In this document: positions 1 through 64,000 of the stretch, one piece after another
How positions within the stretch are numbered: position 1 is the stretch's first letter
Layout of the letters: every line of letters starts with the position of its first letter
Assembly: GCA_964624795.1 (NCBI GenBank)
Contig: CAZUZS010000001.1
Coordinates: 57,260-121,259 of the forward strand
Origin: an uncultured Calditrichaceae bacterium
GTDB taxonomy: Bacteria > Calditrichota > Calditrichia > RBG-13-44-9
Length of the DNA stretch: 64,000 nt
Direction of reading: 5' to 3'
Notes under the pieces: model-generated
Databases searched by the model: none
Seen by the model: only the letters and a program-made list of their open reading frames with translations
What the model was told of the DNA's origin: nothing
Program-made: the position numbers and the translations under genes

Positions 1-312
1 ACCATCCAGGCTGGCATAGGACGGCGAGTTGACAAGATCAAGGCTCAATTGCTGGCTTATCGGCATAATGAAAACCACCGGCAGAACAAATTGCGAAATC
101 TGCTCGCTATTGGCAGAACTCCAGGACTGGTAGTAACCGCCAATCCGGAAATCATTATTGCGCAAAAAACCGGCATCTTTCACTTGCGCGAAAAGGGAAA
201 CAGCAAAGATGAAATTGAGCACCAAGTAGAACACAAGTTTTTTTATTTTCAAATTCTCTTTCATAATTTTGGCATCCTTTATATTTTTTCTCTTTTGCTT
301 ACCTGGGGATAG
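1..312 (+). CDS. 3' end of a gene running off the window start (frame continuous from nt 1; stop at 310-312). Product unknown.
   Basis: Open frame from position 1 ('TIQAGIGRRVDKIKAQLLAYRHNENHRQ...'). The listed ATG at 49 is probably internal. No family recognised. Confidence 0.2.
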   Translation, partial: TIQAGIGRRVDKIKAQLLAYRHNENHRQNKLRNLLAIGRTPGLVVTANPEIIIAQKTGIFHLREKGNSKDEIEHQVEHKFFYFQILFHNFGILYIFSLLLTWG

Positions 313-1606
313 GTACTTCGATCTCCACCTCTACACCGCCGCCGAAACCGATCGTTTTTGTCTGCTCCTGCACCGGCTCCCGCGAATCAATACTGGGTAT
401 GAAACCGGAATCGATATTTGACATGCTGGATTCCAGCCGGGTGCGCGTGTCGTATTCCACAGTCGTTGGCTGAGTATCCAAACTTGTCTCCACTTGCTCA
501 ATATCAGAAGTGCCCATTTCCATGGATTCCGCCTGGTTCATCCGTTCACCCGCCGCGGAGAAACCGGGGTCCAGCTTCACCGCCTCGGAGTACTGTTCCC
601 TGGCGACTTCGAAATCCCCGCGGTCTTCCGCATCCAGCCCCTTGGAGTAGGCAAGAAAGGCCAACATGGATTCGGTGGGAATGTATTGGATCGCCTTCCG
701 TTCTGCGTCGGTCAGTTGAATGCCCATTTCATTGATGATGCTGAAAACCAGGTTCTTTTCAAGTCGGAAAAACCGTTCCAGATCGCCGCTGCTCTGGTCG
801 GTTTTCATAAACTTTCCAGTGGTGGTCTCAATCATCCCACCGTCAATGCGAATCTGTTGTTCATTCAAATCGACGAAGGTTCCTTTCACCATTCGTTTTG
901 CGCCCAACAATTTGCCCATCCGCGGCGCAGTGCTCTCGTCCACCAGGCCGGTCTGCCCCAGGCCAATTTCTTCCAACATTTTCTGCATTCTCACCCGTTC
1001 CACTACTTTCAGATCGTGCACCTGCGAGAGGTCGGTAATGATCATGTCTGCTAATCCTTTCTGCAAAGGATCCAGTTGCGTGGATGTTCCCAGGTTCTGG
1101 AAATAAAGTACCGCCACACTGTTATCCGGGATTGATGCAACATTAATATAATTCTCGTTGGCTACCGCTTGTTGTGCCTGCATCTCCATTTGTTTCCGGC
1201 TTAACAGTTCAAGACGGCCTTCGATTTGCCCGCGCATTTTGCTTAGTCGCCCCACCTTTGTGTATTGACGATAATACTGAATAGCGTTTGTATAATCGCC
1301 TTGCGCTTCATATGCTGCTCCCAGGTAAAATATGGTCTTCCCATCATTATTATCGAGCTGGTAAGCCTGCAGCAGTGCCTTTTCGGCTTTTTCGGTCTCT
1401 CCTTTTTTCAGATAGGCAATGCCGAGATCGCGCCAGGCATCCCGGTTATTGCGATTTTTTTTCAGCTCCAACAGGAATTCGCCGATGGCGTCGTCATAGC
1501 GCTGCTGTTTGAGCAGGGAAGTTCCCCTGCTCCCGGTTGCAGCGCATCCGAACATGGACACCACGACAAAAATAATAAAACTCAGAATTATCAGCCGTTT
1601 TAGCAT
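299..1606 (-). CDS. Lipoprotein with N-terminal TPR repeats and a C-terminal CsgG/LpoB-like periplasmic domain
   Basis: Preferred start is 'MLKRLIILSFIIFVVVSMFGC' (lipobox-like signal) with GGGAGA 7 nt upstream; the ORF track extends to 1648. TPR-like repeats. C-terminal 'VAVLYFQNLG...GLADMIITDL...KVVER...LGAKRMVKGTF' resembles the CsgG/LpoB/FlgO fold. Confidence 0.6.
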   Translation of the reverse strand: MLKRLIILSFIIFVVVSMFGCAATGSRGTSLLKQQRYDDAIGEFLLELKKNRNNRDAWRDLGIAYLKKGETEKAEKALLQAYQLDNNDGKTIFYLGAAYEAQGDYTNAIQYYRQYTKVGRLSKMRGQIEGRLELLSRKQMEMQAQQAVANENYINVASIPDNSVAVLYFQNLGTSTQLDPLQKGLADMIITDLSQVHDLKVVERVRMQKMLEEIGLGQTGLVDESTAPRMGKLLGAKRMVKGTFVDLNEQQIRIDGGMIETTTGKFMKTDQSSGDLERFFRLEKNLVFSIINEMGIQLTDAERKAIQYIPTESMLAFLAYSKGLDAEDRGDFEVAREQYSEAVKLDPGFSAAGERMNQAESMEMGTSDIEQVETSLDTQPTTVEYDTRTRLESSMSNIDSGFIPSIDSREPVQEQTKTIGFGGGVEVEIEVPIPR

Positions 1607-1658
1607 AGAATATCTCCCGTGTTGTTTTGGTATCAATTGGAACATCACATTATCTTGC

Positions 1659-2411
1659 TTACAAGCCTGAAATTACAGACTGTATTTCACTAATTTTGTC
1701 CTTTGCACCTTTAAATTCTTTGCTCTTCTTCACCGCCTGCTGAAACATTTCCAGAGCCCGGGTGTAATGCTCGCGCGCTTCGACATTGTCTCCTGCCTTC
1801 TGGGCTGCCCTGCCGGCATCTTCGAATTCAATCCCTTTGGAAAAGTAAAGATTTGCCTCCAGGTTGTCGCCGCCTTTGTGCTGTTGCAGACGTTGCTTGT
1901 CCGCTTTGCTGAGCTGCACATTAAAATATTTCGAAATCTTTTGTGTCAACTTTTTGACCATGTCGAAGAGATCGTCAACTTTGCCGGTTTCCTCTTCCGC
2001 TTTCAGCGTAAGCCCGGTTTCGACTTCCACGATACGAACATCCATCCGCATCTTTCCGCCGAACATATTCACAAACCCGCCCAGCAGCAGGGTCTGTGCT
2101 CCCAGCAACCGGCCAACCTGCTGCGCGGTGGCGCCGTCGATTGCGCCGCTTTGGCCCAGACTGATTTCGCTCAACAGATCCTTCAATTTTTTTCTTTCAA
2201 CAATCTTGAACGACTCAATTTGCGAAATTTCGGTGCTGAGCATATCAGCAAGACCTTTGCTGAGCGGTTCAAGCTGTTCCTTGTCTGCAATACTGTTATT
2301 ATCGAAATCCAGCACGGCAATTGTCCTTTGACCGGAATCCTGGGCCATTACATTTGCGAAAAAAATGAGGGCAATAATCGGGGACAGGATGAGTGGTTTT
2401 AGAAATCTCAC
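1659..2411 (-). CDS. Paralogous CsgG/LpoB-like domain lipoprotein with a C-terminal TPR-like tail; probable GTG start
   Basis: 'IAVLDFDNNS...GLADMLSTEIS...KIVERKKL...LGAQTLLLGGF' is a paralog of the 299-1606 domain. The signal peptide 'LKPLILSPIIALIFFANVMA' has no in-frame ATG; GTG at 2411 has AAAGGAG 6 nt upstream. The ORF track extends to 2543. Confidence 0.55.
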   Translation of the reverse strand: MRFLKPLILSPIIALIFFANVMAQDSGQRTIAVLDFDNNSIADKEQLEPLSKGLADMLSTEISQIESFKIVERKKLKDLLSEISLGQSGAIDGATAQQVGRLLGAQTLLLGGFVNMFGGKMRMDVRIVEVETGLTLKAEEETGKVDDLFDMVKKLTQKISKYFNVQLSKADKQRLQQHKGGDNLEANLYFSKGIEFEDAGRAAQKAGDNVEAREHYTRALEMFQQAVKKSKEFKGAKDKISEIQSVISGL

Positions 2412-2902
2412 GAGGTGCTCCTTTTGTATTGAATAATATGAAAAATAGCTTCGAACAACGGGTATAAACCGAACACTAAAGCAAACCACCGCCTCAAGAT
2501 GGAGTCGGTGCCGGACACGGTCATCCGCCAGGGGGAGTGACAACCTGCATATTTCTTTAATTGCCAGTAACAGGCAACCACATATATTTATCGACCGAAT
2601 GCATTAGAACTTGATCCCAAAACAGGATATATTAATGCCCGGCACGCAGGTAGCCGATTCCCCTAGAAGGGCGTGTTTGACGGATTTTCGCTAGAGTTTT
2701 TTACATTATATGCATTGCAGTCTCTGCTGTGGGTAAATTGAGATACACGGGGCTTTTCTTAATCTTTATTTGCGGACAGAAATGAAAATGTAATTGAAAT
2801 GATATTCGGATGCCGTAGTTGGAGTGGAAGCGGCAGCGCTTAGAAGAGTGCCGCGGAAGAATTTTGTGCAAACGGCTAAGGCTGAGCCAGGCGAGTGCTA
2901 AT

Positions 2903-3574
2903 TCAGTCTTTGATCCCTATTTCTTTGAATTGACGAAACTTATCTATATCGGTCGCTTTCATGGCAGCCTGCATTTGCTCCATGTTAACACCAAAGCCCT
3001 CAATTTCAATATGAAAACGCTTTTCAACCAGGAGCTGTATCTTACCGCTTTGTGTCTGTGTATTATATTCTTCGTAGGCCTTATAGCCTTCATAAAGGCA
3101 CGTTTTCTCATAGCCAGTATCCGATTCCCGGTTGAAATCTCCCATCATCCATGCCAGGTTCGCAAATGTGGAGAACCCATGCATCTTGCCCATATCAGTG
3201 ATAGTGATGATAATATAGCTCCCATCAGGTGTTCGATACCCCGCCTCTGCCCGCGAAACCTCCATCCCAAAAGCGGATGAGATCTCTGCCACAGCATCCT
3301 CACGCTTCATACTATTGATTTCCAGGGGCAAGAGATCTTTCAATTCATTAAAATCGACAACATCATTTGCAGTGGCATTATTTTCCGGCCCCTGCTGGTC
3401 GGAGAAAGCCGGCTGCTGCCCGTGGAGATTGGTATCTTCTCTTGCTGTAAGTCCCGGACTGGTGTCCTTTGTAATTATTTTGCCCTCGCCAAGCCTCCCT
3501 GTATTCTCGTTTTTGCTGCAACCCAGGGACAAAATAAGAGTCCCCAAAAGAATGATTTCCCAACGCCTTTTCAT
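2903..3574 (-). CDS. Hypothetical lipoprotein
   Basis: Signal peptide plus lipobox 'LILSLGCSKN'. No recognisable family. Confidence 0.45.
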   Translation of the reverse strand: MKRRWEIILLGTLILSLGCSKNENTGRLGEGKIITKDTSPGLTAREDTNLHGQQPAFSDQQGPENNATANDVVDFNELKDLLPLEINSMKREDAVAEISSAFGMEVSRAEAGYRTPDGSYIIITITDMGKMHGFSTFANLAWMMGDFNRESDTGYEKTCLYEGYKAYEEYNTQTQSGKIQLLVEKRFHIEIEGFGVNMEQMQAAMKATDIDKFRQFKEIGIKD

Positions 3575-3950
3575 TTCATACCTCTTACTCGTCTGATCGG
3601 ATAAATATGTGTTAAAAATATAACAACAACATCATTGGAAAACGAGAAATATTTTGTGTCTGCGAAAAATTCATATAGGATCCGAATGCAAAACGCTAAA
3701 GCCAAAGATTAAATTGGGAGAGTTATAAATCCAATTGGTGGGCAATGAAGAACCGCATTGTGAGCGAGACAGGTCTTGTCAATCCCGTATTATATTTTTC
3801 CCCGCTTATTGGCAACTGCTTTTCCGTGGTGTATCTCCGGAAAAGGCGGATTCGTCATGTGGGACGGAGGGAAGCTCACCGAATGATAATCCAAAGATGA
3901 AACCAGGTCTTGGGCCAATTCTGCCTTTCGCATGGACGGATGGGAAATAA

Positions 3951-5093
3951 CTACTGGTAGATCCTTGACACAAAAGGCCCCGCGAGAAAGGCATCAGGAT
4001 CAATCTGGCTCTGAAGAATGCATCCCCGGTAATTGCCGGTGAGAAGCAGCCGGGCGGATTCCACTAATCCTGCAGCGGTAGTAGCCTGAATTGCCCGCAT
4101 GCGTTTTCCGCCAATTTCCATTGGTTTGATGTGGTAGGATTTCTCGATAGTGCGTAATTTATTACCGGAGTCTTTGCCGATTACCGAGACATAAATGACT
4201 ACCAGGTCTTCTTCCACCGAGGGAATAAGTTTCTCCATTTTTTCCTGCAGCTTTTGGACACGGTCTTCGCCATGCCGAATTTCCCTTAATAACCCATCTA
4301 TCCAGCCATAGTGCCCGGGGTACCGCAGCGTTTTGTAGTCAAGGCTGCGGGTTTTTCCAGACAGGGCTACCGGCAGGTCGGCTGCGCCACCGGAAGTCAG
4401 ATCCTCCTCATACTGAATTCCGTCCAGCACAATTTGTGAGCGCTCGGTAAGAGATGCCTTGCTGGTCGTTTTAAAGTCGCGGATTACTTCAGCCGGTTTT
4501 ACGTACAATGTAGCGACGCCCACCGGACTCCAGGTAAAACCATAGAAGTGAGGCGGATACGCGTTTTGGGTAAGCGCCCCGACTTTCATGTTGACAGATT
4601 CGACCTTCTCCTTACCAAAATCCCTGCAAAATTGCCGGTAAAGTCCATTTGCCAGAACATCTACAAAGCCGGGCGCAAGACCGGTTTGCAAAATAAAACC
4701 CTTTTGGGCATCGCCGGCGATTTCCAAGACCTGATTCGTTTCGTAGACATACTCGGTAAGGTTCGCGTAGTGGAGGTCATGCTGTATAGCCAGCTTTGCA
4801 ATCCGTGGCGCCTGGCTGCCCGGCAGGCAGTCCAAAACGATATCCGCCTTATTTAGAATTTCACTCAATTGTTCGTTTGTTCCGCTACGGGGCATAACGA
4901 AATGTTCCACGGTTCCTTTTTGAACGGAATCCCGCCGGATCCAGCTTACTGCCTCTTTAGCCGCTTCCTCGATGGCATCGCCCAGGTAAAGATCGACTTC
5001 AAAATCACCGACTTCTCTTAGTAGCAGCCCAGCCGCGCGACCAATACCACCGGTGCCGGCGATCGCAACTGTGTATTTCTTTTTTGACACCAC
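3951..5093 (-). CDS. Saccharopine dehydrogenase-like NAD(P)-binding oxidoreductase
   Basis: N-terminal Rossmann motif 'VAIAGTGGIGRAAG'; overall saccharopine/homospermidine-dehydrogenase-like organisation. Confidence 0.55.
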   Translation of the reverse strand: MVSKKKYTVAIAGTGGIGRAAGLLLREVGDFEVDLYLGDAIEEAAKEAVSWIRRDSVQKGTVEHFVMPRSGTNEQLSEILNKADIVLDCLPGSQAPRIAKLAIQHDLHYANLTEYVYETNQVLEIAGDAQKGFILQTGLAPGFVDVLANGLYRQFCRDFGKEKVESVNMKVGALTQNAYPPHFYGFTWSPVGVATLYVKPAEVIRDFKTTSKASLTERSQIVLDGIQYEEDLTSGGAADLPVALSGKTRSLDYKTLRYPGHYGWIDGLLREIRHGEDRVQKLQEKMEKLIPSVEEDLVVIYVSVIGKDSGNKLRTIEKSYHIKPMEIGGKRMRAIQATTAAGLVESARLLLTGNYRGCILQSQIDPDAFLAGPFVSRIYQ

Positions 5094-5212
5094 AAACCTC
5101 CCTTTAGTCTAAACTTTATGATATGCCTGCTAATCATTAGCCTCATAATCCTCAACTAATCATAATACAGGCCAAAGGCATCCTGTTTTGGAAACGTTTA
5201 ACTGCTAAAAAT

Positions 5213-6850
5213 CTATTTTTCTCCAAGCGGTTCCCACAGTCCATATGATTCGATTTTTATCTGCACCTGCGGATCGGTTTTATAGGTTTCGTAGGAATTA
5301 TAGTACCATCCCATATATTGGGAATCTCCGCCACCCTGGGTAGTAATCAGAAAACGATTGGAAAGGTGCCCGATGTTCATCGCGCGGTCGCGCGGCAGGG
5401 GTTTGTCGCCGCCTTGCGGGTCAATGGGAATCCAGCCGTAGTTCGGGAGATAAACTTCCGGCCAGCGATGAAAAACATCATCCATGCTGGCGTCATCTCC
5501 CCGTACCACAATACTGCCTACATAGCGGGCCGGCAGGCCGGCTGCCCGGCACAGTGCAATAAAACTAAAGGTATATTCCGAACAGGATCCGGTCCCTCGT
5601 TTCAAAACTACAGGCGCTACGTTCCAGCCGCCCTCCAGTTTGTATTCCAGTTTATCTCTTACATAATCAAAGATCTTGCGGGCAACCCAGTAAGGATTTT
5701 GTTCATCCCCGACAATCTTCTTTGCTAAATCCTGAATGTACGGATCGTCGATCTGGTATTTGCTGCCGTTGGCAGTAAACGTCTTCTGTATGTCACCGGG
5801 CATATCAGCAAGCGTACCGCATTTATCGGGAAAAATAAAATATTTGATCTCGGAGATTTTCGCATCTACTACCATTCGTGATGTGATTGCAGCTTCGCTT
5901 TGGATACCCGCAGAATGGAAATGTGCAAATTGCTGCCCCCAGCGGTCTTTTACGGTGGTAAAATTCTCCGGAATGAATTTCTTCGATAGGATTTCCTGCT
6001 GATTTAAATTTTCAGGAATGGAGATGTAAACATCCAGGTCCTTCAACCGGCCGGACCCGTAAATTTGGGTTTCGTGGGTAAAGGTAATCCGCGCGGTCCG
6101 GGTATTATCCAATTTGAACAAATCATTATCGCTGCGAACCAGTTGGTAAATCTCACCTTTTTCAAAATCCACATTCCAGATGGTTTTGCCATCCCAGGCC
6201 AATCCGCGGGGATAAGGACCCGGCGAGTCGAGCACCAGGATAACCTCCCCGTTGCCGGGATCGATCATATAGATCTCATTCATGATGCGGTCCGAGCACC
6301 ACAAATACCGGCCATCCCAGGTAAGCCCCTGTGCATATTTGGCAGGCGCCGAAAATGTTTGGATTGCAGTTCCATCGCTCAAATCGATTTTCATGATCTC
6401 ATTTGCGCGATAATCGCTGACCCACAGCGTCTTCCCATCCCAAGTCAATCCCTCTGCATTGGAGCTCGGCGAGTCTATCACTCTTAGAATCGTTCCGTCC
6501 GCCGGATCAACCTGGAAGATCTTGTTCTGCCTGCCGTCAATATTCCAGAGATATTTCCCGTCCCAGGCTAAACCCATCGGCCAGAATCCGGGGGACGGTA
6601 TTTCCCGGACTACTTTTCCGGTCGCCGGATTCACACAGGAGATCTTATCAGCCTGGTAATCGGCGGTCCACAGGTTACGCCCATCAAATGTCAGCCCGGT
6701 TGAAAAATGATAGGGTGTCTGGATACTGCGAATTATTTTGCCTGGATAGGCAAAAACCACAGTTGATATTCCCAGAACGAGAAAGAAAATCAGTTTCTGA
6801 ATTTTAAGCATGACAGCTCTCCTTCTAACAAATGTGTTACTCAAATCCAA
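5213..6850 (-). CDS. Secreted glutaminyl-cyclase-like beta-propeller repeat protein fused to a C-terminal transglutaminase-like cysteine-protease domain
   Basis: Signal peptide, then at least six repeats of 'GL(T/A)WDG+xLW..D.....I..ID...G'. The C-terminus 'GTGSCSEYTFSFIALCRAAGLPARYV...' is a transglutaminase-core motif with a catalytic Cys. Confidence 0.6.
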   Translation of the reverse strand: MDLSNTFVRRRAVMLKIQKLIFFLVLGISTVVFAYPGKIIRSIQTPYHFSTGLTFDGRNLWTADYQADKISCVNPATGKVVREIPSPGFWPMGLAWDGKYLWNIDGRQNKIFQVDPADGTILRVIDSPSSNAEGLTWDGKTLWVSDYRANEIMKIDLSDGTAIQTFSAPAKYAQGLTWDGRYLWCSDRIMNEIYMIDPGNGEVILVLDSPGPYPRGLAWDGKTIWNVDFEKGEIYQLVRSDNDLFKLDNTRTARITFTHETQIYGSGRLKDLDVYISIPENLNQQEILSKKFIPENFTTVKDRWGQQFAHFHSAGIQSEAAITSRMVVDAKISEIKYFIFPDKCGTLADMPGDIQKTFTANGSKYQIDDPYIQDLAKKIVGDEQNPYWVARKIFDYVRDKLEYKLEGGWNVAPVVLKRGTGSCSEYTFSFIALCRAAGLPARYVGSIVVRGDDASMDDVFHRWPEVYLPNYGWIPIDPQGGDKPLPRDRAMNIGHLSNRFLITTQGGGDSQYMGWYYNSYETYKTDPQVQIKIESYGLWEPLGEK

Positions 6851-7186
6851 ACCGGCGTTAAGTCAATTTTCGGAGTTGGTCAATCAAAATATCCAAGAAC
6901 AGGTTTTTCTTGTTTTTATTTTTTGCATCCTGCGGCGTCCGGGACGTTGCATTCTGCTCTCCGGGGAAGAAATGGAATTCTCCGGCTTTCATAAAATGTG
7001 GCGCATGTATTGACCGCTCTTCATGCAATGCAGCATCTGAATTCTTATCAACAGAATCCCGCGGCCACTTTGATATTCATTTTCGTCAGGCGGGCCAGAC
7101 AATAAAAATAGTTGATTCGGGCAAATCCATAGCTGAGAGGAGGGCTGCACAGGCATCCAAATGCGGATTTAAATGCCGCGAGATAT

Positions 7187-7930
7187 TTAATCTTCTTCTT
7201 TCCCCATATTTGCTTCGTCCATAAGGCGAAGCGCTTCCAATAAAATGTTCATAGTTGAACCATTGATGTTTGGCGTAATCTTGGCTTCCAACGGTTCAAA
7301 TTTGAACAAGCCATCACTTAAAGCCACCAACCTGTTGATTGCCTCGACTCCCTCCTCTTTGCCCGCGGTCGCAAAAATAATATTGCCTTGTTTGAATACA
7401 ATTTTGCCCGTAACGATCGAGGTAATTTCCAGCGTTCCGTTGCGTTTATTCTGATTCAGCAACTGGATAACTTCCGCAAGACTGAGATCCGCCAGGTTGC
7501 CTTCGAAGCCTTTTACCTGAGCGGTCGTTTCGCTGTCCATTGCCCTCACCCGTTTGGCCCGGTTTAATAGCGTTTCCACCTTGGCGAGCAGCACGTTGCG
7601 GTCCACCGGTTTTACCAGGTACTCATCGGCGCCGGCACGAAAGCCCCGTATTTCCATGTCACGATCTTCAAGGCTGGTGAGAAAAATGAAAGGCACCATA
7701 GGCGTGGCAGAGTTTTCCCGTATCATCCAGCAGAATTCAATACCGTCGGTCTGGGGCATCATCACATCCGAGATAATGAGATCCGGCTGGATTTTATTAA
7801 CCACCTCCAGACCTTCATCCCCGTTCTCGGCGGAATGAATCTCGTAGCCGGCCTTTTCGAGGCTGATCCGCAGCAGTTTCAGAACATGCGGATTATCGTC
7901 TACAATCACTATTATGTCTTTATCAGCCAT
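7187..7930 (-). CDS. Response regulator: receiver domain plus DUF4388 domain
   Basis: 'IVIVDDNPHVLKLL...DLIISDVMMP' is a receiver with a phospho-acceptor Asp. The C-terminal 'GNLADLSLAEVIQLLNQNKRNGTLEI...IVFKQGNIIFA' is DUF4388-like. Confidence 0.7.
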   Translation of the reverse strand: MADKDIIVIVDDNPHVLKLLRISLEKAGYEIHSAENGDEGLEVVNKIQPDLIISDVMMPQTDGIEFCWMIRENSATPMVPFIFLTSLEDRDMEIRGFRAGADEYLVKPVDRNVLLAKVETLLNRAKRVRAMDSETTAQVKGFEGNLADLSLAEVIQLLNQNKRNGTLEITSIVTGKIVFKQGNIIFATAGKEEGVEAINRLVALSDGLFKFEPLEAKITPNINGSTMNILLEALRLMDEANMGKEED

Positions 7931-7954
7931 GGTTCAAGACGAACAGTTTATTTT

Positions 7955-9409
7955 CTATTCTTTGCCCTCGTAGCACACATTCAGCTCTTTGTTAGCCTTT
8001 AATTCATCTACCCGGCGAACAGGCGTATGAAATGGCGCATGGTGCATTTGCTCCGGATCGGCTTTTGCCTGTTCCACTACTTTTTCGAAAATATCCGCAA
8101 ATTGATCCAGTGCGTCCCTGCTTTCCGATTCAGTAGGCTCTATCATCAGCGCTTCCTTTACAATCAGGGGAAAATAAACGGTGGGTGCATGAACACCATA
8201 ATCCAGCAATCCCTTGGCAATGTCCATCGCTTTCACACCGTGTGACCGGGCCAGCGATTCGGCGCTCAGCACGAATTCATGCATCGGCCGAGTTTCATAT
8301 TTCAGCTCCAGTACTTTTCGCAGGCGACTGAGCAGATAATTCGCGTTAATGATGGCATTTTTGCTGATCTCTTTCATGCCAGCCTGGCCGTGCATCCGGA
8401 TATAAACATAGGCACGCAACAAGGCCGCAAAATTTCCATAAAAGGTAATCATTCTGCCTATCGAATGCGGGATGTCGCTGTTCAGGAAATAACTTCCACC
8501 CTTAACATCAACTATCGGAACCGGGAGAAAATCTTTCAACCGCTCGCTTACTGCCACCGGCCCGGCGCCCGGTCCACCGCCGCCATGCGGAACGGCAAAG
8601 GTCTTATGCAGATTAATATGCAGAACGTCAAATCCCAAATCACCGGAGCGAACAATCCCCAACAGGGCATTGAGATTCGCCCCATCCATATAGAGAAGGC
8701 CTCCCGCATCGTGGACAAGTTTTTCTATTTCAACGATGCCGCCCTCAAAGATCCCTAAAGTGCTGGGATTGGTCAGCATGATACCGGCAACCTCATCATC
8801 CAGCTTCGACTTCAGATCATCGATATCCACCATGCCGTCTTCGCGGCTTTTCACCTGAACGGAATGCATTCCGGCAATCGCGACCGAAGCCGGGTTGGTT
8901 CCGTGCGCGGAATCCGGCACCAGCATTTTGGTGCGGTTTTCCCCACGCACAAGATGGTATTTGCGAATCATCATACAACCGGTCAGCTCACCATGAGCAC
9001 CGGCAGCCGGCTGGAGGGTGATGGCAGCCATGCCGGTAATTTCTTTCAGCATTTCCTGTAATTCGAACATGATTTGCAGTGCCCCCTGGACGGTTTGCAG
9101 GGGCTGCATCGGGTGCAGTGAGCTGAAACCGGGGAGCGCCGTCACATCCTCATTAATCTTGGGATTGTATTTCATTGTGCAGGAACCGAGAGGATAGAAA
9201 CCCTTATCGACATTGTGATTCAGCGTTGAAATATTAACAAAATGCCTGACGACTTCATTTTCGCCGACCTCCGGAATATCGGGAGAATTTTTTCGCAACA
9301 TCTCACCCGGAATCAACTTCGAGACTGGTTGTTCGGGTACATCCAGATTTGGCAGGTAATTCTTTTTAATTTTTTCACGATCTAATTCGAATATTAGCTT
9401 TTTATACAT
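7955..9409 (-). CDS. gcvPB: Glycine dehydrogenase (decarboxylating) subunit 2
   Basis: 'YPLGSCTMKYNPKINE' and the PLP-fold region; start taken as 'MYKKLIFELDRE'. The listed ORF extends 26 codons upstream and would overlap the adjacent response-regulator gene. Confidence 0.9.
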   Translation of the reverse strand: MYKKLIFELDREKIKKNYLPNLDVPEQPVSKLIPGEMLRKNSPDIPEVGENEVVRHFVNISTLNHNVDKGFYPLGSCTMKYNPKINEDVTALPGFSSLHPMQPLQTVQGALQIMFELQEMLKEITGMAAITLQPAAGAHGELTGCMMIRKYHLVRGENRTKMLVPDSAHGTNPASVAIAGMHSVQVKSREDGMVDIDDLKSKLDDEVAGIMLTNPSTLGIFEGGIVEIEKLVHDAGGLLYMDGANLNALLGIVRSGDLGFDVLHINLHKTFAVPHGGGGPGAGPVAVSERLKDFLPVPIVDVKGGSYFLNSDIPHSIGRMITFYGNFAALLRAYVYIRMHGQAGMKEISKNAIINANYLLSRLRKVLELKYETRPMHEFVLSAESLARSHGVKAMDIAKGLLDYGVHAPTVYFPLIVKEALMIEPTESESRDALDQFADIFEKVVEQAKADPEQMHHAPFHTPVRRVDELKANKELNVCYEGKE

Positions 9410-9419
9410 CCTATCACCT

Positions 9420-10454
9420 TTATGCGTTATCATTGTCGATTCTGGAGTAGCGAACCGTCTGGTTTCGTCCGTTGGATTTTGCGACATTCAACGCCTTTTC
9501 GGCTAATTGAATGGTCTCTGCGGGGGTGCTCACCTGTTCGAAATCGACCTTCACCAGGCCGGCACTAATGGTAATATGCTGATAATTTTGCTTTCGCTTG
9601 GGCGATAATTTTTTGAGCTCATAAAAATCCTGGTCAAAAAAACCGGCCTGATCAACCGCCGCACGAATTCGTTCCGCTTCGTAATAGGCGCCATTTTCAT
9701 CGGTATGCGGCAAAACAACGATAAAACGGTTGCCTGCGGACCGGAAGACAATATCCGTATGCCGGGTGTTGTTGAGTATCACGTTGGCTATGCGCATCAG
9801 GATATAATCGCCGGTCTGCTCGCCAAAAACATCATTTATTTTATGAAAAAGGTCAACATCCAGAGCCACAAGGGAAAGATCGCTGTGGTAGCGATGGGAA
9901 CGGGAAAGCTCTTCTTCCAGTCGTTTTTGGAGAAATGCCTTATTGTAGAGGCCGGTTAACAGATCGGTAATCTGGCCGGCTTCCAACTCGGTGGCCTTTT
10001 TCCGCAACATTTCGAGTTCCTTAAACGCGTGGCTGTGCTCTTCCACCAACTGCTGATTATCTGCCCGCAGGCGCTCGATGAGGTCTTTTTTGTGTAGAAG
10101 CGATTTGACCCGCGCGATCAGTTCTTTTGCGTTGAACGGCTTAAGAATATAATCGTCCGCGCCCAGTTCCAGGCCCAATACCCGGTGCTCATCCTCAACA
10201 TAGTTGGCAGACAGAAAAATGACTGGAATGTCTTTGGTGGTATCTTTTTCCTTCAGAATTTTGCAGGCATCGAAACCGCTAAGCACCGGCATGAGCGCGT
10301 CGAGGATTATAATATCCGGTTTCTCTTTTTCGGCTGCTTCGATGCCTTCCTTCCCATTGGCTGCCTTCGCAACATCGAATTCATAAAAATGAAACAGATG
10401 TTCCAGAGTATCGAGCATGTCTTCGTTATCGTCGACGATCAGAACTTTTGCCAT
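9420..10454 (-). CDS. Response regulator with receiver domain and a degenerate GGDEF domain (GG[DE]EF replaced by AGNRF)
   Basis: 'KVLIVDDNEDML...DIIILDALMP' is a receiver. The GGDEF fold 'LTGLYNKAFL...' carries 'RSAGNRFIVVL' where 'RYGGEEF' is expected. Confidence 0.75.
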   Translation of the reverse strand: MAKVLIVDDNEDMLDTLEHLFHFYEFDVAKAANGKEGIEAAEKEKPDIIILDALMPVLSGFDACKILKEKDTTKDIPVIFLSANYVEDEHRVLGLELGADDYILKPFNAKELIARVKSLLHKKDLIERLRADNQQLVEEHSHAFKELEMLRKKATELEAGQITDLLTGLYNKAFLQKRLEEELSRSHRYHSDLSLVALDVDLFHKINDVFGEQTGDYILMRIANVILNNTRHTDIVFRSAGNRFIVVLPHTDENGAYYEAERIRAAVDQAGFFDQDFYELKKLSPKRKQNYQHITISAGLVKVDFEQVSTPAETIQLAEKALNVAKSNGRNQTVRYSRIDNDNA

Positions 10455-10470
10455 GATTTACAATAACCTG

Positions 10471-11796
10471 CTATCTCATCTCTTTCAACAAACCGACCAG
10501 GTAATCCATTTCAGCCCGCGTACGTTTTTCCGTTACCGCGACCAGCAACCCGTTGCCCATCTTCACCTCCGCCAGGTCGATTCCGGCAAATACATTTTTT
10601 TCCGCCAGGCGATCGATGATCTGCCGCGCCGGAACCGGTGTTTCCACTGCAAATTCCTTGAAAAACGGACCGGGGTATTTGAGGCGGTAACCGTCCAGCC
10701 CGCTGATCTTTTCCGCCAGGTAGTGACTCTTCTGAAGCGTCAGATCGGCTACTTTTTTTACGCCGCTTTCTCCCACCAGAGAAAGGTAAACCAGTGCGGC
10801 CAGAGCGCAAAGCTGCGAATTTGTGCAAATATTGCTGGTTGCCTTCTCCCGCCGGATATGCTGTTCGCGGGTTTGCAGGGTCGTGACGAACGCCCGCTTT
10901 CCGTCCACATCGGTTGTCATTCCGACGATGCGGCCGGGCATCTTGCGAATCAGCGCTTTGGTGGCAGCAAATACACCCAGGTAAGGTCCACCGAAATTCA
11001 GCGCATTGCCGAACGACTGTCCCTCGCTCACTACAATATCTGCCCCGGTTTCTCCTGGCGTTTTTAATATGCCCAGGGAAATGGGATCCACCGATTGGAT
11101 AAACAGCGCACCCTGCCCATGAATCAAGTCGGCGAGGCCGTCGAGATCCTCCAGCAAACCATAATAATTCGGGTTCTGGACCACAACCGCGGCGGAATCC
11201 GAATCCAATTGTTTGAGTAGTGAATCCCGGCTGATTACGCCGTTGGAAAGTGTAATCGGGACAATCTCAATATCCTGATCCTTTGTATAAGTGCGAATGA
11301 TATCGAAGTAAAAGGGATTAATATTTTCGGCAACCAGAACCCGGCGTCTGCCAGTCTGGTGAGCTGCCATCAGGGCCGCCTCCGCCAAAGCCGATCCACC
11401 ATCATACATGGAAGCATTTGCGACATCCATGCCGGTAAGACGGCAAATCATGGTCTGGTATTCGTAAATTGCCTGCAGGGTGCCCTGGCTGACTTCCGCC
11501 TGGTAAGGTGTATAAGCAGTGTAAAATTCCGAGCGCCATAAAATATGCCGGACCGCGGCAGGCACGTAATGATCGTAGGCCCCTCCGCCCAGAAATGAAA
11601 TACCTGTCCTGTTTTTTGCGGCAAGATCGTTCATCGCCCGGGTCGCTTCGAATTCGCTTAATTCCGGCGGAATGTTCAATTCGCCCGTGAAACGGATGGA
11701 GTCCGGAATGTAGTCAACAAGACTCTCAAAATCTTTCACACCAATTGCATCTAACATGATCTCACGATCTTTTTCAGAATTCGCGATAAAAGCCAT
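10471..11796 (-). CDS. gcvPA: Glycine dehydrogenase (decarboxylating) subunit 1
   Basis: Family-typical N-terminus 'ANSEKDREIMLDAIGV...' and length. Confidence 0.9.
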   Translation of the reverse strand: MAFIANSEKDREIMLDAIGVKDFESLVDYIPDSIRFTGELNIPPELSEFEATRAMNDLAAKNRTGISFLGGGAYDHYVPAAVRHILWRSEFYTAYTPYQAEVSQGTLQAIYEYQTMICRLTGMDVANASMYDGGSALAEAALMAAHQTGRRRVLVAENINPFYFDIIRTYTKDQDIEIVPITLSNGVISRDSLLKQLDSDSAAVVVQNPNYYGLLEDLDGLADLIHGQGALFIQSVDPISLGILKTPGETGADIVVSEGQSFGNALNFGGPYLGVFAATKALIRKMPGRIVGMTTDVDGKRAFVTTLQTREQHIRREKATSNICTNSQLCALAALVYLSLVGESGVKKVADLTLQKSHYLAEKISGLDGYRLKYPGPFFKEFAVETPVPARQIIDRLAEKNVFAGIDLAEVKMGNGLLVAVTEKRTRAEMDYLVGLLKEMR

Positions 11797-11845
11797 CAGT
11801 TTCCCTCGATTTACAAAATCGTGTTTTCAGAACATTTCGAAGTCT

Positions 11846-12220
11846 TTAAATCAATTCTTCGTACTGCGCTTTATCCAGAAGATTTGCCGCTTCGGAATCG
11901 TCGGACATTTTGATTTTAATGATCCACCCATTACCATAGGGATCTTTATTGATCATCTCGGGCTGATCGGAGAGTTGATTATTTACGTCCACGATTTCGC
12001 CGGACAGGGGAGCAAACATATCCGAAACTGCCTTCACAGCTTCGATTGTACCAAAGCTCTCGCCCTGGGTGCTGTCCGAACCAACCTCGGGAAGCTCAAC
12101 GTAAACTATGTCTCCCAATTCGCTTTGCGCGAAATCCGTAATGCCGATTGTGGCAACACCATTTTCAATACGAGCCCATTCATGATCTTTCGTGTACTTC
12201 AGTTCTCCGGGAATCTGCAT
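11846..12220 (-). CDS. gcvH: Glycine cleavage system H protein
   Basis: 'MQIPGELKYTKDHEWARI...' aligns with the E. coli GcvH N-terminus; lipoyl-Lys context 'IEAVKAVSD'; GGAGGA 5 nt upstream of this ATG. Confidence 0.9.
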   Translation of the reverse strand: MQIPGELKYTKDHEWARIENGVATIGITDFAQSELGDIVYVELPEVGSDSTQGESFGTIEAVKAVSDMFAPLSGEIVDVNNQLSDQPEMINKDPYGNGWIIKIKMSDDSEAANLLDKAQYEELI

Positions 12221-12232
12221 TAGGTCCTCCAA

Positions 12233-13591
12233 TCAAATTTCAATTAATTTTTTGCTGTATATTTTTTCGATAAAATTGGTATCAAAATCACCGGCCTGAA
12301 ACTCCGGCGTGTTGATGACATATTGATGAAACGGAATAGTGGTTTTTATTCCTTCTACCACAAATTCATCCAGCGCCCTTCTCAATCGGGCAATCGCCTC
12401 CTGGCGATCTGCCCCGTGGACGATCAGCTTGCCGATTAATGAATCGTAATAGGGCGAAATTTTGTAAGTGGCATAAATGTGCGTATCCACCCGTGTTCCA
12501 GGCCCGCCGGGCTGGTAAAAGGAAGTAATCTCTCCGGGTGAGGGGATAAAATTGTTATCCGGGTCCTCGGCATTTATCCGGCATTCGATGGCGTGACCGA
12601 CCGGCTTTAGATTTTCCTGCTTCAATTTAAGCTTCTGGCCGTTGGCAATCCGAAGTTGTTCCTTTATAAGGTCCACATTGTAAACCATCTCCGTCACCGG
12701 GTGCTCCACCTGGATCCGGGTATTCATTTCCATAAAATAATAATTCAGATCTTTGTCTACCAGGAATTCAATTGTGCCTGCACTTGTGTATCCGACGTGC
12801 AGTGCCCCTTTCGCAGCGGCTTCGCCCATCATTTTGCGTACCTTCGCCGAAATTATTGGGGACGGGGACTCCTCGATCAGTTTTTGGTGCCGCCGTTGGA
12901 TAGAGCACTCACGCTCCCCCAGGTAAACCATGTTTCCTTTATCGTCGCCCAACAACTGGATTTCAATGTGGCGGGGATTTTCGATGAACTTTTCGAGGTA
13001 GAGGCCGGAATTTCCGAATGCCGCTTCCGCTTCGGCCCTGGCCATCATGTAACTGTTTTCCAGGTTTTCTTCCTTCCACACAATGCGCATTCCTTTACCG
13101 CCGCCACCGGCAACCGCCTTTAATATCACCGGGAAGCCCATTTCCTTTGCTATGCTTCTGGCATCGGTCTCCGATTTCACTATTCCTTCGCTGCCGGGAA
13201 CAACCGGTACTCCGGCGCTGGTCATGGATTTTTTGGCTTCCGCCTTGTCGCCCATTTTTCGAATGACTTCGGGCGTGGGGCCGATAAAAGTAATTTCGCA
13301 GGAATTGCACATTTCGGCAAACTGAGCATTTTCCGCCAGGAAACCGTAGCCCGGATGGATGGCGTCCGATCCGGTAATTTCTGCCGCAGAAATAATGCGG
13401 CTGGCATTCAGGTAACTCTGGTTGCTCTGCGGCGGGCCGATGCAGACTGCTTCGTCGGCAAATACCGTGTGAAGCGCATTCTCATCGGTCGTAGAATAAA
13501 CGGCAACCGTTTTGATGTCCAGTTCCTTGCAGGCGCGAATAATCCGGATCGCAATTTCGCCCCGATTGGCAATGAGTACTTTATTGAACAA
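12233..13591 (-). CDS. accC: Acetyl-CoA carboxylase biotin carboxylase subunit
   Basis: '[18 protein letters not shown]' and ATP-grasp motifs. Confidence 0.9.
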
Positions 13592-13619
13592 AAAGCGTTC
13601 TCCCCGTGGATTTTACGTG

Positions 13620-14114
13620 TTATGCTTTTTCGATGAGAAACAGAACCTGGTCGAATTCCACCGGTTGGGCATTTTCCACTACAATTTTGGTGATGCGGCC
13701 GCTGAATTCGGATTGGATTTCATTCATCAGTTTCATCGCCTCAATGATGCACAATGTCTGTCCCGGTTTTACAGTATCGCCTATTTCCACATACGGATCC
13801 GCGTCGGGAGCAGGCGCCCTGTAAAAGGTGCCGACCATCGGTGAGCGGACCTCAACGACGTTGGCCGCCAACTCCGGTTCCGGTTTCTTCTCCGTTTCGG
13901 TGGCTGCAGGTTGTTGGGCGGTTACGCCGGGTGGCGGGGCAGGTAATGAAACCTGGTACGGCGCGTAGTTACCGCCATTGGGTGCGGGAGCGGATTGGAG
14001 ATAGCGGTTATTCTTGGTGATTCTGATCTTTCGTCCCTCTTCAACAATCTCGATTTCCCCTATTTCGCTCTTTTCTACCACCTTAATAAGTTGCTTAATT
14101 TCCTGGAAATCCAT
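13620..14114 (-). CDS. accB: Acetyl-CoA carboxylase biotin carboxyl carrier protein
   Basis: Biotinylation motif 'EAMKLMNEI'; Pro/Ala-rich linker. Confidence 0.85.
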   Translation of the reverse strand: MDFQEIKQLIKVVEKSEIGEIEIVEEGRKIRITKNNRYLQSAPAPNGGNYAPYQVSLPAPPPGVTAQQPAATETEKKPEPELAANVVEVRSPMVGTFYRAPAPDADPYVEIGDTVKPGQTLCIIEAMKLMNEIQSEFSGRITKIVVENAQPVEFDQVLFLIEKA

Positions 14115-14191
14115 CCATCCTCCGGATTTTACTATATAATTTTTTCAATTTAAAAGGTACACCTAATTTTTGCAAGAGTTATTTTCCTGGC

Positions 14192-14779
14192 CTATCTATA
14201 CAACTGTTTCTCTTGAATATAGAGATCAACTGCATCGGGCACCAAATAGCGCACTGAGTGCCCCTCACGCACCCGATTTCTCACGAACGTGGAAGAGATT
14301 TCCAACAGCGGTACATGAACAAACCGGATCGATTGCAGGAATGGCTGCGCTGCCTCCCCCGGCTTGAAACCGGGTCTTCCGAAAGCGACCACCTGGCATT
14401 TCTCCAGAATCTCATCCGGTGCCTTCCAGCGGTGCAAATCGTTTACATTATCCATTCCGATAAGAAAGTAAAAACTCGGCGAAATTTCAGCGAACTGTTC
14501 AAGAAGGCCATTAATCGTGTCAATAGTGTAGGAGACACTATCTCGTTTCAGCTCGATATCAACAACCCGGAGATATTGATTATTTGCGCAAGCCAGCTCG
14601 GCCATTCTCAGACGATGCTGTGGACCAACAATGTCCTGGTTATTTTTGAGCGGGTGAATATTAGCCGGAATAAACCAGATTTCCTCCAATCCCAGCTCAT
14701 CCCGCAGGTATTCGGAAATGATAAGGTGACCATTGTGGATGGGGTCGAAAGTCCCCCCGAAGAGTCCGATTTTTTTCAT
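14192..14779 (-). CDS. nadD: Nicotinate-nucleotide adenylyltransferase
   Basis: 'GLFGGTFDPIHNGHL' (HxGH nucleotidyltransferase motif). Confidence 0.85.
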   Translation of the reverse strand: MKKIGLFGGTFDPIHNGHLIISEYLRDELGLEEIWFIPANIHPLKNNQDIVGPQHRLRMAELACANNQYLRVVDIELKRDSVSYTIDTINGLLEQFAEISPSFYFLIGMDNVNDLHRWKAPDEILEKCQVVAFGRPGFKPGEAAQPFLQSIRFVHVPLLEISSTFVRNRVREGHSVRYLVPDAVDLYIQEKQLYR

Positions 14780-14786
14780 TGGCAGA

Positions 14787-15587
14787 TTATTTATCCGTTT
14801 CCTGATTGACAGCTTCGCTTTTGTTATGGTTCTCCTGGATATTCTCTATTCGGGAGCGGGCTTGTTTCCGGTACTCGCTCTTGGGATATTTCTCAATGAA
14901 TGCTGTGAAATTTGACAGCGCCTCATCATACTGCTTCAGTTTATATTGGCATTCAGCCTTCCAGAACATGGCCTTTTCGGCATAAGGTGTGTCGTAATAC
15001 TGGTCCAGCAGAATATCGTAGTATATGATGGCCGAATCGTAAATCCCCATTTTGCGGTAAACATTGCCGCCGCTTTTGAGTAGTTTTTTGGCCAATTTAT
15101 CGCGCAGTTTGGCAATCTGCTTCTCCGCGTCGGGGCGCAGGTCGGACGAAGGATAGGCTTCTATAAAATTCTGAAAATGGCGAAGCGCTTTTTGGGTGTA
15201 TTCCTGGTCCAATTCTGCGCGCTGGGACAACTCCGCGTAGCTCAAGCCAATTTTGTAGAACGCCTTTTCCACATAAGGGCTTTCAGGGTAATCGTCCACA
15301 ACTTTTTGATATTCGGCAACCGCGATCAGGTACTCCCCGTTCCCAAAATGAGATTCCGCCAGGTAATACTGGGCATCATCAATCACCGGGTCGCCGCTGA
15401 ACTTCAGCACAATTACGGTGAATTCAGTGATGGCGGTGAGGTATTTGCCCTTGTCGAACAACCCTTTTGCATATTCGAAATAGGCCTGCGCACCCAGATC
15501 CGATCTGTTTATTTTTGGACTGCAACTTGCCAATAACAGAATTCCTGATAAAACAAGGAAAAAGTATTTTGAAATCTTGCCTGTCAT
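14787..15587 (-). CDS. bamD: Outer membrane protein assembly factor BamD-like TPR lipoprotein
   Basis: Lipoprotein signal 'LLLASCSP'; BamD/YfiO-like TPR architecture. Confidence 0.65.
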   Translation of the reverse strand: MTGKISKYFFLVLSGILLLASCSPKINRSDLGAQAYFEYAKGLFDKGKYLTAITEFTVIVLKFSGDPVIDDAQYYLAESHFGNGEYLIAVAEYQKVVDDYPESPYVEKAFYKIGLSYAELSQRAELDQEYTQKALRHFQNFIEAYPSSDLRPDAEKQIAKLRDKLAKKLLKSGGNVYRKMGIYDSAIIYYDILLDQYYDTPYAEKAMFWKAECQYKLKQYDEALSNFTAFIEKYPKSEYRKQARSRIENIQENHNKSEAVNQETDK

Positions 15588-16231
15588 TACGAACTACTCC
15601 TCAAAGTATAAAATAAATAAACTACCCCGGCTGTCGTAACAGTGACCAGAGCCGGCTCAACCAGCCATTTTAAGAATTTCGACTCCGATTTGGTTCCGAT
15701 AGTGAACGGATAGTCTACGTTTTCTACCAGTTTAACAGTGGAACGCTCGATCACATCATCATATTGATGAGTTTTAGTGCGCGAGTGAAGAATGGAGTTT
15801 TGACCATTCTCAATAAAAAAAGAAACCGTCGCTTCAATCTCCCGCGCATATTTCGTAGCCCGGAAAAGCAGGTTACGATCCACCGTGCGGTATCTGATAC
15901 TATTGTTAATCTTCTCAAATACAATTTTCCCGACCTCCCGGGAGGGTGAAGTCAAAGAATCGTACAATATATAATTTCTTTTCAAAAGCGCTTCACGCAG
16001 ATCGGCGACTGCCCATCTGCCCACCTCATTTTTATCTTTCAGCACGATCTGAATGCCATCCTGGCGGTGTGCCTGCGAATCCAGGGCCGCAAGAACCGGC
16101 TGCACAATCAGGTCGGCTAACACCTGTTGGTTGGTCGGCACCTGCGCATTCCCCGTATTGAATATGAGGAGAATTGTTGCTGTGAGGATACCGGATATAT
16201 GTAAATTTTTCGGTTTACTCATGCCCACCAT
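15587..16231 (-). CDS. Hypothetical exported protein with a C-terminal transmembrane helix
   Basis: N-terminal signal 'ILTATILLIFNTGNAQ'; C-terminal hydrophobic 'LVTVTTAGVVYLFYTL'. ATGA overlap with bamD suggests co-transcription. Confidence 0.45.
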   Translation of the reverse strand: MVGMSKPKNLHISGILTATILLIFNTGNAQVPTNQQVLADLIVQPVLAALDSQAHRQDGIQIVLKDKNEVGRWAVADLREALLKRNYILYDSLTSPSREVGKIVFEKINNSIRYRTVDRNLLFRATKYAREIEATVSFFIENGQNSILHSRTKTHQYDDVIERSTVKLVENVDYPFTIGTKSESKFLKWLVEPALVTVTTAGVVYLFYTLRSSS

Positions 16232-17806
16232 TTATATTATTGCCTTGCGTTCGTACCAAATCCAACTGATTAATTTAAACAATAATATAAGGAAAGACAC
16301 TATGAGTGTAAATTTTCCAAACCACTCGCCGTGCTTTGTGTAAAAGCTGTGCTTTTTGTCGACTGGCAGGTATGCCACCATGTCTTTTCGTATGTTCAAA
16401 CCGGCCTTTTGCAATACCTTGCCGGTGGGATCGATGAAGCAGGAAATTCCCGTATTGGCATTTCGAATAATACTCACCCGGTTCTCGATGGCGCGGAATA
16501 CCGCATACCGGGCATGCTGGTAAGGGCCGCTGGTCAGACCAAACCAGCCGTCATTGGTAATGATAGTCAGCAGATCCGCACCGTTTTTAACAAAGCCGCG
16601 AACCACGTGCGGAAAAACAGAATCGAAACAGATGACCGCCGCCAATCCCGTCTTAACATGTTGCATCCCCGCCGGCTGGTCGGGCCGGAAGGCGCCGTTA
16701 TCAAAACGCCCGCTTCGGGCAGGCAGATCGATTTTAAATACCGTAAATTTATTACCGTGAAAGAAATCGCCGCCGCCGACATTCAGTTTTCGCAGGAACG
16801 GAAACACATTTTTGAAAGGCATGCTCTCCGCTGCCGGCACCAGGGCCAGCTTATAATAATAATCGAAAACAGGGTCTCCGGGACGGAAGAAAAAAGCGGC
16901 ATTGTAAGTTCGATAATCGTCATCCTGTGCATTGAAGGCATAATCCGGTGTTCCGGTAAGAAGATAGATGCCGGTAGAATCCACAAAGTTGTTTATTGCG
17001 TGGCGGCTTTCAACACGGGATCGCAGGTAAAACGGCGTGGCGGTTTCCGGCCAGACAATTATCTGTGGTTTCAAGGGCAGCATCTCGCGGCTGGCATCCA
17101 TCAACATGTCGAAAGCTTCTTTCTGGAATTGCGGCTCCCATTTCTCATAGGGATCAACATTCGGTTGCACCAGCCCGGCCTTGATGAGCGGGTAACTGGC
17201 ATTTTCAATGGTGTCGATGCGAATTTGACCGTAAATAAAAAGCACTGCCAGGATGGCCGCGGTGGTGGCCGGGGAAATCCACAGCCAGCTCTTTTTCCAG
17301 CGAAACGCCGCGTAAATCAAAGTAGTTATGACGATGAGCAAGAACGACAAACCCAGGTAGCCGCTAATTTCGATGATTTGAATGAATGGCCGGTAGTAGG
17401 TCTGGGTATAGGCCAGCGTCATCCAGTTGAACCTGATGTCCGAAAACAGCCGCAGGTATTCCATTGCTGTCCAGATGAACGGCAGGCTGAAGATCGCCAG
17501 CTTTTCGCTCCGTTTTTTCAGCAGCGCGTAAATCCAGAACACAATGGCGTAGTGCAGCGCATTAATAGTGATTGCCAGGATGGCGCCGGTCAATGTGCTG
17601 GCAGCAATCCAGAAAAGCGTCATGGCGCCCCATATCAGGCCAAGCCAGTAACCCAGCCGGAAACTTTCCCGCGCCCCTTTGTCTTTCAGAAACCACAGAA
17701 AATAAGCCAGTGCAAAGGGAGCCATGATTCCTGTCGGAAACGGCGGAAAACTCAAGGCTAAGAGAATGGAAACCGGTATGAGTTTTTTAAATTCTGTTTT
17801 GTTCAT
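16232..17806 (-). CDS. lnt: Apolipoprotein N-acyltransferase
   Basis: N-terminal polytopic membrane segment plus CN-hydrolase domain with catalytic-Cys context 'AAVICFDSVFP'. Confidence 0.8.
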   Translation of the reverse strand: MNKTEFKKLIPVSILLALSFPPFPTGIMAPFALAYFLWFLKDKGARESFRLGYWLGLIWGAMTLFWIAASTLTGAILAITINALHYAIVFWIYALLKKRSEKLAIFSLPFIWTAMEYLRLFSDIRFNWMTLAYTQTYYRPFIQIIEISGYLGLSFLLIVITTLIYAAFRWKKSWLWISPATTAAILAVLFIYGQIRIDTIENASYPLIKAGLVQPNVDPYEKWEPQFQKEAFDMLMDASREMLPLKPQIIVWPETATPFYLRSRVESRHAINNFVDSTGIYLLTGTPDYAFNAQDDDYRTYNAAFFFRPGDPVFDYYYKLALVPAAESMPFKNVFPFLRKLNVGGGDFFHGNKFTVFKIDLPARSGRFDNGAFRPDQPAGMQHVKTGLAAVICFDSVFPHVVRGFVKNGADLLTIITNDGWFGLTSGPYQHARYAVFRAIENRVSIIRNANTGISCFIDPTGKVLQKAGLNIRKDMVAYLPVDKKHSFYTKHGEWFGKFTLIVSFLILLFKLISWIWYERKAII

Positions 17807-18029
17807 GTAGTTGTTATGTTTAGCATGGATTCTTACAAGGTAGTGAAACGCAATTCGTCCCTAACAGTTTCACCTTCAAAATATTTGCAGAGCGGCAGTT
17901 TTGCAGATCCTTATATTATAATTCAAGCACACCTTCACGGGACGTTGGGCGGGTATTTCTCCGCTTTGCGATTATCCCACCCGATTTTGTGCCGCTAAGC
18001 TTTCGCCTGACAGGGAGGCAATGATGCGG

Positions 18030-19073
18030 TTACTCTTTATCAAACGTTATTTCACGCCCATCGTGGAACGACTGATAGATGGCATCAGTAATCGACAGCA
18101 CCTTCACTGCGTCGTCGATCGGAGATTCAAGCTGGCTTACCCTGCCTGTGAGGTAATCAAAGAAATGATTGACTTCATTTTCGTAGCCCTTTTTAAAATG
18201 AGCGATCCGGGAATCTTTCACATCAGGAGTAATATTGACGATCTGCCCGTGCCAGAATTTTTGCAGACGCAGCGGATTCAACATCCCGGTGCCGTTTTCG
18301 CCTGCAACTTCCAGAAAGAGCTGATCCTTGGTAACAGGGAAATCCCAACTCACTTCCAGGGAGAGGGAAATTTGGTTATCGAAAGTCACGCATGCTACGC
18401 AAAAATCTTCAACCGCCAGACTCTTTTCAACCTTGAAAGAAAACGCTTTGGTCGCGAGCGGATCTGGTTTATCCAGCAGCCACCAGGCCAGGTCAATCAT
18501 CTGCACTCCCAGGTCCAGGACCACACCGCCGCCCGACACATTCTTCTGGAATAGCCACGGTTGCTTGATAGCCTGGTGCCGCGCCTGCAGCCAACCGGCC
18601 TTCAGGAAAAACAAGTCTCCCAATTCACGGTCTTTGAGAAAAGTCCGAAGTGCATTGGCATCGGTGCGGAAGCGGTTGTGCATTCCCACAAAAACCATCC
18701 GCCCTGCCGAAGCGGCCTTTCGCCGGATGCGTTCTGCTTCATCTGAGTTGCGGGCAGCTGGCTTTTCCAGAAAAACATGAACACCGTAATCCAATGCGAT
18801 CAGGCTCATGGGTAGATGCAGGTTATTGGGAGTAAGAATAAAGACCGCCTCCAATTCCTCGGCCCGCAGCATCTCGGCAATGTCATCATAGATATGAGGT
18901 ATCCCGAATTTGTTCGCAACAACCGCCGCCTTGCTGGCATCGGCATCGCAAAGCGCCTGAACCTTGACATCCGGATGCCTGGTTAAGACCGGCAGATGAA
19001 TCACCTGGGCGATGTTGCCTGCTCCAACCACTCCCACCGGAATGGGAATTCCTCCCCCGTTCGGATCATTCAT
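18030..19073 (-). CDS. Gfo/Idh/MocA family NAD(P)-dependent oxidoreductase
   Basis: 'VGVVGAGNIAQVIHLPVL...EKPAARN' is a Rossmann fold with the EKP motif. Confidence 0.8.
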   Translation of the reverse strand: MNDPNGGGIPIPVGVVGAGNIAQVIHLPVLTRHPDVKVQALCDADASKAAVVANKFGIPHIYDDIAEMLRAEELEAVFILTPNNLHLPMSLIALDYGVHVFLEKPAARNSDEAERIRRKAASAGRMVFVGMHNRFRTDANALRTFLKDRELGDLFFLKAGWLQARHQAIKQPWLFQKNVSGGGVVLDLGVQMIDLAWWLLDKPDPLATKAFSFKVEKSLAVEDFCVACVTFDNQISLSLEVSWDFPVTKDQLFLEVAGENGTGMLNPLRLQKFWHGQIVNITPDVKDSRIAHFKKGYENEVNHFFDYLTGRVSQLESPIDDAVKVLSITDAIYQSFHDGREITFDKE

Positions 19074-19498
19074 AAAACCCTCTCGCGTTTTTCCCTGTCC
19101 AGAAAGGTCTGTAAAATAGTTTGTGCAGCCATTTGGTCAATTTTGCCCCTCTCTTTTCCGGCTTTTTTTCCCATCTGGTGCAGGGTGAGGTGTGCCTGCC
19201 GGGTTGTTAGCCGCTCATCCATGAAAAAAATGGGAATCCCCGTGAATTGGGTGAGATTCTCACGGAATTCACGAACCTGCCGGGTTTTGTCCGAATCGGT
19301 TCCCTTCATCGTAAGCGGCAAACCCAGCACGATTTTTTCAACTGAATATTCGACTACAATATCCCGGATTTCCTGCAAAAGCTTTTTCATGGAATCGTAA
19401 TGGAGGGTTTTAAAAGACTGCGCAATGAGCAGGGTCGGATCGCTCAGTGCAAGGCCAACCCGTTTCTCCCCGAAATCTATTCCCAGGTAGCGCGCCAT
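19070..19498 (-). CDS. ruvX: Holliday junction resolvase-like RuvX/YqgF
   Basis: 'YLGIDFGEKRVGLALSD' is the YqgF signature. Confidence 0.85.
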   Translation of the reverse strand: MARYLGIDFGEKRVGLALSDPTLLIAQSFKTLHYDSMKKLLQEIRDIVVEYSVEKIVLGLPLTMKGTDSDKTRQVREFRENLTQFTGIPIFFMDERLTTRQAHLTLHQMGKKAGKERGKIDQMAAQTILQTFLDREKRERVL

Positions 19499-19512
19499 AT
19501 TTCCTCACTATA

Positions 19513-19550
19513 ATAAAAAAACCGCTCCTTAAAACAAATTAAGGAGCGGT
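19513..19550 (-). terminator. Rho-independent terminator downstream of the HU gene
   Basis: Hairpin ccgctcctt/aaggagcgg (9 bp) at 19522-19549, followed on the minus strand by a 7-nt T-run. Confidence 0.7.
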
Positions 19551-19604
19551 AATTTACGTTAAATAAATAAATTATGTCAAATTCTTTATTAATTTAAAAA
19601 TCCT

Positions 19605-19916
19605 TTAATCGTTCTCTAAGGGGAGTTTCAAAATATCTTTCAGTAGCTTCCCTGGTTTGAAGTGCGTCTTCCGCCGAGCCGGTACGTAGATAATCTCGCC
19701 GGTTCGGGGATTTCGGGCCTTGGGCTTGGGTTTCGTTTCCTTAACCTCAAAGACGCCGAAATCACGAATCTCAATCCGTATTTCCGGATTTGCCTCGCTC
19801 AATATTTCCCGCAAGGCCTCAAAAGATGCGTTCACAAATTCCTCAGTAATGTAGATCTTCTGCCCCAATTTTTTCGCAACCCGTTTGGCAACTTCTTTTT
19901 TGGTAACAGTTCTCAT
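19605..19916 (-). CDS. HU/IHF family DNA-binding protein
   Basis: 'MRTVTKKEVAKRVAKKLG...RNPRTGEIIYVPARR' shows the HU-family DNA-binding arm. Confidence 0.85.
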   Translation of the reverse strand: MRTVTKKEVAKRVAKKLGQKIYITEEFVNASFEALREILSEANPEIRIEIRDFGVFEVKETKPKPKARNPRTGEIIYVPARRKTHFKPGKLLKDILKLPLEND

Positions 19917-20018
19917 ACACAACACCTCGCTAAATCACCATAGTCAATAACTTGTTATTTTTGTAAAATTTAATCGGCGATTCTGTGCATTGCAAGAAAA
20001 AAATTGTTAAATTTATGA

Positions 20019-22079
20019 TTAATAATCAGTAAGGGAATTTAAAATCGTGAACCCGGTTTTACGATGTGTCTGTGTGCCGCCAATATCATCCTTAACATCA
20101 ATTTCCAACACATATTCCCCGGGAGTAAGGTTTTTTATATCCATGGATTGAACGACAAAATCGGTGCTCTTTTTTCCGGTGTAATCATTAACAATGCTGA
20201 CCTTTTGCTTATCTTTTCCGAAAATGGAACCGAGGATACCGCCGCCGCTCCGCGGCGTAACCGAATTGACCACAGTATAATTCACACTTCCGTCCGCATC
20301 GGGAAGCAGATTATATATTTCGAAGTATATGAAGAGTGTATCTTCCCGGCTGTAATTTTGTTCGATGTTGGGAAGAATGAACAGGCCATTTCGAACCAGA
20401 TTGCCCGGTTTCCGGGCGGGATAAACGCGGCGGGCAAGCAACAGATCCGACACCAGCAACGAATCTTTATCAAAATCAGGGACATCCAATGTTTGCCGGT
20501 CCACAAAATCTTTGTCGAGAGTTTTATTGAGTAATTCGAATGAATACTTGTAATGTCCGGGTTGGAAGCGCAAAGTCAAAGTATTAACCGCAAAACTATC
20601 GATTCTATTTTCCGCAGGTTTGCCGAAATCCAGTTGCAGGGTTTGCTGGAAATTATATGCCGGCAGGTTGCTGTCGTTAAGGAAGAAAAAGCCGGCTTGG
20701 AATTGCTGCTGCGGCTCATAAAGTTCTTCTTCAGCCGGAACAGCATAAGTCAGCAAGCCTTCGGAGCCTTTTTCTCCTTTAAAATATGTGATGCGGTATG
20801 GCGCCGAAAATTTCCCTCCCGGCAATTCAAAATCGAATGTCTGTGGATAGGTTTGAAAAACATTTTCCGCAACCAGTGTGAAATTGACATTGGTGCGTTC
20901 TTTAAACCGGGAAGTGGTGCTGAGGGTCGGCTCGGTAAAACGGTACTCCCCATTCCAGAATTCATCGGTAAAGGCCAACTGAAATTTGGGGTAATTCCAG
21001 ACCTGCATGGGAGAATAGATCGCATTCGGCTCGATGGTCTTGCCATATTCAAAAATGTATGTCGGCTTCCCGTAGCGAATATAGGTTTTGCCACGGTCGG
21101 TTTGCCAGCCTTCAATATTCAGCCGCGGGATCCCGAATCGTAGATTGGCGTAAGCTACCCGCCCGTAGTGTTCCAGCAGGCGTTCGTTTTCTTTTGTCAG
21201 AAACATCGGGTCTTTTTCTTTCCAGTAACCGACAATTTCCGAATCGCTTTCAACAATGTCCTTTTTATCTTTGATCAGGTATTCGGGATTCATGAACAAC
21301 TTCTTTTCTTCTCCCGACATTTGCTTCAGGGCATTTTGGAAATAGCGGTTCGCCTCCTCATAATTGTGTTCCCCAAGATAGGCCAAGCCCATGAACAAGT
21401 TCAAATCTTTGTCGTCCGGATACTTTTCGAGCATGTCGTCGAAAAGGGAGATCATGGAATTGTAATCTTCCAGTTCATAATGCAGGCTGCCTAAAATGTA
21501 AGCCGCGCGCTGATTGCCGGGATCATATTTCAAAGCACTGTGCAGGTAACTCACCCCCAGATCATAATCCTCCAGCGCATAATCCCGGTAAGACAACGGC
21601 ACGCTGGTATCCGAGATGCGGTTGTAGTAACCCAGCATATCATGAAGGTAATTATCGCCAAGCTCAACGTAGGCATCCACAAATTTGGGGTCCTGCTTGA
21701 TGGCTTTCAAAAAATATTTGCGGGCAGTCGATGGTCTTCTCTGTGCTTTAAAAAGCAATCCTTGTGCGTAATTGCCAAAGCTGTCATCGGAAAGCCTCGA
21801 ACCATATCGATCTATAATTTCGGATGCTTTGATTCGATTTTGGACGGTTGGCTCGTTGAGCAGCAGCAAGCCATTTATCAGGTTGGCAGTGGGATTTTGC
21901 GGGTCGTCCTGAAGGAGGAGACGGGCTGCAATGCCGGCCTCATTTATTTCGCCCCGTAAAAAATAATTCCGTGCGGATTCGGCCAGATTTTTGCCTGAAT
22001 GGTTCTGGGCGGCTAAGCTGCCGCTCAACAGAATCTGACAGCAGAATGACAGGAATATTATGAAAATATGGCGAGACAT
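20019..22079 (-). CDS. Secreted TPR-repeat protein with a C-terminal GWxTD domain
   Basis: Signal peptide, TPR repeats, then 'EGWQTDRGKTYIRYGKPTYIFE' (GWxTD motif). Confidence 0.65.
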   Translation of the reverse strand: MSRHIFIIFLSFCCQILLSGSLAAQNHSGKNLAESARNYFLRGEINEAGIAARLLLQDDPQNPTANLINGLLLLNEPTVQNRIKASEIIDRYGSRLSDDSFGNYAQGLLFKAQRRPSTARKYFLKAIKQDPKFVDAYVELGDNYLHDMLGYYNRISDTSVPLSYRDYALEDYDLGVSYLHSALKYDPGNQRAAYILGSLHYELEDYNSMISLFDDMLEKYPDDKDLNLFMGLAYLGEHNYEEANRYFQNALKQMSGEEKKLFMNPEYLIKDKKDIVESDSEIVGYWKEKDPMFLTKENERLLEHYGRVAYANLRFGIPRLNIEGWQTDRGKTYIRYGKPTYIFEYGKTIEPNAIYSPMQVWNYPKFQLAFTDEFWNGEYRFTEPTLSTTSRFKERTNVNFTLVAENVFQTYPQTFDFELPGGKFSAPYRITYFKGEKGSEGLLTYAVPAEEELYEPQQQFQAGFFFLNDSNLPAYNFQQTLQLDFGKPAENRIDSFAVNTLTLRFQPGHYKYSFELLNKTLDKDFVDRQTLDVPDFDKDSLLVSDLLLARRVYPARKPGNLVRNGLFILPNIEQNYSREDTLFIYFEIYNLLPDADGSVNYTVVNSVTPRSGGGILGSIFGKDKQKVSIVNDYTGKKSTDFVVQSMDIKNLTPGEYVLEIDVKDDIGGTQTHRKTGFTILNSLTDY

Positions 22080-22087
22080 TATTTTCC

Positions 22088-24685
22088 TCAGGAATCGCTC
22101 TTTATCATTTCTTTCAACTCATTGAGCTTCAAAAGCGCTTCCAGCGGCGTCAATTTGTCAATGTCCATCTTTTCCAGTTCTTTCTCCACATGGGACTTAC
22201 TCAAAAGATCCAGCAGGTTGAGTTGATTCTTATCCACTGACGACCCCGACCGCCGGTGCGCAATTCGCGGAAAGCGGTTGGGAGACATTTCATTGGCTTC
22301 CAGGTTGTGAAGCACTTCCCGGGCGCGCTCAATGACTTCCGGCGGCAAGCCGGCCATCTGGGCAACATGCACGCCGTAGCTATTATCAATACCGCCCTGC
22401 TCTATCTTACGCAGAAAAATCACCGAATCTTCAACTTCCTTCACCGTTACACGGAAATTTTTTATCCGGGGATAAAGCACTTCCAGTTCGGTCAGCTCGT
22501 GGTAGTGTGTCGCGAACAGTGTTTTGGCCGCCACATTTTTATTGTTGTGAAGAAATTCGGTAACTGACCAGGCGATGGATAAGCCATCGTAGGTGGATGT
22601 GCCGCGACCAATCTCATCCAGGATAATCAGGCTTTGGGGCGTTGCGTTGTTCAGAATGTTGGCGGTTTCCAGCATTTCCACCAGGAAGGTGCTCTCGCCA
22701 AACGCCAGGTTATCGGAAGCACCGACCCGGGTGAAGATGCGGTCCACCACGCCCAGCCGCACTTCTTCGGCGGGAACAAAGCTGCCGATCTGCGCCATAA
22801 GGCAGATGAGCCCAACCTGCCGCAGGTAAGTTGATTTTCCAGACATATTCGGTCCGGTTAAAATAATAATCTGGGTTGAATTATTCTCCAGCCTTGTCTC
22901 GTTATCGATAAACGGTTCGTCGGGCGGGAGAAGCTGCTCCACCACCGGGTGCCGCCCGCCTTTTATTTCAATCAGGGTGGAATCGTCCACAAGCGGCCGG
23001 ACATACTTGTTTCGCGCCGCGACTTCCCCCAGCCCTGCCAGGCAATCCAGGCGGGCAATCAATTCCGCATTCTTGCGGATGGCCGGTCCGAAGCCCGCGA
23101 CCCGTTCCCGAATATCCTGAAAAATGCCGTATTCCAACTCTCCGATTTTGTCTTCTGCCCCTAAAATCTTTTCTTCGTACTCCTTCAGCGCCGGTGTGAT
23201 GTAACGTTCAGCGTTCACCAGTGTCTGCTTACGGATAAAATAATCGGGCACCTTGTCCTGATGAGATTTGGTGACTTCAAAATAGTAACCAAAAACTTTG
23301 TTGTAACCCAGCTTTAGTGCGGCAATCCCCGATTTTTCCCGCTCTTCCTGCTGAATCTTAATCAGCCAGTTTTTTCCCTCGCGGCTGATTTCCCGCAGCT
23401 CGTCCAACTCTGCATGATATCCGTCTTTGACGATGCCACCCTCCTTCAGCGTCAACGGCGGATCATCCCGGATGGCCGCGTCCAGAAGTGCGATAACCTC
23501 GTTCTGTATCTCTATTTCGTCGATGAATGATGTCAGCGCCGCATTGCTTTGCGATTGCAGCAGCTCCACTACCGGTTGTACCAGCTTTAGGGAATTCTTC
23601 AATACCACCAAGTCGCGCGGAGTGGCGCGGCCGGTGGAGATCCGCCCCAACAGCCGCTCCAGGTCGGCGATCTCTCCCATCACTTCCCGTAATTTTTCGC
23701 GCAGCGCAGTCTGCTGAAAAAAAGCATCCACCCTTTCCAGCCGTTCGTGAATGAGGGGAAGACGCACCAGCGGGTGTGTAATCCAGCGTTTCAACATCCG
23801 TCCCCCCATGGCGGTCACGGTTTTATCCAGGATCGAGATCAGCGTGCCTTCCTTCCCCTGCCCAAAAATGGTGCTGGTAATCTCGAGATTACGCCGGGTG
23901 GTGGTATCCAGCGTCATGAAATCGTCCAGGGACAGAAAGGAAATGCGCGAGAGGTGCGAAATCCTGCTCCGGTAATTCTCCTTTACATAGTGAAGAATAG
24001 CACCGGCGGCAATCACGCCGAGAGCTAATTCCTCAATCCCGAAGCCTTTAAGGTTGGGTGTTTTGAAATGCTGCCGAAGCGTTTCATACCCATATGTCCG
24101 GTTAAAAATCCAGTCGTCCAGCTTGCTGATAATACCTTCCAGCCGCCCATGAAACAGGGAGACGAAATCTTCATAATTGTTGGCAGCCACCAGGATTTCT
24201 TTGGGCGCAATTTGCTGAAAATAATCCAGCATTCGTTCCGGGGACACCTCGCTTACAAAGAATTCGCCGGTGGAAATATCGCAGTAGGCGATGCCGCTAC
24301 GATTTGCATCCACGCACACCGCTGCCAGGTAGTTGTTGGATTTGTTCTCCAGGATTTTATCGGAGAGCGTTGTCCCCGGCGTGACCACTTCGATCACTTC
24401 CCGCTTCACCACCGTTTTGGCCAATTTGGGATCTTCCACCTGCTCGCAAATCGCCACTTTATGCCCGGATTGAATCAGTTTTGGCAGGTAGGCATCCAGC
24501 GCATGGTAGGGAAAGCCGGCCAGCGGAACCTGGGCGGTCTTCCCGTGCGAACGCTTGGTCAGCGCGATGCCCAGCACCTTGCTGATTGTTTTGGCATCTT
24601 CATAAAAGGTTTCATAAAAATCCCCCATGCGATAAAGGAGAATCACTTCCTGGTATTTAGCCTTTATCGCCAGATACTGCTCCAT
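22088..24685 (-). CDS. mutS: DNA mismatch repair protein MutS
   Basis: 'TPLMEQYLAIKAKY...GDFYETFYEDA', Walker A 'GPNMSGKSTYLRQ'. The ATG at 24685 is preferred; the ORF is open upstream to 24865, with a possible GTG at 24727. Confidence 0.9.
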   Translation of the reverse strand: MEQYLAIKAKYQEVILLYRMGDFYETFYEDAKTISKVLGIALTKRSHGKTAQVPLAGFPYHALDAYLPKLIQSGHKVAICEQVEDPKLAKTVVKREVIEVVTPGTTLSDKILENKSNNYLAAVCVDANRSGIAYCDISTGEFFVSEVSPERMLDYFQQIAPKEILVAANNYEDFVSLFHGRLEGIISKLDDWIFNRTYGYETLRQHFKTPNLKGFGIEELALGVIAAGAILHYVKENYRSRISHLSRISFLSLDDFMTLDTTTRRNLEITSTIFGQGKEGTLISILDKTVTAMGGRMLKRWITHPLVRLPLIHERLERVDAFFQQTALREKLREVMGEIADLERLLGRISTGRATPRDLVVLKNSLKLVQPVVELLQSQSNAALTSFIDEIEIQNEVIALLDAAIRDDPPLTLKEGGIVKDGYHAELDELREISREGKNWLIKIQQEEREKSGIAALKLGYNKVFGYYFEVTKSHQDKVPDYFIRKQTLVNAERYITPALKEYEEKILGAEDKIGELEYGIFQDIRERVAGFGPAIRKNAELIARLDCLAGLGEVAARNKYVRPLVDDSTLIEIKGGRHPVVEQLLPPDEPFIDNETRLENNSTQIIILTGPNMSGKSTYLRQVGLICLMAQIGSFVPAEEVRLGVVDRIFTRVGASDNLAFGESTFLVEMLETANILNNATPQSLIILDEIGRGTSTYDGLSIAWSVTEFLHNNKNVAAKTLFATHYHELTELEVLYPRIKNFRVTVKEVEDSVIFLRKIEQGGIDNSYGVHVAQMAGLPPEVIERAREVLHNLEANEMSPNRFPRIAHRRSGSSVDKNQLNLLDLLSKSHVEKELEKMDIDKLTPLEALLKLNELKEMIKSDS

Positions 24686-25003
24686 GAGGGGAGTTGTTGA
24701 ATTTGTGCTTTGCTTCGTTTTGGCCACTTTCCTTCTCAAACCGGTTTCAAATCTTTGCGCCAAAATAAAAACAATTTGCAGGTAATTCAACTTCTTAAAT
24801 TGATAGGAACTTCGGCATAAGGAAAGTAGAAACTGGACCATCGTGCGGATTTTAACGGAAATCAAAATCAGATATGCTACAGTTACTACCCGAAAGACTT
24901 CACTCGCGGGTGGGATGATTCGGATCGGCCAGTTTCCTTTAGCTTTATTTTAACCTCAACCCTTTCCCCCGATGAGCTTGAAAAGTAGCCAGGATTCTCT
25001 CTG

Positions 25004-25040
25004 CCCCTTCCCCTTCTCCAACGTGGAGAAGGGGAAGGGG
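25004..25040. repeat. Perfect 17-bp inverted repeat (ccccttccccttctcca-acg-tggagaaggggaagggg) in the mutS/tolC divergent intergenic region
   Basis: Directly visible palindrome with a 3-nt spacer, about 355 bp upstream of the tolC start. Confidence 0.9.
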
Positions 25041-25396
25041 ATTTTGAAAGGCTTGATAAGGAATATTGACCGGGGGATGGGGATGAGGTCGAAATTATGT
25101 CGCCCGAAATCCATCCAGATAATTACACGTACCAATCAGCGAGATCTTACCACTCCCCTTCATTTTTTCTTCATTTGGAAAGGATATTTTCGCCACCGTG
25201 GAAGAATAATTTGAATCTGATTCCACAAAAGGGGAATGAAATTCTGCTCCCCATCAACAATAAACAGGGTTGGTCATAATTTCGTTTTTGGGGGAGGGAG
25301 ATTTGCATTTAATGCTGACCAAAAAATCTTTCCAAAAAGAATATCACCACAGTTTTCAACCTTTTGTCATGACAGCGACTAATTGAGGACATCCAA

Positions 25397-26770
25397 ATGC
25401 ATCATATTAAAATGAATATCCTGGGCAACTCGGCTATCTTTTTTCTTTTATGTTCAGGAATTTTTATCTCCGGCTTTGCGCAATCCCCGGCGGACACGCT
25501 GCGGTTGACCCTGGACAAGGCAATTGAAATCGCCCTGAAAAACAACCAGGATGTGCTAATTGCCAGGGAGGAGGTAGACAACGCGCACCAGCAGATTCGC
25601 GCCGCCTATGCCGGGGTTATGCCTCAATTTTCGGTCTCCGGGCAATACGAGCGGAATATAAAACTTCCTGTTCTGTTTATTCCTCCCAATTCGCCGTTTA
25701 ACCCCACCAACCAGACACAGACTATTTCGCTGGGAGCCAACAACAATTACAGCGCATCGCTCTATGTGCATCAAACGATTTTTGATCCCAGGATCGGGAC
25801 TGCGATCCAGATTGCCAAAAGATACGGCAACTATTCCAAACTGGGCTCCCGCTCTACCCGGCAGGATGTGGAATTGAGCGTTAAAAAAGCCTTCTACGGA
25901 ATCCTGCTTCAGCAAAAAATGGTGACGGTGATGCAGCAGAGTTACAACCTGACCCGGGCGAATCTGGAAAATGTGCAGGCATTATATAAGGAAGGAACGT
26001 CGTCCGAATACGATTTGCTGCGCGCGCAGGTGCAGGTAGCAAACAGTGAGCCGCCGCTAATCCAGGCGCAGAACAATCTGGAGCTGGCGGTCACCAATCT
26101 AAAGAATCTGCTGGCGCTGAAACTGGATCAGCCGCTAAAAGCGGAAGGAGAATTTCGTTTCGAGCAAATTCCGCCGGAGGAAATGGAAGCCGCCAGCACC
26201 GCGGCGCTGCTTTCCAACCCGGATATCCTGCAGCTCAAGGTGCAGAAATCCATTTTGGAAAAAAAGATTACCGTGCAGCGCGCGGAATATTTTCCCAGCC
26301 TGTCGGCATTCGGCACCTACCAGTATCAGACCCAGGACAACTCGTTCAACTTCAATAATTACAAATGGGTCAACACATTTGCCGCCGGCCTTCAACTGTC
26401 GTTTACGCTGTTTGACGGATTCAACCGGGCGGCGCAGGTGCAGCAGGCCGAAATCGGCGTCCGGAAACTGGATTTTTCGCTGCAAAAGGCGGAAGATGGA
26501 CTGAAGATTCAAATTCTGCAGGCGCAGATGAACATGCAGGAGGCCAAAAAACGGATTTTTGCCCAGCAGCAAAGCCTGGGGCAGGCTGCGAAAGCGGTGC
26601 AAATTGCCGGCACCCGCTACAAAAGCGGGGTGGGGACGCAACTGGAACTGTTAGACAGCCAGACCGCGTTGACCCAGGCACGCACCAATTACACTAAAGC
26701 GATCTACGATTATCTCATTGCCAAATCGGAATGGGAACGGCTGGTCAGCTATTATCCGGAGACGGAGTAA
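25397..26770 (+). CDS. tolC: TolC-family outer membrane efflux protein
   Basis: Signal peptide and length typical of outer-membrane efflux proteins. Confidence 0.8.
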   Translation: MHHIKMNILGNSAIFFLLCSGIFISGFAQSPADTLRLTLDKAIEIALKNNQDVLIAREEVDNAHQQIRAAYAGVMPQFSVSGQYERNIKLPVLFIPPNSPFNPTNQTQTISLGANNNYSASLYVHQTIFDPRIGTAIQIAKRYGNYSKLGSRSTRQDVELSVKKAFYGILLQQKMVTVMQQSYNLTRANLENVQALYKEGTSSEYDLLRAQVQVANSEPPLIQAQNNLELAVTNLKNLLALKLDQPLKAEGEFRFEQIPPEEMEAASTAALLSNPDILQLKVQKSILEKKITVQRAEYFPSLSAFGTYQYQTQDNSFNFNNYKWVNTFAAGLQLSFTLFDGFNRAAQVQQAEIGVRKLDFSLQKAEDGLKIQILQAQMNMQEAKKRIFAQQQSLGQAAKAVQIAGTRYKSGVGTQLELLDSQTALTQARTNYTKAIYDYLIAKSEWERLVSYYPETE

Positions 26771-26821
26771 ATGATTCCATCAGTCAGAAATAATCAACAT
26801 ATAATAAAGAGGCATCGGTTC

Positions 26822-27910
26822 ATGAAAATTTTTACCCCCACAAGACTCATACTGCCGGTTATTGCATTTTTATTATTAGCGGGATGCGGTTCGAAGAAAT
26901 CGTCCGAAGACCAGGCTGCTCCGAAAACGATCACCGATTCCATCGCGGTTCAAAGCAAAAGAGTGGAACTGCAGACCATCAGAATATCCAAGAACTTTCC
27001 CGGCTCGCTGGAAGGCGAGGAACAGGCCAACATCGTCGCCAAAATCTCGGAGCGGATTACGGCAATAAAGGTGCAGGTTGGTGATATGGTCAGCGACAGC
27101 CAGTTAGTGTTAACGCTGGATAAATCGGGCGCATCGTCCCAGTATTACCAGGCGGACGCCAACTACCGGAATGCGAAGAAGAACTACGAACGTATGCAAT
27201 CGCTGCTGGCGGAAGGGGCTATTTCTCAGCAGGCGCTGGACGGCGCTCGCACCAGCTACGAAGTTGCCCAGGCAAATTTTGAGGCGGCCAAAAGCGCGGT
27301 GGATCTGATAGCGCCCATCGCCGGTATCGTTACCGCGGTTAATGTCAATGTCGGCGATTTATCGACCCCCGGCAGTCCGCTGGTAACCCTGGCCAGGATC
27401 AATAAAATGAAAGCAACTTTTACTGCCGGGGAATCGGATATTGAAGAAATGTATATCGGCCAGCCGGTGAAAATCTACTCGGAGTCCCGGCCGGACTTAA
27501 TAAAGGAAGGAAAAATTGTCGAAATTTCACAATCGGCGGATGTGCATTCCCGGATGTTTGAGGTGAAGGCGCTGTTTGACAATACGCCCGACAAATGGTT
27601 CAAGCCCGGAATGTTTGTCGATGCGGAAGTGCTAATCGTCAACCAGCAAAACGTTCTGGCGATTCCCAATCCCGCCATTACTCAAACCGATCAGAATTCC
27701 TACGTTTTCGTGATCAAAAATAATGTTGCCCATAAAACATTTGTGCAAACCGGGCCCACCAACGGAGAGATCACCGAGATTATAAGCGGTTTGCGCAAAG
27801 GCGAGGATGTTGTTGTTCAGGGTATGAACAACCTGCAGGACGGCAGCACGGTAAAGATTTACAATCCGAAAGGGAATGAAGAAGAACCGATCTCAGGGAG
27901 TAATCAATGA
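26822..27910 (+). CDS. Efflux RND transporter periplasmic adaptor subunit (HlyD/MFP family)
   Basis: Lipoprotein signal 'LLLAGCGSKK'; HlyD-type lipoyl/barrel segments. The ORF track starts at 26771; the internal Met is preferred. Confidence 0.8.
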   Translation: MKIFTPTRLILPVIAFLLLAGCGSKKSSEDQAAPKTITDSIAVQSKRVELQTIRISKNFPGSLEGEEQANIVAKISERITAIKVQVGDMVSDSQLVLTLDKSGASSQYYQADANYRNAKKNYERMQSLLAEGAISQQALDGARTSYEVAQANFEAAKSAVDLIAPIAGIVTAVNVNVGDLSTPGSPLVTLARINKMKATFTAGESDIEEMYIGQPVKIYSESRPDLIKEGKIVEISQSADVHSRMFEVKALFDNTPDKWFKPGMFVDAEVLIVNQQNVLAIPNPAITQTDQNSYVFVIKNNVAHKTFVQTGPTNGEITEIISGLRKGEDVVVQGMNNLQDGSTVKIYNPKGNEEEPISGSNQ

Positions 27911-30900
27911 AATTAGCCGATGTATCGATAAAGCGCCCTGTTTTTGCCACAATGATGATTATGGCCCTGCTGGTGTTGGGTCTTTTCGCCTTCACCAAAT
28001 TGAATGTGGAACAATATCCCAACGTGGATTTGCCGGTTTCGGCGGTAACCACCGTTTTACCAGGCGCCGGACCGGAACAGATTGAAACGGAGATTACCAA
28101 GCCCATCGAGGATGCCATCAACACCATCGGCGGCATCGACAATATTCAATCAATTTCGCAGGAAGGGGTGTCGATTGTCATCGTGCAATTCCACCTGGAA
28201 GTGAACGGGGTGCAGGCGGCGCAGGAAGTGCGGGACAAGGTTGCCAACATCCAGGCGCAGTTCCCGGACGGAACCAAAACGCCTGTCGTGCAGCGCTACG
28301 ATCCGGCCAGCCAACCGATCCTGATCCTGGCGGTCTCCGGTCCGGGGACGGAGAAGGAGGTCACTACTTTCACTAAGAATACAATCAAGCCGCGCCTGGA
28401 AAATGTGGAAAACGTGGGAACCGTAAACCTGGTGGGGGGCGCCGAGCGGGAAATCCGGATCGAGGTCGATCCTTCCCAACTGCAGGCATACAACCTGTCC
28501 ATTCAGGATGTGATTAATGCAGTGAGCGCTTCCAACGTGGAAATCCCGGCCGGAAACCTGATTCGGGGAAAGCGCCAATTGCTGTTGCGCACCATGGGAA
28601 AATTCAAAACAGTGGACGATTTCAACAAGGTGGTGGTTGCCACACCTGATAACCAGTTTGTTTATCTTTCGGACCTGGCGACCGTTATCGACGGCGTAAA
28701 GCAACAAAACAGTCTCACCCGCTTAAACGGCCAAACCGGGGTGGGCATCGAAATTTTAAAGCAGTCCGGCAGCAACACGGTGCGGGTAGCCAATGCGGTG
28801 AAGGCGGAAGTTGACCGCCTGAACAGTGAGATTCCGGCCGGCTATCATGTCGCGGTTGCTATCGATTACAGCACATTCATCAAACAGTCGGTAGACGATG
28901 TTCTGTTCGATATCATTTACGGCGGCTTCTTTGCCATTTTCATCATTTTCTTTTTCCTGGCGAATTTTCGCAGCACCATTATCAGCGGTATCGCCCTGCC
29001 CACTTCCATAATTGCCAGCTTTTTCTTTATGTATGTATTTCATTTTACCCTGAACGTGATGTCGCTGATGGCGCTTTCGCTGGCGGTAGGTTTTCTTATC
29101 GATGATGCCATTGTGGTCATCGAAAATATTTACCGCCACATGCAGCTCGGCGAATCGCCCCGCCAGGCGGCGCACAACGCCACCGATGAGATCGGGTTGG
29201 CGGTGATGGCCACTACTTTCACGGTGGTGGCGGTATTCGTTCCGGTGGCATTTATGCCAGGCATCATCGGTCGCTTTTTCTTCCAATTCGGGATCACGGT
29301 GACGGCAGCGGTGCTGGTTTCGCTTTTTGTGGCATTCAGTTTTACCCCCATGCTGTCTTCCCGCTGGCTGCGAAAGGAAGATGAAACCCTCACCAAGGAG
29401 GGAAGCTTTGTCCAGAGAATCCTTTACAACTTTCGCCGGTTTTTTGAATGGCTTAATGAGAAATATCGCGGCGCACTGCGCCGGGCACTCGACCATCGTA
29501 AGACGGTGGTGTTTGGCTCCTTTGCTATCTTCATCTTCAGCCTGTATTTGGGAAAATACGTCGGCGCCACGTTCTTCCCCCAGGAAGACCAGGGACAGCT
29601 TTCGGTGTCGGTAACCGCCGCCCCGGGAAGCTCACTGGAACAGACCAGCGCAATCTGCCGGCAAATTGAGCAGGCGGCGGAAAAACGACGTCCCATGGTG
29701 CAACTGGTTCTCACCACTATCGGCGAAGGCAACAATCCGGTCACAGAAGCGACCGTGTATGTAAAACTGGTGGACAAATCGCAGCGCGATGAGAGTGTTT
29801 TTCAAATTATGGACGACATGAGAAAAGAGCTTCGTTACATTTCCGGGGCCAACCTCAGCTTTAATCTGCCGGGCGGACCCGGTGGACCGCAAAAGCCGGT
29901 GCAAATCACGATTCGCGGCGAGAACCTGGATACGCTGCAGGTGTTAGCGAACCAGGTGGAGAGAATTGTGCAGAGCACGCCGGGCGCGGCAGACGTGGAA
30001 AACAGCCTGCAATTATCCAAGCCGGAAGTGCGAATCCGGGTGGAGCGCAACAAAGCATCCGACCTGGGGATCAACCCTCTGCTGGTGGCTGCCACGGTGC
30101 GTTCTATGGTGGACGGAACGGTGGCTACCCAGTTCCAGGGGGAGAAAGACCAGTACGACGTGCGGGTGAACCTGGTAAAAAAAGACCGCTCCAATATTAC
30201 CGATGTCTCGAGTTTTTACATCAAGAGCAACCACGTTCTGCCTAATGGGGAAAAGCTGGTGGTGCCGCTCAGCGCAGTCGCGGACATTTCGCAGGGCACC
30301 GGCCCGTCCGAAATAGACCGTTACAACCGGCAGCGCTCCATCACCATAAGCGCCAACCTGTTAGGCGGCGCCTTGTTGGGAAATGTTATCGGCAACATCC
30401 AAAGCGGAATGGCCGGTATTCAAAAACCGGCAGGATACTACATCCAGGTCATCGGGCAGGGAGAGACGCAGGCGCAGTCATTTGCCGATATTTTTATGGC
30501 GCTGGCCCTGGCGATGATATTTGTCTACATCGTGCTGGCTGCACAATTCGAAAGCTTCATTTACCCGTTGTCAATCATGCTGGCTTTGCCGATGGCTGTG
30601 GTCGGTGCCATCATCGCCCTGCTTATTTTCCATAGTGCATTTTCGGTGATGTCCATGATCGGCATTATCATGCTGATGGGGCTGGCAACGAAGAACGGCA
30701 TTCTGCTCGTGGATTACATAAACACCGGCAGATCGCGCGGCCTTGATCGCCGGGAAGCCATATTGCAGGCCGGGCCGGTGCGTCTGCGGCCCATCCTGAT
30801 GACCACCTTCGCCATTATTTTCGGCATGTTGCCCATTGTTTTCGCATTAGGACAGGGAAGCGAGTTTCGGGCGCCGATGGGCCAGGCGGTGATCGGCGGC

Positions 30901-31026
30901 CTGATCACTTCCACCCTGCTCACGCTGTTCGTTGTCCCGGTAGTTTACACTTACCTGGACGATTTTTCATTGCGGGGAATATTTCACTGGATCAAGCGGG
31001 TTATTTTTCGGGTGAAGGAGGGGTAA
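27907..31026 (+). CDS. Efflux RND transporter permease subunit (HAE1/AcrB-like)
   Basis: 1039 aa with the 12-TM AcrB architecture, e.g. '[18 protein letters not shown]'. ATGA overlap with the adaptor gene. Confidence 0.9.
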
Positions 31027-31072
31027 ACTTTTTAAACAGGAATATCTTTCCCAGAACCTGACGTAAGGGCAA

Positions 31073-31122
31073 TCGGCCGCCCCAACCACTTCCGGCCGGT
31101 CTTTCGAACCTTATTTCTTTTG
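31073..31122 (+). terminator. Putative terminator of the efflux operon
   Basis: GC hairpin (cggccg...cggccg) followed by the T-rich 'ctttcgaaccttatttcttttg'. Confidence 0.4.
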
Positions 31123-31418
31123 GGCGGGCTTAGTAGCACACATGATCCCACAATAACAAAGCGTTATTGGTTTAACGTGATTTCGGTTAAGAACACCCTG
31201 ATGTTTAATTGTCATTCCGGCAGGGATTGCCGGAATCCAGAGGATCAGCGAAGAACAAATCCCAATACTGGTGCAGTAGATTCCCGCTAAAGACATGCCC
31301 CGTAGGGGTATACTGGGAATGACATCTGGGAATAGATATTGATTTGGCTTAACAGGAACCTGCATTGCGTCGAACTCACGTTAGTTTACCCCATTGTGCC
31401 AATCAATTTAAGAACATC

Positions 31419-31820
31419 CTAACTCCCGGCTGGCGGAACATTCTCATCCGGCAGCCCCGGTTTCACTTTCAACACAATTTCTTTGCGAATCTGTACCGTG
31501 CCCGGTTTGGCGCCGCGCGGCTTGGTCACATATTTTCCCCGGGTGCAGGAGACCGCAACCGTGCCGCCGCTCCTGGCCTTGCTGTGGTAACCCGCAATTG
31601 CGGCCGCCTGCTTCAGAATATCTTTTTCCGGTTCCCGATCTTCCCCAACCTGCAAAACCACGTGGCTGCCGGGCATTCCGCGAACATGAAACCAATAATC
31701 GTTGGGGCGGGCAACTTTCAGGCTCAACCGGTCGTTATCCGCATCGGTCTTGCCGGCCAGCACGGTCCACCCACCGGGAAGCATATACTCGAAAAATCCG
31801 GAGGCTTCTTTTTTCGCCAT
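31419..31820 (-). CDS. Small NFACT-R (DUF814) domain protein
   Basis: 'NDYWFHVRGMPGSHVVL' is the DUF814 signature. Confidence 0.6.
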   Translation of the reverse strand: MAKKEASGFFEYMLPGGWTVLAGKTDADNDRLSLKVARPNDYWFHVRGMPGSHVVLQVGEDREPEKDILKQAAAIAGYHSKARSGGTVAVSCTRGKYVTKPRGAKPGTVQIRKEIVLKVKPGLPDENVPPAGS

Positions 31821-31823
31821 GCG

Positions 31824-34800
31824 TTATTTCAGGAATTTTTCAATGGAAGGTTCAATAGGCAGGGTAAAATAGAAGTGGCTGCCTTTCTTGAGTTCGCTTT
31901 CCACCCAGATATCGCCGCCATGCAAACTGACAATCTCACGGCAGATAGACAGGCCCAGACCGGTGCCCGCCGATTTGAGAGAGATCTCCGAATCCACCTG
32001 TTCATATTTTTCAAATACATATTTCATTTTTTCGGAGGGAATGCCGGGGCCATTGTCATGGACGCCGATGCGCGCGAACATTTTCTCTTCACCCTTCATG
32101 GTCTTCTGAAAAAAGTCTGTAGTGACCCGTATTTTGCCGCCTTCCGGTGTAAATTTAACAGCATTGCTCAGGAAATTGGTCAACACCTGCTCTATCCGGA
32201 AGCTGTCGAAAAAAAGAAGCGGCAAATTTTCGTTGCGTGCGAATTCCGATGTAATGCTCTTGTTTTTCAACAAAACCTGGTGATTTTCCAGCACCCGCTG
32301 GATCAGACCGTTGATCTCGCTGACTTTCGGATCGACACTGAATTTCCCGACTTCGATCTTGGAGGCCACCAGGAAATTGTCAACCAAGGTGAGAACTTTC
32401 TTGACGTTCTCCTTCGCAATATCCAGCAATTCTTCCTGCTCGCCGTTTATTTCTCCCACCACCCGGGTCCGGATCAATTCGATAAATCCCTGGATAACAT
32501 TCATGGGAGAACGGAGATCGTGCACAATCATGGAATTAAAATCGGCTTTCAAACGTTCCAGTTTTTTCACTACCCGCAAATCGCTCAAAACCAGAAAAAA
32601 ACCTATTTTTTGCCGTTGTTGATAAAAAGGAAACGCAAAAGTGGATACCGGGATTGTCTCGCCGTCGGCGGAAATCACTTCCAGCTCTACATTTTCAATA
32701 TTCTTGCCATCTCTCTCCGAGGCATCCATAATGCTTTTGGCGATATCCTGCAGATTGTCCTGGCTGTCCCTGGCGAAGAAATTTGAGATCGGTCTTTTGA
32801 TCAGGGCTTTTTTATTGCGGCCGACCAGTGCCTCAAACGCAGGATTCAAATAAACGATATTGCTGTCCGGGGAACAAGTTACCAATGCCAATGTCATCGT
32901 TTCCGCCAGCGAGCGATAGCGTTCTTCCGAGGCCAACAGATTTTCGTACAGCATTGAATTTTCTACCGCTACCGCAGCCTGGTTGGCGAAATATTCCAGA
33001 GAGGTAATCTTGTCTTCATTCGGTTTCATTCGATCCACCGGATCGCGCACCACCAGAAAACCAAGCTTCTTTTTCCCGGTTTCGATGGGAACCGACAATA
33101 GATCCTGATCGTGCCAACCGGTGGCTACCTCGTCCAGGAACCCGGTTCCGTTTCCATTCTCGCTCAGCGGGAAGGAATCATAAAAGAAGGAGTTCCTGAT
33201 CTTTTTGCAGTTCAGCAAAAATTTCTCAAATTTCTCGAACCCCACATTGTTCAGAATATCCAGCGGCTCGCTTACTTTTTTATCGAACCCGATCTTGCCA
33301 ATCGGCTCGTAGAATTTCCGGAAGTTTTCGCCGCGCAGGACAACCACATCGTTCCAGCCCAATGTCCGGCGGACACTTCTCATAATGCGGGCCAGAATAT
33401 CCTCAAGATTCAGGTCGAGTTTTATCTCATTCCCCAATTCAAAAATCCGGGAAAGCTGTTTCAACTTAAGATTGGCTTCTTTAACGACGAATGTATCTTC
33501 GAGCACCTTGCTGATCTTGTCCATAAGCCCCGCAACCCGCTCCATTTCCCATGCTCCAAAACCGGGTTCGCTCCCTCCGCGGTTTGCGATAAAGACACCC
33601 ATCTCTTCATTTTGGATTCTGACGGGTGCCACAAGCAGATGATGGTAACCCAGGCCCTGAAATATTTTCACGGTTGCTTCTGAAAAATGCGAATTCCCGT
33701 CAACATTTTCCAGCAGCGAAAGCTTATTATTTGAGATAAGCTGATTGAGTTCCTTGTCGTTCGTCCAGAAAAGCATGTTTTTTTCCAGCGATCGCCAGTT
33801 GGCTTTATTCTCACTGGCATAACTGAATTTTGGAAAAAGGAAACCGAATCCGCGATTAATCTGCCAGAAAATTGTATTATCGCCCCTGGAAACTTCATTT
33901 ATTTGCCTGCACGAGAGTTGTATCAGCGAATCTTCCGAAAAGCGATTATAGATCAACTGTTCGGCGAATTCATCCAAACCGGGCCGGCCTTTTTCCTGCC
34001 AAATCAACCCGTGGATTTTTTTCGCCAACTGGCCGCTGATATCGGTCAGCAGTTCCCAGACATATTTCGAAGTATCGGCCAGGCTCATGCTGCCAAGAAT
34101 AATACCGCCAATCGGAACCTTCTGAACCAGAAGGGGGAAAAAATGCAATTGCTTTATTCCCCAGCCCCACTCCCCAAGTTTCCGGAATAGCTGCGGGTCT
34201 TCCGAAATCTTCACGTGGAAACTCTCCTGCTTTTTCAGCCAGATTTCCGCCAACTTTTCAAGATTCGGAGTAAGCACGGCAATATTCCTGCGGTGCGGCG
34301 GGACAAATTGCTTGAATTCGTTTACTTTCCGTAATTCCGGATCGGCGGTAAAAATTGCCCAGTAGTCATAAGGCAAAATTTTTGGCAGGTAGTTCGTCAG
34401 TCGCTCGAATATGGAGCCAACCGTCTTTTCTTCATTAATAATGATCGAGCAGGTCAGCAGATTTTCAATTAATTCACGATCGGTTTTGAGTGACAGATCA
34501 CTCTTTTCCTCCTTTAAGAGCGTCTTCAAATTATGGGCAATGATCTCCGGTTTGGTGCCCTCAGAGAATACCATGGATCTCTTAAGATCAACGAATTCCT
34601 CAACTTGCTGGATTGTGATTCCCGAAGAAAGGATCAGCACCATCCAGGTATTTTTTAGCTGCCCGGTCTTAAAGAGCTCGGCGCCCATTTTGCTCGCCAG
34701 GATCCCCCGGTCGACATGGGTCACAACGATCTGGGGATTAATCCGTTGGATAAACTGGTGAATTTCCATCAGGTTGGGAAAATAGAACATTTCCACATCC

Positions 34801-34886
34801 TGGTACAGCATATTTTTTTGCAGGTAGGAAAAAAGGTGCCGGTCCGGCATGTTGATAATCAATTTGATATTCGTTTTTGCTGTCAT
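31824..34886 (-). CDS. Large multi-sensor histidine kinase (pseudo-receiver/GAF-like regions, PAS, HisKA, HATPase_c)
   Basis: H-box 'MIVHDLRSPMNVI'; ATPase region 'HDNGPGIP...GTGLGLSICREIV'; PAS-like 'YRSLAETMTLALVTCSPD'. Confidence 0.8.
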   Translation of the reverse strand: MTAKTNIKLIINMPDRHLFSYLQKNMLYQDVEMFYFPNLMEIHQFIQRINPQIVVTHVDRGILASKMGAELFKTGQLKNTWMVLILSSGITIQQVEEFVDLKRSMVFSEGTKPEIIAHNLKTLLKEEKSDLSLKTDRELIENLLTCSIIINEEKTVGSIFERLTNYLPKILPYDYWAIFTADPELRKVNEFKQFVPPHRRNIAVLTPNLEKLAEIWLKKQESFHVKISEDPQLFRKLGEWGWGIKQLHFFPLLVQKVPIGGIILGSMSLADTSKYVWELLTDISGQLAKKIHGLIWQEKGRPGLDEFAEQLIYNRFSEDSLIQLSCRQINEVSRGDNTIFWQINRGFGFLFPKFSYASENKANWRSLEKNMLFWTNDKELNQLISNNKLSLLENVDGNSHFSEATVKIFQGLGYHHLLVAPVRIQNEEMGVFIANRGGSEPGFGAWEMERVAGLMDKISKVLEDTFVVKEANLKLKQLSRIFELGNEIKLDLNLEDILARIMRSVRRTLGWNDVVVLRGENFRKFYEPIGKIGFDKKVSEPLDILNNVGFEKFEKFLLNCKKIRNSFFYDSFPLSENGNGTGFLDEVATGWHDQDLLSVPIETGKKKLGFLVVRDPVDRMKPNEDKITSLEYFANQAAVAVENSMLYENLLASEERYRSLAETMTLALVTCSPDSNIVYLNPAFEALVGRNKKALIKRPISNFFARDSQDNLQDIAKSIMDASERDGKNIENVELEVISADGETIPVSTFAFPFYQQRQKIGFFLVLSDLRVVKKLERLKADFNSMIVHDLRSPMNVIQGFIELIRTRVVGEINGEQEELLDIAKENVKKVLTLVDNFLVASKIEVGKFSVDPKVSEINGLIQRVLENHQVLLKNKSITSEFARNENLPLLFFDSFRIEQVLTNFLSNAVKFTPEGGKIRVTTDFFQKTMKGEEKMFARIGVHDNGPGIPSEKMKYVFEKYEQVDSEISLKSAGTGLGLSICREIVSLHGGDIWVESELKKGSHFYFTLPIEPSIEKFLK

Positions 34887-34944
34887 AACCTCTCTGAAGG
34901 ATTCCGGTTTATTGAACGAGCTGATGCATTAGTTACCATAAGAA

Positions 34945-35709
34945 TCAGATATTTAGTTTATAAATTCGGTACAAGCCGTCCAATACCAGGTAAGGGAAGT
35001 CCGACTCAATAACGTTAGTGTGAGGCCTGATCAACCGTGCCAGCCCACCGGTGGCAACTACCCGGGGTTTTTCTCCCAATTCACCGGTCACCATTTCCAA
35101 TAAGCCCTCAATCATTTTGACCGTACCCAGCATAATCCCGGATTGCATACTCTGGTTGGTGTCACGTCCGATGGCATGTTCCGGGAATTCCAGGGAAATC
35201 TTGGGAAGCATGGCTGCCCGCCGATGAAGCGCCCAGGCGGTGGTCTCCACACCGGGGCAAATGATTCCGCCTAAGTACTCCCCGCTTCCATTCACTACAT
35301 CAAAGGTAGTTGCAGTACCGAAATCGATTACAACCGCAGCCTGTTTGAACCTGGAATATGCGGCTACCGCATTGCAGATTCGGTCCGGCCCAACCGCCGC
35401 CGGATCGGAATATAAAATCTTTATTCCCAGGTTTAAAGTGTGATCCACCACAAGCGGCTTGATATTCAAATATTTTTCACACATCTTTTCGAAAGTGCTG
35501 GTGATGTTGGGGACTACCGATGAAAGCGCCACGCCTTCTAAATTCTCATGTTCCGGATTTTCCTGATCCAGGAAGTGCCGGACAAACAGCATGAACTCAT
35601 CTTCCGTGCGGTCCACACCGGTGGCGATTCGCCAGCTCTTTCGCAACTCCCCATCTTTAAAGATTCCAATTTCGATGTGGGTGTTTCCGATGTCAACAGT
35701 TAAGATCAT
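34945..35709 (-). CDS. coaX: Type III pantothenate kinase
   Basis: 'MILTVDIGNTHIEIGIF'. Confidence 0.85.
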   Translation of the reverse strand: MILTVDIGNTHIEIGIFKDGELRKSWRIATGVDRTEDEFMLFVRHFLDQENPEHENLEGVALSSVVPNITSTFEKMCEKYLNIKPLVVDHTLNLGIKILYSDPAAVGPDRICNAVAAYSRFKQAAVVIDFGTATTFDVVNGSGEYLGGIICPGVETTAWALHRRAAMLPKISLEFPEHAIGRDTNQSMQSGIMLGTVKMIEGLLEMVTGELGEKPRVVATGGLARLIRPHTNVIESDFPYLVLDGLYRIYKLNI

Positions 35710-36542
35710 GGATTCTCCTGGTTCGGTACTTCCCAAACATCTCCGGTTGTAATTTCTTTTTCACCTGTTTCGGTTTTCAACAAAAGATACCCAAACTCAT
35801 TAATCCCCTGAAGAATCCCCCCCACCGTATTGTCCATTAATTTAATGCAAACTTGCTGGTTTTTGTAGAGCATTTTCGCGCTGTATTTGGTAATTATTTC
35901 CCTGAAATCAGTCCGGATAGCATTGAGGATTTTATTATGAAAATGCTTTAAGAAATCGGCCAAAAACTCCTCGCGTCCCCATTCCACGCCGGTAGCAATA
36001 CGGAGCGAAACCGCTGTCCCCCCCAACTTCTGGTGAAAATCCGCCGGAGTCTGATTGATATTCATTCCAATCCCAATCACCAAATATTTTAGCCGGTTGT
36101 TTTCAGTACCGCTTTCTAAAAGAAGGCCGCAGATCTTGCGATCGTTTATCCATACATCGTTCGGCCATTTAAGGTTCACCCGGGCCTCGCGGCAGACGCC
36201 GCATTCCTCGATTTTCAACTCCAAAAAATCGGCAATTGCAAGCGCAGCAGCCAGGTTAAGCAGGTTGATTTTTGCGAAATCAGTCTCCGGCCGGAGAATC
36301 ACCGAAAACCACAGGCCAAGCCCGGCAGGACTTTCCCACCGCCTCAGGTAACGCCCGCGTCCGGCGGTTTGCTCGTCCGCGATCACTACAGTCCATGCCG
36401 GGGCACCCGATTTTGCCAATCTAACCGCTTCTTCATTCGTACTGCCAACTATGGGCAAATAGGAGAGACCGTACGAATGTTCTGCGCCGAGCCTATTTTG
36501 CAAAAAAGTAATATCCATAATATCTTGCATCTTTATGAACAA
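35706..36542 (-). CDS. birA: Biotin--[acetyl-CoA-carboxylase] ligase
   Basis: 'QTAGRGRYLRRWESPAGLGLWFS' (GRGRxGRxW motif); 4-bp overlap with coaX. Confidence 0.8.
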   Translation of the reverse strand: MFIKMQDIMDITFLQNRLGAEHSYGLSYLPIVGSTNEEAVRLAKSGAPAWTVVIADEQTAGRGRYLRRWESPAGLGLWFSVILRPETDFAKINLLNLAAALAIADFLELKIEECGVCREARVNLKWPNDVWINDRKICGLLLESGTENNRLKYLVIGIGMNINQTPADFHQKLGGTAVSLRIATGVEWGREEFLADFLKHFHNKILNAIRTDFREIITKYSAKMLYKNQQVCIKLMDNTVGGILQGINEFGYLLLKTETGEKEITTGDVWEVPNQENP

Positions 36543-36723
36543 ATATAAAAATTCTCAAATCAAACATCAAACCTAATTTTAAGGAATCCGGAGGCGTTCA
36601 AATAAATATTCATTTTTCAAGATTCGAGCAACCACAATGAACACCTATTTTCTGCGGCGCCTCCTGCCACTGCCCGGAATTTTTGAATTCAGGAAATTAC
36701 AGAACGAAATTGCGGATTTGAAC

Positions 36724-38367
36724 CTATTCCTGGTATTCACCCCAAACCTTACGCAAAACGTTGGAGATTTCTCCCACCGTCGCATAATGTTCGACGCAGT
36801 CAATAATATGCGGCATCAGGTTTTTAGCACCGCCAGCCGCCTTTTCCAGTCTCTGCAGCGAGGCGGAAACTTGCGCGGCGTCCCGGGAAGCCCGCAACTG
36901 GCGGAGGCGTTCCACCTGCCGGGCAACCAGCTTTTCGTCAATCCGCAGCAGTTCTGGGGACGTTTCGTTTTCCAGCCGGAACTCGTTTACGCCCACCACT
37001 ATATTTTCTTCTTTCTCCAGTCCTTGTTGGTATTGGTAAGCGCTTTGCGCAATTTCATTCTGAAAATATTTATTTTTCACCGCCTGAACAGCACCTCCCA
37101 TTTTGTCGATCACTTCAATATACTCGAATGCCTTTCTTTCGATTTCATCAGTTAGATGCTCGATGAGGTAAGATCCTCCCAGCGGATCAACCGAATCGGC
37201 CACGCCGCTTTCGTGGGCCAGAATTTGCTGGGTCCGGATGGCAATGCGCGCCGATTCCTCAGTTGGCAGGCTAAGCGCCTCGTCACGTGAATTGGTGTGC
37301 AGCGACTGGGTTCCCCCAAGCACCGCAGCCAAAGCCTGGATGGTGGTACGAACCACGTTATTATCGGGCTGCTGGGCAGTAAGTGTGCTGCCGGCGGTCT
37401 GGGTATGGAAACGAAGCATGAGGCTGCGGGGGTGCTGCGCGCCGAAACGTTCCTTCATTATTTTGGCCCACATGCGGCGGGCAGCGCGAAACTTGGCGAC
37501 CTCCTCCAGCAGGTTGTTGTGGCTGTTGAAAAAAAAGGACAGGCGTCCGGCAAAATCGTCCACATCCAGACCGGCATCGATGGCAGCCTGCACGTAGGCG
37601 ATGGCATCTGCAAAGGTGAACGCGATTTCCTGCACGGCAGTGGAACCCGCTTCGCGAATGTGGTAGCCGCTAATGGAGATGGTATTCCAGCGCGGCAGAT
37701 TTTCGGCGCAGTATTTGAAAACATCGGTAATGAGGCGCATGGAAGGCTCCGGTGGGAAAATATAAGTACCGCGCGCAAAATACTCCTTTAAAATATCGTT
37801 CTGGATCGTGCCGGAGATTTTTCTCAGATCGGCGCCCTGTTTCTTCGCAATGGCAATATACAGGGCCAGCAGGATGCTTGCTGTGGCGTTGATGGTCATT
37901 GAAGTTGTCACTTTATGCAACGGGATCCGGTCGAACAAAATTTCCATATCCTGCAAGGAATCGATGGCGACTCCTACTTTGCCTACCTCCCCTTCCGCCA
38001 TGGGATCGTCGGAATCGTAGCCGATCTGCGTAGGCAGGTCGAATGCTACCGACAGCCCGGTTGTACCGCTGTCCAGCAGGTAGCGGTAGCGGCGGTTCGA
38101 TTCTTCCGCGGTCCCGAAACCCGCGTACTGGCGCATGGTCCAGAAACGGCCGCGATACATGGTGGGCTGCACGCCGCGGGTAAAGGGGAATTGGCCGGGA
38201 AATCCCAGTTTTGTATCGTAGTCAAACTTGGGATCGGGCAGGTAAACGCGGTCGATCCGAATATTCGAGCTGGTCTCAAACTGATTCTTTCGCTCCGGAA
38301 TACGGCTTAGTACTTTGTTGACAATCTCTTCTTCCCACTGCTTTTTTTTCTCCGGCAGAGAATCCAT
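36724..38367 (-). CDS. Methylmalonyl-CoA mutase family large (catalytic) subunit without a B12-binding domain
   Basis: '[32 protein letters not shown]' is the MCM TIM-barrel signature. 547 aa with no C-terminal cobalamin domain. Confidence 0.85.
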
Positions 38368-38697
38368 CGTCTTTTCCTCCTTTTGCTGTGCAGAGGAAAA
38401 ATATAAACAGATTACTAAACTTTATCAAATTAAATATGTTAGCGCAAGAAGAGCCCCGTTTCCCGACGAAGAACACGTCTTTCTATAACATAATTGTAAG
38501 AAAAATCATAAACTTATTCATTTGGCAACAGGATACTTTGGGAGCAGGGGGAACAACAGCCATCGATGCGGGCGCAGGGATTGAAACCAAAACATTCAAA
38601 ATCCACGGTTGATTTGTAATTTAATCGCTGCGAGAGGGCATCAAGCATTTGAAAATTTGAATGCCTTTATTCGAGGAAACAATTTATCGTTACTTAG

Positions 38698-38771
38698 TGC
38701 GCCTGCCAGGAGTCGAACCCGGAACCTCCTGATCCGTAGTCAGGCGTTCTGTCCAATTGAACTACAGGCGC
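38698..38771 (-). tRNA. tRNA-Arg (anticodon ACG)
   Basis: Reverse complement folds as a cloverleaf: acceptor GCGCCTG/CAGGCGC, D-arm GTTC..GAAC, anticodon stem CCTGA/TCAGG with loop CTACGGA, T-arm CCGGG-TTCGACT-CCTGG. No encoded CCA. Confidence 0.85.
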
Positions 38772-38958
38772 ATTTGCATCAATACTTTGTGCCCCAACTC
38801 TCTCATAATTGGGAGCCAAAATTTAAATGACATCATTCCGCAAATCAACCCAATTTTTAATATCGCCATTCTTTTTTCCGCTCGTAACCGGAAATAACGT
38901 TGATGCAAATCGGGCGGTGTGAAAACATGTTAATTTTGATTTTCAGGGCATCGCGCCA

Positions 38959-40311
38959 ATGGCTATATTTAAAGCCGGTTGGATGAAAGTAAGTCCGGGC
39001 ACTTTTTGTGGCAACTATTCTTCAATAGGTAGTTTGTTGAATGCAGAGTACAAACAATTCTTGTGGGGGGCAGCAACCTCCGCATTCCAGGTAGAGGGAA
39101 GTCTGGAAAACGACATGACCGAATGGGAACGCCAGGGCCGGTTTTCCGGAAACGGCAAAGACCTGAGTTATGCAGAAGCCGCCGGGCATTGGCAAAAATG
39201 GCAGGAGGATTTTGCCCTCCTGAAAACGCTTGATCTCAACGCCTACCGTTTTTCCATGGATTGGGGAAGAGTTGAGCCGCAGCCGGGCCAGTTTGACGAG
39301 CATGCACTGGATCAATACAGCCGGATGGTCGACCGGCTGCTGGAGCTGGGAATTGAGCCAATGCTGACCCTTCATCATTTTACCCACCCAAAGTGGTTCC
39401 ATGAAAAATCTCCCTGGCACCGGGAAGAATCAGTCGAAAGGTTTGCCGTTTTCTCCAGGAAAATAAGCAAAGGATTTTCAGACCGCATCTCGCTTTTTAT
39501 CACATTCAATGAGCCGCTGGTTTGGCTGCTGGCAGCTTATGGCGAGGGCAAATTCCCGCCCGGCGAAAAAGACCTGCAACTTCTGGTAGACGCCCTGCAA
39601 AATATCCTGAAAGCGCACGTCATCGCGTACGATATTTTGAAAACCGCCAATCCGCAGGCGCAGGTGGGCATCGCCAAGAACCTGATCGTTTTTAATCCGC
39701 AGCGCTCGTGGCACCTCCTGGACCGCGGCCTCACATTCAAGATCCACAATTTTTACAACACCATGCTGCTCAACGCCTTTGAAAGGAACCGCCTGTATTT
39801 CAAATTTCCATTTCTGTTGAATATTGATTTCCGGATGCCGCTATCCGACAAGCTGGATTTCTGGGGCATCAATTATTATTACCGCTTGCACATCCGCTTC
39901 CGGCCGCACCTGGCTGCGCCATTCTCTATGAGCTTTTTACCGCGCTCCGGCGAGGGGGTCTCCGACCTGGGATGGGAAATTTACGCAAAGGGATTGTGGC
40001 AGGTCATGAGCTGGATAAGGAAGACCGGGAAGCCCTTCTATATCACCGAAAACGGGATCGCCGACAAGCAGGATTCCCACCGCGCCGCATTTCTCAAGGC
40101 GCATCTGAAATACGTTAAAAAGGCACTGGAAAAAAATCTTCCCCTCCGCGGTTATTTTCACTGGTCGCTGCTGGATAACTACGAATGGCTGGAAGGAAAA
40201 TCAGCCTGTTTCGGGCTTTACAGGGTAGACTATGAAAACGGGCTGCACCGTTCGATTCGGAAAAGCGGGGAATATTTCCGCGATTATATCGCCGCCAATT
40301 CTTCCGAATGA
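38959..40311 (+). CDS. Glycoside hydrolase family 1 (beta-glucosidase-like)
   Basis: 'FLWGAATSAFQVEGS' and nucleophile motif 'YITENG'. Confidence 0.85.
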   Translation: MAIFKAGWMKVSPGTFCGNYSSIGSLLNAEYKQFLWGAATSAFQVEGSLENDMTEWERQGRFSGNGKDLSYAEAAGHWQKWQEDFALLKTLDLNAYRFSMDWGRVEPQPGQFDEHALDQYSRMVDRLLELGIEPMLTLHHFTHPKWFHEKSPWHREESVERFAVFSRKISKGFSDRISLFITFNEPLVWLLAAYGEGKFPPGEKDLQLLVDALQNILKAHVIAYDILKTANPQAQVGIAKNLIVFNPQRSWHLLDRGLTFKIHNFYNTMLLNAFERNRLYFKFPFLLNIDFRMPLSDKLDFWGINYYYRLHIRFRPHLAAPFSMSFLPRSGEGVSDLGWEIYAKGLWQVMSWIRKTGKPFYITENGIADKQDSHRAAFLKAHLKYVKKALEKNLPLRGYFHWSLLDNYEWLEGKSACFGLYRVDYENGLHRSIRKSGEYFRDYIAANSSE

Positions 40312-40556
40312 ACCGCCCGGAAGCTGCAATTTTCCCTTAGAATCCCAACAATATTTTACATCAGGCCGGTCACACATTCTGCAACAGAAACTAATCCTCA
40401 CCGTTTGCAGGATCGCATAACTGCAGTTTCTAAATTGTCAGGATTACCCCTGCTCTTGACCATTACTCCGTTTTCTTAACAAATTTTTAATATAGCTTTA
40501 ATAAAATCTTTAAACAGGCGTGCGATATTCCCACTGAATTTTACAGTGGAGTTTGT

Positions 40557-41714
40557 TTGGAGACTATTATAGATATTGTATTTGCAGCGGCGCTTGGCAT
40601 TTCGGTTCTCTACACGTTGCTGGCATTTCTTAATATTTTGTTTGAGTTAAAATCTGCAGGTGCAAGGCCACCCGGTGCGACTGTTTCGCTACACCCGGTT
40701 TCCATTCTCAAACCGATTAAGGGTGTGGATAATCAGCTGGATGCTAATCTTGAGACATTCTTCCAACTGGATTACCCGGAATATGAGATTCTTTTTGGCA
40801 TTAATGAACCGGACGATCCGGCTATTCCGATTATTCAACGCCTGCAAAAAGAATATCCCGGGACGGCTACGAAGTTGATTGTCGATACTCGCAGAACGGG
40901 CCTGAACCCGAAAATCAACAATCTCGCAAATATCTATCCCCACGCCCGCCACGATTTTTTGCTAATCAGCGACAGCAACGTCCGGGTGAAAAAGAATTAT
41001 CTGAAAGACCTCATCTCGCATTTTTCCGACCCCAAAATGGGGCTGGTTACCTCGACCATTCGTGGCATCGGCGCCCGCAACCTGGGCTCAAGATTAGAGA
41101 ATCTGCATCTGAACGCCCACATTGCGCCGGCGGTCTTTTTCGCACGGCAATTTTTTTCAATTCCCATCGCCATCGGAAAATCATTTCTATTCAAAAGAGA
41201 AACGCTGGAAGAGATTGGCGGATTCTGGAGATTCCGGAACGTACTGGCGGAAGACCATCGCATGGGAGAAGAAATCGGCAAATTGGGGCTGAAGATCCGG
41301 ACCACCCCCGAGTGGATTGACAATGTAAACCAAACCTGGAGCCTGCGGCAGTTTCTGAACCGCCACATCCGTTGGGCAAAGATGCGAAAGAGCGTCAGCG
41401 AGTTGAATTATTTAGTGGAAGTCTTCTCCAATCCGGTTGCCATTGGCGCGGTTTATGCCGTTGTCAGGCATTCTCCCGATGGCCTGGTCACTTTTGGTGC
41501 AATTATTATTTTTAAAACTGCCATCGACTTTGCAATCAACAGGCTAATGAAATCGGATTTGAAGTGGTATCACCACTTTCTGGCACCTGTAAAAGATATT
41601 TTAATCGGTATTGTCTGGTACACCCCATATCTCAACCGAAAAATCAATTGGCGGGGCAACCAGTTTATAATTCAAAAAAATACAGATATTTTACCATCAA
41701 CGAAAGGAGCTTAA
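40557..41714 (+). CDS. Membrane glycosyltransferase of the GT2/GT21 ceramide-glucosyltransferase/HpnI-like type
   Basis: 'ILKPIKGVDNQLDANLETFFQLDYPEYEILFG', 'GLNPKINNL', 'ISDSNV' and a 'HIRWAKMR' (QxxRW-like) motif. Confidence 0.65.
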   Translation: METIIDIVFAAALGISVLYTLLAFLNILFELKSAGARPPGATVSLHPVSILKPIKGVDNQLDANLETFFQLDYPEYEILFGINEPDDPAIPIIQRLQKEYPGTATKLIVDTRRTGLNPKINNLANIYPHARHDFLLISDSNVRVKKNYLKDLISHFSDPKMGLVTSTIRGIGARNLGSRLENLHLNAHIAPAVFFARQFFSIPIAIGKSFLFKRETLEEIGGFWRFRNVLAEDHRMGEEIGKLGLKIRTTPEWIDNVNQTWSLRQFLNRHIRWAKMRKSVSELNYLVEVFSNPVAIGAVYAVVRHSPDGLVTFGAIIIFKTAIDFAINRLMKSDLKWYHHFLAPVKDILIGIVWYTPYLNRKINWRGNQFIIQKNTDILPSTKGA

Positions 41715-41715
41715 G

Positions 41716-41886
41716 ATGCAAAAGTATCTCATAAATAATGTGATCCTCAACGAGATGATTGGCCGGGTCCTGGGCAGCGACCACAATATTGCCAAAAAAA
41801 TGACGCTCGGCGCCATGATCATTTTCTCACTCCTTTTCTACGGATTCGAGAGCGCACTTAATTCCCTGGTTGGCAGAAATAGTTAA
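41716..41886 (+). CDS. Small (56-aa) putative membrane protein, below the 60-aa cutoff of the ORF track
   Basis: Its ATG lies 1 nt after the GT stop; hydrophobic 'MTLGAMIIFSLLFYGF'. Confidence 0.3.
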   Translation: MQKYLINNVILNEMIGRVLGSDHNIAKKMTLGAMIIFSLLFYGFESALNSLVGRNS

Positions 41887-41984
41887 GGAAGCTGGGAAAA
41901 ATGGGAAGATTAGTTTAAGGCTTAGGCAAAGGTTTGGTCTTAGAAAATTCACATAAATTAAAAAAGAAATGGAAAATAAAGACA

Positions 41985-42803
41985 ATGTTTGATTTTGATT
42001 ATAGTAAGCATTTTCATTCCGGTTATCTGCAGAAAAGTGAGGTGGTGGCCGACGAATTCACCCGCCAGGTTCTTGAGAAGATCTCATTCCCGGATTTTTC
42101 GGACACTTTCGGCAAGCCGGTATCGGTTTTCGATACTATCATTTTGAGCGATCTGCACCTGGGCAGTAAAGTTTCGCGGGCGGAAGACTTGCTGCAATTC
42201 CTGCAAGGTGTGAATTTCAAACGGCTGATTATCAACGGTGACATTTTTGATTCGATCAATATGAAACGGCTGAATCGCCACCATTGGCGAATACTAAGCT
42301 ACCTGCGGGAGCTTACCGACAAAGAGAACGAAACGGAAGTCATCTGGCTGCGGGGCAATCACGACGGTTATGCGGATTTGATTTCGCAACTGCTGGGAAT
42401 AGAATTCCTGAATGAATACCTGCTGGAGTGGAACGGAAAGCGCGTTCTGATTTTTCATGGCGACATTTTCGACAAATTTATTACCCGTTACCCGCTGTTA
42501 GCGGATATTGCGGACCTGGTGTATCGCAGCATTCTTTACATGGATTTGCCAGACAAAAAGATCGGGCGCTGGCTGAAGCGGAATTCCAAAACCTTTATCC
42601 GCAATTCGGAGCTGGTGCGGGAGGGCGCCATTTCCTACGCCCGGCACAAGAATGCCCAGATTGTCATCTGCGGGCATACTCACCTGGTTGAAGAATTCGA
42701 GCACAACGGCATCCGGTATCTCAATCCCGGCAGTTGGACCGATACACCGGCCCATTTTGTTGGGTTGACCGAGGATCAGGCCCAGGTAGCAACGTTCCGG
42801 TGA
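41985..42803 (+). CDS. Calcineurin-like metallophosphoesterase, LpxH-like
   Basis: 'IILSDLHLGS', 'INGDIFD', 'LRGNHD', 'ICGHTH'. The ORF track starts at 41934. Confidence 0.6.
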   Translation: MFDFDYSKHFHSGYLQKSEVVADEFTRQVLEKISFPDFSDTFGKPVSVFDTIILSDLHLGSKVSRAEDLLQFLQGVNFKRLIINGDIFDSINMKRLNRHHWRILSYLRELTDKENETEVIWLRGNHDGYADLISQLLGIEFLNEYLLEWNGKRVLIFHGDIFDKFITRYPLLADIADLVYRSILYMDLPDKKIGRWLKRNSKTFIRNSELVREGAISYARHKNAQIVICGHTHLVEEFEHNGIRYLNPGSWTDTPAHFVGLTEDQAQVATFR

Positions 42804-42857
42804 TCCCGGTTTTCGCAAAATGTAACATCCATTTGCAGCTTGTTTCGAAATGAGTTC

Positions 42858-43448
42858 TCAGCCGGCGAACTTGTTAAAAAACAAAATATCATCCAGCGCT
42901 TTCTTCGCTTTCCCGGAGGGAATCGGTCTCGCGGGATAACCAACAGCCAGCAGAGCAGTCAATTTCCAATTTCGCGGCGCTTCCAGAATCTTTGCTCCCT
43001 TTTTTGAATCAAACCACCCAATCCAGCAGCTTCCCAAACCCTGCTCCTCCGCCTGCAGCACAATGTGCTCGCCGGCGATGCCAATGTCGATGAGATAGTA
43101 GCTGGTTCCCTGTATCTGCTTCCCGATGCGGTTGGCAATCCAGTCCAGGTTAGCGAAAATGGCAATAATCACCGGTGAATCCATCACCCAGCGCGAGAAA
43201 CGGTAAACACCGGAAAATGCTGCCTCACCGAATCGCCGGATTGCTTGCGGCTCATCCAGAACCACAAACCGCCACGGCTGGACATTTTCCGCAGACGGTG
43301 CCAGGCGGGCCGCCTCGATGCAGGCAACTATCTTTTCCCGCTCCACCGGCTGTTCCGAAAATTTGCGGATACTCTGCCGCTGTTCTACAAGCTTCAAAAA
43401 AGCACCGCTCGGGAGCTTTAACATTTCTTCATTTTCCATCTTTTCCAT
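42858..43448 (-). CDS. Nitroreductase family protein
   Basis: 'QSIRKFSEQPVEREKI...APSAENVQPWRFVV'. Confidence 0.75.
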   Translation of the reverse strand: MEKMENEEMLKLPSGAFLKLVEQRQSIRKFSEQPVEREKIVACIEAARLAPSAENVQPWRFVVLDEPQAIRRFGEAAFSGVYRFSRWVMDSPVIIAIFANLDWIANRIGKQIQGTSYYLIDIGIAGEHIVLQAEEQGLGSCWIGWFDSKKGAKILEAPRNWKLTALLAVGYPARPIPSGKAKKALDDILFFNKFAG

Positions 43449-43662
43449 CCTATTCCAATCTTAATACAAACTGCTTAGCCAACCTCTCCGTCCTTGATTT
43501 CTGAGCATTCAGTGGCCTCTCGTGCTCAGGATGGTTAAACCCAATTATTGCAAAAGCTTACCAGCCCAATTTAGAAAACTTGCCGGGGCCGGAACAAATG
43601 ATTTTGAAATTCGGTTGAATTTGCTTAATTTTGGACGTTAAAAATAGCAGGAGATTAGATTT

Positions 43663-44340
43663 ATGTTCTTTTGGGATTCAACAATTATTTTGTTAATTCC
43701 GGCCTTTATTTTGGCAATTTATGCGCAATTCAAAGTTAAAAATGCCTATAAGAAATTCAGCCAGATATATAATGCAAGGGGACTCACCGGCTACCAGGCA
43801 GCGCTGGAGCTGCTGCGGATGAATGGGGTGAGCGATGTGGAAGTGGAGGAAACAGAAGGTGAACTTAGCGATCATTATGATCCGCGCACAAAAAAAGTGC
43901 GTTTATCCCGCACCAATTTCAGGGGAACTTCGCTTGCTTCCCTGGCAGTTTCGGCGCACGAGGTGGGACATGTTATCCAACATGCCAAAGGATACATGCC
44001 GCTCCAACTTCGCCATTTGATTCTGCCGGCCACAAATTTCGGCTCCTGGCTGGCATTTCCGTTGTTTTTTATCGGATTCTTTCTCCGGACACCGTTTTTA
44101 ATGAACCTGGGGATCGTATTTTACGCCGGCGTCGTTTTATTTCACCTTGTTACTTTACCGGTTGAGTTCAATGCCAGCAACAGGGCGCTGCTCCAACTGC
44201 AATCGCACGGATTTCTGGTACGGCAGGAAATCAGCGGAGCGAAAAAAGTGCTGAACGCCGCTGCCCTGACCTACGTTGCGGCTACTGCGGTTGCAATCAT
44301 GCATCTTGTTCGCCTGCTCTTGCTTCGCGGAAACGATTAG
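43663..44340 (+). CDS. Membrane-associated putative neutral zinc metallopeptidase
   Basis: 'HEVGHVIQH' (HExxH) and flanking TM helices. Confidence 0.7.
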   Translation: MFFWDSTIILLIPAFILAIYAQFKVKNAYKKFSQIYNARGLTGYQAALELLRMNGVSDVEVEETEGELSDHYDPRTKKVRLSRTNFRGTSLASLAVSAHEVGHVIQHAKGYMPLQLRHLILPATNFGSWLAFPLFFIGFFLRTPFLMNLGIVFYAGVVLFHLVTLPVEFNASNRALLQLQSHGFLVRQEISGAKKVLNAAALTYVAATAVAIMHLVRLLLLRGND

Positions 44341-44595
44341 GCTTCGGAAACGGCGCCCCCGGCCAAAGGTGACGATTCCGGGAAATACTCACGGCAGCAC
44401 TGCGCTCAACATTCCCGAATGATATGCTTTTTCAGGCGATTTACAAAATCGGACAGCAAAATGACACACAAAATCAAACGAACTTTTGCAGAATCCACAG
44501 ATATTGGAATCGTAAAAAGCGGCGCCTTTTTCCTGCATGACATTATGATCAGGGCAGCGGGCTCATTTAATTAACCGACGGACTACAGGAATACT

Positions 44596-46200
44596 ATGGA
44601 AACATTGAGAAGAATACTGGTAATTATCACTGGGATTATCCTTATCGCGGTAGTTATCTATATCATCGGAATATCGCAGAAAGCGCAACAGGCACGCGAG
44701 CAATCCGGACCAGTAACCGGAAACGTGATCCCTGAGGAACCACCGGCGACAGACAGCCTGATGTTCGCCCCCGATACCGCCGCCCAGGCACCGGCGAGCA
44801 AACCCGTAGTTCCGGAAACGCTGGCATGGCATCAACTACCGGATAGCGAGAAAAATACGTTGAAAGGAAAATTCCCCTACGGGAACCCGAATCCTATTTT
44901 CATCTCCGCGGCAAATCGTATTCTACCGGCCGTTGTAACAATTCAGAGCGAAATGCTAATCAGCAAAGTGCCACGCGATGAACAGCACCGCTTTTTCTGG
45001 GAAAAGGAGGGTGATGAAGGTGAGGAGTTTTTCCAAAAGGGCACCGGTTCCGGCATCATTATCAGCAAGGACGGCTACATCCTGACAAATTATCATGTGG
45101 TGGAAAACGCATCCGAATTTAACGTCGTCCTGTACGACAAGCGGGAATTCCATGGGCATTATATTGGTGCCGATCCGAATACAGACGTGGCGGTGTTGAA
45201 AATCGAGGGGAAAGAATTGCCGTCGGCTTATCTAGGTAATTCCGACAGCCTGCAAATCGGCGAATGGGTGATGGCGGTGGGAAGTCCGCTGACATTTACC
45301 TCCACGATTACGGCAGGAATAGTGAGTGCCCTGGGAAGGGACATCCAGATAATCGGCGAGCGTTACGGTGTAGAAAATTTTATCCAGACCGATGCCGTCA
45401 TAAATCCGGGCAATAGTGGGGGCGCACTGGTAAATCTGAATGGCGAGGTTATCGGCATCAATACCGCCATTGCCACCCGCACCGGTCTGTACCAGGGTTA
45501 TGGATTTGCCATTCCCAGCAACCTGGCCATAAAAGTCGTGGACGATATACTCAAGTTCGGTGAAGTACGGCGCGGCTTGTTGGGAGTCACGATCAGTGCA
45601 GTGGACAGCCGGGTGGCAAAAGGTCTGGGGCTGGACAAACCAACCGGTGTTCTTATCCAGGGACTGGAATCCGGGTACCCGGCGGAGCGGGCCGGCCTGC
45701 AGCGCGGCGACGTGATTTTGAGCGTAAACGGGCAGGAAGTGACGTCCGTTAATGATCTTCAGATAAAGATTGCCAGCAAGCATCCCGGCGACCTGGTGAA
45801 CCTGATGGTGTGGCGCGATGGCAAGAAAATTCCCATGCAGGTAAAATTGGGAAAAGCCCCGGTAAGCCGCCCCAAAAGCCAGGCCCCCAATGATAATGGT
45901 AAAAAATTGTTCACCGATCTGGGGATGAATATCCGTAACCTGACCGCGGACGAAGAGAAGACCTTTCATACGGAAAACGGTGTTTTTGTAAGCGACGTCA
46001 AATCCGGAAGTCCTGCAAACACGGCAAGAATTTTTGCCGGTGATGTGATACTGACATTTAATGGGCAGGAGTTAAAAGATGTGAATGATTTCCACCAAAG
46101 AATCTCCCAACTGAAAAAGGGAGATGTGGTAGAACTGCTGGTGGGCAATATGCGAACCGGCACACGCGTCGATCAGCTCGTCTTCGTTGAAATAGAGTAA
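44596..46200 (+). CDS. degP: Do/HtrA family serine endopeptidase with two PDZ domains
   Basis: 'GSGIIISKDGYILTNYHVV', 'GNSGGALVNLNGEVIGINTAI'; two PDZ-like segments. Confidence 0.85.
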   Translation: METLRRILVIITGIILIAVVIYIIGISQKAQQAREQSGPVTGNVIPEEPPATDSLMFAPDTAAQAPASKPVVPETLAWHQLPDSEKNTLKGKFPYGNPNPIFISAANRILPAVVTIQSEMLISKVPRDEQHRFFWEKEGDEGEEFFQKGTGSGIIISKDGYILTNYHVVENASEFNVVLYDKREFHGHYIGADPNTDVAVLKIEGKELPSAYLGNSDSLQIGEWVMAVGSPLTFTSTITAGIVSALGRDIQIIGERYGVENFIQTDAVINPGNSGGALVNLNGEVIGINTAIATRTGLYQGYGFAIPSNLAIKVVDDILKFGEVRRGLLGVTISAVDSRVAKGLGLDKPTGVLIQGLESGYPAERAGLQRGDVILSVNGQEVTSVNDLQIKIASKHPGDLVNLMVWRDGKKIPMQVKLGKAPVSRPKSQAPNDNGKKLFTDLGMNIRNLTADEEKTFHTENGVFVSDVKSGSPANTARIFAGDVILTFNGQELKDVNDFHQRISQLKKGDVVELLVGNMRTGTRVDQLVFVEIE

Positions 46201-46349
46201 AAGGGTGGTTTTGGAACAGCCGCTTTTGAATTCCGGTGTTTTTCGCGGCGACGAAAGTAAATATAATCCAGCGAGCATATTTCCTGATGCCGGCGCTGCG
46301 TGCAAGTTGCCAGGTTCCAGCAATTCCTACCACCGAACACTAAACAATT

Positions 46350-46391
46350 AAGACAGATTCCTCTCCCTGTGCAGGAAAAGGAATCTGTCTT
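46350..46391 (-). terminator. Hairpin, candidate terminator for the 527-aa gene (possibly bidirectional with degP)
   Basis: 13-bp stem aagacagattcct/aggaatctgtctt with an internal cctg/cagg sub-stem; followed on the minus strand by 'aattgtttagtgtt'. Confidence 0.45.
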
Positions 46392-46504
46392 CATGACCTC
46401 GCCACGAGCCGTATGAGTAAACTTCCGCTGAGTAATATCTAACCTCCCGATTTTGCATCACTTAAAATAATAATTAATGCCATTTATTCCGGCAGGCACC
46501 CCAT

Positions 46505-48088
46505 CTACCTTTTCGATCCTCCCAGGCAATAATAACAGTTGTCATACCCAGCGGCATGTGCCTGATCGAGGAAATAGAACGGAACCCGGTTTTGAGACAG
46601 GATTTTATTGACCCACGTGCAGTCCGCTTTATGAACTTCCAGGCTGGCGCGATTCTTATTCCCGATTAGCGGTGCATCGCAGTAGTTTTCCAACCCGCCC
46701 AGTGCGAACCGCGTTTTGACTATCGCGGCATCAGCATCTGACGAGACCCGGGTAGCGCTTTCGGAAACAGTCAACTCGGTCCCGGGAAGTTTTGCAGTAA
46801 ACATGGGAGGTGATAAAAGAAACGGAGGCAGGGTTTTGATTATTGCGGAGGCAATATGCTGTTCCACCTGCATTCTCATTTTTTCCTTCAATTCCGGTGA
46901 ATCAATATAATCCGGTAACAGCAGAGTTCCCGGAACATAAAACGTCCATTCATCAATTTGGGGAACCAGGCAGCGATCATTTCCGAGCACCAGCCGTCCT
47001 TTTCCTTCATAATCGTATATCCTTAGATCGATGGGAAATGGTGGGAGTGGTTTGGTATGCCGGACCCAATTGGGCTTAAACCACTTCTCAATATATTGGA
47101 TGCTGATTATTAGCATTACATTTACCCGAACCGATCCCTGCAGCTCGATTTGATTCTGGTTTTTGAGAATAAATGTTGGTCTGGAATAAGTAACGGTGGT
47201 TTCAGTATCCAGAATCAGGGCTTCGAAATCAAATAGTTGACTCATAATCGCTGAAAATATCCACTCAATTCCGGGAACCAGGATGGCAAACACTGTTAAA
47301 AGAAAATCGACCCATTTGTCTATCAGTCCGATGATGGTGTTAACCGAGCGGTTCTTTATTGTCTGGCTTTCCCCAACCTTCTTGTGTGCCCACCAAAAAT
47401 TATATACATCTTGCATAGCAGTGCTTTTTATCGCTGTTGCGATATCCATTCCGCCAGAGAAATTATCGAATTCCGGTTGGCTGCCGCTGCACGGTTTCAG
47501 GATGGAAAATCCGCCGGCGAGAATTCCATCCGGGCCGCCGGATGCACACGGTACGATCTGCAAATTCTGGCTGGCATCGGGCAAGTGCAGATCATGCAAA
47601 ACAGTAGTAATATCGAATGGCGCTCCGTTCTTCGCAAAATAGTCGCAGAGTATGAAATCTAAAATCTCAGCTAATTTTTGCTTCATTTTTTCCGGCAGCG
47701 AGCTAGCGGTGACCGTCGTGGTGACGTTTGCTTTTTGCAGCTCCATCACAAGCTGGCGGGATGAAAGATCATAAGTAACAGGGCTTTTTACACTGAATGT
47801 TGCCTTCAAATCAGATTCAATTTCACCCAGGTAGGTTAAAGAAACATTGGCTGTTATTTTCACCGATAGGCTGTTGGATTCTGCTGCCTTGTAAACCGGG
47901 ACCTGGAACGTGATTTTATAATCAAGAGAAGTGAACTCACTCCATGGCTCGGGCACCTGCAGAAATGGAAATTTGTAAACACCGGCTAATTCGTGCGGAA
48001 ATTTGTTCATATAATATGCTGCAAAAAGCAATTTGTTAATAAACGTCGCACTTACCTCGGATACCAGGTCGTATGCAATCGTATTCAT
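46505..48088 (-). CDS. Hypothetical 527-aa protein with an uncharacterised N-terminal region and a C-terminal Ada-type Zn-binding domain
   Basis: 'HKADC..NRVPFYFLDQAHAAGYDNCYYC' aligns with Ada 'C..ENVSFYANASEALAAGFRPCKRC'. No signal peptide. One hydrophobic stretch 'FLLTVFAILVPGIEWIFSAI'. Confidence 0.6.
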   Translation of the reverse strand: MNTIAYDLVSEVSATFINKLLFAAYYMNKFPHELAGVYKFPFLQVPEPWSEFTSLDYKITFQVPVYKAAESNSLSVKITANVSLTYLGEIESDLKATFSVKSPVTYDLSSRQLVMELQKANVTTTVTASSLPEKMKQKLAEILDFILCDYFAKNGAPFDITTVLHDLHLPDASQNLQIVPCASGGPDGILAGGFSILKPCSGSQPEFDNFSGGMDIATAIKSTAMQDVYNFWWAHKKVGESQTIKNRSVNTIIGLIDKWVDFLLTVFAILVPGIEWIFSAIMSQLFDFEALILDTETTVTYSRPTFILKNQNQIELQGSVRVNVMLIISIQYIEKWFKPNWVRHTKPLPPFPIDLRIYDYEGKGRLVLGNDRCLVPQIDEWTFYVPGTLLLPDYIDSPELKEKMRMQVEQHIASAIIKTLPPFLLSPPMFTAKLPGTELTVSESATRVSSDADAAIVKTRFALGGLENYCDAPLIGNKNRASLEVHKADCTWVNKILSQNRVPFYFLDQAHAAGYDNCYYCLGGSKR

Positions 48089-48099
48089 TCTATCCCCCT

Positions 48100-48468
48100 T
48101 TATAAAAAGTTGATTTCAGATTCGCCGCTCTCCCTGTCTATTTTGACCTTGATTTTTGTCCACTTTCCGCCTTTTGGCAGTTCCGGTTCCTTTTTTTGCC
48201 TGGATACTCGTTTCTGCATACTTTTCGCCAGTTTCTTCCGAGCCTCCGTCCTCATTTTCTCTCTGAATTGCTCGGTAATGTAGTAGCCCTGCGAAGTTGC
48301 TGCCTGCATAAAATCTTTCTGAAGCGACTCGGAAAATTTTTGATCCTTCCCGGCAAGTTCCATCAGCCGGGTTAATTCCCGGCGCGTTAACGGTTTTGTC
48401 TTTGACTGATGATGCTTTTGATTTCTTTTCATAGTGATCTCCTTCGTGCGTTTTAATTGACCCAACAA
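48100..48468 (-). CDS. Small basic protein with an N-terminal Nif11-like domain and a Lys/Arg-rich tail
   Basis: 'LTRRELTRLMELAGKDQKFSESLQKD...AATSQGYYITEQF' follows the Nif11-domain pattern. Tail 'RKKLAKSMQKRVSRQKKE...KWTKIKVKI'. Lies 11 bp upstream of the 527-aa gene. Confidence 0.45.
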   Translation of the reverse strand: MLGQLKRTKEITMKRNQKHHQSKTKPLTRRELTRLMELAGKDQKFSESLQKDFMQAATSQGYYITEQFREKMRTEARKKLAKSMQKRVSRQKKEPELPKGGKWTKIKVKIDRESGESEINFL

Positions 48469-49108
48469 ATGACAAAATCAGGTAGGAATTCCTAATTCCG
48501 GCCGAATTATTGGCTCCTCCAAATTAGTAAGCAACGGTTGAAAACGTTGGACCCAGGCAATTGGTGCAACATGCAATTTCGGAAAGTTGATATCGCCCTG
48601 CCCGGCAATTGCCAGGGTGATCATTCATAATGGGAATGAAAGGCCATCGTGCAAGAAAAATGATAATGTTAATGCTTTAGACGCGAATGGGCAGAGTGTG
48701 AATTCGATTATATGGAGTAGGCGTACAGAGATTCCCGCTTTTCTGATGCGGATTTAATTAAGTGACTAATAGAAAAGCAAAAAGCATGGGGTCGCTATTT
48801 TTAAGTTAATGCGCAAATAATTCCTCCTGAAATTTAATTGACTTATCTTTTATATATAGCCAACAAATCTCATCTTGGTGAATTATTTTTCACACGACGC
48901 AATATAAGAAAAAATAATTAAAATGCAATAGAAATTGCCGGGATGGTAGAAAAAGTTTTATTATTATTTGAATGAATAAATTGTCCGCTGGCGGGGAATT
49001 CGCTCAGATTCATGCTATTGAATATAATTTTCCCTGCAAGCCAATTTGGACAGACAATTTATCTGCATAAGAAAACCGATACAAAAAACATGTCGGGCAC
49101 ACCAATTG

Positions 49109-49148
49109 GCACCAAATAAAATGCCCCCTTCACAATATCAAAGGGGGC
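49109..49148 (-). terminator. Rho-independent terminator of tpiA
   Basis: Hairpin gccccctt/aagggggc at 49123-49148, then a T-run on the minus strand ('attttatttggt'). Confidence 0.75.
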
Positions 49149-49177
49149 GAAAATCTTGCGACGGCTTTCTTCCTGCA

Positions 49178-49948
49178 TTAAAAGACCTTTTCACCTGATT
49201 TAATTATTTTGTGAAAACTGTCGGCTTTGAGGCAGGCACCGCCCACCAGGGCACCATCGATATCAGGCTGCTCGAACAAGCCCTTCGCATTTTCCGGCTT
49301 CACGCTGCCACCGTACAGGATCGGCATTTTTTGCGAAATATTGCTCTCGAACAGCGCGTCCAGCATTTCCCGCAAAAAAGCGTGCACATCCTGCGCCTGT
49401 TTTGGAGAGGCAGTTTTGCCGGTACCGATGGCCCACACCGGCTCGTAAGCTATTACGATGTTCTTCAACTCCTTTTCCGAAAATCCTTTCAATCCCCATT
49501 CTACCTGGTTCAGTACAATATCTTTGGTCAAATTTTGATTTCTCTCCTCTAAAGTTTCCCCCACACAAAAAATCACCTTCAACTTGTTTTCCAGGGCCAC
49601 CTGTATCTTCCGGTTGATGGTATTTTCATCTTCTTTGAAATAGCGGCGGCGCTCGCTGTGGCCTATAATAACCCATTTAGCGCCGGTGCTTTTTATCATT
49701 TTCGCCGAAATTTCGCCGGTATATGCACCCTCTACCTCACCATAAAGATTCTGGGCACCGAATTCAATTTTGCTATTCTTTAGCACCTCATTCACCGTGG
49801 AAAGCGCAGTAAACGGAGGGCAGACAATCACCTTACACTTCTTAGCCGGATTTTTCTCCAGGCGATTCGCCATCTGCCGCACCAGCCTGGCTGCCTCGGA
49901 ATTTGTTTTATACATTTTCCAGTTGCCGGCGATAATTTTTTGTCTCAT
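49178..49948 (-). CDS. tpiA: Triose-phosphate isomerase
   Basis: 'IIAGNWKMYKT', 'IIGHSERR'. Confidence 0.9.
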   Translation of the reverse strand: MRQKIIAGNWKMYKTNSEAARLVRQMANRLEKNPAKKCKVIVCPPFTALSTVNEVLKNSKIEFGAQNLYGEVEGAYTGEISAKMIKSTGAKWVIIGHSERRRYFKEDENTINRKIQVALENKLKVIFCVGETLEERNQNLTKDIVLNQVEWGLKGFSEKELKNIVIAYEPVWAIGTGKTASPKQAQDVHAFLREMLDALFESNISQKMPILYGGSVKPENAKGLFEQPDIDGALVGGACLKADSFHKIIKSGEKVF

Positions 49949-50197
49949 AACAGGCTCCCTATCTGTTTAAATTCAAATTCATGATGTCCCGGTTCTCTCG
50001 TTTCCCCATCAAATTTTCTCGGCGGCAAATATTTGTCCCTCTTCGTATTCTGATCCCCAGGCAGCCAAGCTCATGAAACAGGGACACTCGACCGAGTTAG
50101 CTTCTTCCATTTCCATATTTGAAAACAGATAAGGGAAGCAATGGGTCATCATTTCCGGTTCACCGCTTTATAGCGACACAAACGAAGCCGGAAAAAT

Positions 50198-51394
50198 CTA
50201 TTTCTCGCCCAATGCGGCAACGCCGGGCAGCACCTTGCCCTCCAGCAATTCCAGCGAAGCGCCGCCCCCGGTAGAAACATGGCTCAACTGGTCGCTCAGG
50301 CCAAATTCCTTCACGGCGGCAGCGGAATCCCCGCCCCCAACAATTGTGGTTGTCCCCTTCCCGGTAAGCTCCGCAAGATAGCGGGCAACGGCTTCGGTTC
50401 CCTTCGCAAAAGTGGGGATCTCAAACACACCCATGGGACCATTCCAGACAATTGTTTTGGCATTTTTCAGAATATCCTTGAAATCAGCAACAGTTTTCAA
50501 ACCGATATCGACACCCAGCCAATCGGGCGGTATTTCATCGGCATTCACGGTTTTGGTATTTGCGCCATCTTCCAATTTGTCGGCCACTACCACGTCCCCC
50601 GGCAGTTCCAATTCGCAGTTACTGGATTTGAACTTCTGCAGAATATCACCGGCCATTTCCACACGGTCTGTTTCCAGCAGCGATTTACCGATTTCTCTGC
50701 CCTGCGCTTTGTAAAAAGTAAAGATCATCCCGCCGCCGATTAGCAAAGTATCGGCTTTGTTCATCAAATTGTTAATCACATCTATTTTACCGGAGATCTT
50801 GGCGCCGCCCAGAATGGTAACAAACGGTCGCCTGGGATTTTCCAAAGCCCCACCCAGGTACTCCAGCTCTTTCTCCATCAAATAACCGGCAGCGCATTGC
50901 CCGAAATATTTTGTTACGCCTTCGGTAGAGGCATGAGCGCGATGAGCGCTGCCAAAAGCATCGTTGATGTAGAGATCGCAACCCTCAGCCAGAGATTTGG
51001 CAAACTCCGGATCGTTTCCGGTTTCCTCGGCATGAAAGCGAAGATTCTCCAGAAGCAGCACATCTCCGTTTTTCAACGATTTCTTCAGGTTCAGGACTTC
51101 CGCTCCGATGCAGTCATCTGCAAATATTACATTTTTTTCCAACAAGGTGCTTAGCGCGTCGGCAGCGGGCTTCAGACTCATCGTATCCACGCGCTTCCCT
51201 TTCGGACGTCCCAGGTGAGAACAAAGGATAGCGCGTCCTCCATCACTCATTATTTTTTGGATAGTGGGCAGTGCAGCCCGGATGCGAAAGTCATCCGTCA
51301 CGTGCTGTTGTTCATCCAGCGGCACATTAAAATCGACACGCACCAAAACATTTTTATTACTCAGATTAAGATCGTCAATGGTGAGTTTCGCCAT
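50198..51394 (-). CDS. pgk: Phosphoglycerate kinase
   Basis: 'MAKLTIDDL...VLVRVDFNVP'. The ORF is open to 51409. Confidence 0.9.
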   Translation of the reverse strand: MAKLTIDDLNLSNKNVLVRVDFNVPLDEQQHVTDDFRIRAALPTIQKIMSDGGRAILCSHLGRPKGKRVDTMSLKPAADALSTLLEKNVIFADDCIGAEVLNLKKSLKNGDVLLLENLRFHAEETGNDPEFAKSLAEGCDLYINDAFGSAHRAHASTEGVTKYFGQCAAGYLMEKELEYLGGALENPRRPFVTILGGAKISGKIDVINNLMNKADTLLIGGGMIFTFYKAQGREIGKSLLETDRVEMAGDILQKFKSSNCELELPGDVVVADKLEDGANTKTVNADEIPPDWLGVDIGLKTVADFKDILKNAKTIVWNGPMGVFEIPTFAKGTEAVARYLAELTGKGTTTIVGGGDSAAAVKEFGLSDQLSHVSTGGGASLELLEGKVLPGVAALGEK

Positions 51395-51461
51395 CATTAC
51401 ACTCCGCAATATTTCAGAAAAAATTCCCCCGCATACCTTGCGGGGGAATTGACAATTATTT

Positions 51462-52502
<1,041 letters not shown>

Positions 52503-52982
52503 TTAACATTATTTGTTTTCCAATCGAGCTTGTTCCCATATATTTTTTAATTCCACTCGCCGGACAGCAGCATGTTATTTTTTTCTTTTCGCCTCCCAAT
52601 CACAATTCCGATACCGTGGAAACATGAAACAACAAAATCTTACAAATTTAAATAACATCCTGGGTTTTGGCAAGCTATTTTATGGGAGGTGGGATTATGT
52701 GCTTTTTATCTCTTTTAAGATGCGCATATTCTGCCATCCCTGGTTGAAACGGTGCCGGTTTTATTATATTTTGATCTGCTTTGTGGAGATTATGTGTGAG
52801 ATGTTTTATTTTTTCGAATCAATTCGTTCCGGCTATTTTTCAGATCCACGCGATCTGTTGGAATGAAGGCCCCAGCTTCATGATTGTCGATGCGAATAGC
52901 AGAAAAAAATCGTGTCCGGCTTAGGCGAAAATCGCGCTTTTAATTTTGAACATACTATTAAATCAAGCAAGAAGGAGACGAA

Positions 52983-53492
52983 ATGGCTGAAACTACGAAA
53001 ATTTACACGCGTCAAATGCCGCATCCGGTGACACTTATTTCGGTATCGGATGGAAAAGAGGAAAACATTGCCACAATGTCATGGTGTTCACCGGTTTCCT
53101 TCGAGCCACCGCTGGTTATGGTGGCGATAAGGCCAAACCGCTTTACGCACGATATTCTCCTGCGAAGCGGCGAGTTTGGTCTTATGGTTCTTTCGGAAAT
53201 GCAAAAAGAAATGGCGACTCTCGCTGGAACTCTGACTGGCAGCAAAGCACAAAAGTGGGAACTTGAAACATTTCGACGATTTCGCAAGGAACCCCGCACC
53301 ATCAGGGCGGCCTTGCTCCGGGAATGCCGGGCGGTATATGAATGCAAATTAACAAATCATATGACTGCCGGCGATCATACCATATTTGTCGGAGAGATAA
53401 TCCATGGTGAAATAGATCCCGACCAGAAGCCACTTATTTTATTCGACCGCAAATATTTTGGCCTGGGCGATTTTATCGCTCGCTACCCCTGA
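52983..53492 (+). CDS. Flavin reductase-like domain protein
   Basis: 'MPHPVTLISVSDGKEENIATMSW' (FMN-binding split-barrel family). Confidence 0.7.
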   Translation: MAETTKIYTRQMPHPVTLISVSDGKEENIATMSWCSPVSFEPPLVMVAIRPNRFTHDILLRSGEFGLMVLSEMQKEMATLAGTLTGSKAQKWELETFRRFRKEPRTIRAALLRECRAVYECKLTNHMTAGDHTIFVGEIIHGEIDPDQKPLILFDRKYFGLGDFIARYP

Positions 53493-53833
53493 AAATTTGG
53501 CGCGAGAAACATATTTATTTCGGAATGACGGAGCAGTGGAAAATGCTCTCGACACCTCCCGCATTAATCCAGCGAACGGAGGACCGGGATTGAAGAGGCT
53601 CCTGTCTTCCGGAGCAAACCATAGCGCTTTCGCCCACCGCCGGGCCTGAGGCGAAAAACAGGCCGGTACCATTTTGGCCCGGCTTTGCCTCTAATTTTCA
53701 ACCTTTTCTGAGGCACCCTTTGTGCCCCGTCCCAAGCATCATAGGTCGCACGCTAACTGCGGGTAAATTCACTTGCTTACATTTGCGCGTTAACATATAT
53801 TGAACGCTAAAACAAACGGATTTAAAAGGTTAT

Positions 53834-55141
53834 ATGGGAATACTGTTAAAAAACGGATTGATTGTCTCTCAGAATAAGCAACGGGAAGTTTTCAACGCGG
53901 ACATATTGATTGAGGATGACATTATCCGGAAGATTGAAAAAAACATACCGGAAGAGAAGCATGAAGTATTTGACTTTTCCGGCAATGTGATAATACCGGG
54001 TTTTGTGCAGTCGCATGTTCACCTCTGCCAAACGCTGTTTCGTAACCTTGCCGATGACCTGGAGCTGCTGGACTGGCTGGAAAAACGAATCTGGCCGTAC
54101 GAGATGGCCCACTCCGGGGAATCGCTGAGTGCATCGGCGCAATTGGGGTTGGCAGAACTGATGTTAGGCGGCACTACCAGCATTTTGGATATGGGAAGCA
54201 GCCGCTTTCAGCATGTTATTTTTGAAGAAATGGTTCGCAGCGGCATTCGCGGCTTCAGCGGAAAAGTGATGATGGATACCGGCAGCCAGGCTTACAAGGA
54301 AACCACAGAGGAAGCGCTGCAATCCACCGAAGAGTTGATAACCGCCTGGCACCACAAGGAAAATGACAGGATCGGTTACGCACTGGCGCCACGCTTTGTC
54401 CCCTCATGCAGCCTGGAATTGTGGGAAGGCGTCCGGGCATTGGCCGGGAAATATGACTTGATCGTTCACACACACTCCTCCGAAAACCGGAAGGAATGGG
54501 AACTTGTTAAAGAAGCAACCGGTCGATCGAACGTGGAATTCTTTGACGAAATGGGACTTGCTTCGCCAAAATTATGCCTTGCGCATTGCATTTGGGTCTC
54601 GGAAGAAGAGATAAAAATGATAGCGAAAACCCGCGTTAATGTTTTGCACTGCCCCTCGGCCAATCTGAAATTAGGTTCCGGTATCGCGCCGGTTCCGCGT
54701 TTTATCGCAAACAAAATCAATGTCGGTCTGGGCTCGGACGGTGCCCCGTGCAACAATAACCTGGACATGTTTCAGGAGATGCGGCTGGCGGCGCTCATTC
54801 AGAAACCGGGCGCCGGCATAAAATCCACTTCCGCGCAAATGATTTTTGACATGGCGACACTGGGTGGCGCCAAGGCGCTTGGCATGGCGGACCGGATTGG
54901 CAGCCTGGAAACCGGGAAAAAAGCGGACCTGGTAGTTCTGGATCTGAATAAAGTTCACTCAATTCCTGCCGATAATATCTGCTCGCAGATCGTTTACTCG
55001 GCACGCGCAACGGATGTTAAACATGTCATGGTAGATGGAAAGTGGACAGTTTTTGATCGTGAGTTGAAAAATCTATCTTATGAGAATATTATCCGGAACA
55101 CCTGGAAGCATATCCAAAAAATATTTGAACGATTAAATTGA
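53834..55141 (+). CDS. Amidohydrolase of the MTA/SAH deaminase (MtaD)/guanine deaminase family
   Basis: 'IIPGFVQSHVHLCQT', metal-binding His/Asp pattern; about 435 aa. Confidence 0.7.
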   Translation: MGILLKNGLIVSQNKQREVFNADILIEDDIIRKIEKNIPEEKHEVFDFSGNVIIPGFVQSHVHLCQTLFRNLADDLELLDWLEKRIWPYEMAHSGESLSASAQLGLAELMLGGTTSILDMGSSRFQHVIFEEMVRSGIRGFSGKVMMDTGSQAYKETTEEALQSTEELITAWHHKENDRIGYALAPRFVPSCSLELWEGVRALAGKYDLIVHTHSSENRKEWELVKEATGRSNVEFFDEMGLASPKLCLAHCIWVSEEEIKMIAKTRVNVLHCPSANLKLGSGIAPVPRFIANKINVGLGSDGAPCNNNLDMFQEMRLAALIQKPGAGIKSTSAQMIFDMATLGGAKALGMADRIGSLETGKKADLVVLDLNKVHSIPADNICSQIVYSARATDVKHVMVDGKWTVFDRELKNLSYENIIRNTWKHIQKIFERLN

Positions 55142-55169
55142 CGGTACGTGATTTTGAAGGAGGACTTTT

Positions 55170-56012
55170 ATGGCCAGGGTTAGTATCACGTTTGGAATAC
55201 TGGTACTGCTGTTTATTTCATGCAGCCATCGCGAAGCGAATGTAAAATCAATGGAAGCATCTACCCCCACCGCGTTGCTGGAAAAAGGGAACCAACTCTA
55301 CCAGCAGGGGGATCTGCAGGGAGCGCTCCAAGACTACCAGCATATTTATAATACTTATCCCACCAGCAGGGAATATGTAGATGCCGTGATTGGCCTGAGC
55401 CGCTGTTACAACGACATGGGCGATTATGAAAAGGGAATGGACTTGCTTTATAACCTTATCAGGGAAAACATGGTGCCCAGTCGCGTTCCGGAAATTTACA
55501 ATGAAATGGCTAAATATTATGAAGTGAATGCCGGAATTTCATCCCTCTCAGGTTTATCAAATGAGGAAAACGACTACGAGAAAGCCATTGAATATTACCG
55601 AAAAGCTATCAACTACCCCAACAGCGACGACACCAACGCCAAAGCATACGCCCAGTACCGAATCGGGGAGCTTTATGTTACTCTTCTGAAATTTAAAGAT
55701 GCTACCCTGGCCTTTGAAGCAACCATCAACAGTTTCCCGGGAACCCAGTGGGCAACCCTGGCCCAGCAAAGGATAGATGAAATGCGCCAGGCAGTGAACA
55801 CCGTCCTGGGAGAAATGAAAACAGAGGAACCTGCCTCGGTGCAAAGCGCACCGGAAATGGCTTCGCCACCAAAACCCAGCACAACACCGATGCCCGCAGA
55901 CACAATGGTTACACCGAAGGCAGCGGCCCCCGACACCAGCACGCAGGTAGAGGAACAGAAACAGACCTCTCCGCCGGATACTTCTTCCAAACCCCAAATG
56001 GAGCTTAAGTAA
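55170..56012 (+). CDS. TPR-repeat lipoprotein with a Pro/Thr/Ser-rich C-terminal tail
   Basis: Signal 'LLFISCSH'; TPR-like repeats; low-complexity tail 'PPKPSTTPMPADTMVTPKAAAPDTS'. Confidence 0.5.
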   Translation: MARVSITFGILVLLFISCSHREANVKSMEASTPTALLEKGNQLYQQGDLQGALQDYQHIYNTYPTSREYVDAVIGLSRCYNDMGDYEKGMDLLYNLIRENMVPSRVPEIYNEMAKYYEVNAGISSLSGLSNEENDYEKAIEYYRKAINYPNSDDTNAKAYAQYRIGELYVTLLKFKDATLAFEATINSFPGTQWATLAQQRIDEMRQAVNTVLGEMKTEEPASVQSAPEMASPPKPSTTPMPADTMVTPKAAAPDTSTQVEEQKQTSPPDTSSKPQMELK

Positions 56013-56054
56013 GCCGCTGCCAGCAGGGTAGAACAACTTAGCCAAGAGGAATAA

Positions 56055-57083
56055 ATGGAACTCCCCTTCGAATTGCTGCTCCAACTGCCCAAGACAGATC
56101 TTCATGTACACCTTGACGGATCCCTGCGTGTTCCCACCCTTATCGATCTGGCCCGCAAGCAAAATGTCGAACTCCCGACCTTTAATGAGGCGGAACTCGA
56201 AAAAATTGTGATGAGCGGAAAGCATTGTCAAAATTTGGGCGAGTATCTCCAGGGATTCGATATTACGCTTTCCGTTATGCAGGAACCGGAAGCCTTATAT
56301 CGTATTGCGTACGAACTGGCCGAGGATGCGGCGGAGGAAAATGTGTGGTACATGGAAGTCCGCTATTCTCCCATCCTGCACATTCGGAAAGGTTTGAAAC
56401 TAACCACCATTGTAGATGCGGTTCTTGAAGGATTGCAGGAAGCGGAAAAGAAGTTCAATATTAAGACCGGCATAATCGTGTGCGGAATGCGAAATATAAA
56501 TCCCGAAACATCCTTGCGGCTGGCAGAGCTTTCTGTTGCCTACAAAAACAAGGGAGTCGTGGGATTTGACCTTGCCGGCCAGGAAGAAAATTATCCGGCA
56601 AAAGATCACAAAGATGCCTTTTTTATTATCAGGAAAAATAATATCAACACAACGGCGCACGCAGGTGAGGCATTTGGTCCGGACAGCATCCACCAAGCGT
56701 TGCACGATTGCGGTGCCCACCGGATAGGCCATGGCACTCGCCTGTACCAGGATGGCGACTTGCTCAACTACGTGAACGATCATCGCATCCCCATGGAAGT
56801 ATGCCTCACAAGCAATATTCAGACAGGAGCGGCAAGCTCCTACGAGACGCATCCGCTTCGTTTTTATTATGATTATGGGTTGCGGGTGACCATCAATACC
56901 GACAATCGCCTGGTTTCCGATACATCGGTTACCCGTGAACTCTACCTGGCTGCAAAGTACCTGAACTTGACACTGGACGACATCAAATCCATTGTGATGG
57001 ACGGATTTAAAAGCGCGTTCCTGCCCAACCGGGCAAAATCGATTATGCTGAATGTTGTGAACGATAAATTGAAGAAATTTTAA
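56055..57083 (+). CDS. add: Adenosine deaminase
   Basis: 'LPKTDLHVHLDGSL', 'AHAGE'. Confidence 0.85.
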   Translation: MELPFELLLQLPKTDLHVHLDGSLRVPTLIDLARKQNVELPTFNEAELEKIVMSGKHCQNLGEYLQGFDITLSVMQEPEALYRIAYELAEDAAEENVWYMEVRYSPILHIRKGLKLTTIVDAVLEGLQEAEKKFNIKTGIIVCGMRNINPETSLRLAELSVAYKNKGVVGFDLAGQEENYPAKDHKDAFFIIRKNNINTTAHAGEAFGPDSIHQALHDCGAHRIGHGTRLYQDGDLLNYVNDHRIPMEVCLTSNIQTGAASSYETHPLRFYYDYGLRVTINTDNRLVSDTSVTRELYLAAKYLNLTLDDIKSIVMDGFKSAFLPNRAKSIMLNVVNDKLKKF

Positions 57084-57177
57084 TCCCCCCCTCAAATCAT
57101 TTGCTTTACCATGCCGGATTTGTTATAATGACTACCATTTTAGTAATGGCGTGAACGAGATCATCGCGTAAAATTAT

Positions 57178-58317
57178 ATGTATATAAAATTTAACGCCGC
57201 AGAAAAGATGACCATTGGCGTAGAACTGGAGATTCAGACAATAAGCCCCAGGACGGGCGAGCTTGTTCCCGGTTCCGGCGTCATACTTTCACAATTGGCA
57301 GGCGAGGTAAGGTTCAAACCGGAACTGTTCAACTCCACGTTGGAAATCAACACCGAAATCTGCGAATCACTCCCCGAATTAGAATACAGCCTGAAAAAGA
57401 GCCTGGCTACCATTCACGAAATCGCCGCCTGGAACGATCTTGAAATACTTATTTCAGGGTGCCACCCTTTTTCCAACTGGCAGCAACAGCAAATTACCCA
57501 GCAGGAAAGATACCTCAATCTTTTGCATCGCATCCAGTGGCCGGTACGGCAGTTTCTCATTTTCGGTCTCCACATCCATGTGGGAATCGATAATGCCGAC
57601 AAGGTGATTTATGTAATGAACCGCCTCACCAGCTATATTCCGCACCTGATCGCCCTTTCAGCAAGTTCCCCTTTCTGGAACGGGTTCGATACCGGGCTGG
57701 CGACTTCACGAGTTAAGATATTTGAAGAACTCCCCAACGCCGGGTTGCCCTACTATTTTAAAAATTGGGAAAAATACAGCGAGCTGGTTTCCAGGTTGAT
57801 CAAGACCAACTCCATAGATACCGTGCGGGACATCTGGTGGGATATACGTCCGCACCCCATTTTCGGAACCGTGGAAGTGCGGGTTTGCGACGCAATGCCT
57901 ACTCTGAAAGAAAATATGGCGCTTTCAGCGATGGTCTTTTTATTAGCCGCGAAATTTGCCTCCGAATTTGAATCCGACGGTGACACCCCCATGATCGATC
58001 GCTGGATTTTGGAGGAGAACAAATGGCGGGCTGCCCGCTACGGTCTCAGCGGCAAAATAATCATGAACGATGCCGGTGAAACCCAGACACTCGGTGACGC
58101 CATCAGAAGGCTCCACACCGAACTCCTGGATTACGCCAGGACGGCTGGATTTACGGATATCGAACCGTACCTGAGCACGATTCCCGAGATATTAAAGCGA
58201 GGACCGAGTTACGCACGACAGCGGCACTGGGCCCGCCAAAAGCCGGGAGACTACAAGTTTATTGTCAACAATCTTCTCCGAGAAACCAGGGAAAATAAAT
58301 TGCTTAACGGCTTTTGA
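57178..58317 (+). CDS. YbdK-type carboxylate-amine ligase (glutamate-cysteine ligase family 2)
   Basis: 'TIGVELEIQTI...', 'FGLHIHVGI'. Confidence 0.8.
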   Translation: MYIKFNAAEKMTIGVELEIQTISPRTGELVPGSGVILSQLAGEVRFKPELFNSTLEINTEICESLPELEYSLKKSLATIHEIAAWNDLEILISGCHPFSNWQQQQITQQERYLNLLHRIQWPVRQFLIFGLHIHVGIDNADKVIYVMNRLTSYIPHLIALSASSPFWNGFDTGLATSRVKIFEELPNAGLPYYFKNWEKYSELVSRLIKTNSIDTVRDIWWDIRPHPIFGTVEVRVCDAMPTLKENMALSAMVFLLAAKFASEFESDGDTPMIDRWILEENKWRAARYGLSGKIIMNDAGETQTLGDAIRRLHTELLDYARTAGFTDIEPYLSTIPEILKRGPSYARQRHWARQKPGDYKFIVNNLLRETRENKLLNGF

Positions 58318-58521
58318 TTCCAGCGGGTTTCACCAGCCGGGAGACATTTCGAAACAACAATGCATTTTCTCCATTAAAAAATCCCCGCTTTCTGCAAACG
58401 AGGATTTTTGTTTTTATCAGAAAACTGACTGAAGGAGTCATTCACCGCACAAGGCCAAATTTGGGGCAACGCTGGAAAACCTGCATTTTATGGAAGATCT
58501 AATGCGGCAATACCCTTCCGG

Positions 58522-59148
58522 CTAAAATTTTACTTTTGGTGCCTCCTGGGCCTGTGTTGCCGCTTCAAAATAGGCTTTCCGGGTAAAGCCCGCTGATCCG
58601 GCTACAAAAGACTGGGGGAACATGCGGATATATTGATTGTAGGTTCTCACCTCCTCGTTAAACCGGCGCCGCTCCACTGCGATGCGATTTTCGGTGCCCT
58701 CCAACTGTGCCTGCAATGTCAGGAAATTCTGATTCGCTTTCAAATCGGGATACCGTTCAACTACTACCATCAGGCGCTGCAGCGCCGCTCCCAGCCCATC
58801 CTGCACCTGCTGGAAACGGGCGAACTGCTGGGGATCGTTGAGTATTTGTGGAGAAACATTGACCATTCCACCGACCTTGGCGCGCGCTTCGGTAACCGCT
58901 TCCAGAGTTTCCTTCTCATGGGATGCGTAGCCCTTTACGGTTTCCACAAGGTTCGGGATCAGGTCGTAGCGCCGCTGGTACTGGTTCTGCACCTGAGCCC
59001 AACTTGAATTCACATTTTCATCGAGCACAACCATTGTGTTTCGGACTTTGACATACCAGCCAAATATTGCAAGCACCAGAATGACTATTACCGCCAGAAT
59101 GCCAATTACTATCAATAATCCTTTTTTACCATTTGCCATATACCACAT
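58522..59148 (-). CDS. lemA: LemA family protein
   Basis: N-terminal TM segment then the LemA helical domain 'SWAQVQNQYQRRYDLIPNLVETVKGYASHEKETL'. Alternative start at 59139. Confidence 0.8.
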   Translation of the reverse strand: MWYMANGKKGLLIVIGILAVIVILVLAIFGWYVKVRNTMVVLDENVNSSWAQVQNQYQRRYDLIPNLVETVKGYASHEKETLEAVTEARAKVGGMVNVSPQILNDPQQFARFQQVQDGLGAALQRLMVVVERYPDLKANQNFLTLQAQLEGTENRIAVERRRFNEEVRTYNQYIRMFPQSFVAGSAGFTRKAYFEAATQAQEAPKVKF

Positions 59149-59317
59149 TCTCCCTGCGTTTTTCAGTTATCTGTAAAAGAATCTAAAAAATATTTGTTCC
59201 ATTTTCGAGAGCGAAACTGTTTGTTCCTCTATTATGTCCCGGTTGTATCCAAATTCAATTTTGCTGCCGATTGCACGAAGAATTATGCCTGTGTGGATTT
59301 ACACTTCGACATCAGAC

Positions 59318-59977
59318 CTATTCCGGTGCTGATCCTGGTGTGTCTTTTTCACTGAAGATCTCAGCGGAAAAAATGTAGATTTCGGCAGCGCTGTCCTTCC
59401 AGGCATCGCCCGGCAGGCCGGCCTTGAAACAGGTTTGCTTGAGGAATTCCTGCCGGTCCCAGCCCCATTCCGTTGCAACCTGCGGCAAAAGCAGTCCCCG
59501 CATCAGGCCGCGCCTAATGATGAGCCCGTGTCTTCCCACAACGATTTCCTCGATATTTTTAATTCGCTTCAATGGGGATAATACCGAGATTTCGATTTCG
59601 AGGTCTTTTACCTCGTCAAGCGTCACCGCCGGGAAGCGCGGATCGTTGAATGCCGCGGACCGGGCCATGTCCATAACTGCCTGGTACAATGGTTTGACGC
59701 CTTCCACATATCCAATGCAGCCACGTAACTGGCCTTTCTTGTGAAGTGTGACAAAAACTCCGAAATCTTCCTTAAGTTTCTGCGAGACAGGCTTAGTGGT
59801 CGGATAATCATCCTCTTCCAGAAAATGAATTATTGTGTTACGGGCCAACTGCAACAGGAAGGTTTTTTCCTTCAAATCAAGCCCTACAATGGTTTCATCC
59901 TTAACATCAATCATCGTAAAACCTCTCTGAGATAAGATGATAAAAAAAGTAACCATAAAAAAAGCATTTTTTAGCAT
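59318..59977 (-). CDS. AMMECR1 domain protein (AmmeMemoRadiSam system protein A-like)
   Basis: 'LRGCIGYVEGVKPL' (conserved Cys-Gly AMMECR1 motif). The listed start adds a hydrophobic extension; alternative start at 59914. Confidence 0.8.
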   Translation of the reverse strand: MLKNAFFMVTFFIILSQRGFTMIDVKDETIVGLDLKEKTFLLQLARNTIIHFLEEDDYPTTKPVSQKLKEDFGVFVTLHKKGQLRGCIGYVEGVKPLYQAVMDMARSAAFNDPRFPAVTLDEVKDLEIEISVLSPLKRIKNIEEIVVGRHGLIIRRGLMRGLLLPQVATEWGWDRQEFLKQTCFKAGLPGDAWKDSAAEIYIFSAEIFSEKDTPGSAPE

Positions 59978-60200
59978 ATTGCAATTCCAGTGCTTTTAAG
60001 ACAGTTTGTTTGAACTCGCCAACCGGCATCACCAGGATTTCCGAAAAACGAATCTTAACCAGTAATTCCAGAAATCAAGCCCCGGCTGCACAACATTTCT
60101 GCATCATCGCCGGGAGAAAATTCGCGAGCACTTCGGACGGCGCTCGGACAGTCAATTGGGAAGAGTCGACGGAACCGGCTTGTCCCGGAAAGTCAAATCA

Positions 60201-61031
60201 CTAATAAAGGATGGCGGACAGGTAACCGACGACATCATCCCTGTTCCCGGTAATATCGCCGGAATTTCGGTAAAGCAGAACCTTCGCTTCTTCCGCTCCC
60301 ATGTTGCGGGCTGCTTTCATGGCTGCTATCACCGGACCGTAGCCGCACATTTGCGTACGGCGGGCGTTTATATCTTCCCACAATTCATCTTCGTTAAATT
60401 TTTCGATATTTTCGCGGGCCACCTGGTCGAGCATTCGGGCCCGGTCATCCGGATGGAAATGAGAAAGATCGCTGCTGGCAACGATAAGAGATTCACCGGG
60501 AGGCAGCACTTTGGGAAGCGCCTCTCCCAGGATTTTCATCAACTCAAATTCCTGCCGACCAATAGAGATGGGAATCAATTTGAATTTATTTAAAGACCAT
60601 TGCAGAAACGGTAACTGAACTTCGAGGGAGTGTTCCTTCAGACCGTGTCCGGCTTCGGAAAATTGAATTCGGCTGTCGAAGGCCGTTAATTCCTGGGCCG
60701 CGCCCAGATCGATCTCAATTTCCCCCAGCGGTGTACGATAACCCGGCCCGTTATAGATGCTGGCAAAAGGGAATTCCTCATGGTGGCTTGGTGCCAGGAT
60801 CACCACCCGTCGGTATTTTGCTCCCAGAATTTGCCGGTAGGCGCGCGCTGCAACTCCACCGGAGTAAATGTACCCGGCGTGCGGCGCAATTATTGCCGCC
60901 ACAGGCCGGCTGCTTTCCACCACCGGAGCAGCTTCGAAAAAGAGGCTGAGTTCGCGCTCCAGGATCATCTTGTCGCCGGAATAAAACGTACCGGCCACAC
61001 CTGGGGGCCGAATATTAGTCGTAAGCGTCAT
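60201..61031 (-). CDS. MEMO1-family protein (AmmeMemoRadiSam system protein B-like)
   Basis: 'IRPPGVAGTFYSGD...AAIIAPHAGYIYSG'. Confidence 0.8.
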   Translation of the reverse strand: MTLTTNIRPPGVAGTFYSGDKMILERELSLFFEAAPVVESSRPVAAIIAPHAGYIYSGGVAARAYRQILGAKYRRVVILAPSHHEEFPFASIYNGPGYRTPLGEIEIDLGAAQELTAFDSRIQFSEAGHGLKEHSLEVQLPFLQWSLNKFKLIPISIGRQEFELMKILGEALPKVLPPGESLIVASSDLSHFHPDDRARMLDQVARENIEKFNEDELWEDINARRTQMCGYGPVIAAMKAARNMGAEEAKVLLYRNSGDITGNRDDVVGYLSAILY

Positions 61032-61244
61032 GTAAAATACCGTTCTTCATCGGTTGCACCTGACTAATATAACAAATAAAATAAATTTATGTAAGAAAAT
61101 TTGCGGGTGGGGCTAAATCGTGTGCAAAGGGAAGTGTCCGATCCTCCCGGTTCACGCCATTGTAATCCCGATCTCATCCCTGATTATCGATCTGTTAATC
61201 CAAATTATTTTTATATGCTTACGCCAGGCGCAATGCAGCTAATC

Positions 61245-61748
61245 TTACGCATTGGCTTCCGGCGATTCATCCCGGTCCGACATCCGGACTTCCTCGTAAT
61301 CCCGGTGAGCCAGGTACTCGCTTTCCAAATGATCAATATGTTGCATCTCCTGATCTACCAGCCAGTTAAACACCTTTCGCACCTGCTCATCTTCGGCCCG
61401 GTCGTGCTGCGCCTGGTAAAAATCCCGGCTGATTTTCTCATTTTCAATCGCCAGATGGATGAGTTCGCTGACGGAGCAATTATCTAACTCCATTTCCATC
61501 AGTTTCTCCCGCTCCGGCAAATCCACTTCGATTTCATCAGATAAGGGCAGCTCGTTTCCACCATATTTTATTTTTTCGTCTATTCTTTTCACATGATTAT
61601 GCTCTTCATCAATCAACTGCTGCAATATCTCCTTGGTTTTCGAATTCCTGACTTGTTTCAACATGTGCCGGTAGATGCGCACGGTGTCAAGCTCATTCTG
61701 TCTGGCCATCAGCAGCGCGTGCACCGCATCCGGGGAAATAGACTCCAT
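61245..61748 (-). CDS. Ferritin-like/rubrerythrin-type di-iron domain protein
   Basis: Paired ExxH motifs 'IDEEHNH' and 'DQEMQHIDH'. Confidence 0.5.
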   Translation of the reverse strand: MESISPDAVHALLMARQNELDTVRIYRHMLKQVRNSKTKEILQQLIDEEHNHVKRIDEKIKYGGNELPLSDEIEVDLPEREKLMEMELDNCSVSELIHLAIENEKISRDFYQAQHDRAEDEQVRKVFNWLVDQEMQHIDHLESEYLAHRDYEEVRMSDRDESPEANA

Positions 61749-61775
61749 GTTTTTATCCTTAATTTGAATTAAACA

Positions 61776-63380
61776 TTAAACTTCTTTTAAAACAGGATCC
61801 ACCTTCTCTCCGTTGTGCCCGGGCAGAAATTCGTCGGTAAAACTGTTGGCTATTGTCTGCCGGATAACCGTGACCTTTATCTGCCCCGGATATTCCATGG
61901 TTTCCTTGATCTTGCGGGCAATGTCGCTGGATAAGAGTTTTGCCTCTCCGTCCGAGATTTTTTCCGGCACAATCATTACCCGAATTTCCCGGCCGGCGGA
62001 AAGCGCGTAGGTTTTCCCTACCCCCTCAAATGAATTGGCTAACTCTTCCAGCTTGGAAATTCGCTGCGCGTAGGCTTCCAGGGATTCGCGACGAGCGCCG
62101 GGACGGGCACCACTGATTCGGTCCGCTGCCGTCACCAGTACCGAGATAGGTGAAATCGGTTCGGCTTCTTCATGATGCGCCAGAACCGAATTTATGACCA
62201 CCGGATGCTCTGCGCAACGGGTGGTTACTTCCACGCCAATGGAAACGTGACTTCCTTCCGAATCGCCGCTTACTGCCTTGCCAATATCGTGGAACAGGCC
62301 GGCCCGTTTTGCCAGCTCAACATCCAGGCCCAGCTCTGCGGCCATGCCGCCGGCCAGCCAGGCTACTTCCTTGGAATGCTGCAAGATATTCTGTCCGTAG
62401 CTGGTGCGATATTTCAGACGACCGAGATATTCCCGCATTTCGGGATGGACGTTTTTTATTTTCAACTCGTGCAATGTCTCATCCGCAGCTTTTTTGATGC
62501 TGGCTTCCACTTCCTTTGTTGCTTTTTCGACCTCCGCATCAATCGCCTTGGGATTGATATTCTTATTTTTTATAAGCCTTTCCATAGAGATGCGGGCGAC
62601 TTCCCGCCGGATAGGATCGAAACTGGACATGACAACCGTTTCAGGTGTGTCATCAACGATCACTTTTACACCGGTTGCCGCTTCGAAGGCCTTGATATTG
62701 CGCCCTTCCCTGCCGATGATGATTCCCTTCCAGTCGTCACTGGGCAGCTCAACCGAGATGAGTGTGGATTCCATCGTATATTCGGTAGCCATCCGTTCAA
62801 TGGCAAATGCCATAATCTCCTTTGCCTCCCAGCGCCCCCTCTCTTCGGCTTCATTTTTGATATCCAGGATGGTCTGAACGGCTTCCGCCCTGGCTTGCGA
62901 AATCATATTTTCCATCAGTTTCTTTTTTGCTTCATCCTTATTTAATTTGCTGATCTCTTCCAGTCGCTTCACACCTTCTTCGTACATATCCTTGATTTGG
63001 TTTTCCTTGGACTGAATGTTCTTCTGCCAGTTAACCATTTCCTGCTCTTTTTTGCGGGTCTGCCATTCCTTCTCCTGAATTTTATTGCCCAGCCGTCGCA
63101 AATCTTTTTCTTTAAAGCGGAGGCGTTCTTCGGATTTAGCCAGGTTCGCTTCCCTTTGTTTCATCTCTTTTATGAAATCGTTCTTTTCCTGGTAGAGTTT
63201 TTCTTTAGCCGCCAGGTAAGCATCGCGCTCCATTTTTTCAACTTTTTTTTGCGCCTGTTCCAGAATTTCTTTGGCCTGTCTTTCAGCGCTGGCAATTTTT
63301 CGCCTGCTGATCAACTGACATATTCCGGCGCCGGCCAACAGCGAAATAAGTACAGCACCGATTATTATTAAAGTATTCAT
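61776..63380 (-). CDS. rny: Ribonuclease Y
   Basis: N-terminal TM, coiled-coil, KH ('GIIIGREGRNIKAFEAATG') and HD ('LFHDIGKA') domains. Confidence 0.9.
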   Translation of the reverse strand: MNTLIIIGAVLISLLAGAGICQLISRRKIASAERQAKEILEQAQKKVEKMERDAYLAAKEKLYQEKNDFIKEMKQREANLAKSEERLRFKEKDLRRLGNKIQEKEWQTRKKEQEMVNWQKNIQSKENQIKDMYEEGVKRLEEISKLNKDEAKKKLMENMISQARAEAVQTILDIKNEAEERGRWEAKEIMAFAIERMATEYTMESTLISVELPSDDWKGIIIGREGRNIKAFEAATGVKVIVDDTPETVVMSSFDPIRREVARISMERLIKNKNINPKAIDAEVEKATKEVEASIKKAADETLHELKIKNVHPEMREYLGRLKYRTSYGQNILQHSKEVAWLAGGMAAELGLDVELAKRAGLFHDIGKAVSGDSEGSHVSIGVEVTTRCAEHPVVINSVLAHHEEAEPISPISVLVTAADRISGARPGARRESLEAYAQRISKLEELANSFEGVGKTYALSAGREIRVMIVPEKISDGEAKLLSSDIARKIKETMEYPGQIKVTVIRQTIANSFTDEFLPGHNGEKVDPVLKEV

Positions 63381-63724
63381 TTTTTACTCCATTCCTTTTG
63401 AAAAAATCTTCTTTTAGCAGCCGATACGGCAATAAATAAATCTATAAAAATTTTGCTTGGAATCAATAATATTTACAGCACATAAACCGTTTCAACATTC
63501 CAACACGCACAATCGCATACTTGTCGCTTAAATATATGATGTCGGCTTGCTGAAAGAAATGTTTTTTTGTGATTTTGAAATAAAAATTTCAGCGGAGAAA
63601 GGCTGTCAGCCAATGCAATGTCGCCAAATTCCCTATAAAGCAGAGCGAATTCAATCTCAGTGGACGAAGCCGGACATGCGATTCCTGCCTCCCGGAACAA
63701 CAGGATTTTTCATACAGATGATTT

Positions 63725-64000
63725 TCAGTCCGCACTTTCAAAAATGAAATACTTCTGTGCGGAGAGAACATAGAGAAGTGGTCTGACAGCACCCTTCGGC
63801 TGCCACAGCGCGGCATCCACTGGTTCTATTTTTAATTTTGCCAGATCGAAATAACCGGCAAAAACCTGCCCTTTGCGGAAGAAGTAAATCCGCTGACCGC
63901 TCTTGTCGGAGACAACCAGGTCATCCTGCGCGCTCACCGAAATCCCCATCGGCTGCTTAAAATCAGGGTGAATAATCTCCTGCAGGAAATTCCCCAGGTA
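63725..64000 (-). CDS. 3' portion of a gene whose 5' end lies beyond the window; product unknown
   Basis: The frame is open to the window edge ('...YLGNFLQEIIHPDFKQPMGISVSAQDDLVVSDKSGQRIYFF'); possible beta-propeller-like repeats. Confidence 0.3.
   Translation of the reverse strand, partial: YLGNFLQEIIHPDFKQPMGISVSAQDDLVVSDKSGQRIYFFRKGQVFAGYFDLAKLKIEPVDAALWQPKGAVRPLLYVLSAQKYFIFESAD

Follow-up and report, generated by a model that had tools for sequence, protein, structure and literature searches.

A predicted exported protein from an uncultured Calditrichaceae bacterium joins a glutaminyl-cyclase-fold propeller lacking the cyclase catalytic residues to a transglutaminase-fold domain with a complete Cys/His/Asp triad

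A 64,000-nucleotide stretch of DNA from an uncultured Calditrichaceae bacterium (GCA_964624795.1 CAZUZS010000001.1:57260-121259; hereafter the window) encodes a protein that we read, with a probability of about 0.6, as a three-domain enzyme exported by the Sec pathway, with a single active site and a propeller that, as a diverged homolog of type-I glutaminyl cyclases (QCs), no longer carries the cyclase catalytic residues and most likely serves for recognition. The propeller is followed by a beta-sandwich linker and a transglutaminase-fold catalytic domain (Table 1).

The ORF listing places a single open reading frame on the minus strand across the whole of 5213..6850 and begins coding at a TTG at 6850, codon 14 of which is an ATG at 6811. 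Because this ATG is preceded by a ribosome-binding site (GAAGGAG), its 532-amino-acid product is identical to database protein P0001, and homologs begin at the equivalent position, it is probably the true start; the 13 extra residues of the mechanical ORF start (6812..6850, minus strand) are probably not translated. Residues are numbered here as in P0001, with ORF numbering 13 higher. The N terminus combines an n-region carrying two lysines with a hydrophobic core and a predicted cleavage site after VFA; the core is present in 32/32 homologs, 31 of which have Ala, Ser or Gly at position -1 and the remaining one Thr. From these features we infer a protein that is Sec exported with a cleavable signal peptide, in line with an earlier reading of this stretch (the original prediction) that had called it secreted. 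A lipoprotein reading was dropped, the lipobox cysteine being absent. Scans for promoters and terminators found sites no more numerous than in shuffled sequence. Long antisense ORFs lie inside the gene (5318..5728 and 6065..6487, plus strand) and recur in many of the homologous loci (L007-L086; the largest cluster in 46 of 81 loci); they look like side effects of coding-sequence conservation and not like genes in their own right.

Table 1. Positions in the window of the gene, its domains, repeats and catalytic residues, and of neighboring genes.
Feature	Window position	Strand	Remarks
Gene	5213..6811	-	532 codons + stop; start moved from TTG 6850 to ATG 6811
Sec-type signal peptide, residues 1-21 (MLKIQKLIFFLVLGISTVVFA / YPGK)	6749..6811	-	sequence features
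Five-bladed beta-propeller, residues 22-232	6116..6748	-	N-terminal strand closes blade 5
Repeat 1, residues 38-78, TGLTFDG...SPGFWP	6578..6700	-	41-residue period
Repeat 2, residues 79-119, MGLAWDG...	6455..6577	-	Met79 at column of QC catalytic Glu69
Repeat 3, residues 120-160, EGLTWDG...	6332..6454	-	41-residue period
Repeat 4, residues 161-201, QGLTWDG...SDR	6209..6331	-	Arg175 at column of QC Trp169
Repeat 5, residues 202-232, RGLAWDG...	6116..6208	-	shortened; N-terminal strand completes blade
Beta-sandwich linker domain, residues 233-330	5822..6115	-	no Pfam match
Transglutaminase-fold catalytic domain, residues 331-532	5216..5821	-	
Pfam Transglut_core match, residues 361-465	5417..5731	-	
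Catalytic Cys410, in GSCSEY	5582..5584	-	invariant 32/32 + 37/37; codon verified
Conserved acidic loop VRGDDASMDDVF, residues 436-447	5471..5506	-	directly before His448
Catalytic His448, in HRWPEVY	5468..5470	-	invariant in same homolog sets; codon verified
Catalytic Asp464, in IPIDP	5420..5422	-	invariant in same homolog sets; codon verified
Saccharopine-dehydrogenase-like gene	3951..5093	-	
Response regulator with DUF4388	7187..7930	-	
Glycine-cleavage P-protein subunit	7955..9487	-	
Response-regulator diguanylate cyclase	9420..10454	-	

The C-terminal half matches Pfam Transglut_core (PF01841) at 85-86 bits against a cut-off of 23 (E = 5.5e-24; profile positions 2-108 of 108), and the GSCSEYTFSFIALCRAAGLPAR motif that the original prediction had taken for the transglutaminase cysteine motif falls within this strong match. 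The papain-like alpha/beta fold expected of a transglutaminase-like core is present. When the profile of this half was compared with solved structures, only 3isr, the periplasmic domain of TgpA and PNGase were matched, and Cys410, His448 and Asp464 align with the catalytic Cys, His and Asp of TgpA and PNGase. The Cys/His/Asp triad (C410-H448-D464) is complete and does not vary in any of the 32 close or 37 distant homologs. What has to be revised is the extent of the transglutaminase-type unit, put earlier at 150 amino acids: sandwich and core together make up about 300, equivalent to nearly all of 3isr. The sandwich is all-beta and Ig-like in the structural model (pLDDT of about 90) and superposes with the N-terminal domain of 3isr.

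Conservation in the broad family points to one active site, in the transglutaminase domain, accompanied by an accessory propeller: in the 37 full-length relatives of 26-47% identity, invariance is limited to Y390, S409, C410, R429, H448, R449, G459 and D464, and all eight fall in the transglutaminase half, with none in the propeller. A nonenzymatic binding or adhesion protein, with the transglutaminase fold as a mere scaffold, would have parallels in inactive proteins of this fold such as Rad4 and EPB42, and surface proteins often carry the propeller module; however, the triad and its neighbors S409 and R449 are among the only residues invariant down to 26% identity, a pattern that marks a conserved active site, and we find such a scaffold hardly credible. 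The acidic loop preceding His448 varies little or not at all within the core family and keeps Arg437 in 35/37 and Asp444 in 36/37 members of the broad family; it is also the only segment of the model with a pLDDT below 50, and it may serve as a mobile lid or as a metal-binding switch.

In the mechanism that we propose, His448, oriented by Asp464, would activate the Cys410 thiolate, which would attack an amide carbonyl, whether in a peptide bond, in an isopeptide bond or in a side-chain carboxamide, of a protein or peptide outside the cytoplasm, yielding a thioester acyl-enzyme. Resolution of this intermediate by water, with a protease, isopeptidase or deamidase as the outcome, is the route that we would favor, at about even odds; alternatively, and with less probability, an amine would resolve it, with transglutaminase cross-linking as the result. 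Transglut_core covers transamidases and several MEROPS peptidase families (PMC10318531), and hydrolase and transferase can therefore not be told apart by reading the sequence. A genuine transglutaminase, forming Gln-Lys isopeptide cross-links in envelope or extracellular proteins while the propeller docks the substrate, would agree with the intact C410-H448-D464 triad and with the transglutaminase activity measured in vitro for the TgpA periplasmic domain (PMC3507681), one of the three solved sequence relatives, and the acidic loop by His448 could in that case be a Ca2+ switch as in animal transglutaminases. However, nothing in the sequence tells transfer and hydrolysis apart, numerous bacterial members of Transglut_core are peptidases, and in 81 loci no conserved gene nearby offers itself as partner or substrate, so that we treat a genuine transglutaminase as a tentative possibility, on the doubtful side. 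Sandwich and core form a unit equivalent to stand-alone 3isr-type proteins, with the propeller as an added mobile module.

The tandem GLx[WF]DG repeat reported for the N-terminal half is real: the blades are on average 41% identical to one another, compared with 5.8 +/- 1.3% in shuffled sequence. The count of "six or more" did not hold, as there are exactly five copies at a spacing of exactly 41 residues, and the AlphaFold model has 20 strands arranged in five 4-stranded blades, the N-terminal strand completing blade 5 (pLDDT 87 and pTM 0.85 for the full-length protein; pLDDT 94.9 for the propeller alone). At the DNA level, the blades are only about 51% identical to one another; the duplication is therefore old, and a recent tandem duplication was ruled out on the same ground.

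The family of this propeller is ambiguous by sequence and clear by structure. Among Pfam profiles, DUF6923 (PF21959) was the best propeller-clan match at 33.1-37.5 bits (cut-off 27), its best stretch covering only about 65 residues and thus naming the repeat type, not a function; Vgb_lyase scored 30.7-34.1 bits, below its cut-off of 50, SGL 28.9-33.3 bits, marginally above its cut-off of 26.3, and Glu_cyclase_2 (PF05096), the weakest of the four, 26.9-31.0 bits (cut-off 22.3) over profile positions 42-150 of 249 only. All NCBIfam propeller matches were subthreshold, including the TIGR02276 YVTN repeat (18.9 against a cut-off of 27.85). Compared with PDB sequences, the propeller profile found a bacterial WD40 protein, the designed WRAP-T and Pizza proteins, a YVTN propeller and Vgb lyase, and QC was absent from the 60 best matches. 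The repeat had been presented as the blade signature of glutamine cyclotransferases, a claim that we do not retain because DUF6923, Vgb_lyase and SGL score about equally or better.

By structure, type-I QC was the best fold match (Foldseek TM 0.69-0.76), and a five-bladed fold closed by an N-terminal strand is what type-I QCs have, whereas six blades are required for NHL and SGL and seven for YVTN and Vgb lyase. If the propeller were instead an active SGL-type lactonase or Vgb-type lyase, the protein would be a fusion of two enzymes with no relation to QC. This reading would draw on the SGL score above cut-off, on the Vgb_lyase and DUF6923 matches, and on the module in multicopy relatives, which scores as Vgb_lyase above cut-off; we consider it most improbable. 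In a profile-profile comparison, the QC side of which consisted of four sequences only (papaya QC, identical to PDB 2faw/2iwa in 254/256 residues, and three bacterial QCs), hhalign aligned the propeller with QC at 92.8% probability (E = 4e-7, 184 columns), placing blade 1 on blade 1 with the N-terminal strand included. Given a match of this probability in the same blade register, we take the propeller to be a genuine remote homolog of type-I QCs.

The catalytic site of papaya QC consists of F22, Q24, F67, E69, W83, W110, N155, W169 and K225 (PMC9436314), in which E69 acts as proton shuttle and a role in stabilizing the oxyanion is proposed for N155 and K225 (PMC5837995). In an alignment of the four QCs, that of X. 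campestris (3mbr), a natural active-site variant discussed in PMC5837995, has Ala at the column of papaya Glu69, which is therefore not universal among solved type-I QCs. Mapped through hhalign, with counts from 32 homologs, F22 falls on F36 in a variable column (F13, H7, C6 and others), Q24 on T38 (T29), F67 on W77 (W32), E69 on M79 (M26), W83 on a hypervariable column, W110 on E120 (E21, Q6, D3, C2), N155 on Q161 (Q20, N4, G3, also H), W169 on R175 (R32), and K225 on Y216/Q217, a column just past the hhalign block that was extended by hand. Of the nine site residues, only two aromatic positions are roughly kept and seven are replaced or variable; W83, W110, N155, W169 and K225, invariant in the four solved QCs, are all lost. 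As judged from this alignment, the propeller has the QC fold without the QC catalytic residues and lacks the defining active site, so that the earlier proposal of a QC-type propeller stands for the fold (Foldseek, hhalign) and fails for the catalytic site.

These findings make it very unlikely that the protein is a bifunctional glutamine-modifying enzyme, in which the propeller would be an active QC, or a related Gln-carboxamide enzyme, working with the transglutaminase domain. QCs and transglutaminases both act on the glutamine gamma-carboxamide, and this shared target speaks for bifunctionality, as do the best fold match, the hhalign result in the same blade register, the Glu_cyclase_2 score just above cut-off, and the X. 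campestris QC, whose activity without Glu at the E69 column indicates that the site tolerates some change. The changes in the propeller nevertheless reach E69, N155 and K225 and take in all five residues that the four QCs hold invariant; in addition, the propeller is without an invariant residue among the 37 broad-family relatives, three other propeller families score better, and the 60 best PDB profile matches include no QC. Nor is a genuine QC encoded nearby, as tblastn of the four QCs against the whole window returned weak matches to this same propeller only.

The propeller is instead most likely a substrate-recognition or positioning module and not a second enzyme. In the core subfamily of 32 close homologs, 60-74% identical, conservation is high in both halves, with a mean column identity of 72% in the propeller and 77% in the transglutaminase half, and among the axial residues W77 and R175 are invariant and T38 and R202 near-invariant; in the broad family, axial W77, M79 and R202 drift, and R175 is kept in 27/37. 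Since the core-subfamily propeller is nearly as conserved as its partner and has invariant axial residues, it may have a specific ligand-binding, or even non-QC catalytic, function within that subfamily. Its axial pocket occupies the same place as the QC active site, and we see a small chance, no greater than that of an unlikely outcome, that this pocket (W77 and R175, with near-invariant T38, R202, Y216 and Q217) binds an anionic or Gln/Glu-derived group and feeds the transglutaminase cysteine. If so, these proteins would constitute an unrecognized family of extracellular enzymes that modify protein or peptide glutamine or cleave isopeptides, spread over many uncultured anaerobic phyla by gene transfer.

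The fusion is modular, because propeller and sandwich-transglutaminase units each occur apart. Giant surface proteins of up to 5,914 amino acids each contain 3-8 matched stretches of the propeller module, alongside PKD, Big, CARDB or CarboxypepD_reg domains, and the module is found in small propeller-only or PKD-propeller proteins as well; sandwich and transglutaminase proteins without a propeller occur too. In P0145, P0149, P0195 and P0264, all predicted surface proteins, the module with 41-residue blades is present as 6-8 matched stretches, and in the two giant proteins that were scanned it scores as Vgb_lyase above cut-off, with CarboxypepD_reg, Big, PKD or CARDB present. At the one locus checked, that of the transglutaminase-only relative P0218, there was no adjacent propeller gene of the kind a split gene would leave. 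P0142 combines the full propeller-transglutaminase architecture with a type-IX-secretion C-terminal domain (Pfam Por_Secre_tail match), and P0263, with sandwich and transglutaminase only, has a type-IX-secretion-like tail as judged by eye from its sequence; we would expect these two at the cell surface or released from the cell. No such tail is present in the window protein.

In its surroundings, the gene looks like a stand-alone unit. No neighbor conserved across phyla was found when the flanking ORFs of 81 loci were clustered and three targeted look-ups were made; the largest "neighbor" clusters were rejected as an artifact, consisting of the antisense ORFs inside the gene itself. A partial gene order (gcvH, diguanylate cyclase, DUF4388 regulator, target, saccharopine-dehydrogenase-like gene) is shared by about 10 loci, mostly Calditrichota titled, with one KSB1-titled metagenome-assembled genome (MAG) and two without a taxon in the title. 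Within the window (3951..10454, minus strand), the P-subunit gene sits between two regulators, and its ORF as listed runs 68 nucleotides into the upstream regulator gene, which suggests a later true start for the P-subunit gene. A further ORF of 223 amino acids (2903..3574, minus strand) has a lipoprotein-like N terminus (LSLGC) and no Pfam match.

The window protein is an ordinary member of a widespread, experimentally untouched and automatically annotated family. A word-indexed search returned 2,889 matches, the best 120 of which were near full length (about 490-590 amino acids), 61-74% identical apart from the exact match P0001, whose own cluster gives it no name, and came under source names including Calditrichia, Ignavibacteria, Neomarinimicrobiota, Sedimentisphaerales and Bacteroidales. 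In an exhaustive search of 50%-identity representatives, 685 were found at E<=1e-30, some of them partial or multipropeller, and among the 150 listed many keep the full-length architecture down to about 30% identity. Relatives are encoded in at least 362 GTDB species-representative genomes. The best 80 of these (51-75% identity) represent at least eight phylum-level groups, with titles naming Calditrichota, Ignavibacteriota, KSB1, Zixibacteria, Bacteroidota, Phycisphaerae/Planctomycetota, Marinimicrobia, Fidelibacterota and Caldisericaceae; by title they are MAGs and one single-cell genome, none being titled a cultured isolate, and among these 80 the family apparently occurs in uncultured lineages only. 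The nearest relative among them is a Calditrichia MAG at 75% identity, which, like the shared gene order, points to a probable origin of the window in Calditrichota. The pairing of the two domains, which the original prediction had thought uncommon, is thus present in many phyla, and the fusion is already annotated, a finding that the original prediction had itself listed as one that would count against it, since JGI gives members the double names [quoted passage not shown] and ".../sugar lactone lactonase YvrE." Identities of 58-75% across Calditrichota, Bacteroidota, Planctomycetota, KSB1, Marinimicrobia and others are unusually high for a secreted protein and suggest either that sediment bacteria have passed the gene on horizontally or that it is under very strong constraint.

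In the literature, we found no paper joining "transglutaminase-like" with "glutamine cyclotransferase" and no experimental work on the family; a search on transglutaminase-like proteins, propellers and Ignavibacteria gave only an unrelated NLR-defense preprint, and one on YjiK gave nothing useful. Because the propeller keeps the QC fold and not the QC catalytic residues, the labels "glutamine cyclotransferase" and "sugar lactone lactonase YvrE" are probably wrong for it. The practical value of our analysis lies in this corrected annotation: QC and lactonase labels on the family are not to be trusted, and the biochemical characterization of one member would annotate hundreds of genomes. The findings would not greatly surprise a specialist, and they illustrate cleanly how a propeller fold known for catalysis has been put to use as a noncatalytic module.

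Among known systems, the best sequence-level matches of the propeller are the NHL, YWTD, YVTN and Vgb-lyase propellers, among them the designed Pizza proteins, which have a similar blade motif (GL..DG..LW..D) and blade length; the C-terminal domain of E. coli YjiK (3qqz) is also among the closest systems, with no Pfam-level sequence match seen. The type-I QCs of papaya (2faw/2iwa), X. campestris (3mbr), Z. mobilis (3nol) and M. xanthus (3nok) are 16-19% identical to the propeller and stand alone, whereas the window propeller is fused to other domains and does not keep the QC catalytic residues; unlike those of type-I QCs, its blades are short (41 amino acids) and nearly identical to each other. 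For the transglutaminase half, the periplasmic domain of TgpA of P. aeruginosa (6g49) is likewise an extracytoplasmic Transglut_core with aligned Cys, His and Asp motifs, but its sequence match to the window protein is weak (E = 7.5e-4, 69 residues), and TgpA is a polytopic inner-membrane protein with DUF3488 and no propeller. The closest solved structure is 3isr, an uncharacterized "putative cysteine protease" of Cytophaga hutchinsonii of the bacterial transglutaminase-like, COG1305 type: it is without a propeller and only about 18% identical to the window protein, yet nearly all of it corresponds to the sandwich and core described here.

Follow-up and report, generated by a model that had tools for sequence, protein, structure and literature searches.

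What are two response regulators doing among the genes of glycine cleavage, and does their position mean that signalling is coupled to glycine and one-carbon flux, as an earlier note on this DNA had proposed? The locus lies within a 64,000-nucleotide stretch of an uncultured Calditrichaceae genome (hereafter the window), where ORFs and sequence give the minus-strand order accB-accC-gcvH-gcvPA-[REC-GGDEF]-gcvPB-[REC-DUF4388], REC denoting a receiver domain. The features on which the analysis relies are:

13620..14114, minus strand: accB, biotin carboxyl carrier protein (Pfam Biotin_lipoyl, E=7e-23)
12233..13591, minus strand: accC, biotin carboxylase (NCBIfam accC, 745 bits; cutoff 626)
11846..12220, minus strand: gcvH, lipoyl carrier H-protein (NCBIfam GcvH, 181 bits; cutoff 117)
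10471..11796, minus strand: gcvPA, glycine dehydrogenase subunit 1 (NCBIfam GcvPA, 624 bits; cutoff 364)
9420..10454, minus strand: REC-GGDEF response regulator, 344 aa (Pfam and NCBIfam)
10299..10301, minus strand: codon for Asp52, predicted phospho-acceptor in REC-GGDEF (D52 in 120/120 homologues)
9753..9764, minus strand: I-site RHTD (aa 231-234), counterpart of PleD R359-x-x-D362 (PleD alignment)
9723..9743, minus strand: degenerate active-site hairpin RSAGNRF, aa 238-244, replacing RYGGEEF (PleD alignment)
7955..9409, minus strand: gcvPB, glycine dehydrogenase subunit 2 (NCBIfam GcvPB, 725 bits; cutoff 441)
7187..7930, minus strand: REC-DUF4388 (REC-PATAN) response regulator, 247 aa (Pfam)
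31824..34886, minus strand: GAF-PAS-HisKA-HATPase histidine kinase, candidate partner (Pfam)

The gene order from gcvH to the receiver-DUF4388 gene given in the earlier note was confirmed by ORFs, Pfam, and NCBIfam, and its spacings of 12, 16, 10, and 24 nt were reproduced exactly; the full series of spacers between accC, gcvH, gcvPA, REC-GGDEF, gcvPB, and REC-DUF4388 is 12, 49, 16, 10, and 24 nt. The P- and H-proteins all score above their NCBIfam equivalog cutoffs, and their translations contain EAVKAV (GcvH) and NLHKTF (GcvPB), which we take to be the lipoyl-lysine and PLP-binding lysine motifs, respectively. The gcvH gene starts with an ATG located 12 nt past the accC stop codon and has a GGAGG Shine-Dalgarno sequence, while gcvPB starts with an ATG at 9409 and has the Shine-Dalgarno sequence AGGTGA; the GcvPB NCBIfam alignment begins at residue 3 of this 484-aa form. 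A longer gcvPB ORF, starting at 9487, would run into the GGDEF gene. No gcvT was found among the window ORFs scanned with Pfam.

A glycine riboswitch, for which the earlier note saw no room, was likewise not found. Rfam searches of the whole 64-kb window at the gathering threshold returned tRNA only, and a search of positions 6800-16500 at E<=1 returned zero matches, so that RF00504 is absent upstream at both settings. Additionally, no intergenic terminator-like sites were seen, in promoter and terminator scans that are uninformative for Calditrichota. The tight spacing together with the lack of such sites fits the co-transcription that had been proposed from spacing, and the regulators are probably transcribed with the accBC-gcvH array.

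Orthologues of the regulator pair were present in 63 Calditrichota species, always directly after accBC-gcvH, in two locus forms. In form A (27/63 species), gcvPA and gcvPB flank the first regulator; in form B (36/63), both regulators are kept and gcvPA and gcvPB are missing from the locus. The gene order is thus not peculiar to the window, as the form-A order and tight spacing recur in 27 other species-level genomes (median 15/10/15 nt), which is far beyond chance. Wherever a locus covers the relevant positions, gcvH is found beside the regulators, and gcvPA and gcvPB are present or absent together. Upstream, the median gap between accC and gcvH is 11-13 nt in either form, and accB, a member of the conserved array, keeps its synteny across almost all related loci. 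For gcvP elsewhere in form-B genomes, there was a weak negative hint only.

On an unbootstrapped neighbor-joining tree, form-A and form-B loci are interleaved (at least 6 changes), and the forms alternate even among close relatives (>70% identity). This interleaving suggests, by parsimony, that gcvPA and gcvPB are ancestral at the locus and have been lost repeatedly. The nearest gcvPB relatives outside Calditrichota are in other FCB-group phyla (about 60% identity), which suggests vertical descent. No remnants of either gcvP gene were found in the form-B spacers, and the case for loss is therefore one of parsimony; recombination between lineages could mimic the same pattern.

These observations bear directly on the proposal that the regulators couple two-component or c-di-GMP signalling to glycine/one-carbon flux, whether by acting on the activity or stoichiometry of the P-protein or by reporting on glycine. 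The placement of a regulator between gcvPA and gcvPB with 10-16 nt spacers, kept in 27 species, makes translational or transcriptional coupling plausible, and no riboswitch was found that would otherwise regulate these genes. However, both regulators persist in the form-B species, the forms alternate between close relatives, no column or residue of the regulator alignment separates form A from form B, and no regulator sequence feature co-varies with the presence of gcvP. Moreover, gcvT is not among the scanned ORFs, and the array also includes nadD, bamD, mutS, and other unrelated genes. The regulators thus appear to follow the accBC-gcvH backbone and not the glycine decarboxylase genes; a link to glycine metabolism is doubtful, and coupling to its flux, as first proposed, is quite improbable. 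Phylum-deep retention after accBC-gcvH could reflect a functional link to carrier-protein enzymes. Analogues for such control are the interaction of PII with BCCP and the regulation of pyruvate carboxylase by c-di-AMP. It is nonetheless a long shot that a c-di-GMP-binding pseudo-cyclase and a PATAN regulator physically control a swinging-arm enzyme, either acetyl-CoA carboxylase via BCCP or the GcvH-dependent lipoyl relay and glycine cleavage. If true, a pair acting on acetyl-CoA carboxylase or GcvH would add a new second-messenger input to central metabolism, and would bring two-component/c-di-GMP input and new players to fatty-acid or lipoate metabolism.

In the first regulator, a long helical stalk (aa 109-160) joins a receiver (aa 4-117) to a degenerate GGDEF domain (aa 163-332), which covers profile positions 3-161 of 161 (Pfam, E=2.3e-34); the two receivers in the locus match Response_reg with E=4.5e-27 and 9.5e-30. 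The AF2 model (pLDDT 85.6) has a single helix across aa 109-160, its top Foldseek matches are WspR (3bre), PleD, and DgcR, and isolated GGDEF-domain structures superpose at 1.5-2.5 A rmsd with a TM of about 0.9. The receiver set is present (D8, D9, D52, S82, and K105-P106), and among 120 homologues K105, like D52, occurs in 120/120, with D8/D9 and S/T82 conserved at about 100%. REC-GGDEF is a separate, Calditrichota-specific orthologous family, and homologue searches returned no closer relatives outside the phylum.

The earlier note had read the catalytic motif of this protein as RSAGNRF in place of RYGG(D/E)EF. HMMER alignment to PleD structures sets 'rhtdivfrsagnrf' on 'raidlpcryggeef' with zero shift; AGNRF stands in place of GGEEF, and both carboxylates of the active diguanylate cyclase hairpin (PleD E370 and E371) are absent. 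The I-site, which had been marked for checking, is intact: R231-H-T-D234 falls on the PleD RxxD, five residues before the hairpin. Among the 120 homologues, Asn occupies the E370 position in 80% and Arg or Lys the E371 position in 85%; hairpin positions 1-2 vary freely, positions 3-5 are constrained (N, R/K, F), and the crown-clade pattern is xxN[R/K]F. The I-site is conserved at 95% (R) and 94% (D), and the equivalent of R390, R262, is Arg in 87% and Lys in a further 9% (96% R/K). The other PleD contacts (D327, N335, D344, K442, and R446) are kept as D199, N207, D216, K326, and R330, with family conservation of 96%, 84%, 79% (plus E in 18%), 89%, and 74%, respectively. A single basal orthologue (L018) alone keeps RITD...GGEEF, and other basal lineages have different degenerate hairpins with RxxD retained. 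On these alignments, degeneracy of both acidic catalytic positions is a trait fixed in the family.

REC-GGDEF is accordingly similar to what the earlier note had envisaged, a catalytically inactive protein with a phospho- or c-di-GMP-responsive role. The family-wide degenerate hairpin and the conserved I-site and receiver add to that case, in which the lack of enzyme activity and the binding of c-di-GMP are still predictions from sequence. Because both the I-site and the receiver phospho-acceptor set are conserved, a phospho-dependent, c-di-GMP-binding, non-enzymatic role is most plausible. Nucleotide binding at the former active site is also possible, since GTP-contacting residues are largely kept (N207, D216, K326, and R330). 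Mean pairwise identity within the family is 70% for the receiver, 51% for the GGDEF domain, and 36% for the linker, which suggests that the degenerate domain is under purifying selection. A family-specific insert in the GGDEF domain (aa 270-292) is retained across 38-100% identity.

Two other readings of the degenerate domain have to be weighed. If the conserved Asn and Arg/Lys replace the metal-binding carboxylates and allow metal-independent nucleotide binding, then the domain could sense a nucleotide (GTP) or serve as a residual or alternative enzyme, and not be a c-di-GMP receptor. The GTP-binding degenerate GGDEF domain of Caulobacter PdeA is a model for such a sensor. The ATPase-type GGDEF domain of GdpP is a second one. 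The guanine and phosphate contacts are mostly kept (74-96%), the constraint on hairpin positions 3-5 is non-random, and there is a faint GGDEF_GdpP match (E=0.0012), although it lies far below the Pfam threshold. However, the I-site triad is conserved better than the GTP-contact residues, and CdgA, whose hairpin has Asn in the equivalent place, has been shown to be an inactive c-di-GMP receptor (PMC3271064), leaving a GTP sensor or alternative enzyme distinctly unlikely. In contrast, the GGDEF remnant may be dispensable, with the first regulator acting in effect as a single-domain receiver, namely as a phosphate sink or antagonist that competes with REC-PATAN for one kinase, in parallel to the CheY-like/PatA-like pairs PixH/PixG and PilH/PilG. 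For instance, the orthologue at locus L062 is a clean REC-only protein of 129 aa, encoded 55 nt before the REC-PATAN gene, and the receiver is the best conserved part of the family. Antagonistic plain and PATAN regulators are documented in chemotaxis-like systems (PMC11181946; bioRxiv 10.1101/2021.06.11.447907). Yet the truncation occurs in one metagenome bin among 64 loci, and all other loci keep the fold-defining and I-site residues and the insert at aa 270-292, a retention that argues for selection on the GGDEF domain. Dispensability is thus considered unlikely, if still a contender.

The second regulator consists of a receiver (aa 7-118) followed by a DUF4388 domain (aa 143-240 by Pfam; E=3.7e-20, profile positions 1-121 of 122). 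The earlier naming of this domain was correct, but the domain had not been recognised as PATAN (PF14332, PATAN/PatA_N). Its part of the AF2 model has a pLDDT of 86-97. REC-PATAN is more conserved than REC-GGDEF, with 50-76% identity across the phylum, and its receiver residues D11, D12, D55, T85, and K107-P108 are invariant or nearly so in 42 sequences. PATAN (DUF4388) has PilB1/PilC as binding partners and suffices for output (bioRxiv 10.1101/2021.06.11.447907), and by analogy the domain is probably a protein-interaction output domain here. Among the window genes examined with Pfam, none was a pilus gene.

A long and conserved run of unrelated housekeeping genes, mutS...bamD-nadD-accB-accC-gcvH, ends at its 3' side with the regulator pair. 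The GAF-PAS kinase of the window shares 59% identity over 371 aa with a kinase directly upstream of mutS in a distant form-B locus (L082), which places it in the same conserved block; as a partner of the regulators it is a lead only. Basal lineages have a HAMP kinase and a REC-GGDDF protein between accB and accC.

Overall, the reading to which we give a probability of about 0.5 as a whole is that the regulators form an 'orphan' two-component output module, kinase-less and conserved in the phylum Calditrichota, placed at the 3' end of a co-directional housekeeping array and probably co-transcribed with it. The first regulator would be of the WspR/DgcR type (REC-stalk-GGDEF) and would descend from an active diguanylate cyclase whose hairpin has since decayed, given that L018 keeps GGEEF and that the basal lineages vary the hairpin while keeping RxxD. 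Phosphorylatable on Asp52 and retaining the RxxD/R390-type inhibitory site, it is most likely a pseudo-enzyme that binds c-di-GMP (possibly GTP) and serves as an adaptor or antagonist dependent on phosphorylation and c-di-GMP. REC-PATAN would be the output, with PATAN as a protein-protein interaction module; the cyanobacterial domain binds the type IV pilus motor (bioRxiv 10.1101/2021.06.11.447907). The gcvPA and gcvPB genes would have been interleaved with the regulators ancestrally and lost repeatedly, and the nesting, as a historical feature of the operon, is therefore no sign that the regulators control glycine flux or are controlled by it.

The presence of regulators in a metabolic operon thus need not mean metabolic coupling, as here the metabolic genes are facultative and the regulators fixed. 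The analysis also marks out the degenerate REC-GGDEF proteins as an orthologous family that spans the phylum, with a traceable path from a GGEEF cyclase in one basal lineage to a putative pseudo-enzyme that retains its I-site. This family would be a useful natural series for the change from cyclase to c-di-GMP receptor, and it is paired with an uncharacterised REC-PATAN protein in a phylum where experimental signalling data are scarce.

In Bacillus subtilis, a glycine riboswitch controls a gcvT-gcvPA-gcvPB operon. The Calditrichota locus similarly has a split P-protein from adjacent gcvPA and gcvPB genes, but no riboswitch or gcvT was found at the locus, gcvH is joined to the accBC operon, and a regulator gene splits gcvPA from gcvPB, both of which are dispensable at the locus. 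Among PATAN proteins, the PatA type (PixG, PixE, and PilG of Synechocystis; PatA of Anabaena) likewise has PATAN/DUF4388 fused to a receiver, is paired with a second receiver protein, and uses PATAN as protein-interaction output. However, the PatA-type order is PATAN-REC, the reverse of that in the window protein, whose PATAN domain, unlike theirs, is short, at about 100 aa, and aligns to the Pfam model from one end to the other, and no chemotaxis or pilus neighbourhood was found around REC-PATAN in the window. Caulobacter PopA is one of the degenerate-GGDEF c-di-GMP receptors. Another, Bdellovibrio bacteriovorus CdgA (Bd3125), has GVNEF and RxxD, is inactive as a cyclase, and binds c-di-GMP (Kd about 2 uM; PMC3271064). 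CdgA and REC-GGDEF share a non-canonical hairpin with Asn at the third position and RxxD five residues upstream; in contrast, REC-GGDEF also has Arg/Lys at the fourth position, leaves the first two unconstrained, and has a WspR-like single receiver with a long stalk, and its c-di-GMP binding is predicted only. WspR, DgcR, and PleD are active enzymes with GGEEF, whereas the window protein has AGNRF, yet they are its best matches in both sequence and structure and share with it the domain order, the long alpha5-linker helix leading to the DxLT motif, and the I-site. In DgcR, the mechanism is a phosphorylation-driven shift in stalk register (PMC8041772).

The two response regulators, a REC-GGDEF protein (RR1) and a REC-DUF4388 protein (RR2), lie in a compact array on the minus strand, and Pfam and NCBIfam back every gene assignment in it.

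Genes of the array (scores for accC, gcvH, gcvPA and gcvPB are well above the NCBIfam equivalog cutoffs)
14192-14779, minus strand: nadD
13620-14114, minus strand: accB
12233-13591, minus strand: accC
11846-12220, minus strand: gcvH
10471-11796, minus strand: gcvPA
9420-10454, minus strand: RR1, REC-GGDEF, 344 aa (Pfam/NCBIfam)
7955-9409, minus strand: gcvPB
7187-7930, minus strand: RR2, REC-DUF4388, 247 aa (Pfam/NCBIfam)

From accC to RR2 the spacers are 12, 49, 16, 10, and 24 nt; the gene order and tight spacing are those given in the earlier note, with ORFs and domain matches in agreement. The gcvPB start was placed at the ATG at 9409, which has a ribosome-binding site (AGGTGA) and an N-terminus fitting the GcvPB family model, and a longer ORF from 9487 was rejected because it overlaps the GGDEF gene. 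No gcvT was found among the window ORFs scanned. Downstream of the regulators (299-2543 and 5213-6850, minus strand) are two genes for CsgG-like lipoproteins, of which one has TPR repeats, and a gene for a transglutaminase-core protein with beta-propeller-type repeats; synteny of the transglutaminase gene and a saccharopine-dehydrogenase-like gene (3951-5093) is confined to the closest relatives.

A split of the operon by intrinsic terminators or sigma-70 promoters was considered and rejected: counts of both patterns in the window do not depart from those in shuffled sequence, and all terminator-like matches on the minus strand fall inside coding sequence. The hairpin 3' of the last gene has no U-tract (z = 0.2). 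Rfam returned one tRNA and nothing else over the whole window at the gathering threshold, and no match at all in 6800-16500 at E<=1, in keeping with the earlier exclusion of a riboswitch at the locus.

Scanning one genome per species recovered 64 related Calditrichota loci, a few of them carrying the depositor labels KSB1, Deltaproteobacteria, or Caldisericaceae, together with unrelated cyanobacterial REC-GGDEF genes. A full-length orthologue and an assignable form were present in 63. When the window proteins were mapped by tblastn, 27 loci shared the window's arrangement, accC-gcvH-gcvPA-RR1-gcvPB-RR2 (form A), with the tight spacing conserved (medians 15, 10, and 15 nt), so the order is not unique to this genome. 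The remaining 36 read accC-gcvH-RR1-RR2, with neither P-protein gene at the locus (form B); the complete chromosomes CP070707.1 and OZ245730.1 are of this form. On an unbootstrapped neighbour-joining tree of accC, gcvH, RR1, and RR2 the two forms are interleaved, requiring at least six changes by Fitch parsimony, and the window's own clade (>70% identity) contains both, as do the most distant clades.

We infer from this unbootstrapped tree that form A is ancestral and that gcvPA and gcvPB were lost repeatedly, because repeated re-insertion of two genes at the same two positions is implausible and because the nearest GcvPB outgroups, among the matches listed, belong to other phyla of the FCB group (about 60% identity). 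Recombination between lineages could also have produced the interleaving. Searches for traces of the change were negative: tblastn with more than 40 queries found only noise for gcvPA or gcvPB relics in form-B spacers (the best match, on the wrong strand, had E=0.004), and these spacers are too diverged for alignment by eye. No RR1 alignment columns separating the forms were found. For gcvP elsewhere in form-B genomes there is a weak negative hint: none of the best 120 GcvPB clusters (down to about 58% identity) lay on a contig equal in length to a long form-B contig, one complete genome apparently being outside the collection. Horizontal acquisition of the regulators was rejected, since nothing stands out in the GC profile and the orthologues follow the phylogeny of accC/gcvH. 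It is the P-protein genes that are dispensable at the locus, the regulators staying with accBC-gcvH in a larger conserved array, and the coupling to glycine or one-carbon flux that the earlier note read from the nesting is not supported.

The extent of that larger array is illustrated by L082, a distant form-B locus, in which 10-kb flanks and precomputed Pfam matches give the order kinase(GAF-PAS)-mutS-HU-GFO/IDH-hyp-bamD-nadD-accB-accC-gcvH-RR1-RR2. The window shares this backbone (mutS, 22088-24865; GFO/IDH, 18030-19073; lnt; a hypothetical 214-aa ORF; bamD; nadD), as do many other loci. The 214-aa ORF (15587-16231, minus strand) has no Pfam match and keeps its position between lnt or GFO/IDH and bamD phylum-wide, at 30-67% identity. 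Basal lineages have three inserted genes between accB and accC, encoding a HAMP-HisKA-HATPase kinase, a REC-GGDDF protein, and a TPR lipoprotein (L037, 1625-4648; likewise L018, L027, L039, L040, L049, L054, L055, and L064). The inserted REC protein has a partial GGDEF-like domain with the motif GGDDF and no RxxD. One kinase and three receivers are thus encoded in the acc-gcv array of these lineages. In one clade (L037, 32-1063; also L030, L033, L034, L035, L039, and L040), the gene immediately upstream of accB encodes a protein of 343 aa without a Pfam match, which by eye looks like a PATAN-like segment with a degenerate receiver after it and would add another signalling-type gene to the array. 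Given the shared backbone and the extra kinase and REC genes of basal lineages, the regulators are one fixed element of a mosaic housekeeping and signalling array, rather than an insertion specific to glycine cleavage.

The window also encodes a relative of the L082 kinase, in the following setting:

31824-34886, minus strand: GAF-PAS-HisKA-HATPase histidine kinase, 1020 aa
34945-35736: coaX, upstream of the kinase
35706-36542: birA (biotin ligase), two genes upstream of the kinase

It shares 59% identity over 371 aa with the L082 kinase that lies immediately upstream of mutS, which places it in the conserved block that also holds the regulator pair and makes it a candidate partner kinase. Between mutS and this kinase, on the opposite strand (25397-31026, plus), is an RND efflux cassette (OEP, HlyD-type adaptor, AcrB-type pump), which looks like a lineage-specific insertion because mutS and the kinase are adjacent in L082.

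The GGDEF domain of RR1 is degenerate at its active site. HMMER aligned 'RHTDIVFRSAGNRF' of RR1 to 'RAIDLPCRYGGEEF' of the PleD crystal-structure sequences without gaps through the I-site (the RxxD c-di-GMP-binding site) and the active-site hairpin. The I-site is intact (R231, D234), and AGNRF replaces GGEEF, with Asn at the position of metal-binding Glu370 and Arg at that of Glu371 (PleD numbering). A shifted alignment restoring the motif was rejected on this gap-free result, with which a MAFFT alignment of 120 homologues (46-100% identity) concurs. Among these homologues, the first two residues of the hairpin vary almost without constraint; Asn occupies position 3 in 80%, Arg or Lys occupies position 4 in 85%, and the Phe is kept in 97%. 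The I-site Arg and Asp are present in 95% and 94%, the R390 equivalent is Arg/Lys in 96%, and other nucleotide contacts (equivalents of D327, N335, D344, K442, and R446) are conserved at 74-96%. Receiver residues D8, D9, D52, S/T82, and K105 are essentially invariant. Mean pairwise identity is 51% in the GGDEF domain versus 36% in the linker, and the domain is under purifying selection. The domain is probably catalytically dead, since both carboxylates are lost and there is a precedent in CdgA (GVNEF with RxxD), which is inactive as a cyclase and binds c-di-GMP (Kd about 2 uM; PMC3271064). The earlier suggestion of a dead GGDEF domain with a possible c-di-GMP effector role is thus well supported at the sequence level.

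The AF2 model of RR1 (pLDDT 85.6) links REC and GGDEF by one helix (aa 109-160), and its best structural matches are WspR, PleD, and DgcR. A family-specific, conserved, basic insert (aa 270-292; window 9579-9647; FFDQxFYELKKLSPKRKQ) takes the place of a short hairpin in PleD; its modelling confidence is low (pLDDT about 63), and it could be an interaction motif.

Across Calditrichota, the basal form-A orthologue in L018 (8001-9035), in the same place after gcvPA, may still be an active cyclase, as its RITD...GGEEF is intact. Other basal lineages have unrelated degenerate hairpins (EGANF, NTEDYF, KDEGF, DDGRF, and others) with RxxD nearly always kept, and xxN[R/K]F is fixed in the crown clade to which the window belongs. 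This series fits a cyclase that was active in the ancestor and turned into a pseudo-enzyme as selection moved from the active site to the I-site. In L062 (1356-1745), the orthologue is a clean 129-aa REC-only protein, wholly without stalk and GGDEF domain, and the REC-PATAN gene follows 55 nt further on; this single bin reflects either real domain loss or a bin-specific artefact.

RR2 is more conserved than RR1. Its DUF4388 (PF14332) is the PATAN (PatA N-terminal) domain, for which the structure model is confident; a sequence search of solved structures matched the REC domain only, with no homologue of the PATAN part. In Synechocystis, the binding partners of PATAN are PilB1 and the N-terminus of PilC, and the domain suffices for signal output; next to nothing is known of what it does outside cyanobacteria (bioRxiv 10.1101/2021.06.11.447907).

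The most likely mechanism, to which we assign a probability of about 0.5, is that an unlinked kinase would phosphorylate the receivers of both regulators. RR1, dimerised through its stalk, would combine phosphorylation with I-site binding of c-di-GMP and act as an adaptor or antagonist, RR2 would give the output through PATAN-mediated protein contacts, and position in a housekeeping array would supply constitutive co-expression. It is very improbable that the pair regulates ACC or GcvH directly. Compared with PatA-type proteins, the REC-PATAN order of RR2 is reversed. Antagonistic pairs of a PATAN regulator and a second receiver are known from chemotaxis-like systems (bioRxiv 10.1101/2021.06.11.447907; PMC11181946). 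Both proteins belong to known kinds, RR1 to the degenerate-GGDEF receptors and RR2 to the REC-PATAN regulators, and the conserved mosaic operon is a curious feature of how Calditrichota genomes are organised.

Follow-up and report, generated by a model that had tools for sequence, protein, structure and literature searches.

In a window of 64,000 nucleotides (the whole stretch of DNA analysed here, from an uncultured Calditrichaceae bacterium), two minus-strand genes are separated by an intergenic gap of 11 nt (48089–48099). Neither encoded protein passes a Pfam, NCBIfam or PADLOC threshold, and word-index searches for homologues retrieved only the query, whether the family alignment or one of the two proteins was used. 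This raises the question of what kind of protein the large product is and what its small neighbour does. A preliminary description of this DNA offered three possibilities, i.e. a nucleic-acid effector with a basic partner, a RiPP-like leader with its modifying enzyme, and a defence or toxin module. Our results point to another answer, namely a two-component lipid-handling system consisting of a leaderless double-TULIP lipid binder and a trans-acting adapter. We consider this reading moderately probable.

Locus organization and gene family

The locus contains the following features:
46505–48088, minus strand: large gene, 527 aa, with a predicted double-TULIP (BPI-like) body and a C-terminal ADA_N-like zinc domain
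48100–48432, minus strand: small partner gene, 110 aa plus stop, likely ATG start at 48432
46347–46394, minus strand: strong hairpin where the large gene and degP converge (−34.5 kcal/mol, z = −4.65; inverted repeat I1)
48433–49177, minus strand: AT-rich upstream spacer, 745 nt, GC 0.387 versus 0.484 for the window
49123–49148, within the upstream spacer: tpiA terminator, a terminator-like site with a U-rich tail

The large gene has GGGGGA (48094–48098) as its ribosome-binding site. The small gene had been listed as an ORF of 122 aa (48100–48468) with a TTG start at 48468. That ORF exists, but the real product is likely the 110-aa protein starting at the ATG at 48432, because GAAGGAG (48439–48445) precedes this codon and the NCBI entry for the protein (P0002) is the 110-aa form; the TTG is probably an over-extension.

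In 7/7 closer-subfamily loci (i.e. the window and the loci of P0004, P0005, P0006, P0008, P0009 and P0012), a homologous small gene precedes the large gene in the same orientation, at a distance of 0–25 nt. In P0010 (Longimicrobiaceae), the two form a single polypeptide, with the entire partner joined in frame ahead of the large protein's N-terminus (BLASTP E = 1e-6). The two genes are one conserved unit, which confirms what the preliminary description had read from their spacing. Conservation of the pair holds for the closer subfamily, but the partner gene is absent at four more distant loci (P0014, P0015, P0017 and P0020). This suggests that the adapter is dispensable for the function of the fold. 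In L171, the small gene, with its leader-like domain, is duplicated in tandem.

Only an exhaustive HMMER search revealed the family of the large protein, which comprises ∼35–45 distant full-length relatives. They are sparse and patchily distributed across several bacterial phyla and one archaeal contig, are annotated as hypothetical proteins and are covered by no Pfam or NCBIfam model. The family-wide residue, signal-peptide and Pfam counts given below refer to 22 members. Genome and metagenome scans used a pattern from the C-terminal motif of the large protein; nearly all matches share the zinc domain alone, and the TULIP body is present only in L002 and L003. The JGI contig L001 is 99.8% identical to the window, represents the same strain and is uninformative on conservation. 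Tandem paralogues of the large protein occur in the Firmicute locus L090, and a TIR_2 gene follows one archaeal homologue.

The flanking genes are of the housekeeping type, as had been noted (nitroreductase, Zn_peptidase_2, DegP, TIM, PGK and GAPDH), and the AT-rich tract described as ∼700 bp long is the upstream spacer listed above. The module presumably has its own promoter in this spacer, where a promoter scan yielded weak sigma-70-like sites only and neither a sigma-54 site nor an Rfam element was found. The hairpin that had been called the module's own terminator is real but has no U-run, and a terminator function is possible. The idea of an inserted accessory cassette finds weak support in the GC3 of the module, which is ∼2.2 sd below that of the window's genes. 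Against it, integrase and other mobility genes are absent, the closest tRNA lies at a distance of 8 kb, and neither plasmids nor phages gave a match. No flanking repeat was convincing: the sole one, an imperfect AT-rich inverted pair of 16 nt, probably arose by chance.

Predicted fold and domains of the large protein

Four features are assigned to the large protein:
47426–48088, minus strand: predicted N-terminal TULIP lobe, ∼residues 1–221 (model secondary structure, fold matches)
46694–47425, minus strand: predicted C-terminal TULIP lobe, ∼residues 222–465 (alignment, model, fold matches)
47231–47314, minus strand: hydrophobic helix-Pro/Gly-helix hairpin, ∼W259–F286, set between strands one and two of the C-terminal lobe
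46508–46651, minus strand: ADA_N-like ('sunset') zinc domain, ∼residues 480–527, with ligands H486, C490, C518 and C521

The alignment-based AF2 model of the large protein has a pLDDT of 86 and a pTM of 0.78, whereas the single-sequence model (pLDDT 35.6) is of no use. Foldseek matches the former to CETP, BPI, LBP and P47 (E = 8e-13 to 2e-9) and to YceB (E = 1.6e-4). Two tandem lobes, each a helix, a long wrapped beta-sheet and a second helix, are joined by a central sheet. As modelled, the N-terminal ∼480 residues, previously said to belong to no recognizable family, are a double-TULIP (BPI/CETP/P47-like) fold of the lipid-binding type. The N-terminal lobe consists of a strand (8–13), helix A (14–26), long strands (54–127), helix B (133–154) and central-sheet strands (178–221). 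Its counterpart consists of helix A' (222–235), which carries a conserved F-W-W motif with invariant W233, long strands (286–384), helix B' (398–418) and central-sheet strands (440–464).

Sequence comparisons add a few weak matches. Pfam DUF1439 (YceB) matches 3/22 family members (best E = 0.0012) and LBP_BPI_CETP one (E = 0.0026), while P47 and DUF4403 match none of the 22 and the window protein matches no TULIP Pfam model. Searches of the PDB by sequence, with the window protein and with the family profile, retrieved no TULIP chain; the TULIP assignment therefore rests on predicted structure. A search of viral folds in BFVD likewise gave no TULIP relative and matched the zinc domain alone. 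The MACPF/pore-former matches given by Foldseek were rejected (probability 0.02–0.07, TM ∼0.06).

In BPI, LBP, CETP, P47/OrfX, YceB and TipA, the TULIP fold surrounds a hydrophobic lumen in which lipids or other hydrophobic molecules are bound, and on the basis of the model the large protein may bind lipid as well. We confirm the absence of a signal peptide: none of the 22 members has a hydrophobic N-terminal segment (maximum 12-residue hydropathy over the first 40 residues ≤1.65), and conservation begins at residue 1 (M-x-T-G-G-Y-D, D7 invariant). Because it is leaderless, the large protein is probably cytoplasmic.

The preliminary description was also right that the large protein has a single hydrophobic or amphipathic stretch. 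This is W259–F286, with a 19-residue Kyte-Doolittle mean of 2.06 (2.06–2.58 in P0001 and P0004–P0006). The two helices here (253–270 and 275–285) are modelled with lower pLDDT (53–69). The hairpin is limited to the closest subfamily, where it forms an insertion in alignment A1 (columns ∼430–470). The order of secondary-structure elements would place it at the tip of the lobe, and it is a candidate membrane-dipping element.

The large protein ends in ...GYDNCYYCLGGSKR. Within this C-terminal domain, H486-x3-C490...C518-x2-C521 is invariant in 22/22 family members, with His in place of the first Cys. The same pattern is common to 60 intermediates, i.e. proteins that match residues 472–527 and share only the zinc domain with the large protein. 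Among these 60, PF02805 matches 25, the Ada model 17 and the sunset model (NF051437) 10; in P0027, three PF02805 stretches coincide with its three H-x3-C...C-x2-C copies. In a PDB search with the family zinc-domain profile, four Ada N-domain structures ranked top (E = 0.22–0.44), and hhalign against Escherichia coli Ada gave 82% probability and reproduced the alignment proposed earlier. The zinc domain of the model also superposes on the Ada–DNA complex 1u8b, in agreement with an Ada N-domain fold. We conclude from these comparisons that the zinc domain is Ada-type, by a transitive link through the intermediates. The earlier claim of an Ada-type match is thus real, but it lies under the Pfam cut-off: the window protein reaches the curated cut-off of neither PF02805 nor the sunset model, and PF02805 matches only 3/22 family zinc domains (best E = 0.011).

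By motif spacing, H486 occupies the position of Ada Cys38, as had been noticed, the first half of this alignment not coming from the HMM. Cys38 is established as the methyl acceptor of Ada (He et al. 2005, cited as reference 28 in PMC12353581). With His as the first zinc ligand, Ada-type methyl transfer at that position would be lost, and as judged from the motif the domain cannot serve as a Cys38-type methyl acceptor. It is predicted to be, most likely, a structural or docking module. The same subtype is attached to many other proteins, among them proteases, CAP, hemopexin and kinases, which makes general docking no less likely than a nucleic-acid role. No function is assigned to ADA_N-like domains in the literature (PMC12353581), where related 'sunset' domains are described as appended to ribosomal proteins L4, L17, L20 and S2.

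The small partner protein

Two regions of the small protein are conserved:
48265–48396, minus strand: LigA/NHLP-like helical domain (predicted), ∼residues 13–56, motif PLT..l....kDP.l...l..D.....s.GY.vT (alignment A6)
48103–48171, minus strand: C-terminal amphipathic beta-hairpin motif (predicted), G-x3-K-I-K-V-K-I-D-r-E-t-G...

The small protein had been called Nif11-like. A likeness to helical RiPP leaders does stand, but the closest matches are NHLP and nitrile hydratase (NHase) alpha rather than Nif11, since PF07862 matches 0/9 partners. NF038399 (NHLP clan) matches 4/9 partners (best E = 0.0013), with 16.9 bits for the window protein against a cut-off of 40 bits, and TIGR03793 (NHLP leader) matches 1/9 (E = 0.069). 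Against the PDB, the partner profile retrieves NHase alpha (E = 0.0039–0.03 over 31 columns) and an NHLP leader (E = 1.6). These are the only consistent similarities of the partner; they are weak and all under curated cut-offs. Neither PF02805 nor PF07862, the models that the preliminary description had named as a check, reaches its cut-off with the window proteins. The small protein is predicted to be mostly helical and NHLP-like, and weak but consistent similarity suggests that it carries an NHLP/NHase-alpha-like (LigA-like) helical domain. ECOD places NHase alpha, NHLP and Nif11 in one LigA-like group, which includes LigA and the TglI N-domain, i.e. regulatory or recognition subunits (PMC12353581).

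Of 8 partner sequences, 7 keep the hairpin motif, as does the P0010 fusion, in which it lies just ahead of the TULIP N-terminus; the strand conformation of the motif is suggested by the alternating residue pattern. The C-terminal segment is conserved rather than variable across phyla (K-I-K-V-K-I-D strand), is not rich in Cys, Ser or Thr, and is preceded by a conserved Gly, which is doubled to GG in L085 and the window. The pI is ∼10 in five partners and ∼4 in three, and that of the window partner is 10.3. Taken as a whole, the small protein looks like a helical adapter of the large protein.

Comparable systems, competing explanations and significance

We then compared the module with known systems. 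In Bdellovibrio, the fold of a double-TULIP protein is opened by an adapter from the same operon, and the two occur fused in a planctomycete (10.1101/2025.09.09.675085). Our best reading is that the module would be analogous to this TipA/TipB system (bd2538/bd2539), TipA being compared by description and not by sequence. Each is a compact operon of two genes, one for a BPI-like double-TULIP and one for a small adapter, and in both an adapter fusion is known from another lineage (here P0010). By contrast, TipA has a signal peptide, is secreted into prey and lacks a zinc domain, whereas the window family has no leader. The gene for TipB, a C2-like beta-sandwich, is the downstream one, whereas the partner gene here lies upstream and its product appears to be of the LigA/NHLP type (helical plus beta-hairpin).

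The clostridial P47/OrfX1–3 proteins (PDB 6ekt, 5wix, 9arl and 8fbd) are also leaderless prokaryotic TULIPs and also occur as tandem TULIP paralogues (cf. L090). However, they share no sequence-level similarity with the window protein, they lack an ADA_N-like domain and an NHLP-like partner, and no neurotoxin or other toxin cluster lies beside the window genes. BPI, LBP, CETP and bacterial DUF4403 share the two-lobed helix-sheet-helix plan with a central sheet and are the best structural matches overall, but sequence identity is ∼9%, their Pfam models are not matched by the window protein, and they are secreted or periplasmic and lack both a C-terminal zinc domain and a hydrophobic hairpin insertion. 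In contrast to extracytoplasmic TULIPs (YceB, DUF4403 and TipA), the window family has no signal peptide or lipobox, and its fold starts at residue 1.

The C-terminal domain resembles ADA_N-like domains (ECOD X-group; PF02805; NF051437) in its length (∼48 residues), in its four zinc ligands spaced x3/∼27/x2, in a helix carrying A-x2-x-G-[YF]-x-x-C-x2-C and in its C-terminal placement, as in most non-Ada members (PMC12353581). It differs in its first ligand (His, not Cys) and in a score under the Pfam gathering cut-off, and attachment to a TULIP is not among the ADA_N-like architectures listed in that paper. For the partner, 'a.l..k..DPe....L.eD.e..l...GY' aligns with NHase alpha residues ∼64–98, the source region of NHLP leaders, and LigA and TglI show that regulatory or recognition-subunit roles are possible for LigA-like domains (PMC12353581); the matches are nonetheless sub-threshold and RiPP machinery is missing. 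The beta-hairpin of the partner and the association of a LigA-like domain with a TULIP are not previously described.

These comparisons suggest a mechanism. The large protein, a probably cytoplasmic BPI-like double-TULIP, would consist of two tubular helix-plus-wrapped-sheet lobes with a central sheet between them. In the C-terminal lobe, the hydrophobic helical hairpin is likely to dip into a leaflet of the membrane, which would let the tube take up or release lipid, while the C-terminal His-Cys3 zinc module most likely has a structural or docking role. The small protein may act in trans as an adapter, in which a three-helix domain of the LigA/NHLP type is followed by a charged helical linker and the C-terminal amphipathic beta-hairpin. 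We infer that this hairpin extends the TULIP sheet at its N-terminal edge, or clamps that edge, which would gate access to the lumen or control oligomerization or membrane docking. Such a role can be likened to that of TipB on TipA, with an unrelated adapter fold.

A membrane-attacking or toxin-associated module would fit several of the same observations, and we regard it as unlikely. Here a BPI-like protein would be released (e.g. by lysis) and permeabilize or strip lipids from competitor or host membranes, or turn against the membrane of its own cell as an effector of the abortive-infection type, with the small protein as chaperone, antidote or activator. BPI, LBP, P47 and OrfX are top structural matches, P47/OrfX likewise lack signal peptides (PMC6791001, PMC7020563), and TipA destabilizes membranes (10.1101/2025.09.09.675085). 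The patchy distribution of the family and a GC3 ∼2 sd under the neighbours are as in accessory genes, the Firmicute tandem paralogues resemble orfX clusters, and there is the archaeal TIR_2 gene. However, PADLOC on the window gave noise alone (HerA E = 0.021, CsaX E = 0.057), no consistent defence neighbourhood exists across homologous loci, and toxin, secretion or immunity genes are absent from the housekeeping flanks and not recurrent at homologous loci. Plasmid or phage copies were not found, and an in-frame partner fusion as in P0010 is unusual in toxin–antitoxin pairs. The defence proposal of the preliminary description is accordingly poorly supported.

Its other two proposals fare no better. 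A nucleic-acid-directed module, in which the Ada-like zinc domain and a Lys/Arg-rich partner bind DNA or RNA (tethering the nucleoid or ribosome to the membrane, or sensing alkylation) and the TULIP is sensor or scaffold, is improbable in our view. Points in its favour are the binding of the DNA backbone by the Ada N-domain, the superposition on 1u8b, the 'sunset' relatives on ribosomal proteins (PMC12353581) and the basic window partner; yet the basic charge is not kept in 3/8 partners, the net positive charge of the zinc domain, read from sequence, is small, and the body is not a nuclease fold. The spread of the zinc-domain subtype over unrelated proteins and the loss of Ada-type methyl transfer also weigh against it. 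More improbable still is a RiPP system, with the small protein as an NHLP/Nif11-type precursor whose ∼22-residue core follows the conserved Gly and the large protein modifying, carrying or giving immunity to the product. The NHLP-clan and NHase-alpha similarities and this Gly argue for it. L085 also has a radical SAM gene, two genes upstream. Nevertheless, all matches are far under curated cut-offs, and no PCAT transporter, cyclodehydratase, lanthionine synthetase or recurrent radical SAM gene was found near the module or at homologous loci. The putative core is a conserved amphipathic strand of atypical composition, the whole partner sits upstream of the TULIP in P0010 and the leader-like domain is in tandem in L171. 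We also know of no catalytic activity in the TULIP superfamily (PMC6791001).

The preferred reading thus remains that of a lipid binder with an adapter. To our knowledge, characterized prokaryotic TULIPs are few (YceB, P47/OrfX and, very recently, TipA) and almost all extracytoplasmic or released, and a cytoplasmic role is without precedent; the large protein may instead be released by lysis, as P47/OrfX are. A bolder version is doubtful, though somewhat less so than the toxin-associated module: the large protein would be the first prokaryotic intracellular double-TULIP lipid shuttle, found in bacteria and archaea, with a LigA/NHLP domain co-opted as a trans-acting gate and an Ada-derived His-Cys3 module docking the tube to a phosphodiester-bearing partner (nucleic acid, ribosome or lipid head groups). 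If true, it would be a new kind of membrane-to-cytoplasm transfer system for lipids or hydrophobic metabolites.

In brief, the large protein looks like an undescribed and probably intracellular form of an established type of lipid-handling protein. It adds a leaderless double-TULIP in several bacterial phyla and an archaeal contig, offers a second, structurally unrelated case for the rule by which double-TULIPs are accompanied by a small adapter, and gives ADA_N-like ('sunset') and NHLP/LigA-like domains a defined partner context. If lipid binding and adapter gating hold true, these two proteins would form a tractable system in which to study the opening of TULIP tubes and would bear on whether BPI-like proteins predate eukaryotes.

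Gene pair and genomic setting

The two minus-strand open reading frames, 11 nt apart in the ORF listing as the preliminary description had it, and the signals around them are as follows.

46505–48088, minus strand: large gene (P0001), open reading frame of 527 aa
48094–48098, minus strand: large-gene ribosome-binding site GGGGGA, 5–10 nt 5' of the ATG
48100–48432, minus strand: small gene (P0002), better model, 110 aa, ATG at 48432 preceded by a GAAGGAG ribosome-binding site
49123–49148: tpiA's own terminator, with a U-rich tail
46347–46394: strong hairpin between the convergent genes (−34.5 kcal/mol, z = −4.65)

The small reading frame stands, but the 122 aa first ascribed to it (TTG start at 48468 in the ORF lister) probably do not, because GAAGGAG precedes the ATG at 48432 and the NCBI product has 110 aa. 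The flanks are housekeeping genes as described: DegP (Trypsin_2 and two PDZ domains), Zn_peptidase_2 and nitroreductase lie downstream, convergent with the module, and TIM, PGK and GAPDH lie upstream. Since tpiA has its own terminator, there should be no read-through into the module from the glycolytic operon. The hairpin at 46347–46394 has no U-run, and the 745-nt spacer has a GC content of 0.387 versus 0.484 for the window. What remains of the proposed inserted cassette is a mild compositional deviation (GC3 ∼2.2 sd below the window's genes), whereas neither convincing repeats nor an integrase nor a tRNA next to the module turned up. A 16-nt AT-rich imperfect inverted pair (46462–46477 and 48957–48972, 88% complementary) brackets it, probably by chance in low-complexity sequence. 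The sole Rfam match in the 64-kb window is a minus-strand tRNA gene (38698–38771), ∼8 kb away.

Predicted fold and zinc domain of the large protein

Pfam, NCBIfam and PADLOC searches gave no significant match for either protein (PF02805 and PF07862 included), and a word-indexed protein search returned the queries alone. A metagenome contig 99.8% identical to the window represents the same strain. HMMER run exhaustively against 1.84 billion cluster representatives yielded 138 matches: ∼35–45 span the protein body (500–560 aa, 20–38% identity), while the remainder cover residues ∼472–527 alone, often as 2–6 tandem copies in unrelated architectures. D7, P64, W233, H486, C490, C518 and C521 are invariant in the alignment of 22 full-length members. 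Both proteins are real and conserved, and lie outside curated families; the large-protein family has no Pfam or NCBIfam model.

The N-terminal ∼480 residues, previously thought to lack any recognisable family, are predicted to form a double-TULIP fold. The AlphaFold model built from the 22-sequence alignment (pLDDT 86, pTM 0.78; the single-sequence model, at pLDDT 35.6, was useless) runs helix, long antiparallel strands, helix, twice over, with extra strands that form a central sheet. A Foldseek search of the PDB retrieved CETP (8.3e-13), BPI (1.1e-12), LBP (3.5e-12), Clostridium botulinum P47 (2.7e-10 and 2.2e-9) and Escherichia coli YceB (1.6e-4); we deem these scores to be in the range of those of the TipA crystal structure (BPI 16.5, CETP 13.5–15; 10.1101/2025.09.09.675085). 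On this model, the large protein is a new sequence family inside the TULIP superfamily, and we consider the fold and domain assignment highly probable. Membership in P47, DUF4403 or LBP_BPI_CETP was rejected: sequence echoes are faint (DUF1439/YceB in three members, LBP_BPI_CETP in one) and the family profile found no TULIP chain among PDB sequences.

Every family member lacks a signal peptide, and the conserved N-terminus M-x-T-G-G-Y-D forms the first strand of the fold; the protein is presumably cytoplasmic. Members of the closest subfamily, the window protein among them, carry a hydrophobic helix-Pro/Gly-helix insertion (∼W259–F286, Kyte-Doolittle 2.06–2.58) that separates strands one and two of the C-terminal lobe. 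Judged by the succession of secondary-structure elements, it would lie at the lobe tip, and because neither arm is long enough to cross a bilayer, we read it as a putative re-entrant, membrane-dipping element.

The alignment of the C-terminus with Ada proved correct in essence. Direct tests stay below threshold: PF02805 misses the window protein and picks up three of the 22 family domains, none better than E = 0.011, and the top PDB hits of the domain profile are four Ada N-domain structures (1adn, 1wpk, 1u8b and 1zgw) at E = 0.22–0.44. By contrast, indirect tests are strong. Among 60 proteins sharing solely the zinc domain with the query, PF02805 matches 25 (best 1.4e-33), the NCBIfam Ada equivalog model 17, DUF6233 15 and 'sunset' models 10–11, including sunset variants of ribosomal L17, L20, L4 and S2; in P0027, each of the three stretches matched by PF02805 falls on one of its three H-x3-C...C-x2-C copies. 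With hhalign, the domain profile aligns with E. coli Ada (residues 55–75 of the Ada sequence used agree with the alignment from the PDB profile search) at 82% probability, again pairing NRVPFYF with ENVSFYA and AHAAGYDNCYYC with ALAAGFRPCKRC. The predicted zinc ligands are His-Cys3, with His at the Ada Cys38 position by motif spacing, so that Cys38-type methyl-acceptor chemistry is lost, as first proposed.

ADA_N-like domains occur at the C-termini of RplD, Cwp27, ArfC, ComEC and LGFP proteins (PMC12353581). The ∼48-residue HCCC domain ending ...GYDNCxYCLGGSKR (46508–46651 in the window; loci L004–L080 and L091–L170) is a very promiscuous C-terminal module, carried by proteases (M4, S8, C1), CAP, hemopexin, SNase, kinases and many proteins without a known domain. 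This subtype occurs in bacteria and CPR, in archaea, DPANN and Asgard among them, and in some phage proteins; its carriers mostly lack a signal peptide (hydrophobic N-terminus in 14 of 60).

The partner protein and homologous loci

A small gene (93–155 aa) lies on the same strand, 0–25 nt upstream of six homologs (P0004, P0005, P0006, P0008, P0009 and P0012), and encodes a protein alignable with the small protein of the window. The partners share an N-terminal motif, PLT..l....kDP.l...l..D.....s.GY.vT, and an amphipathic, hairpin-like C-terminal one, G-x3-K-I-K-V-K-I-D-x-E-t-G. The Longimicrobiaceae homolog P0010 (locus L002) carries the entire partner as an in-frame fusion, N-terminal to the TULIP protein (BLASTP E = 1e-6). 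The two genes are a conserved unit, as supposed; since the partner is absent from more distant members (P0014, P0015, archaeal P0017 and Firmicute P0020, which has a tandem paralog in its place), the pairing defines a subfamily.

'Nif11-like' holds for the partner at superfamily but not at family level: Pfam Nif11 (PF07862) matches none of 9 partners, NCBIfam NHLP-clan models match four (best E = 0.0013), and the partner profile retrieves nitrile hydratase alpha from the PDB (E = 0.0039–0.03, NHase residues ∼64–98) and, weakly, an NHLP leader. ECOD places NHase alpha, Nif11, LigA and the TglI N-domain together in its 'LigA-like' group, some of whose members are regulatory or recognition subunits, not leaders (PMC12353581). 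Basic charge is not a defining trait (pI ∼10 in five partners, ∼4 in three). The acidic 155-aa partner of P0008 (L171:3532–3999) carries two tandem NHLP/LigA-like helical domains before the C-terminal strand motif.

Other loci differ in their surroundings. A spore-forming Firmicute MAG (GCA_016841245.1, L090:5998–9324) has, adjoining a gerA operon, two tandem paralogs (538 and 562 aa), both with the HCCC domain and without the small partner, a layout that recalls the multi-TULIP orfX/p47 clusters. Archaeal P0017 (562 aa; L174:4001–6914 on a 230-kb contig, same arrangement in L175) has Ribosomal_L18A, prefoldin and DNA_primase_S among its contig neighbours, and suggests an archaeal BPI-like double-TULIP; the 365-aa TIR_2-domain gene after it is the sole defence-type neighbour seen. 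UbiE-type SAM methyltransferase genes near family members (L171:1421–2233, L172:1074–1988 and L173:3037–3822; two unrelated locus sets) are a weak hint of a tie to isoprenoid-quinone or lipid methylation, or chance. At the P0006 locus (L085:2363–3406 and 6026–7561), Por_Secre_tail (T9SS-sorted) proteins downstream place the carrier in the FCB group, and a radical SAM gene two genes upstream of the pair does not recur across homologous loci.

Functional readings

The lipid-tube fold, the tightly coupled partner, sometimes fused before the first strand, and the precedent of the Bdellovibrio double-TULIP TipA with its adapter TipB point to the small protein as a putative adapter acting on the TULIP protein. 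The tube would bind lipid, and the partner may gate it: its C-terminal hairpin would augment or clamp the N-terminal sheet, while its LigA-like helices would pack against helix A or along the seam. Docking of the C-terminal lobe to a membrane may fall to the hydrophobic hairpin, with the zinc domain as a docking or structural module. We give this model as a whole slightly better than even chances.

The preliminary description had offered three other readings, which fare worse. A toxin or defence system would fit the analogies with BPI and P47/OrfX, the patchy distribution of the family, the low GC3 and the one archaeal TIR_2 neighbour, but is unlikely given that PADLOC matches are absent, defence or toxin neighbours do not recur, and plasmid or phage copies were not found. 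DNA binding by Ada and the ribosomal 'sunset' fusions would suit a nucleic-acid-directed effector, a quite improbable function because partner charge is not conserved and the zinc domain is promiscuous. Against a RiPP system stand the missing maturase and transporter, the conserved 'core', the P0010 fusion and the tandem leader-like repeat in L171, which leave little room for it.

There are separate precedents for bacterial double-TULIPs, TULIP adapters, ADA_N-like C-terminal domains and LigA-like domains; a leaderless double-TULIP that carries an ADA_N-like zinc domain and is paired with an NHLP-like adapter was not found in the literature searched. Though not categorically new, the module offers a solid and tractable starting point for work on TULIP biology and on two orphan domains.
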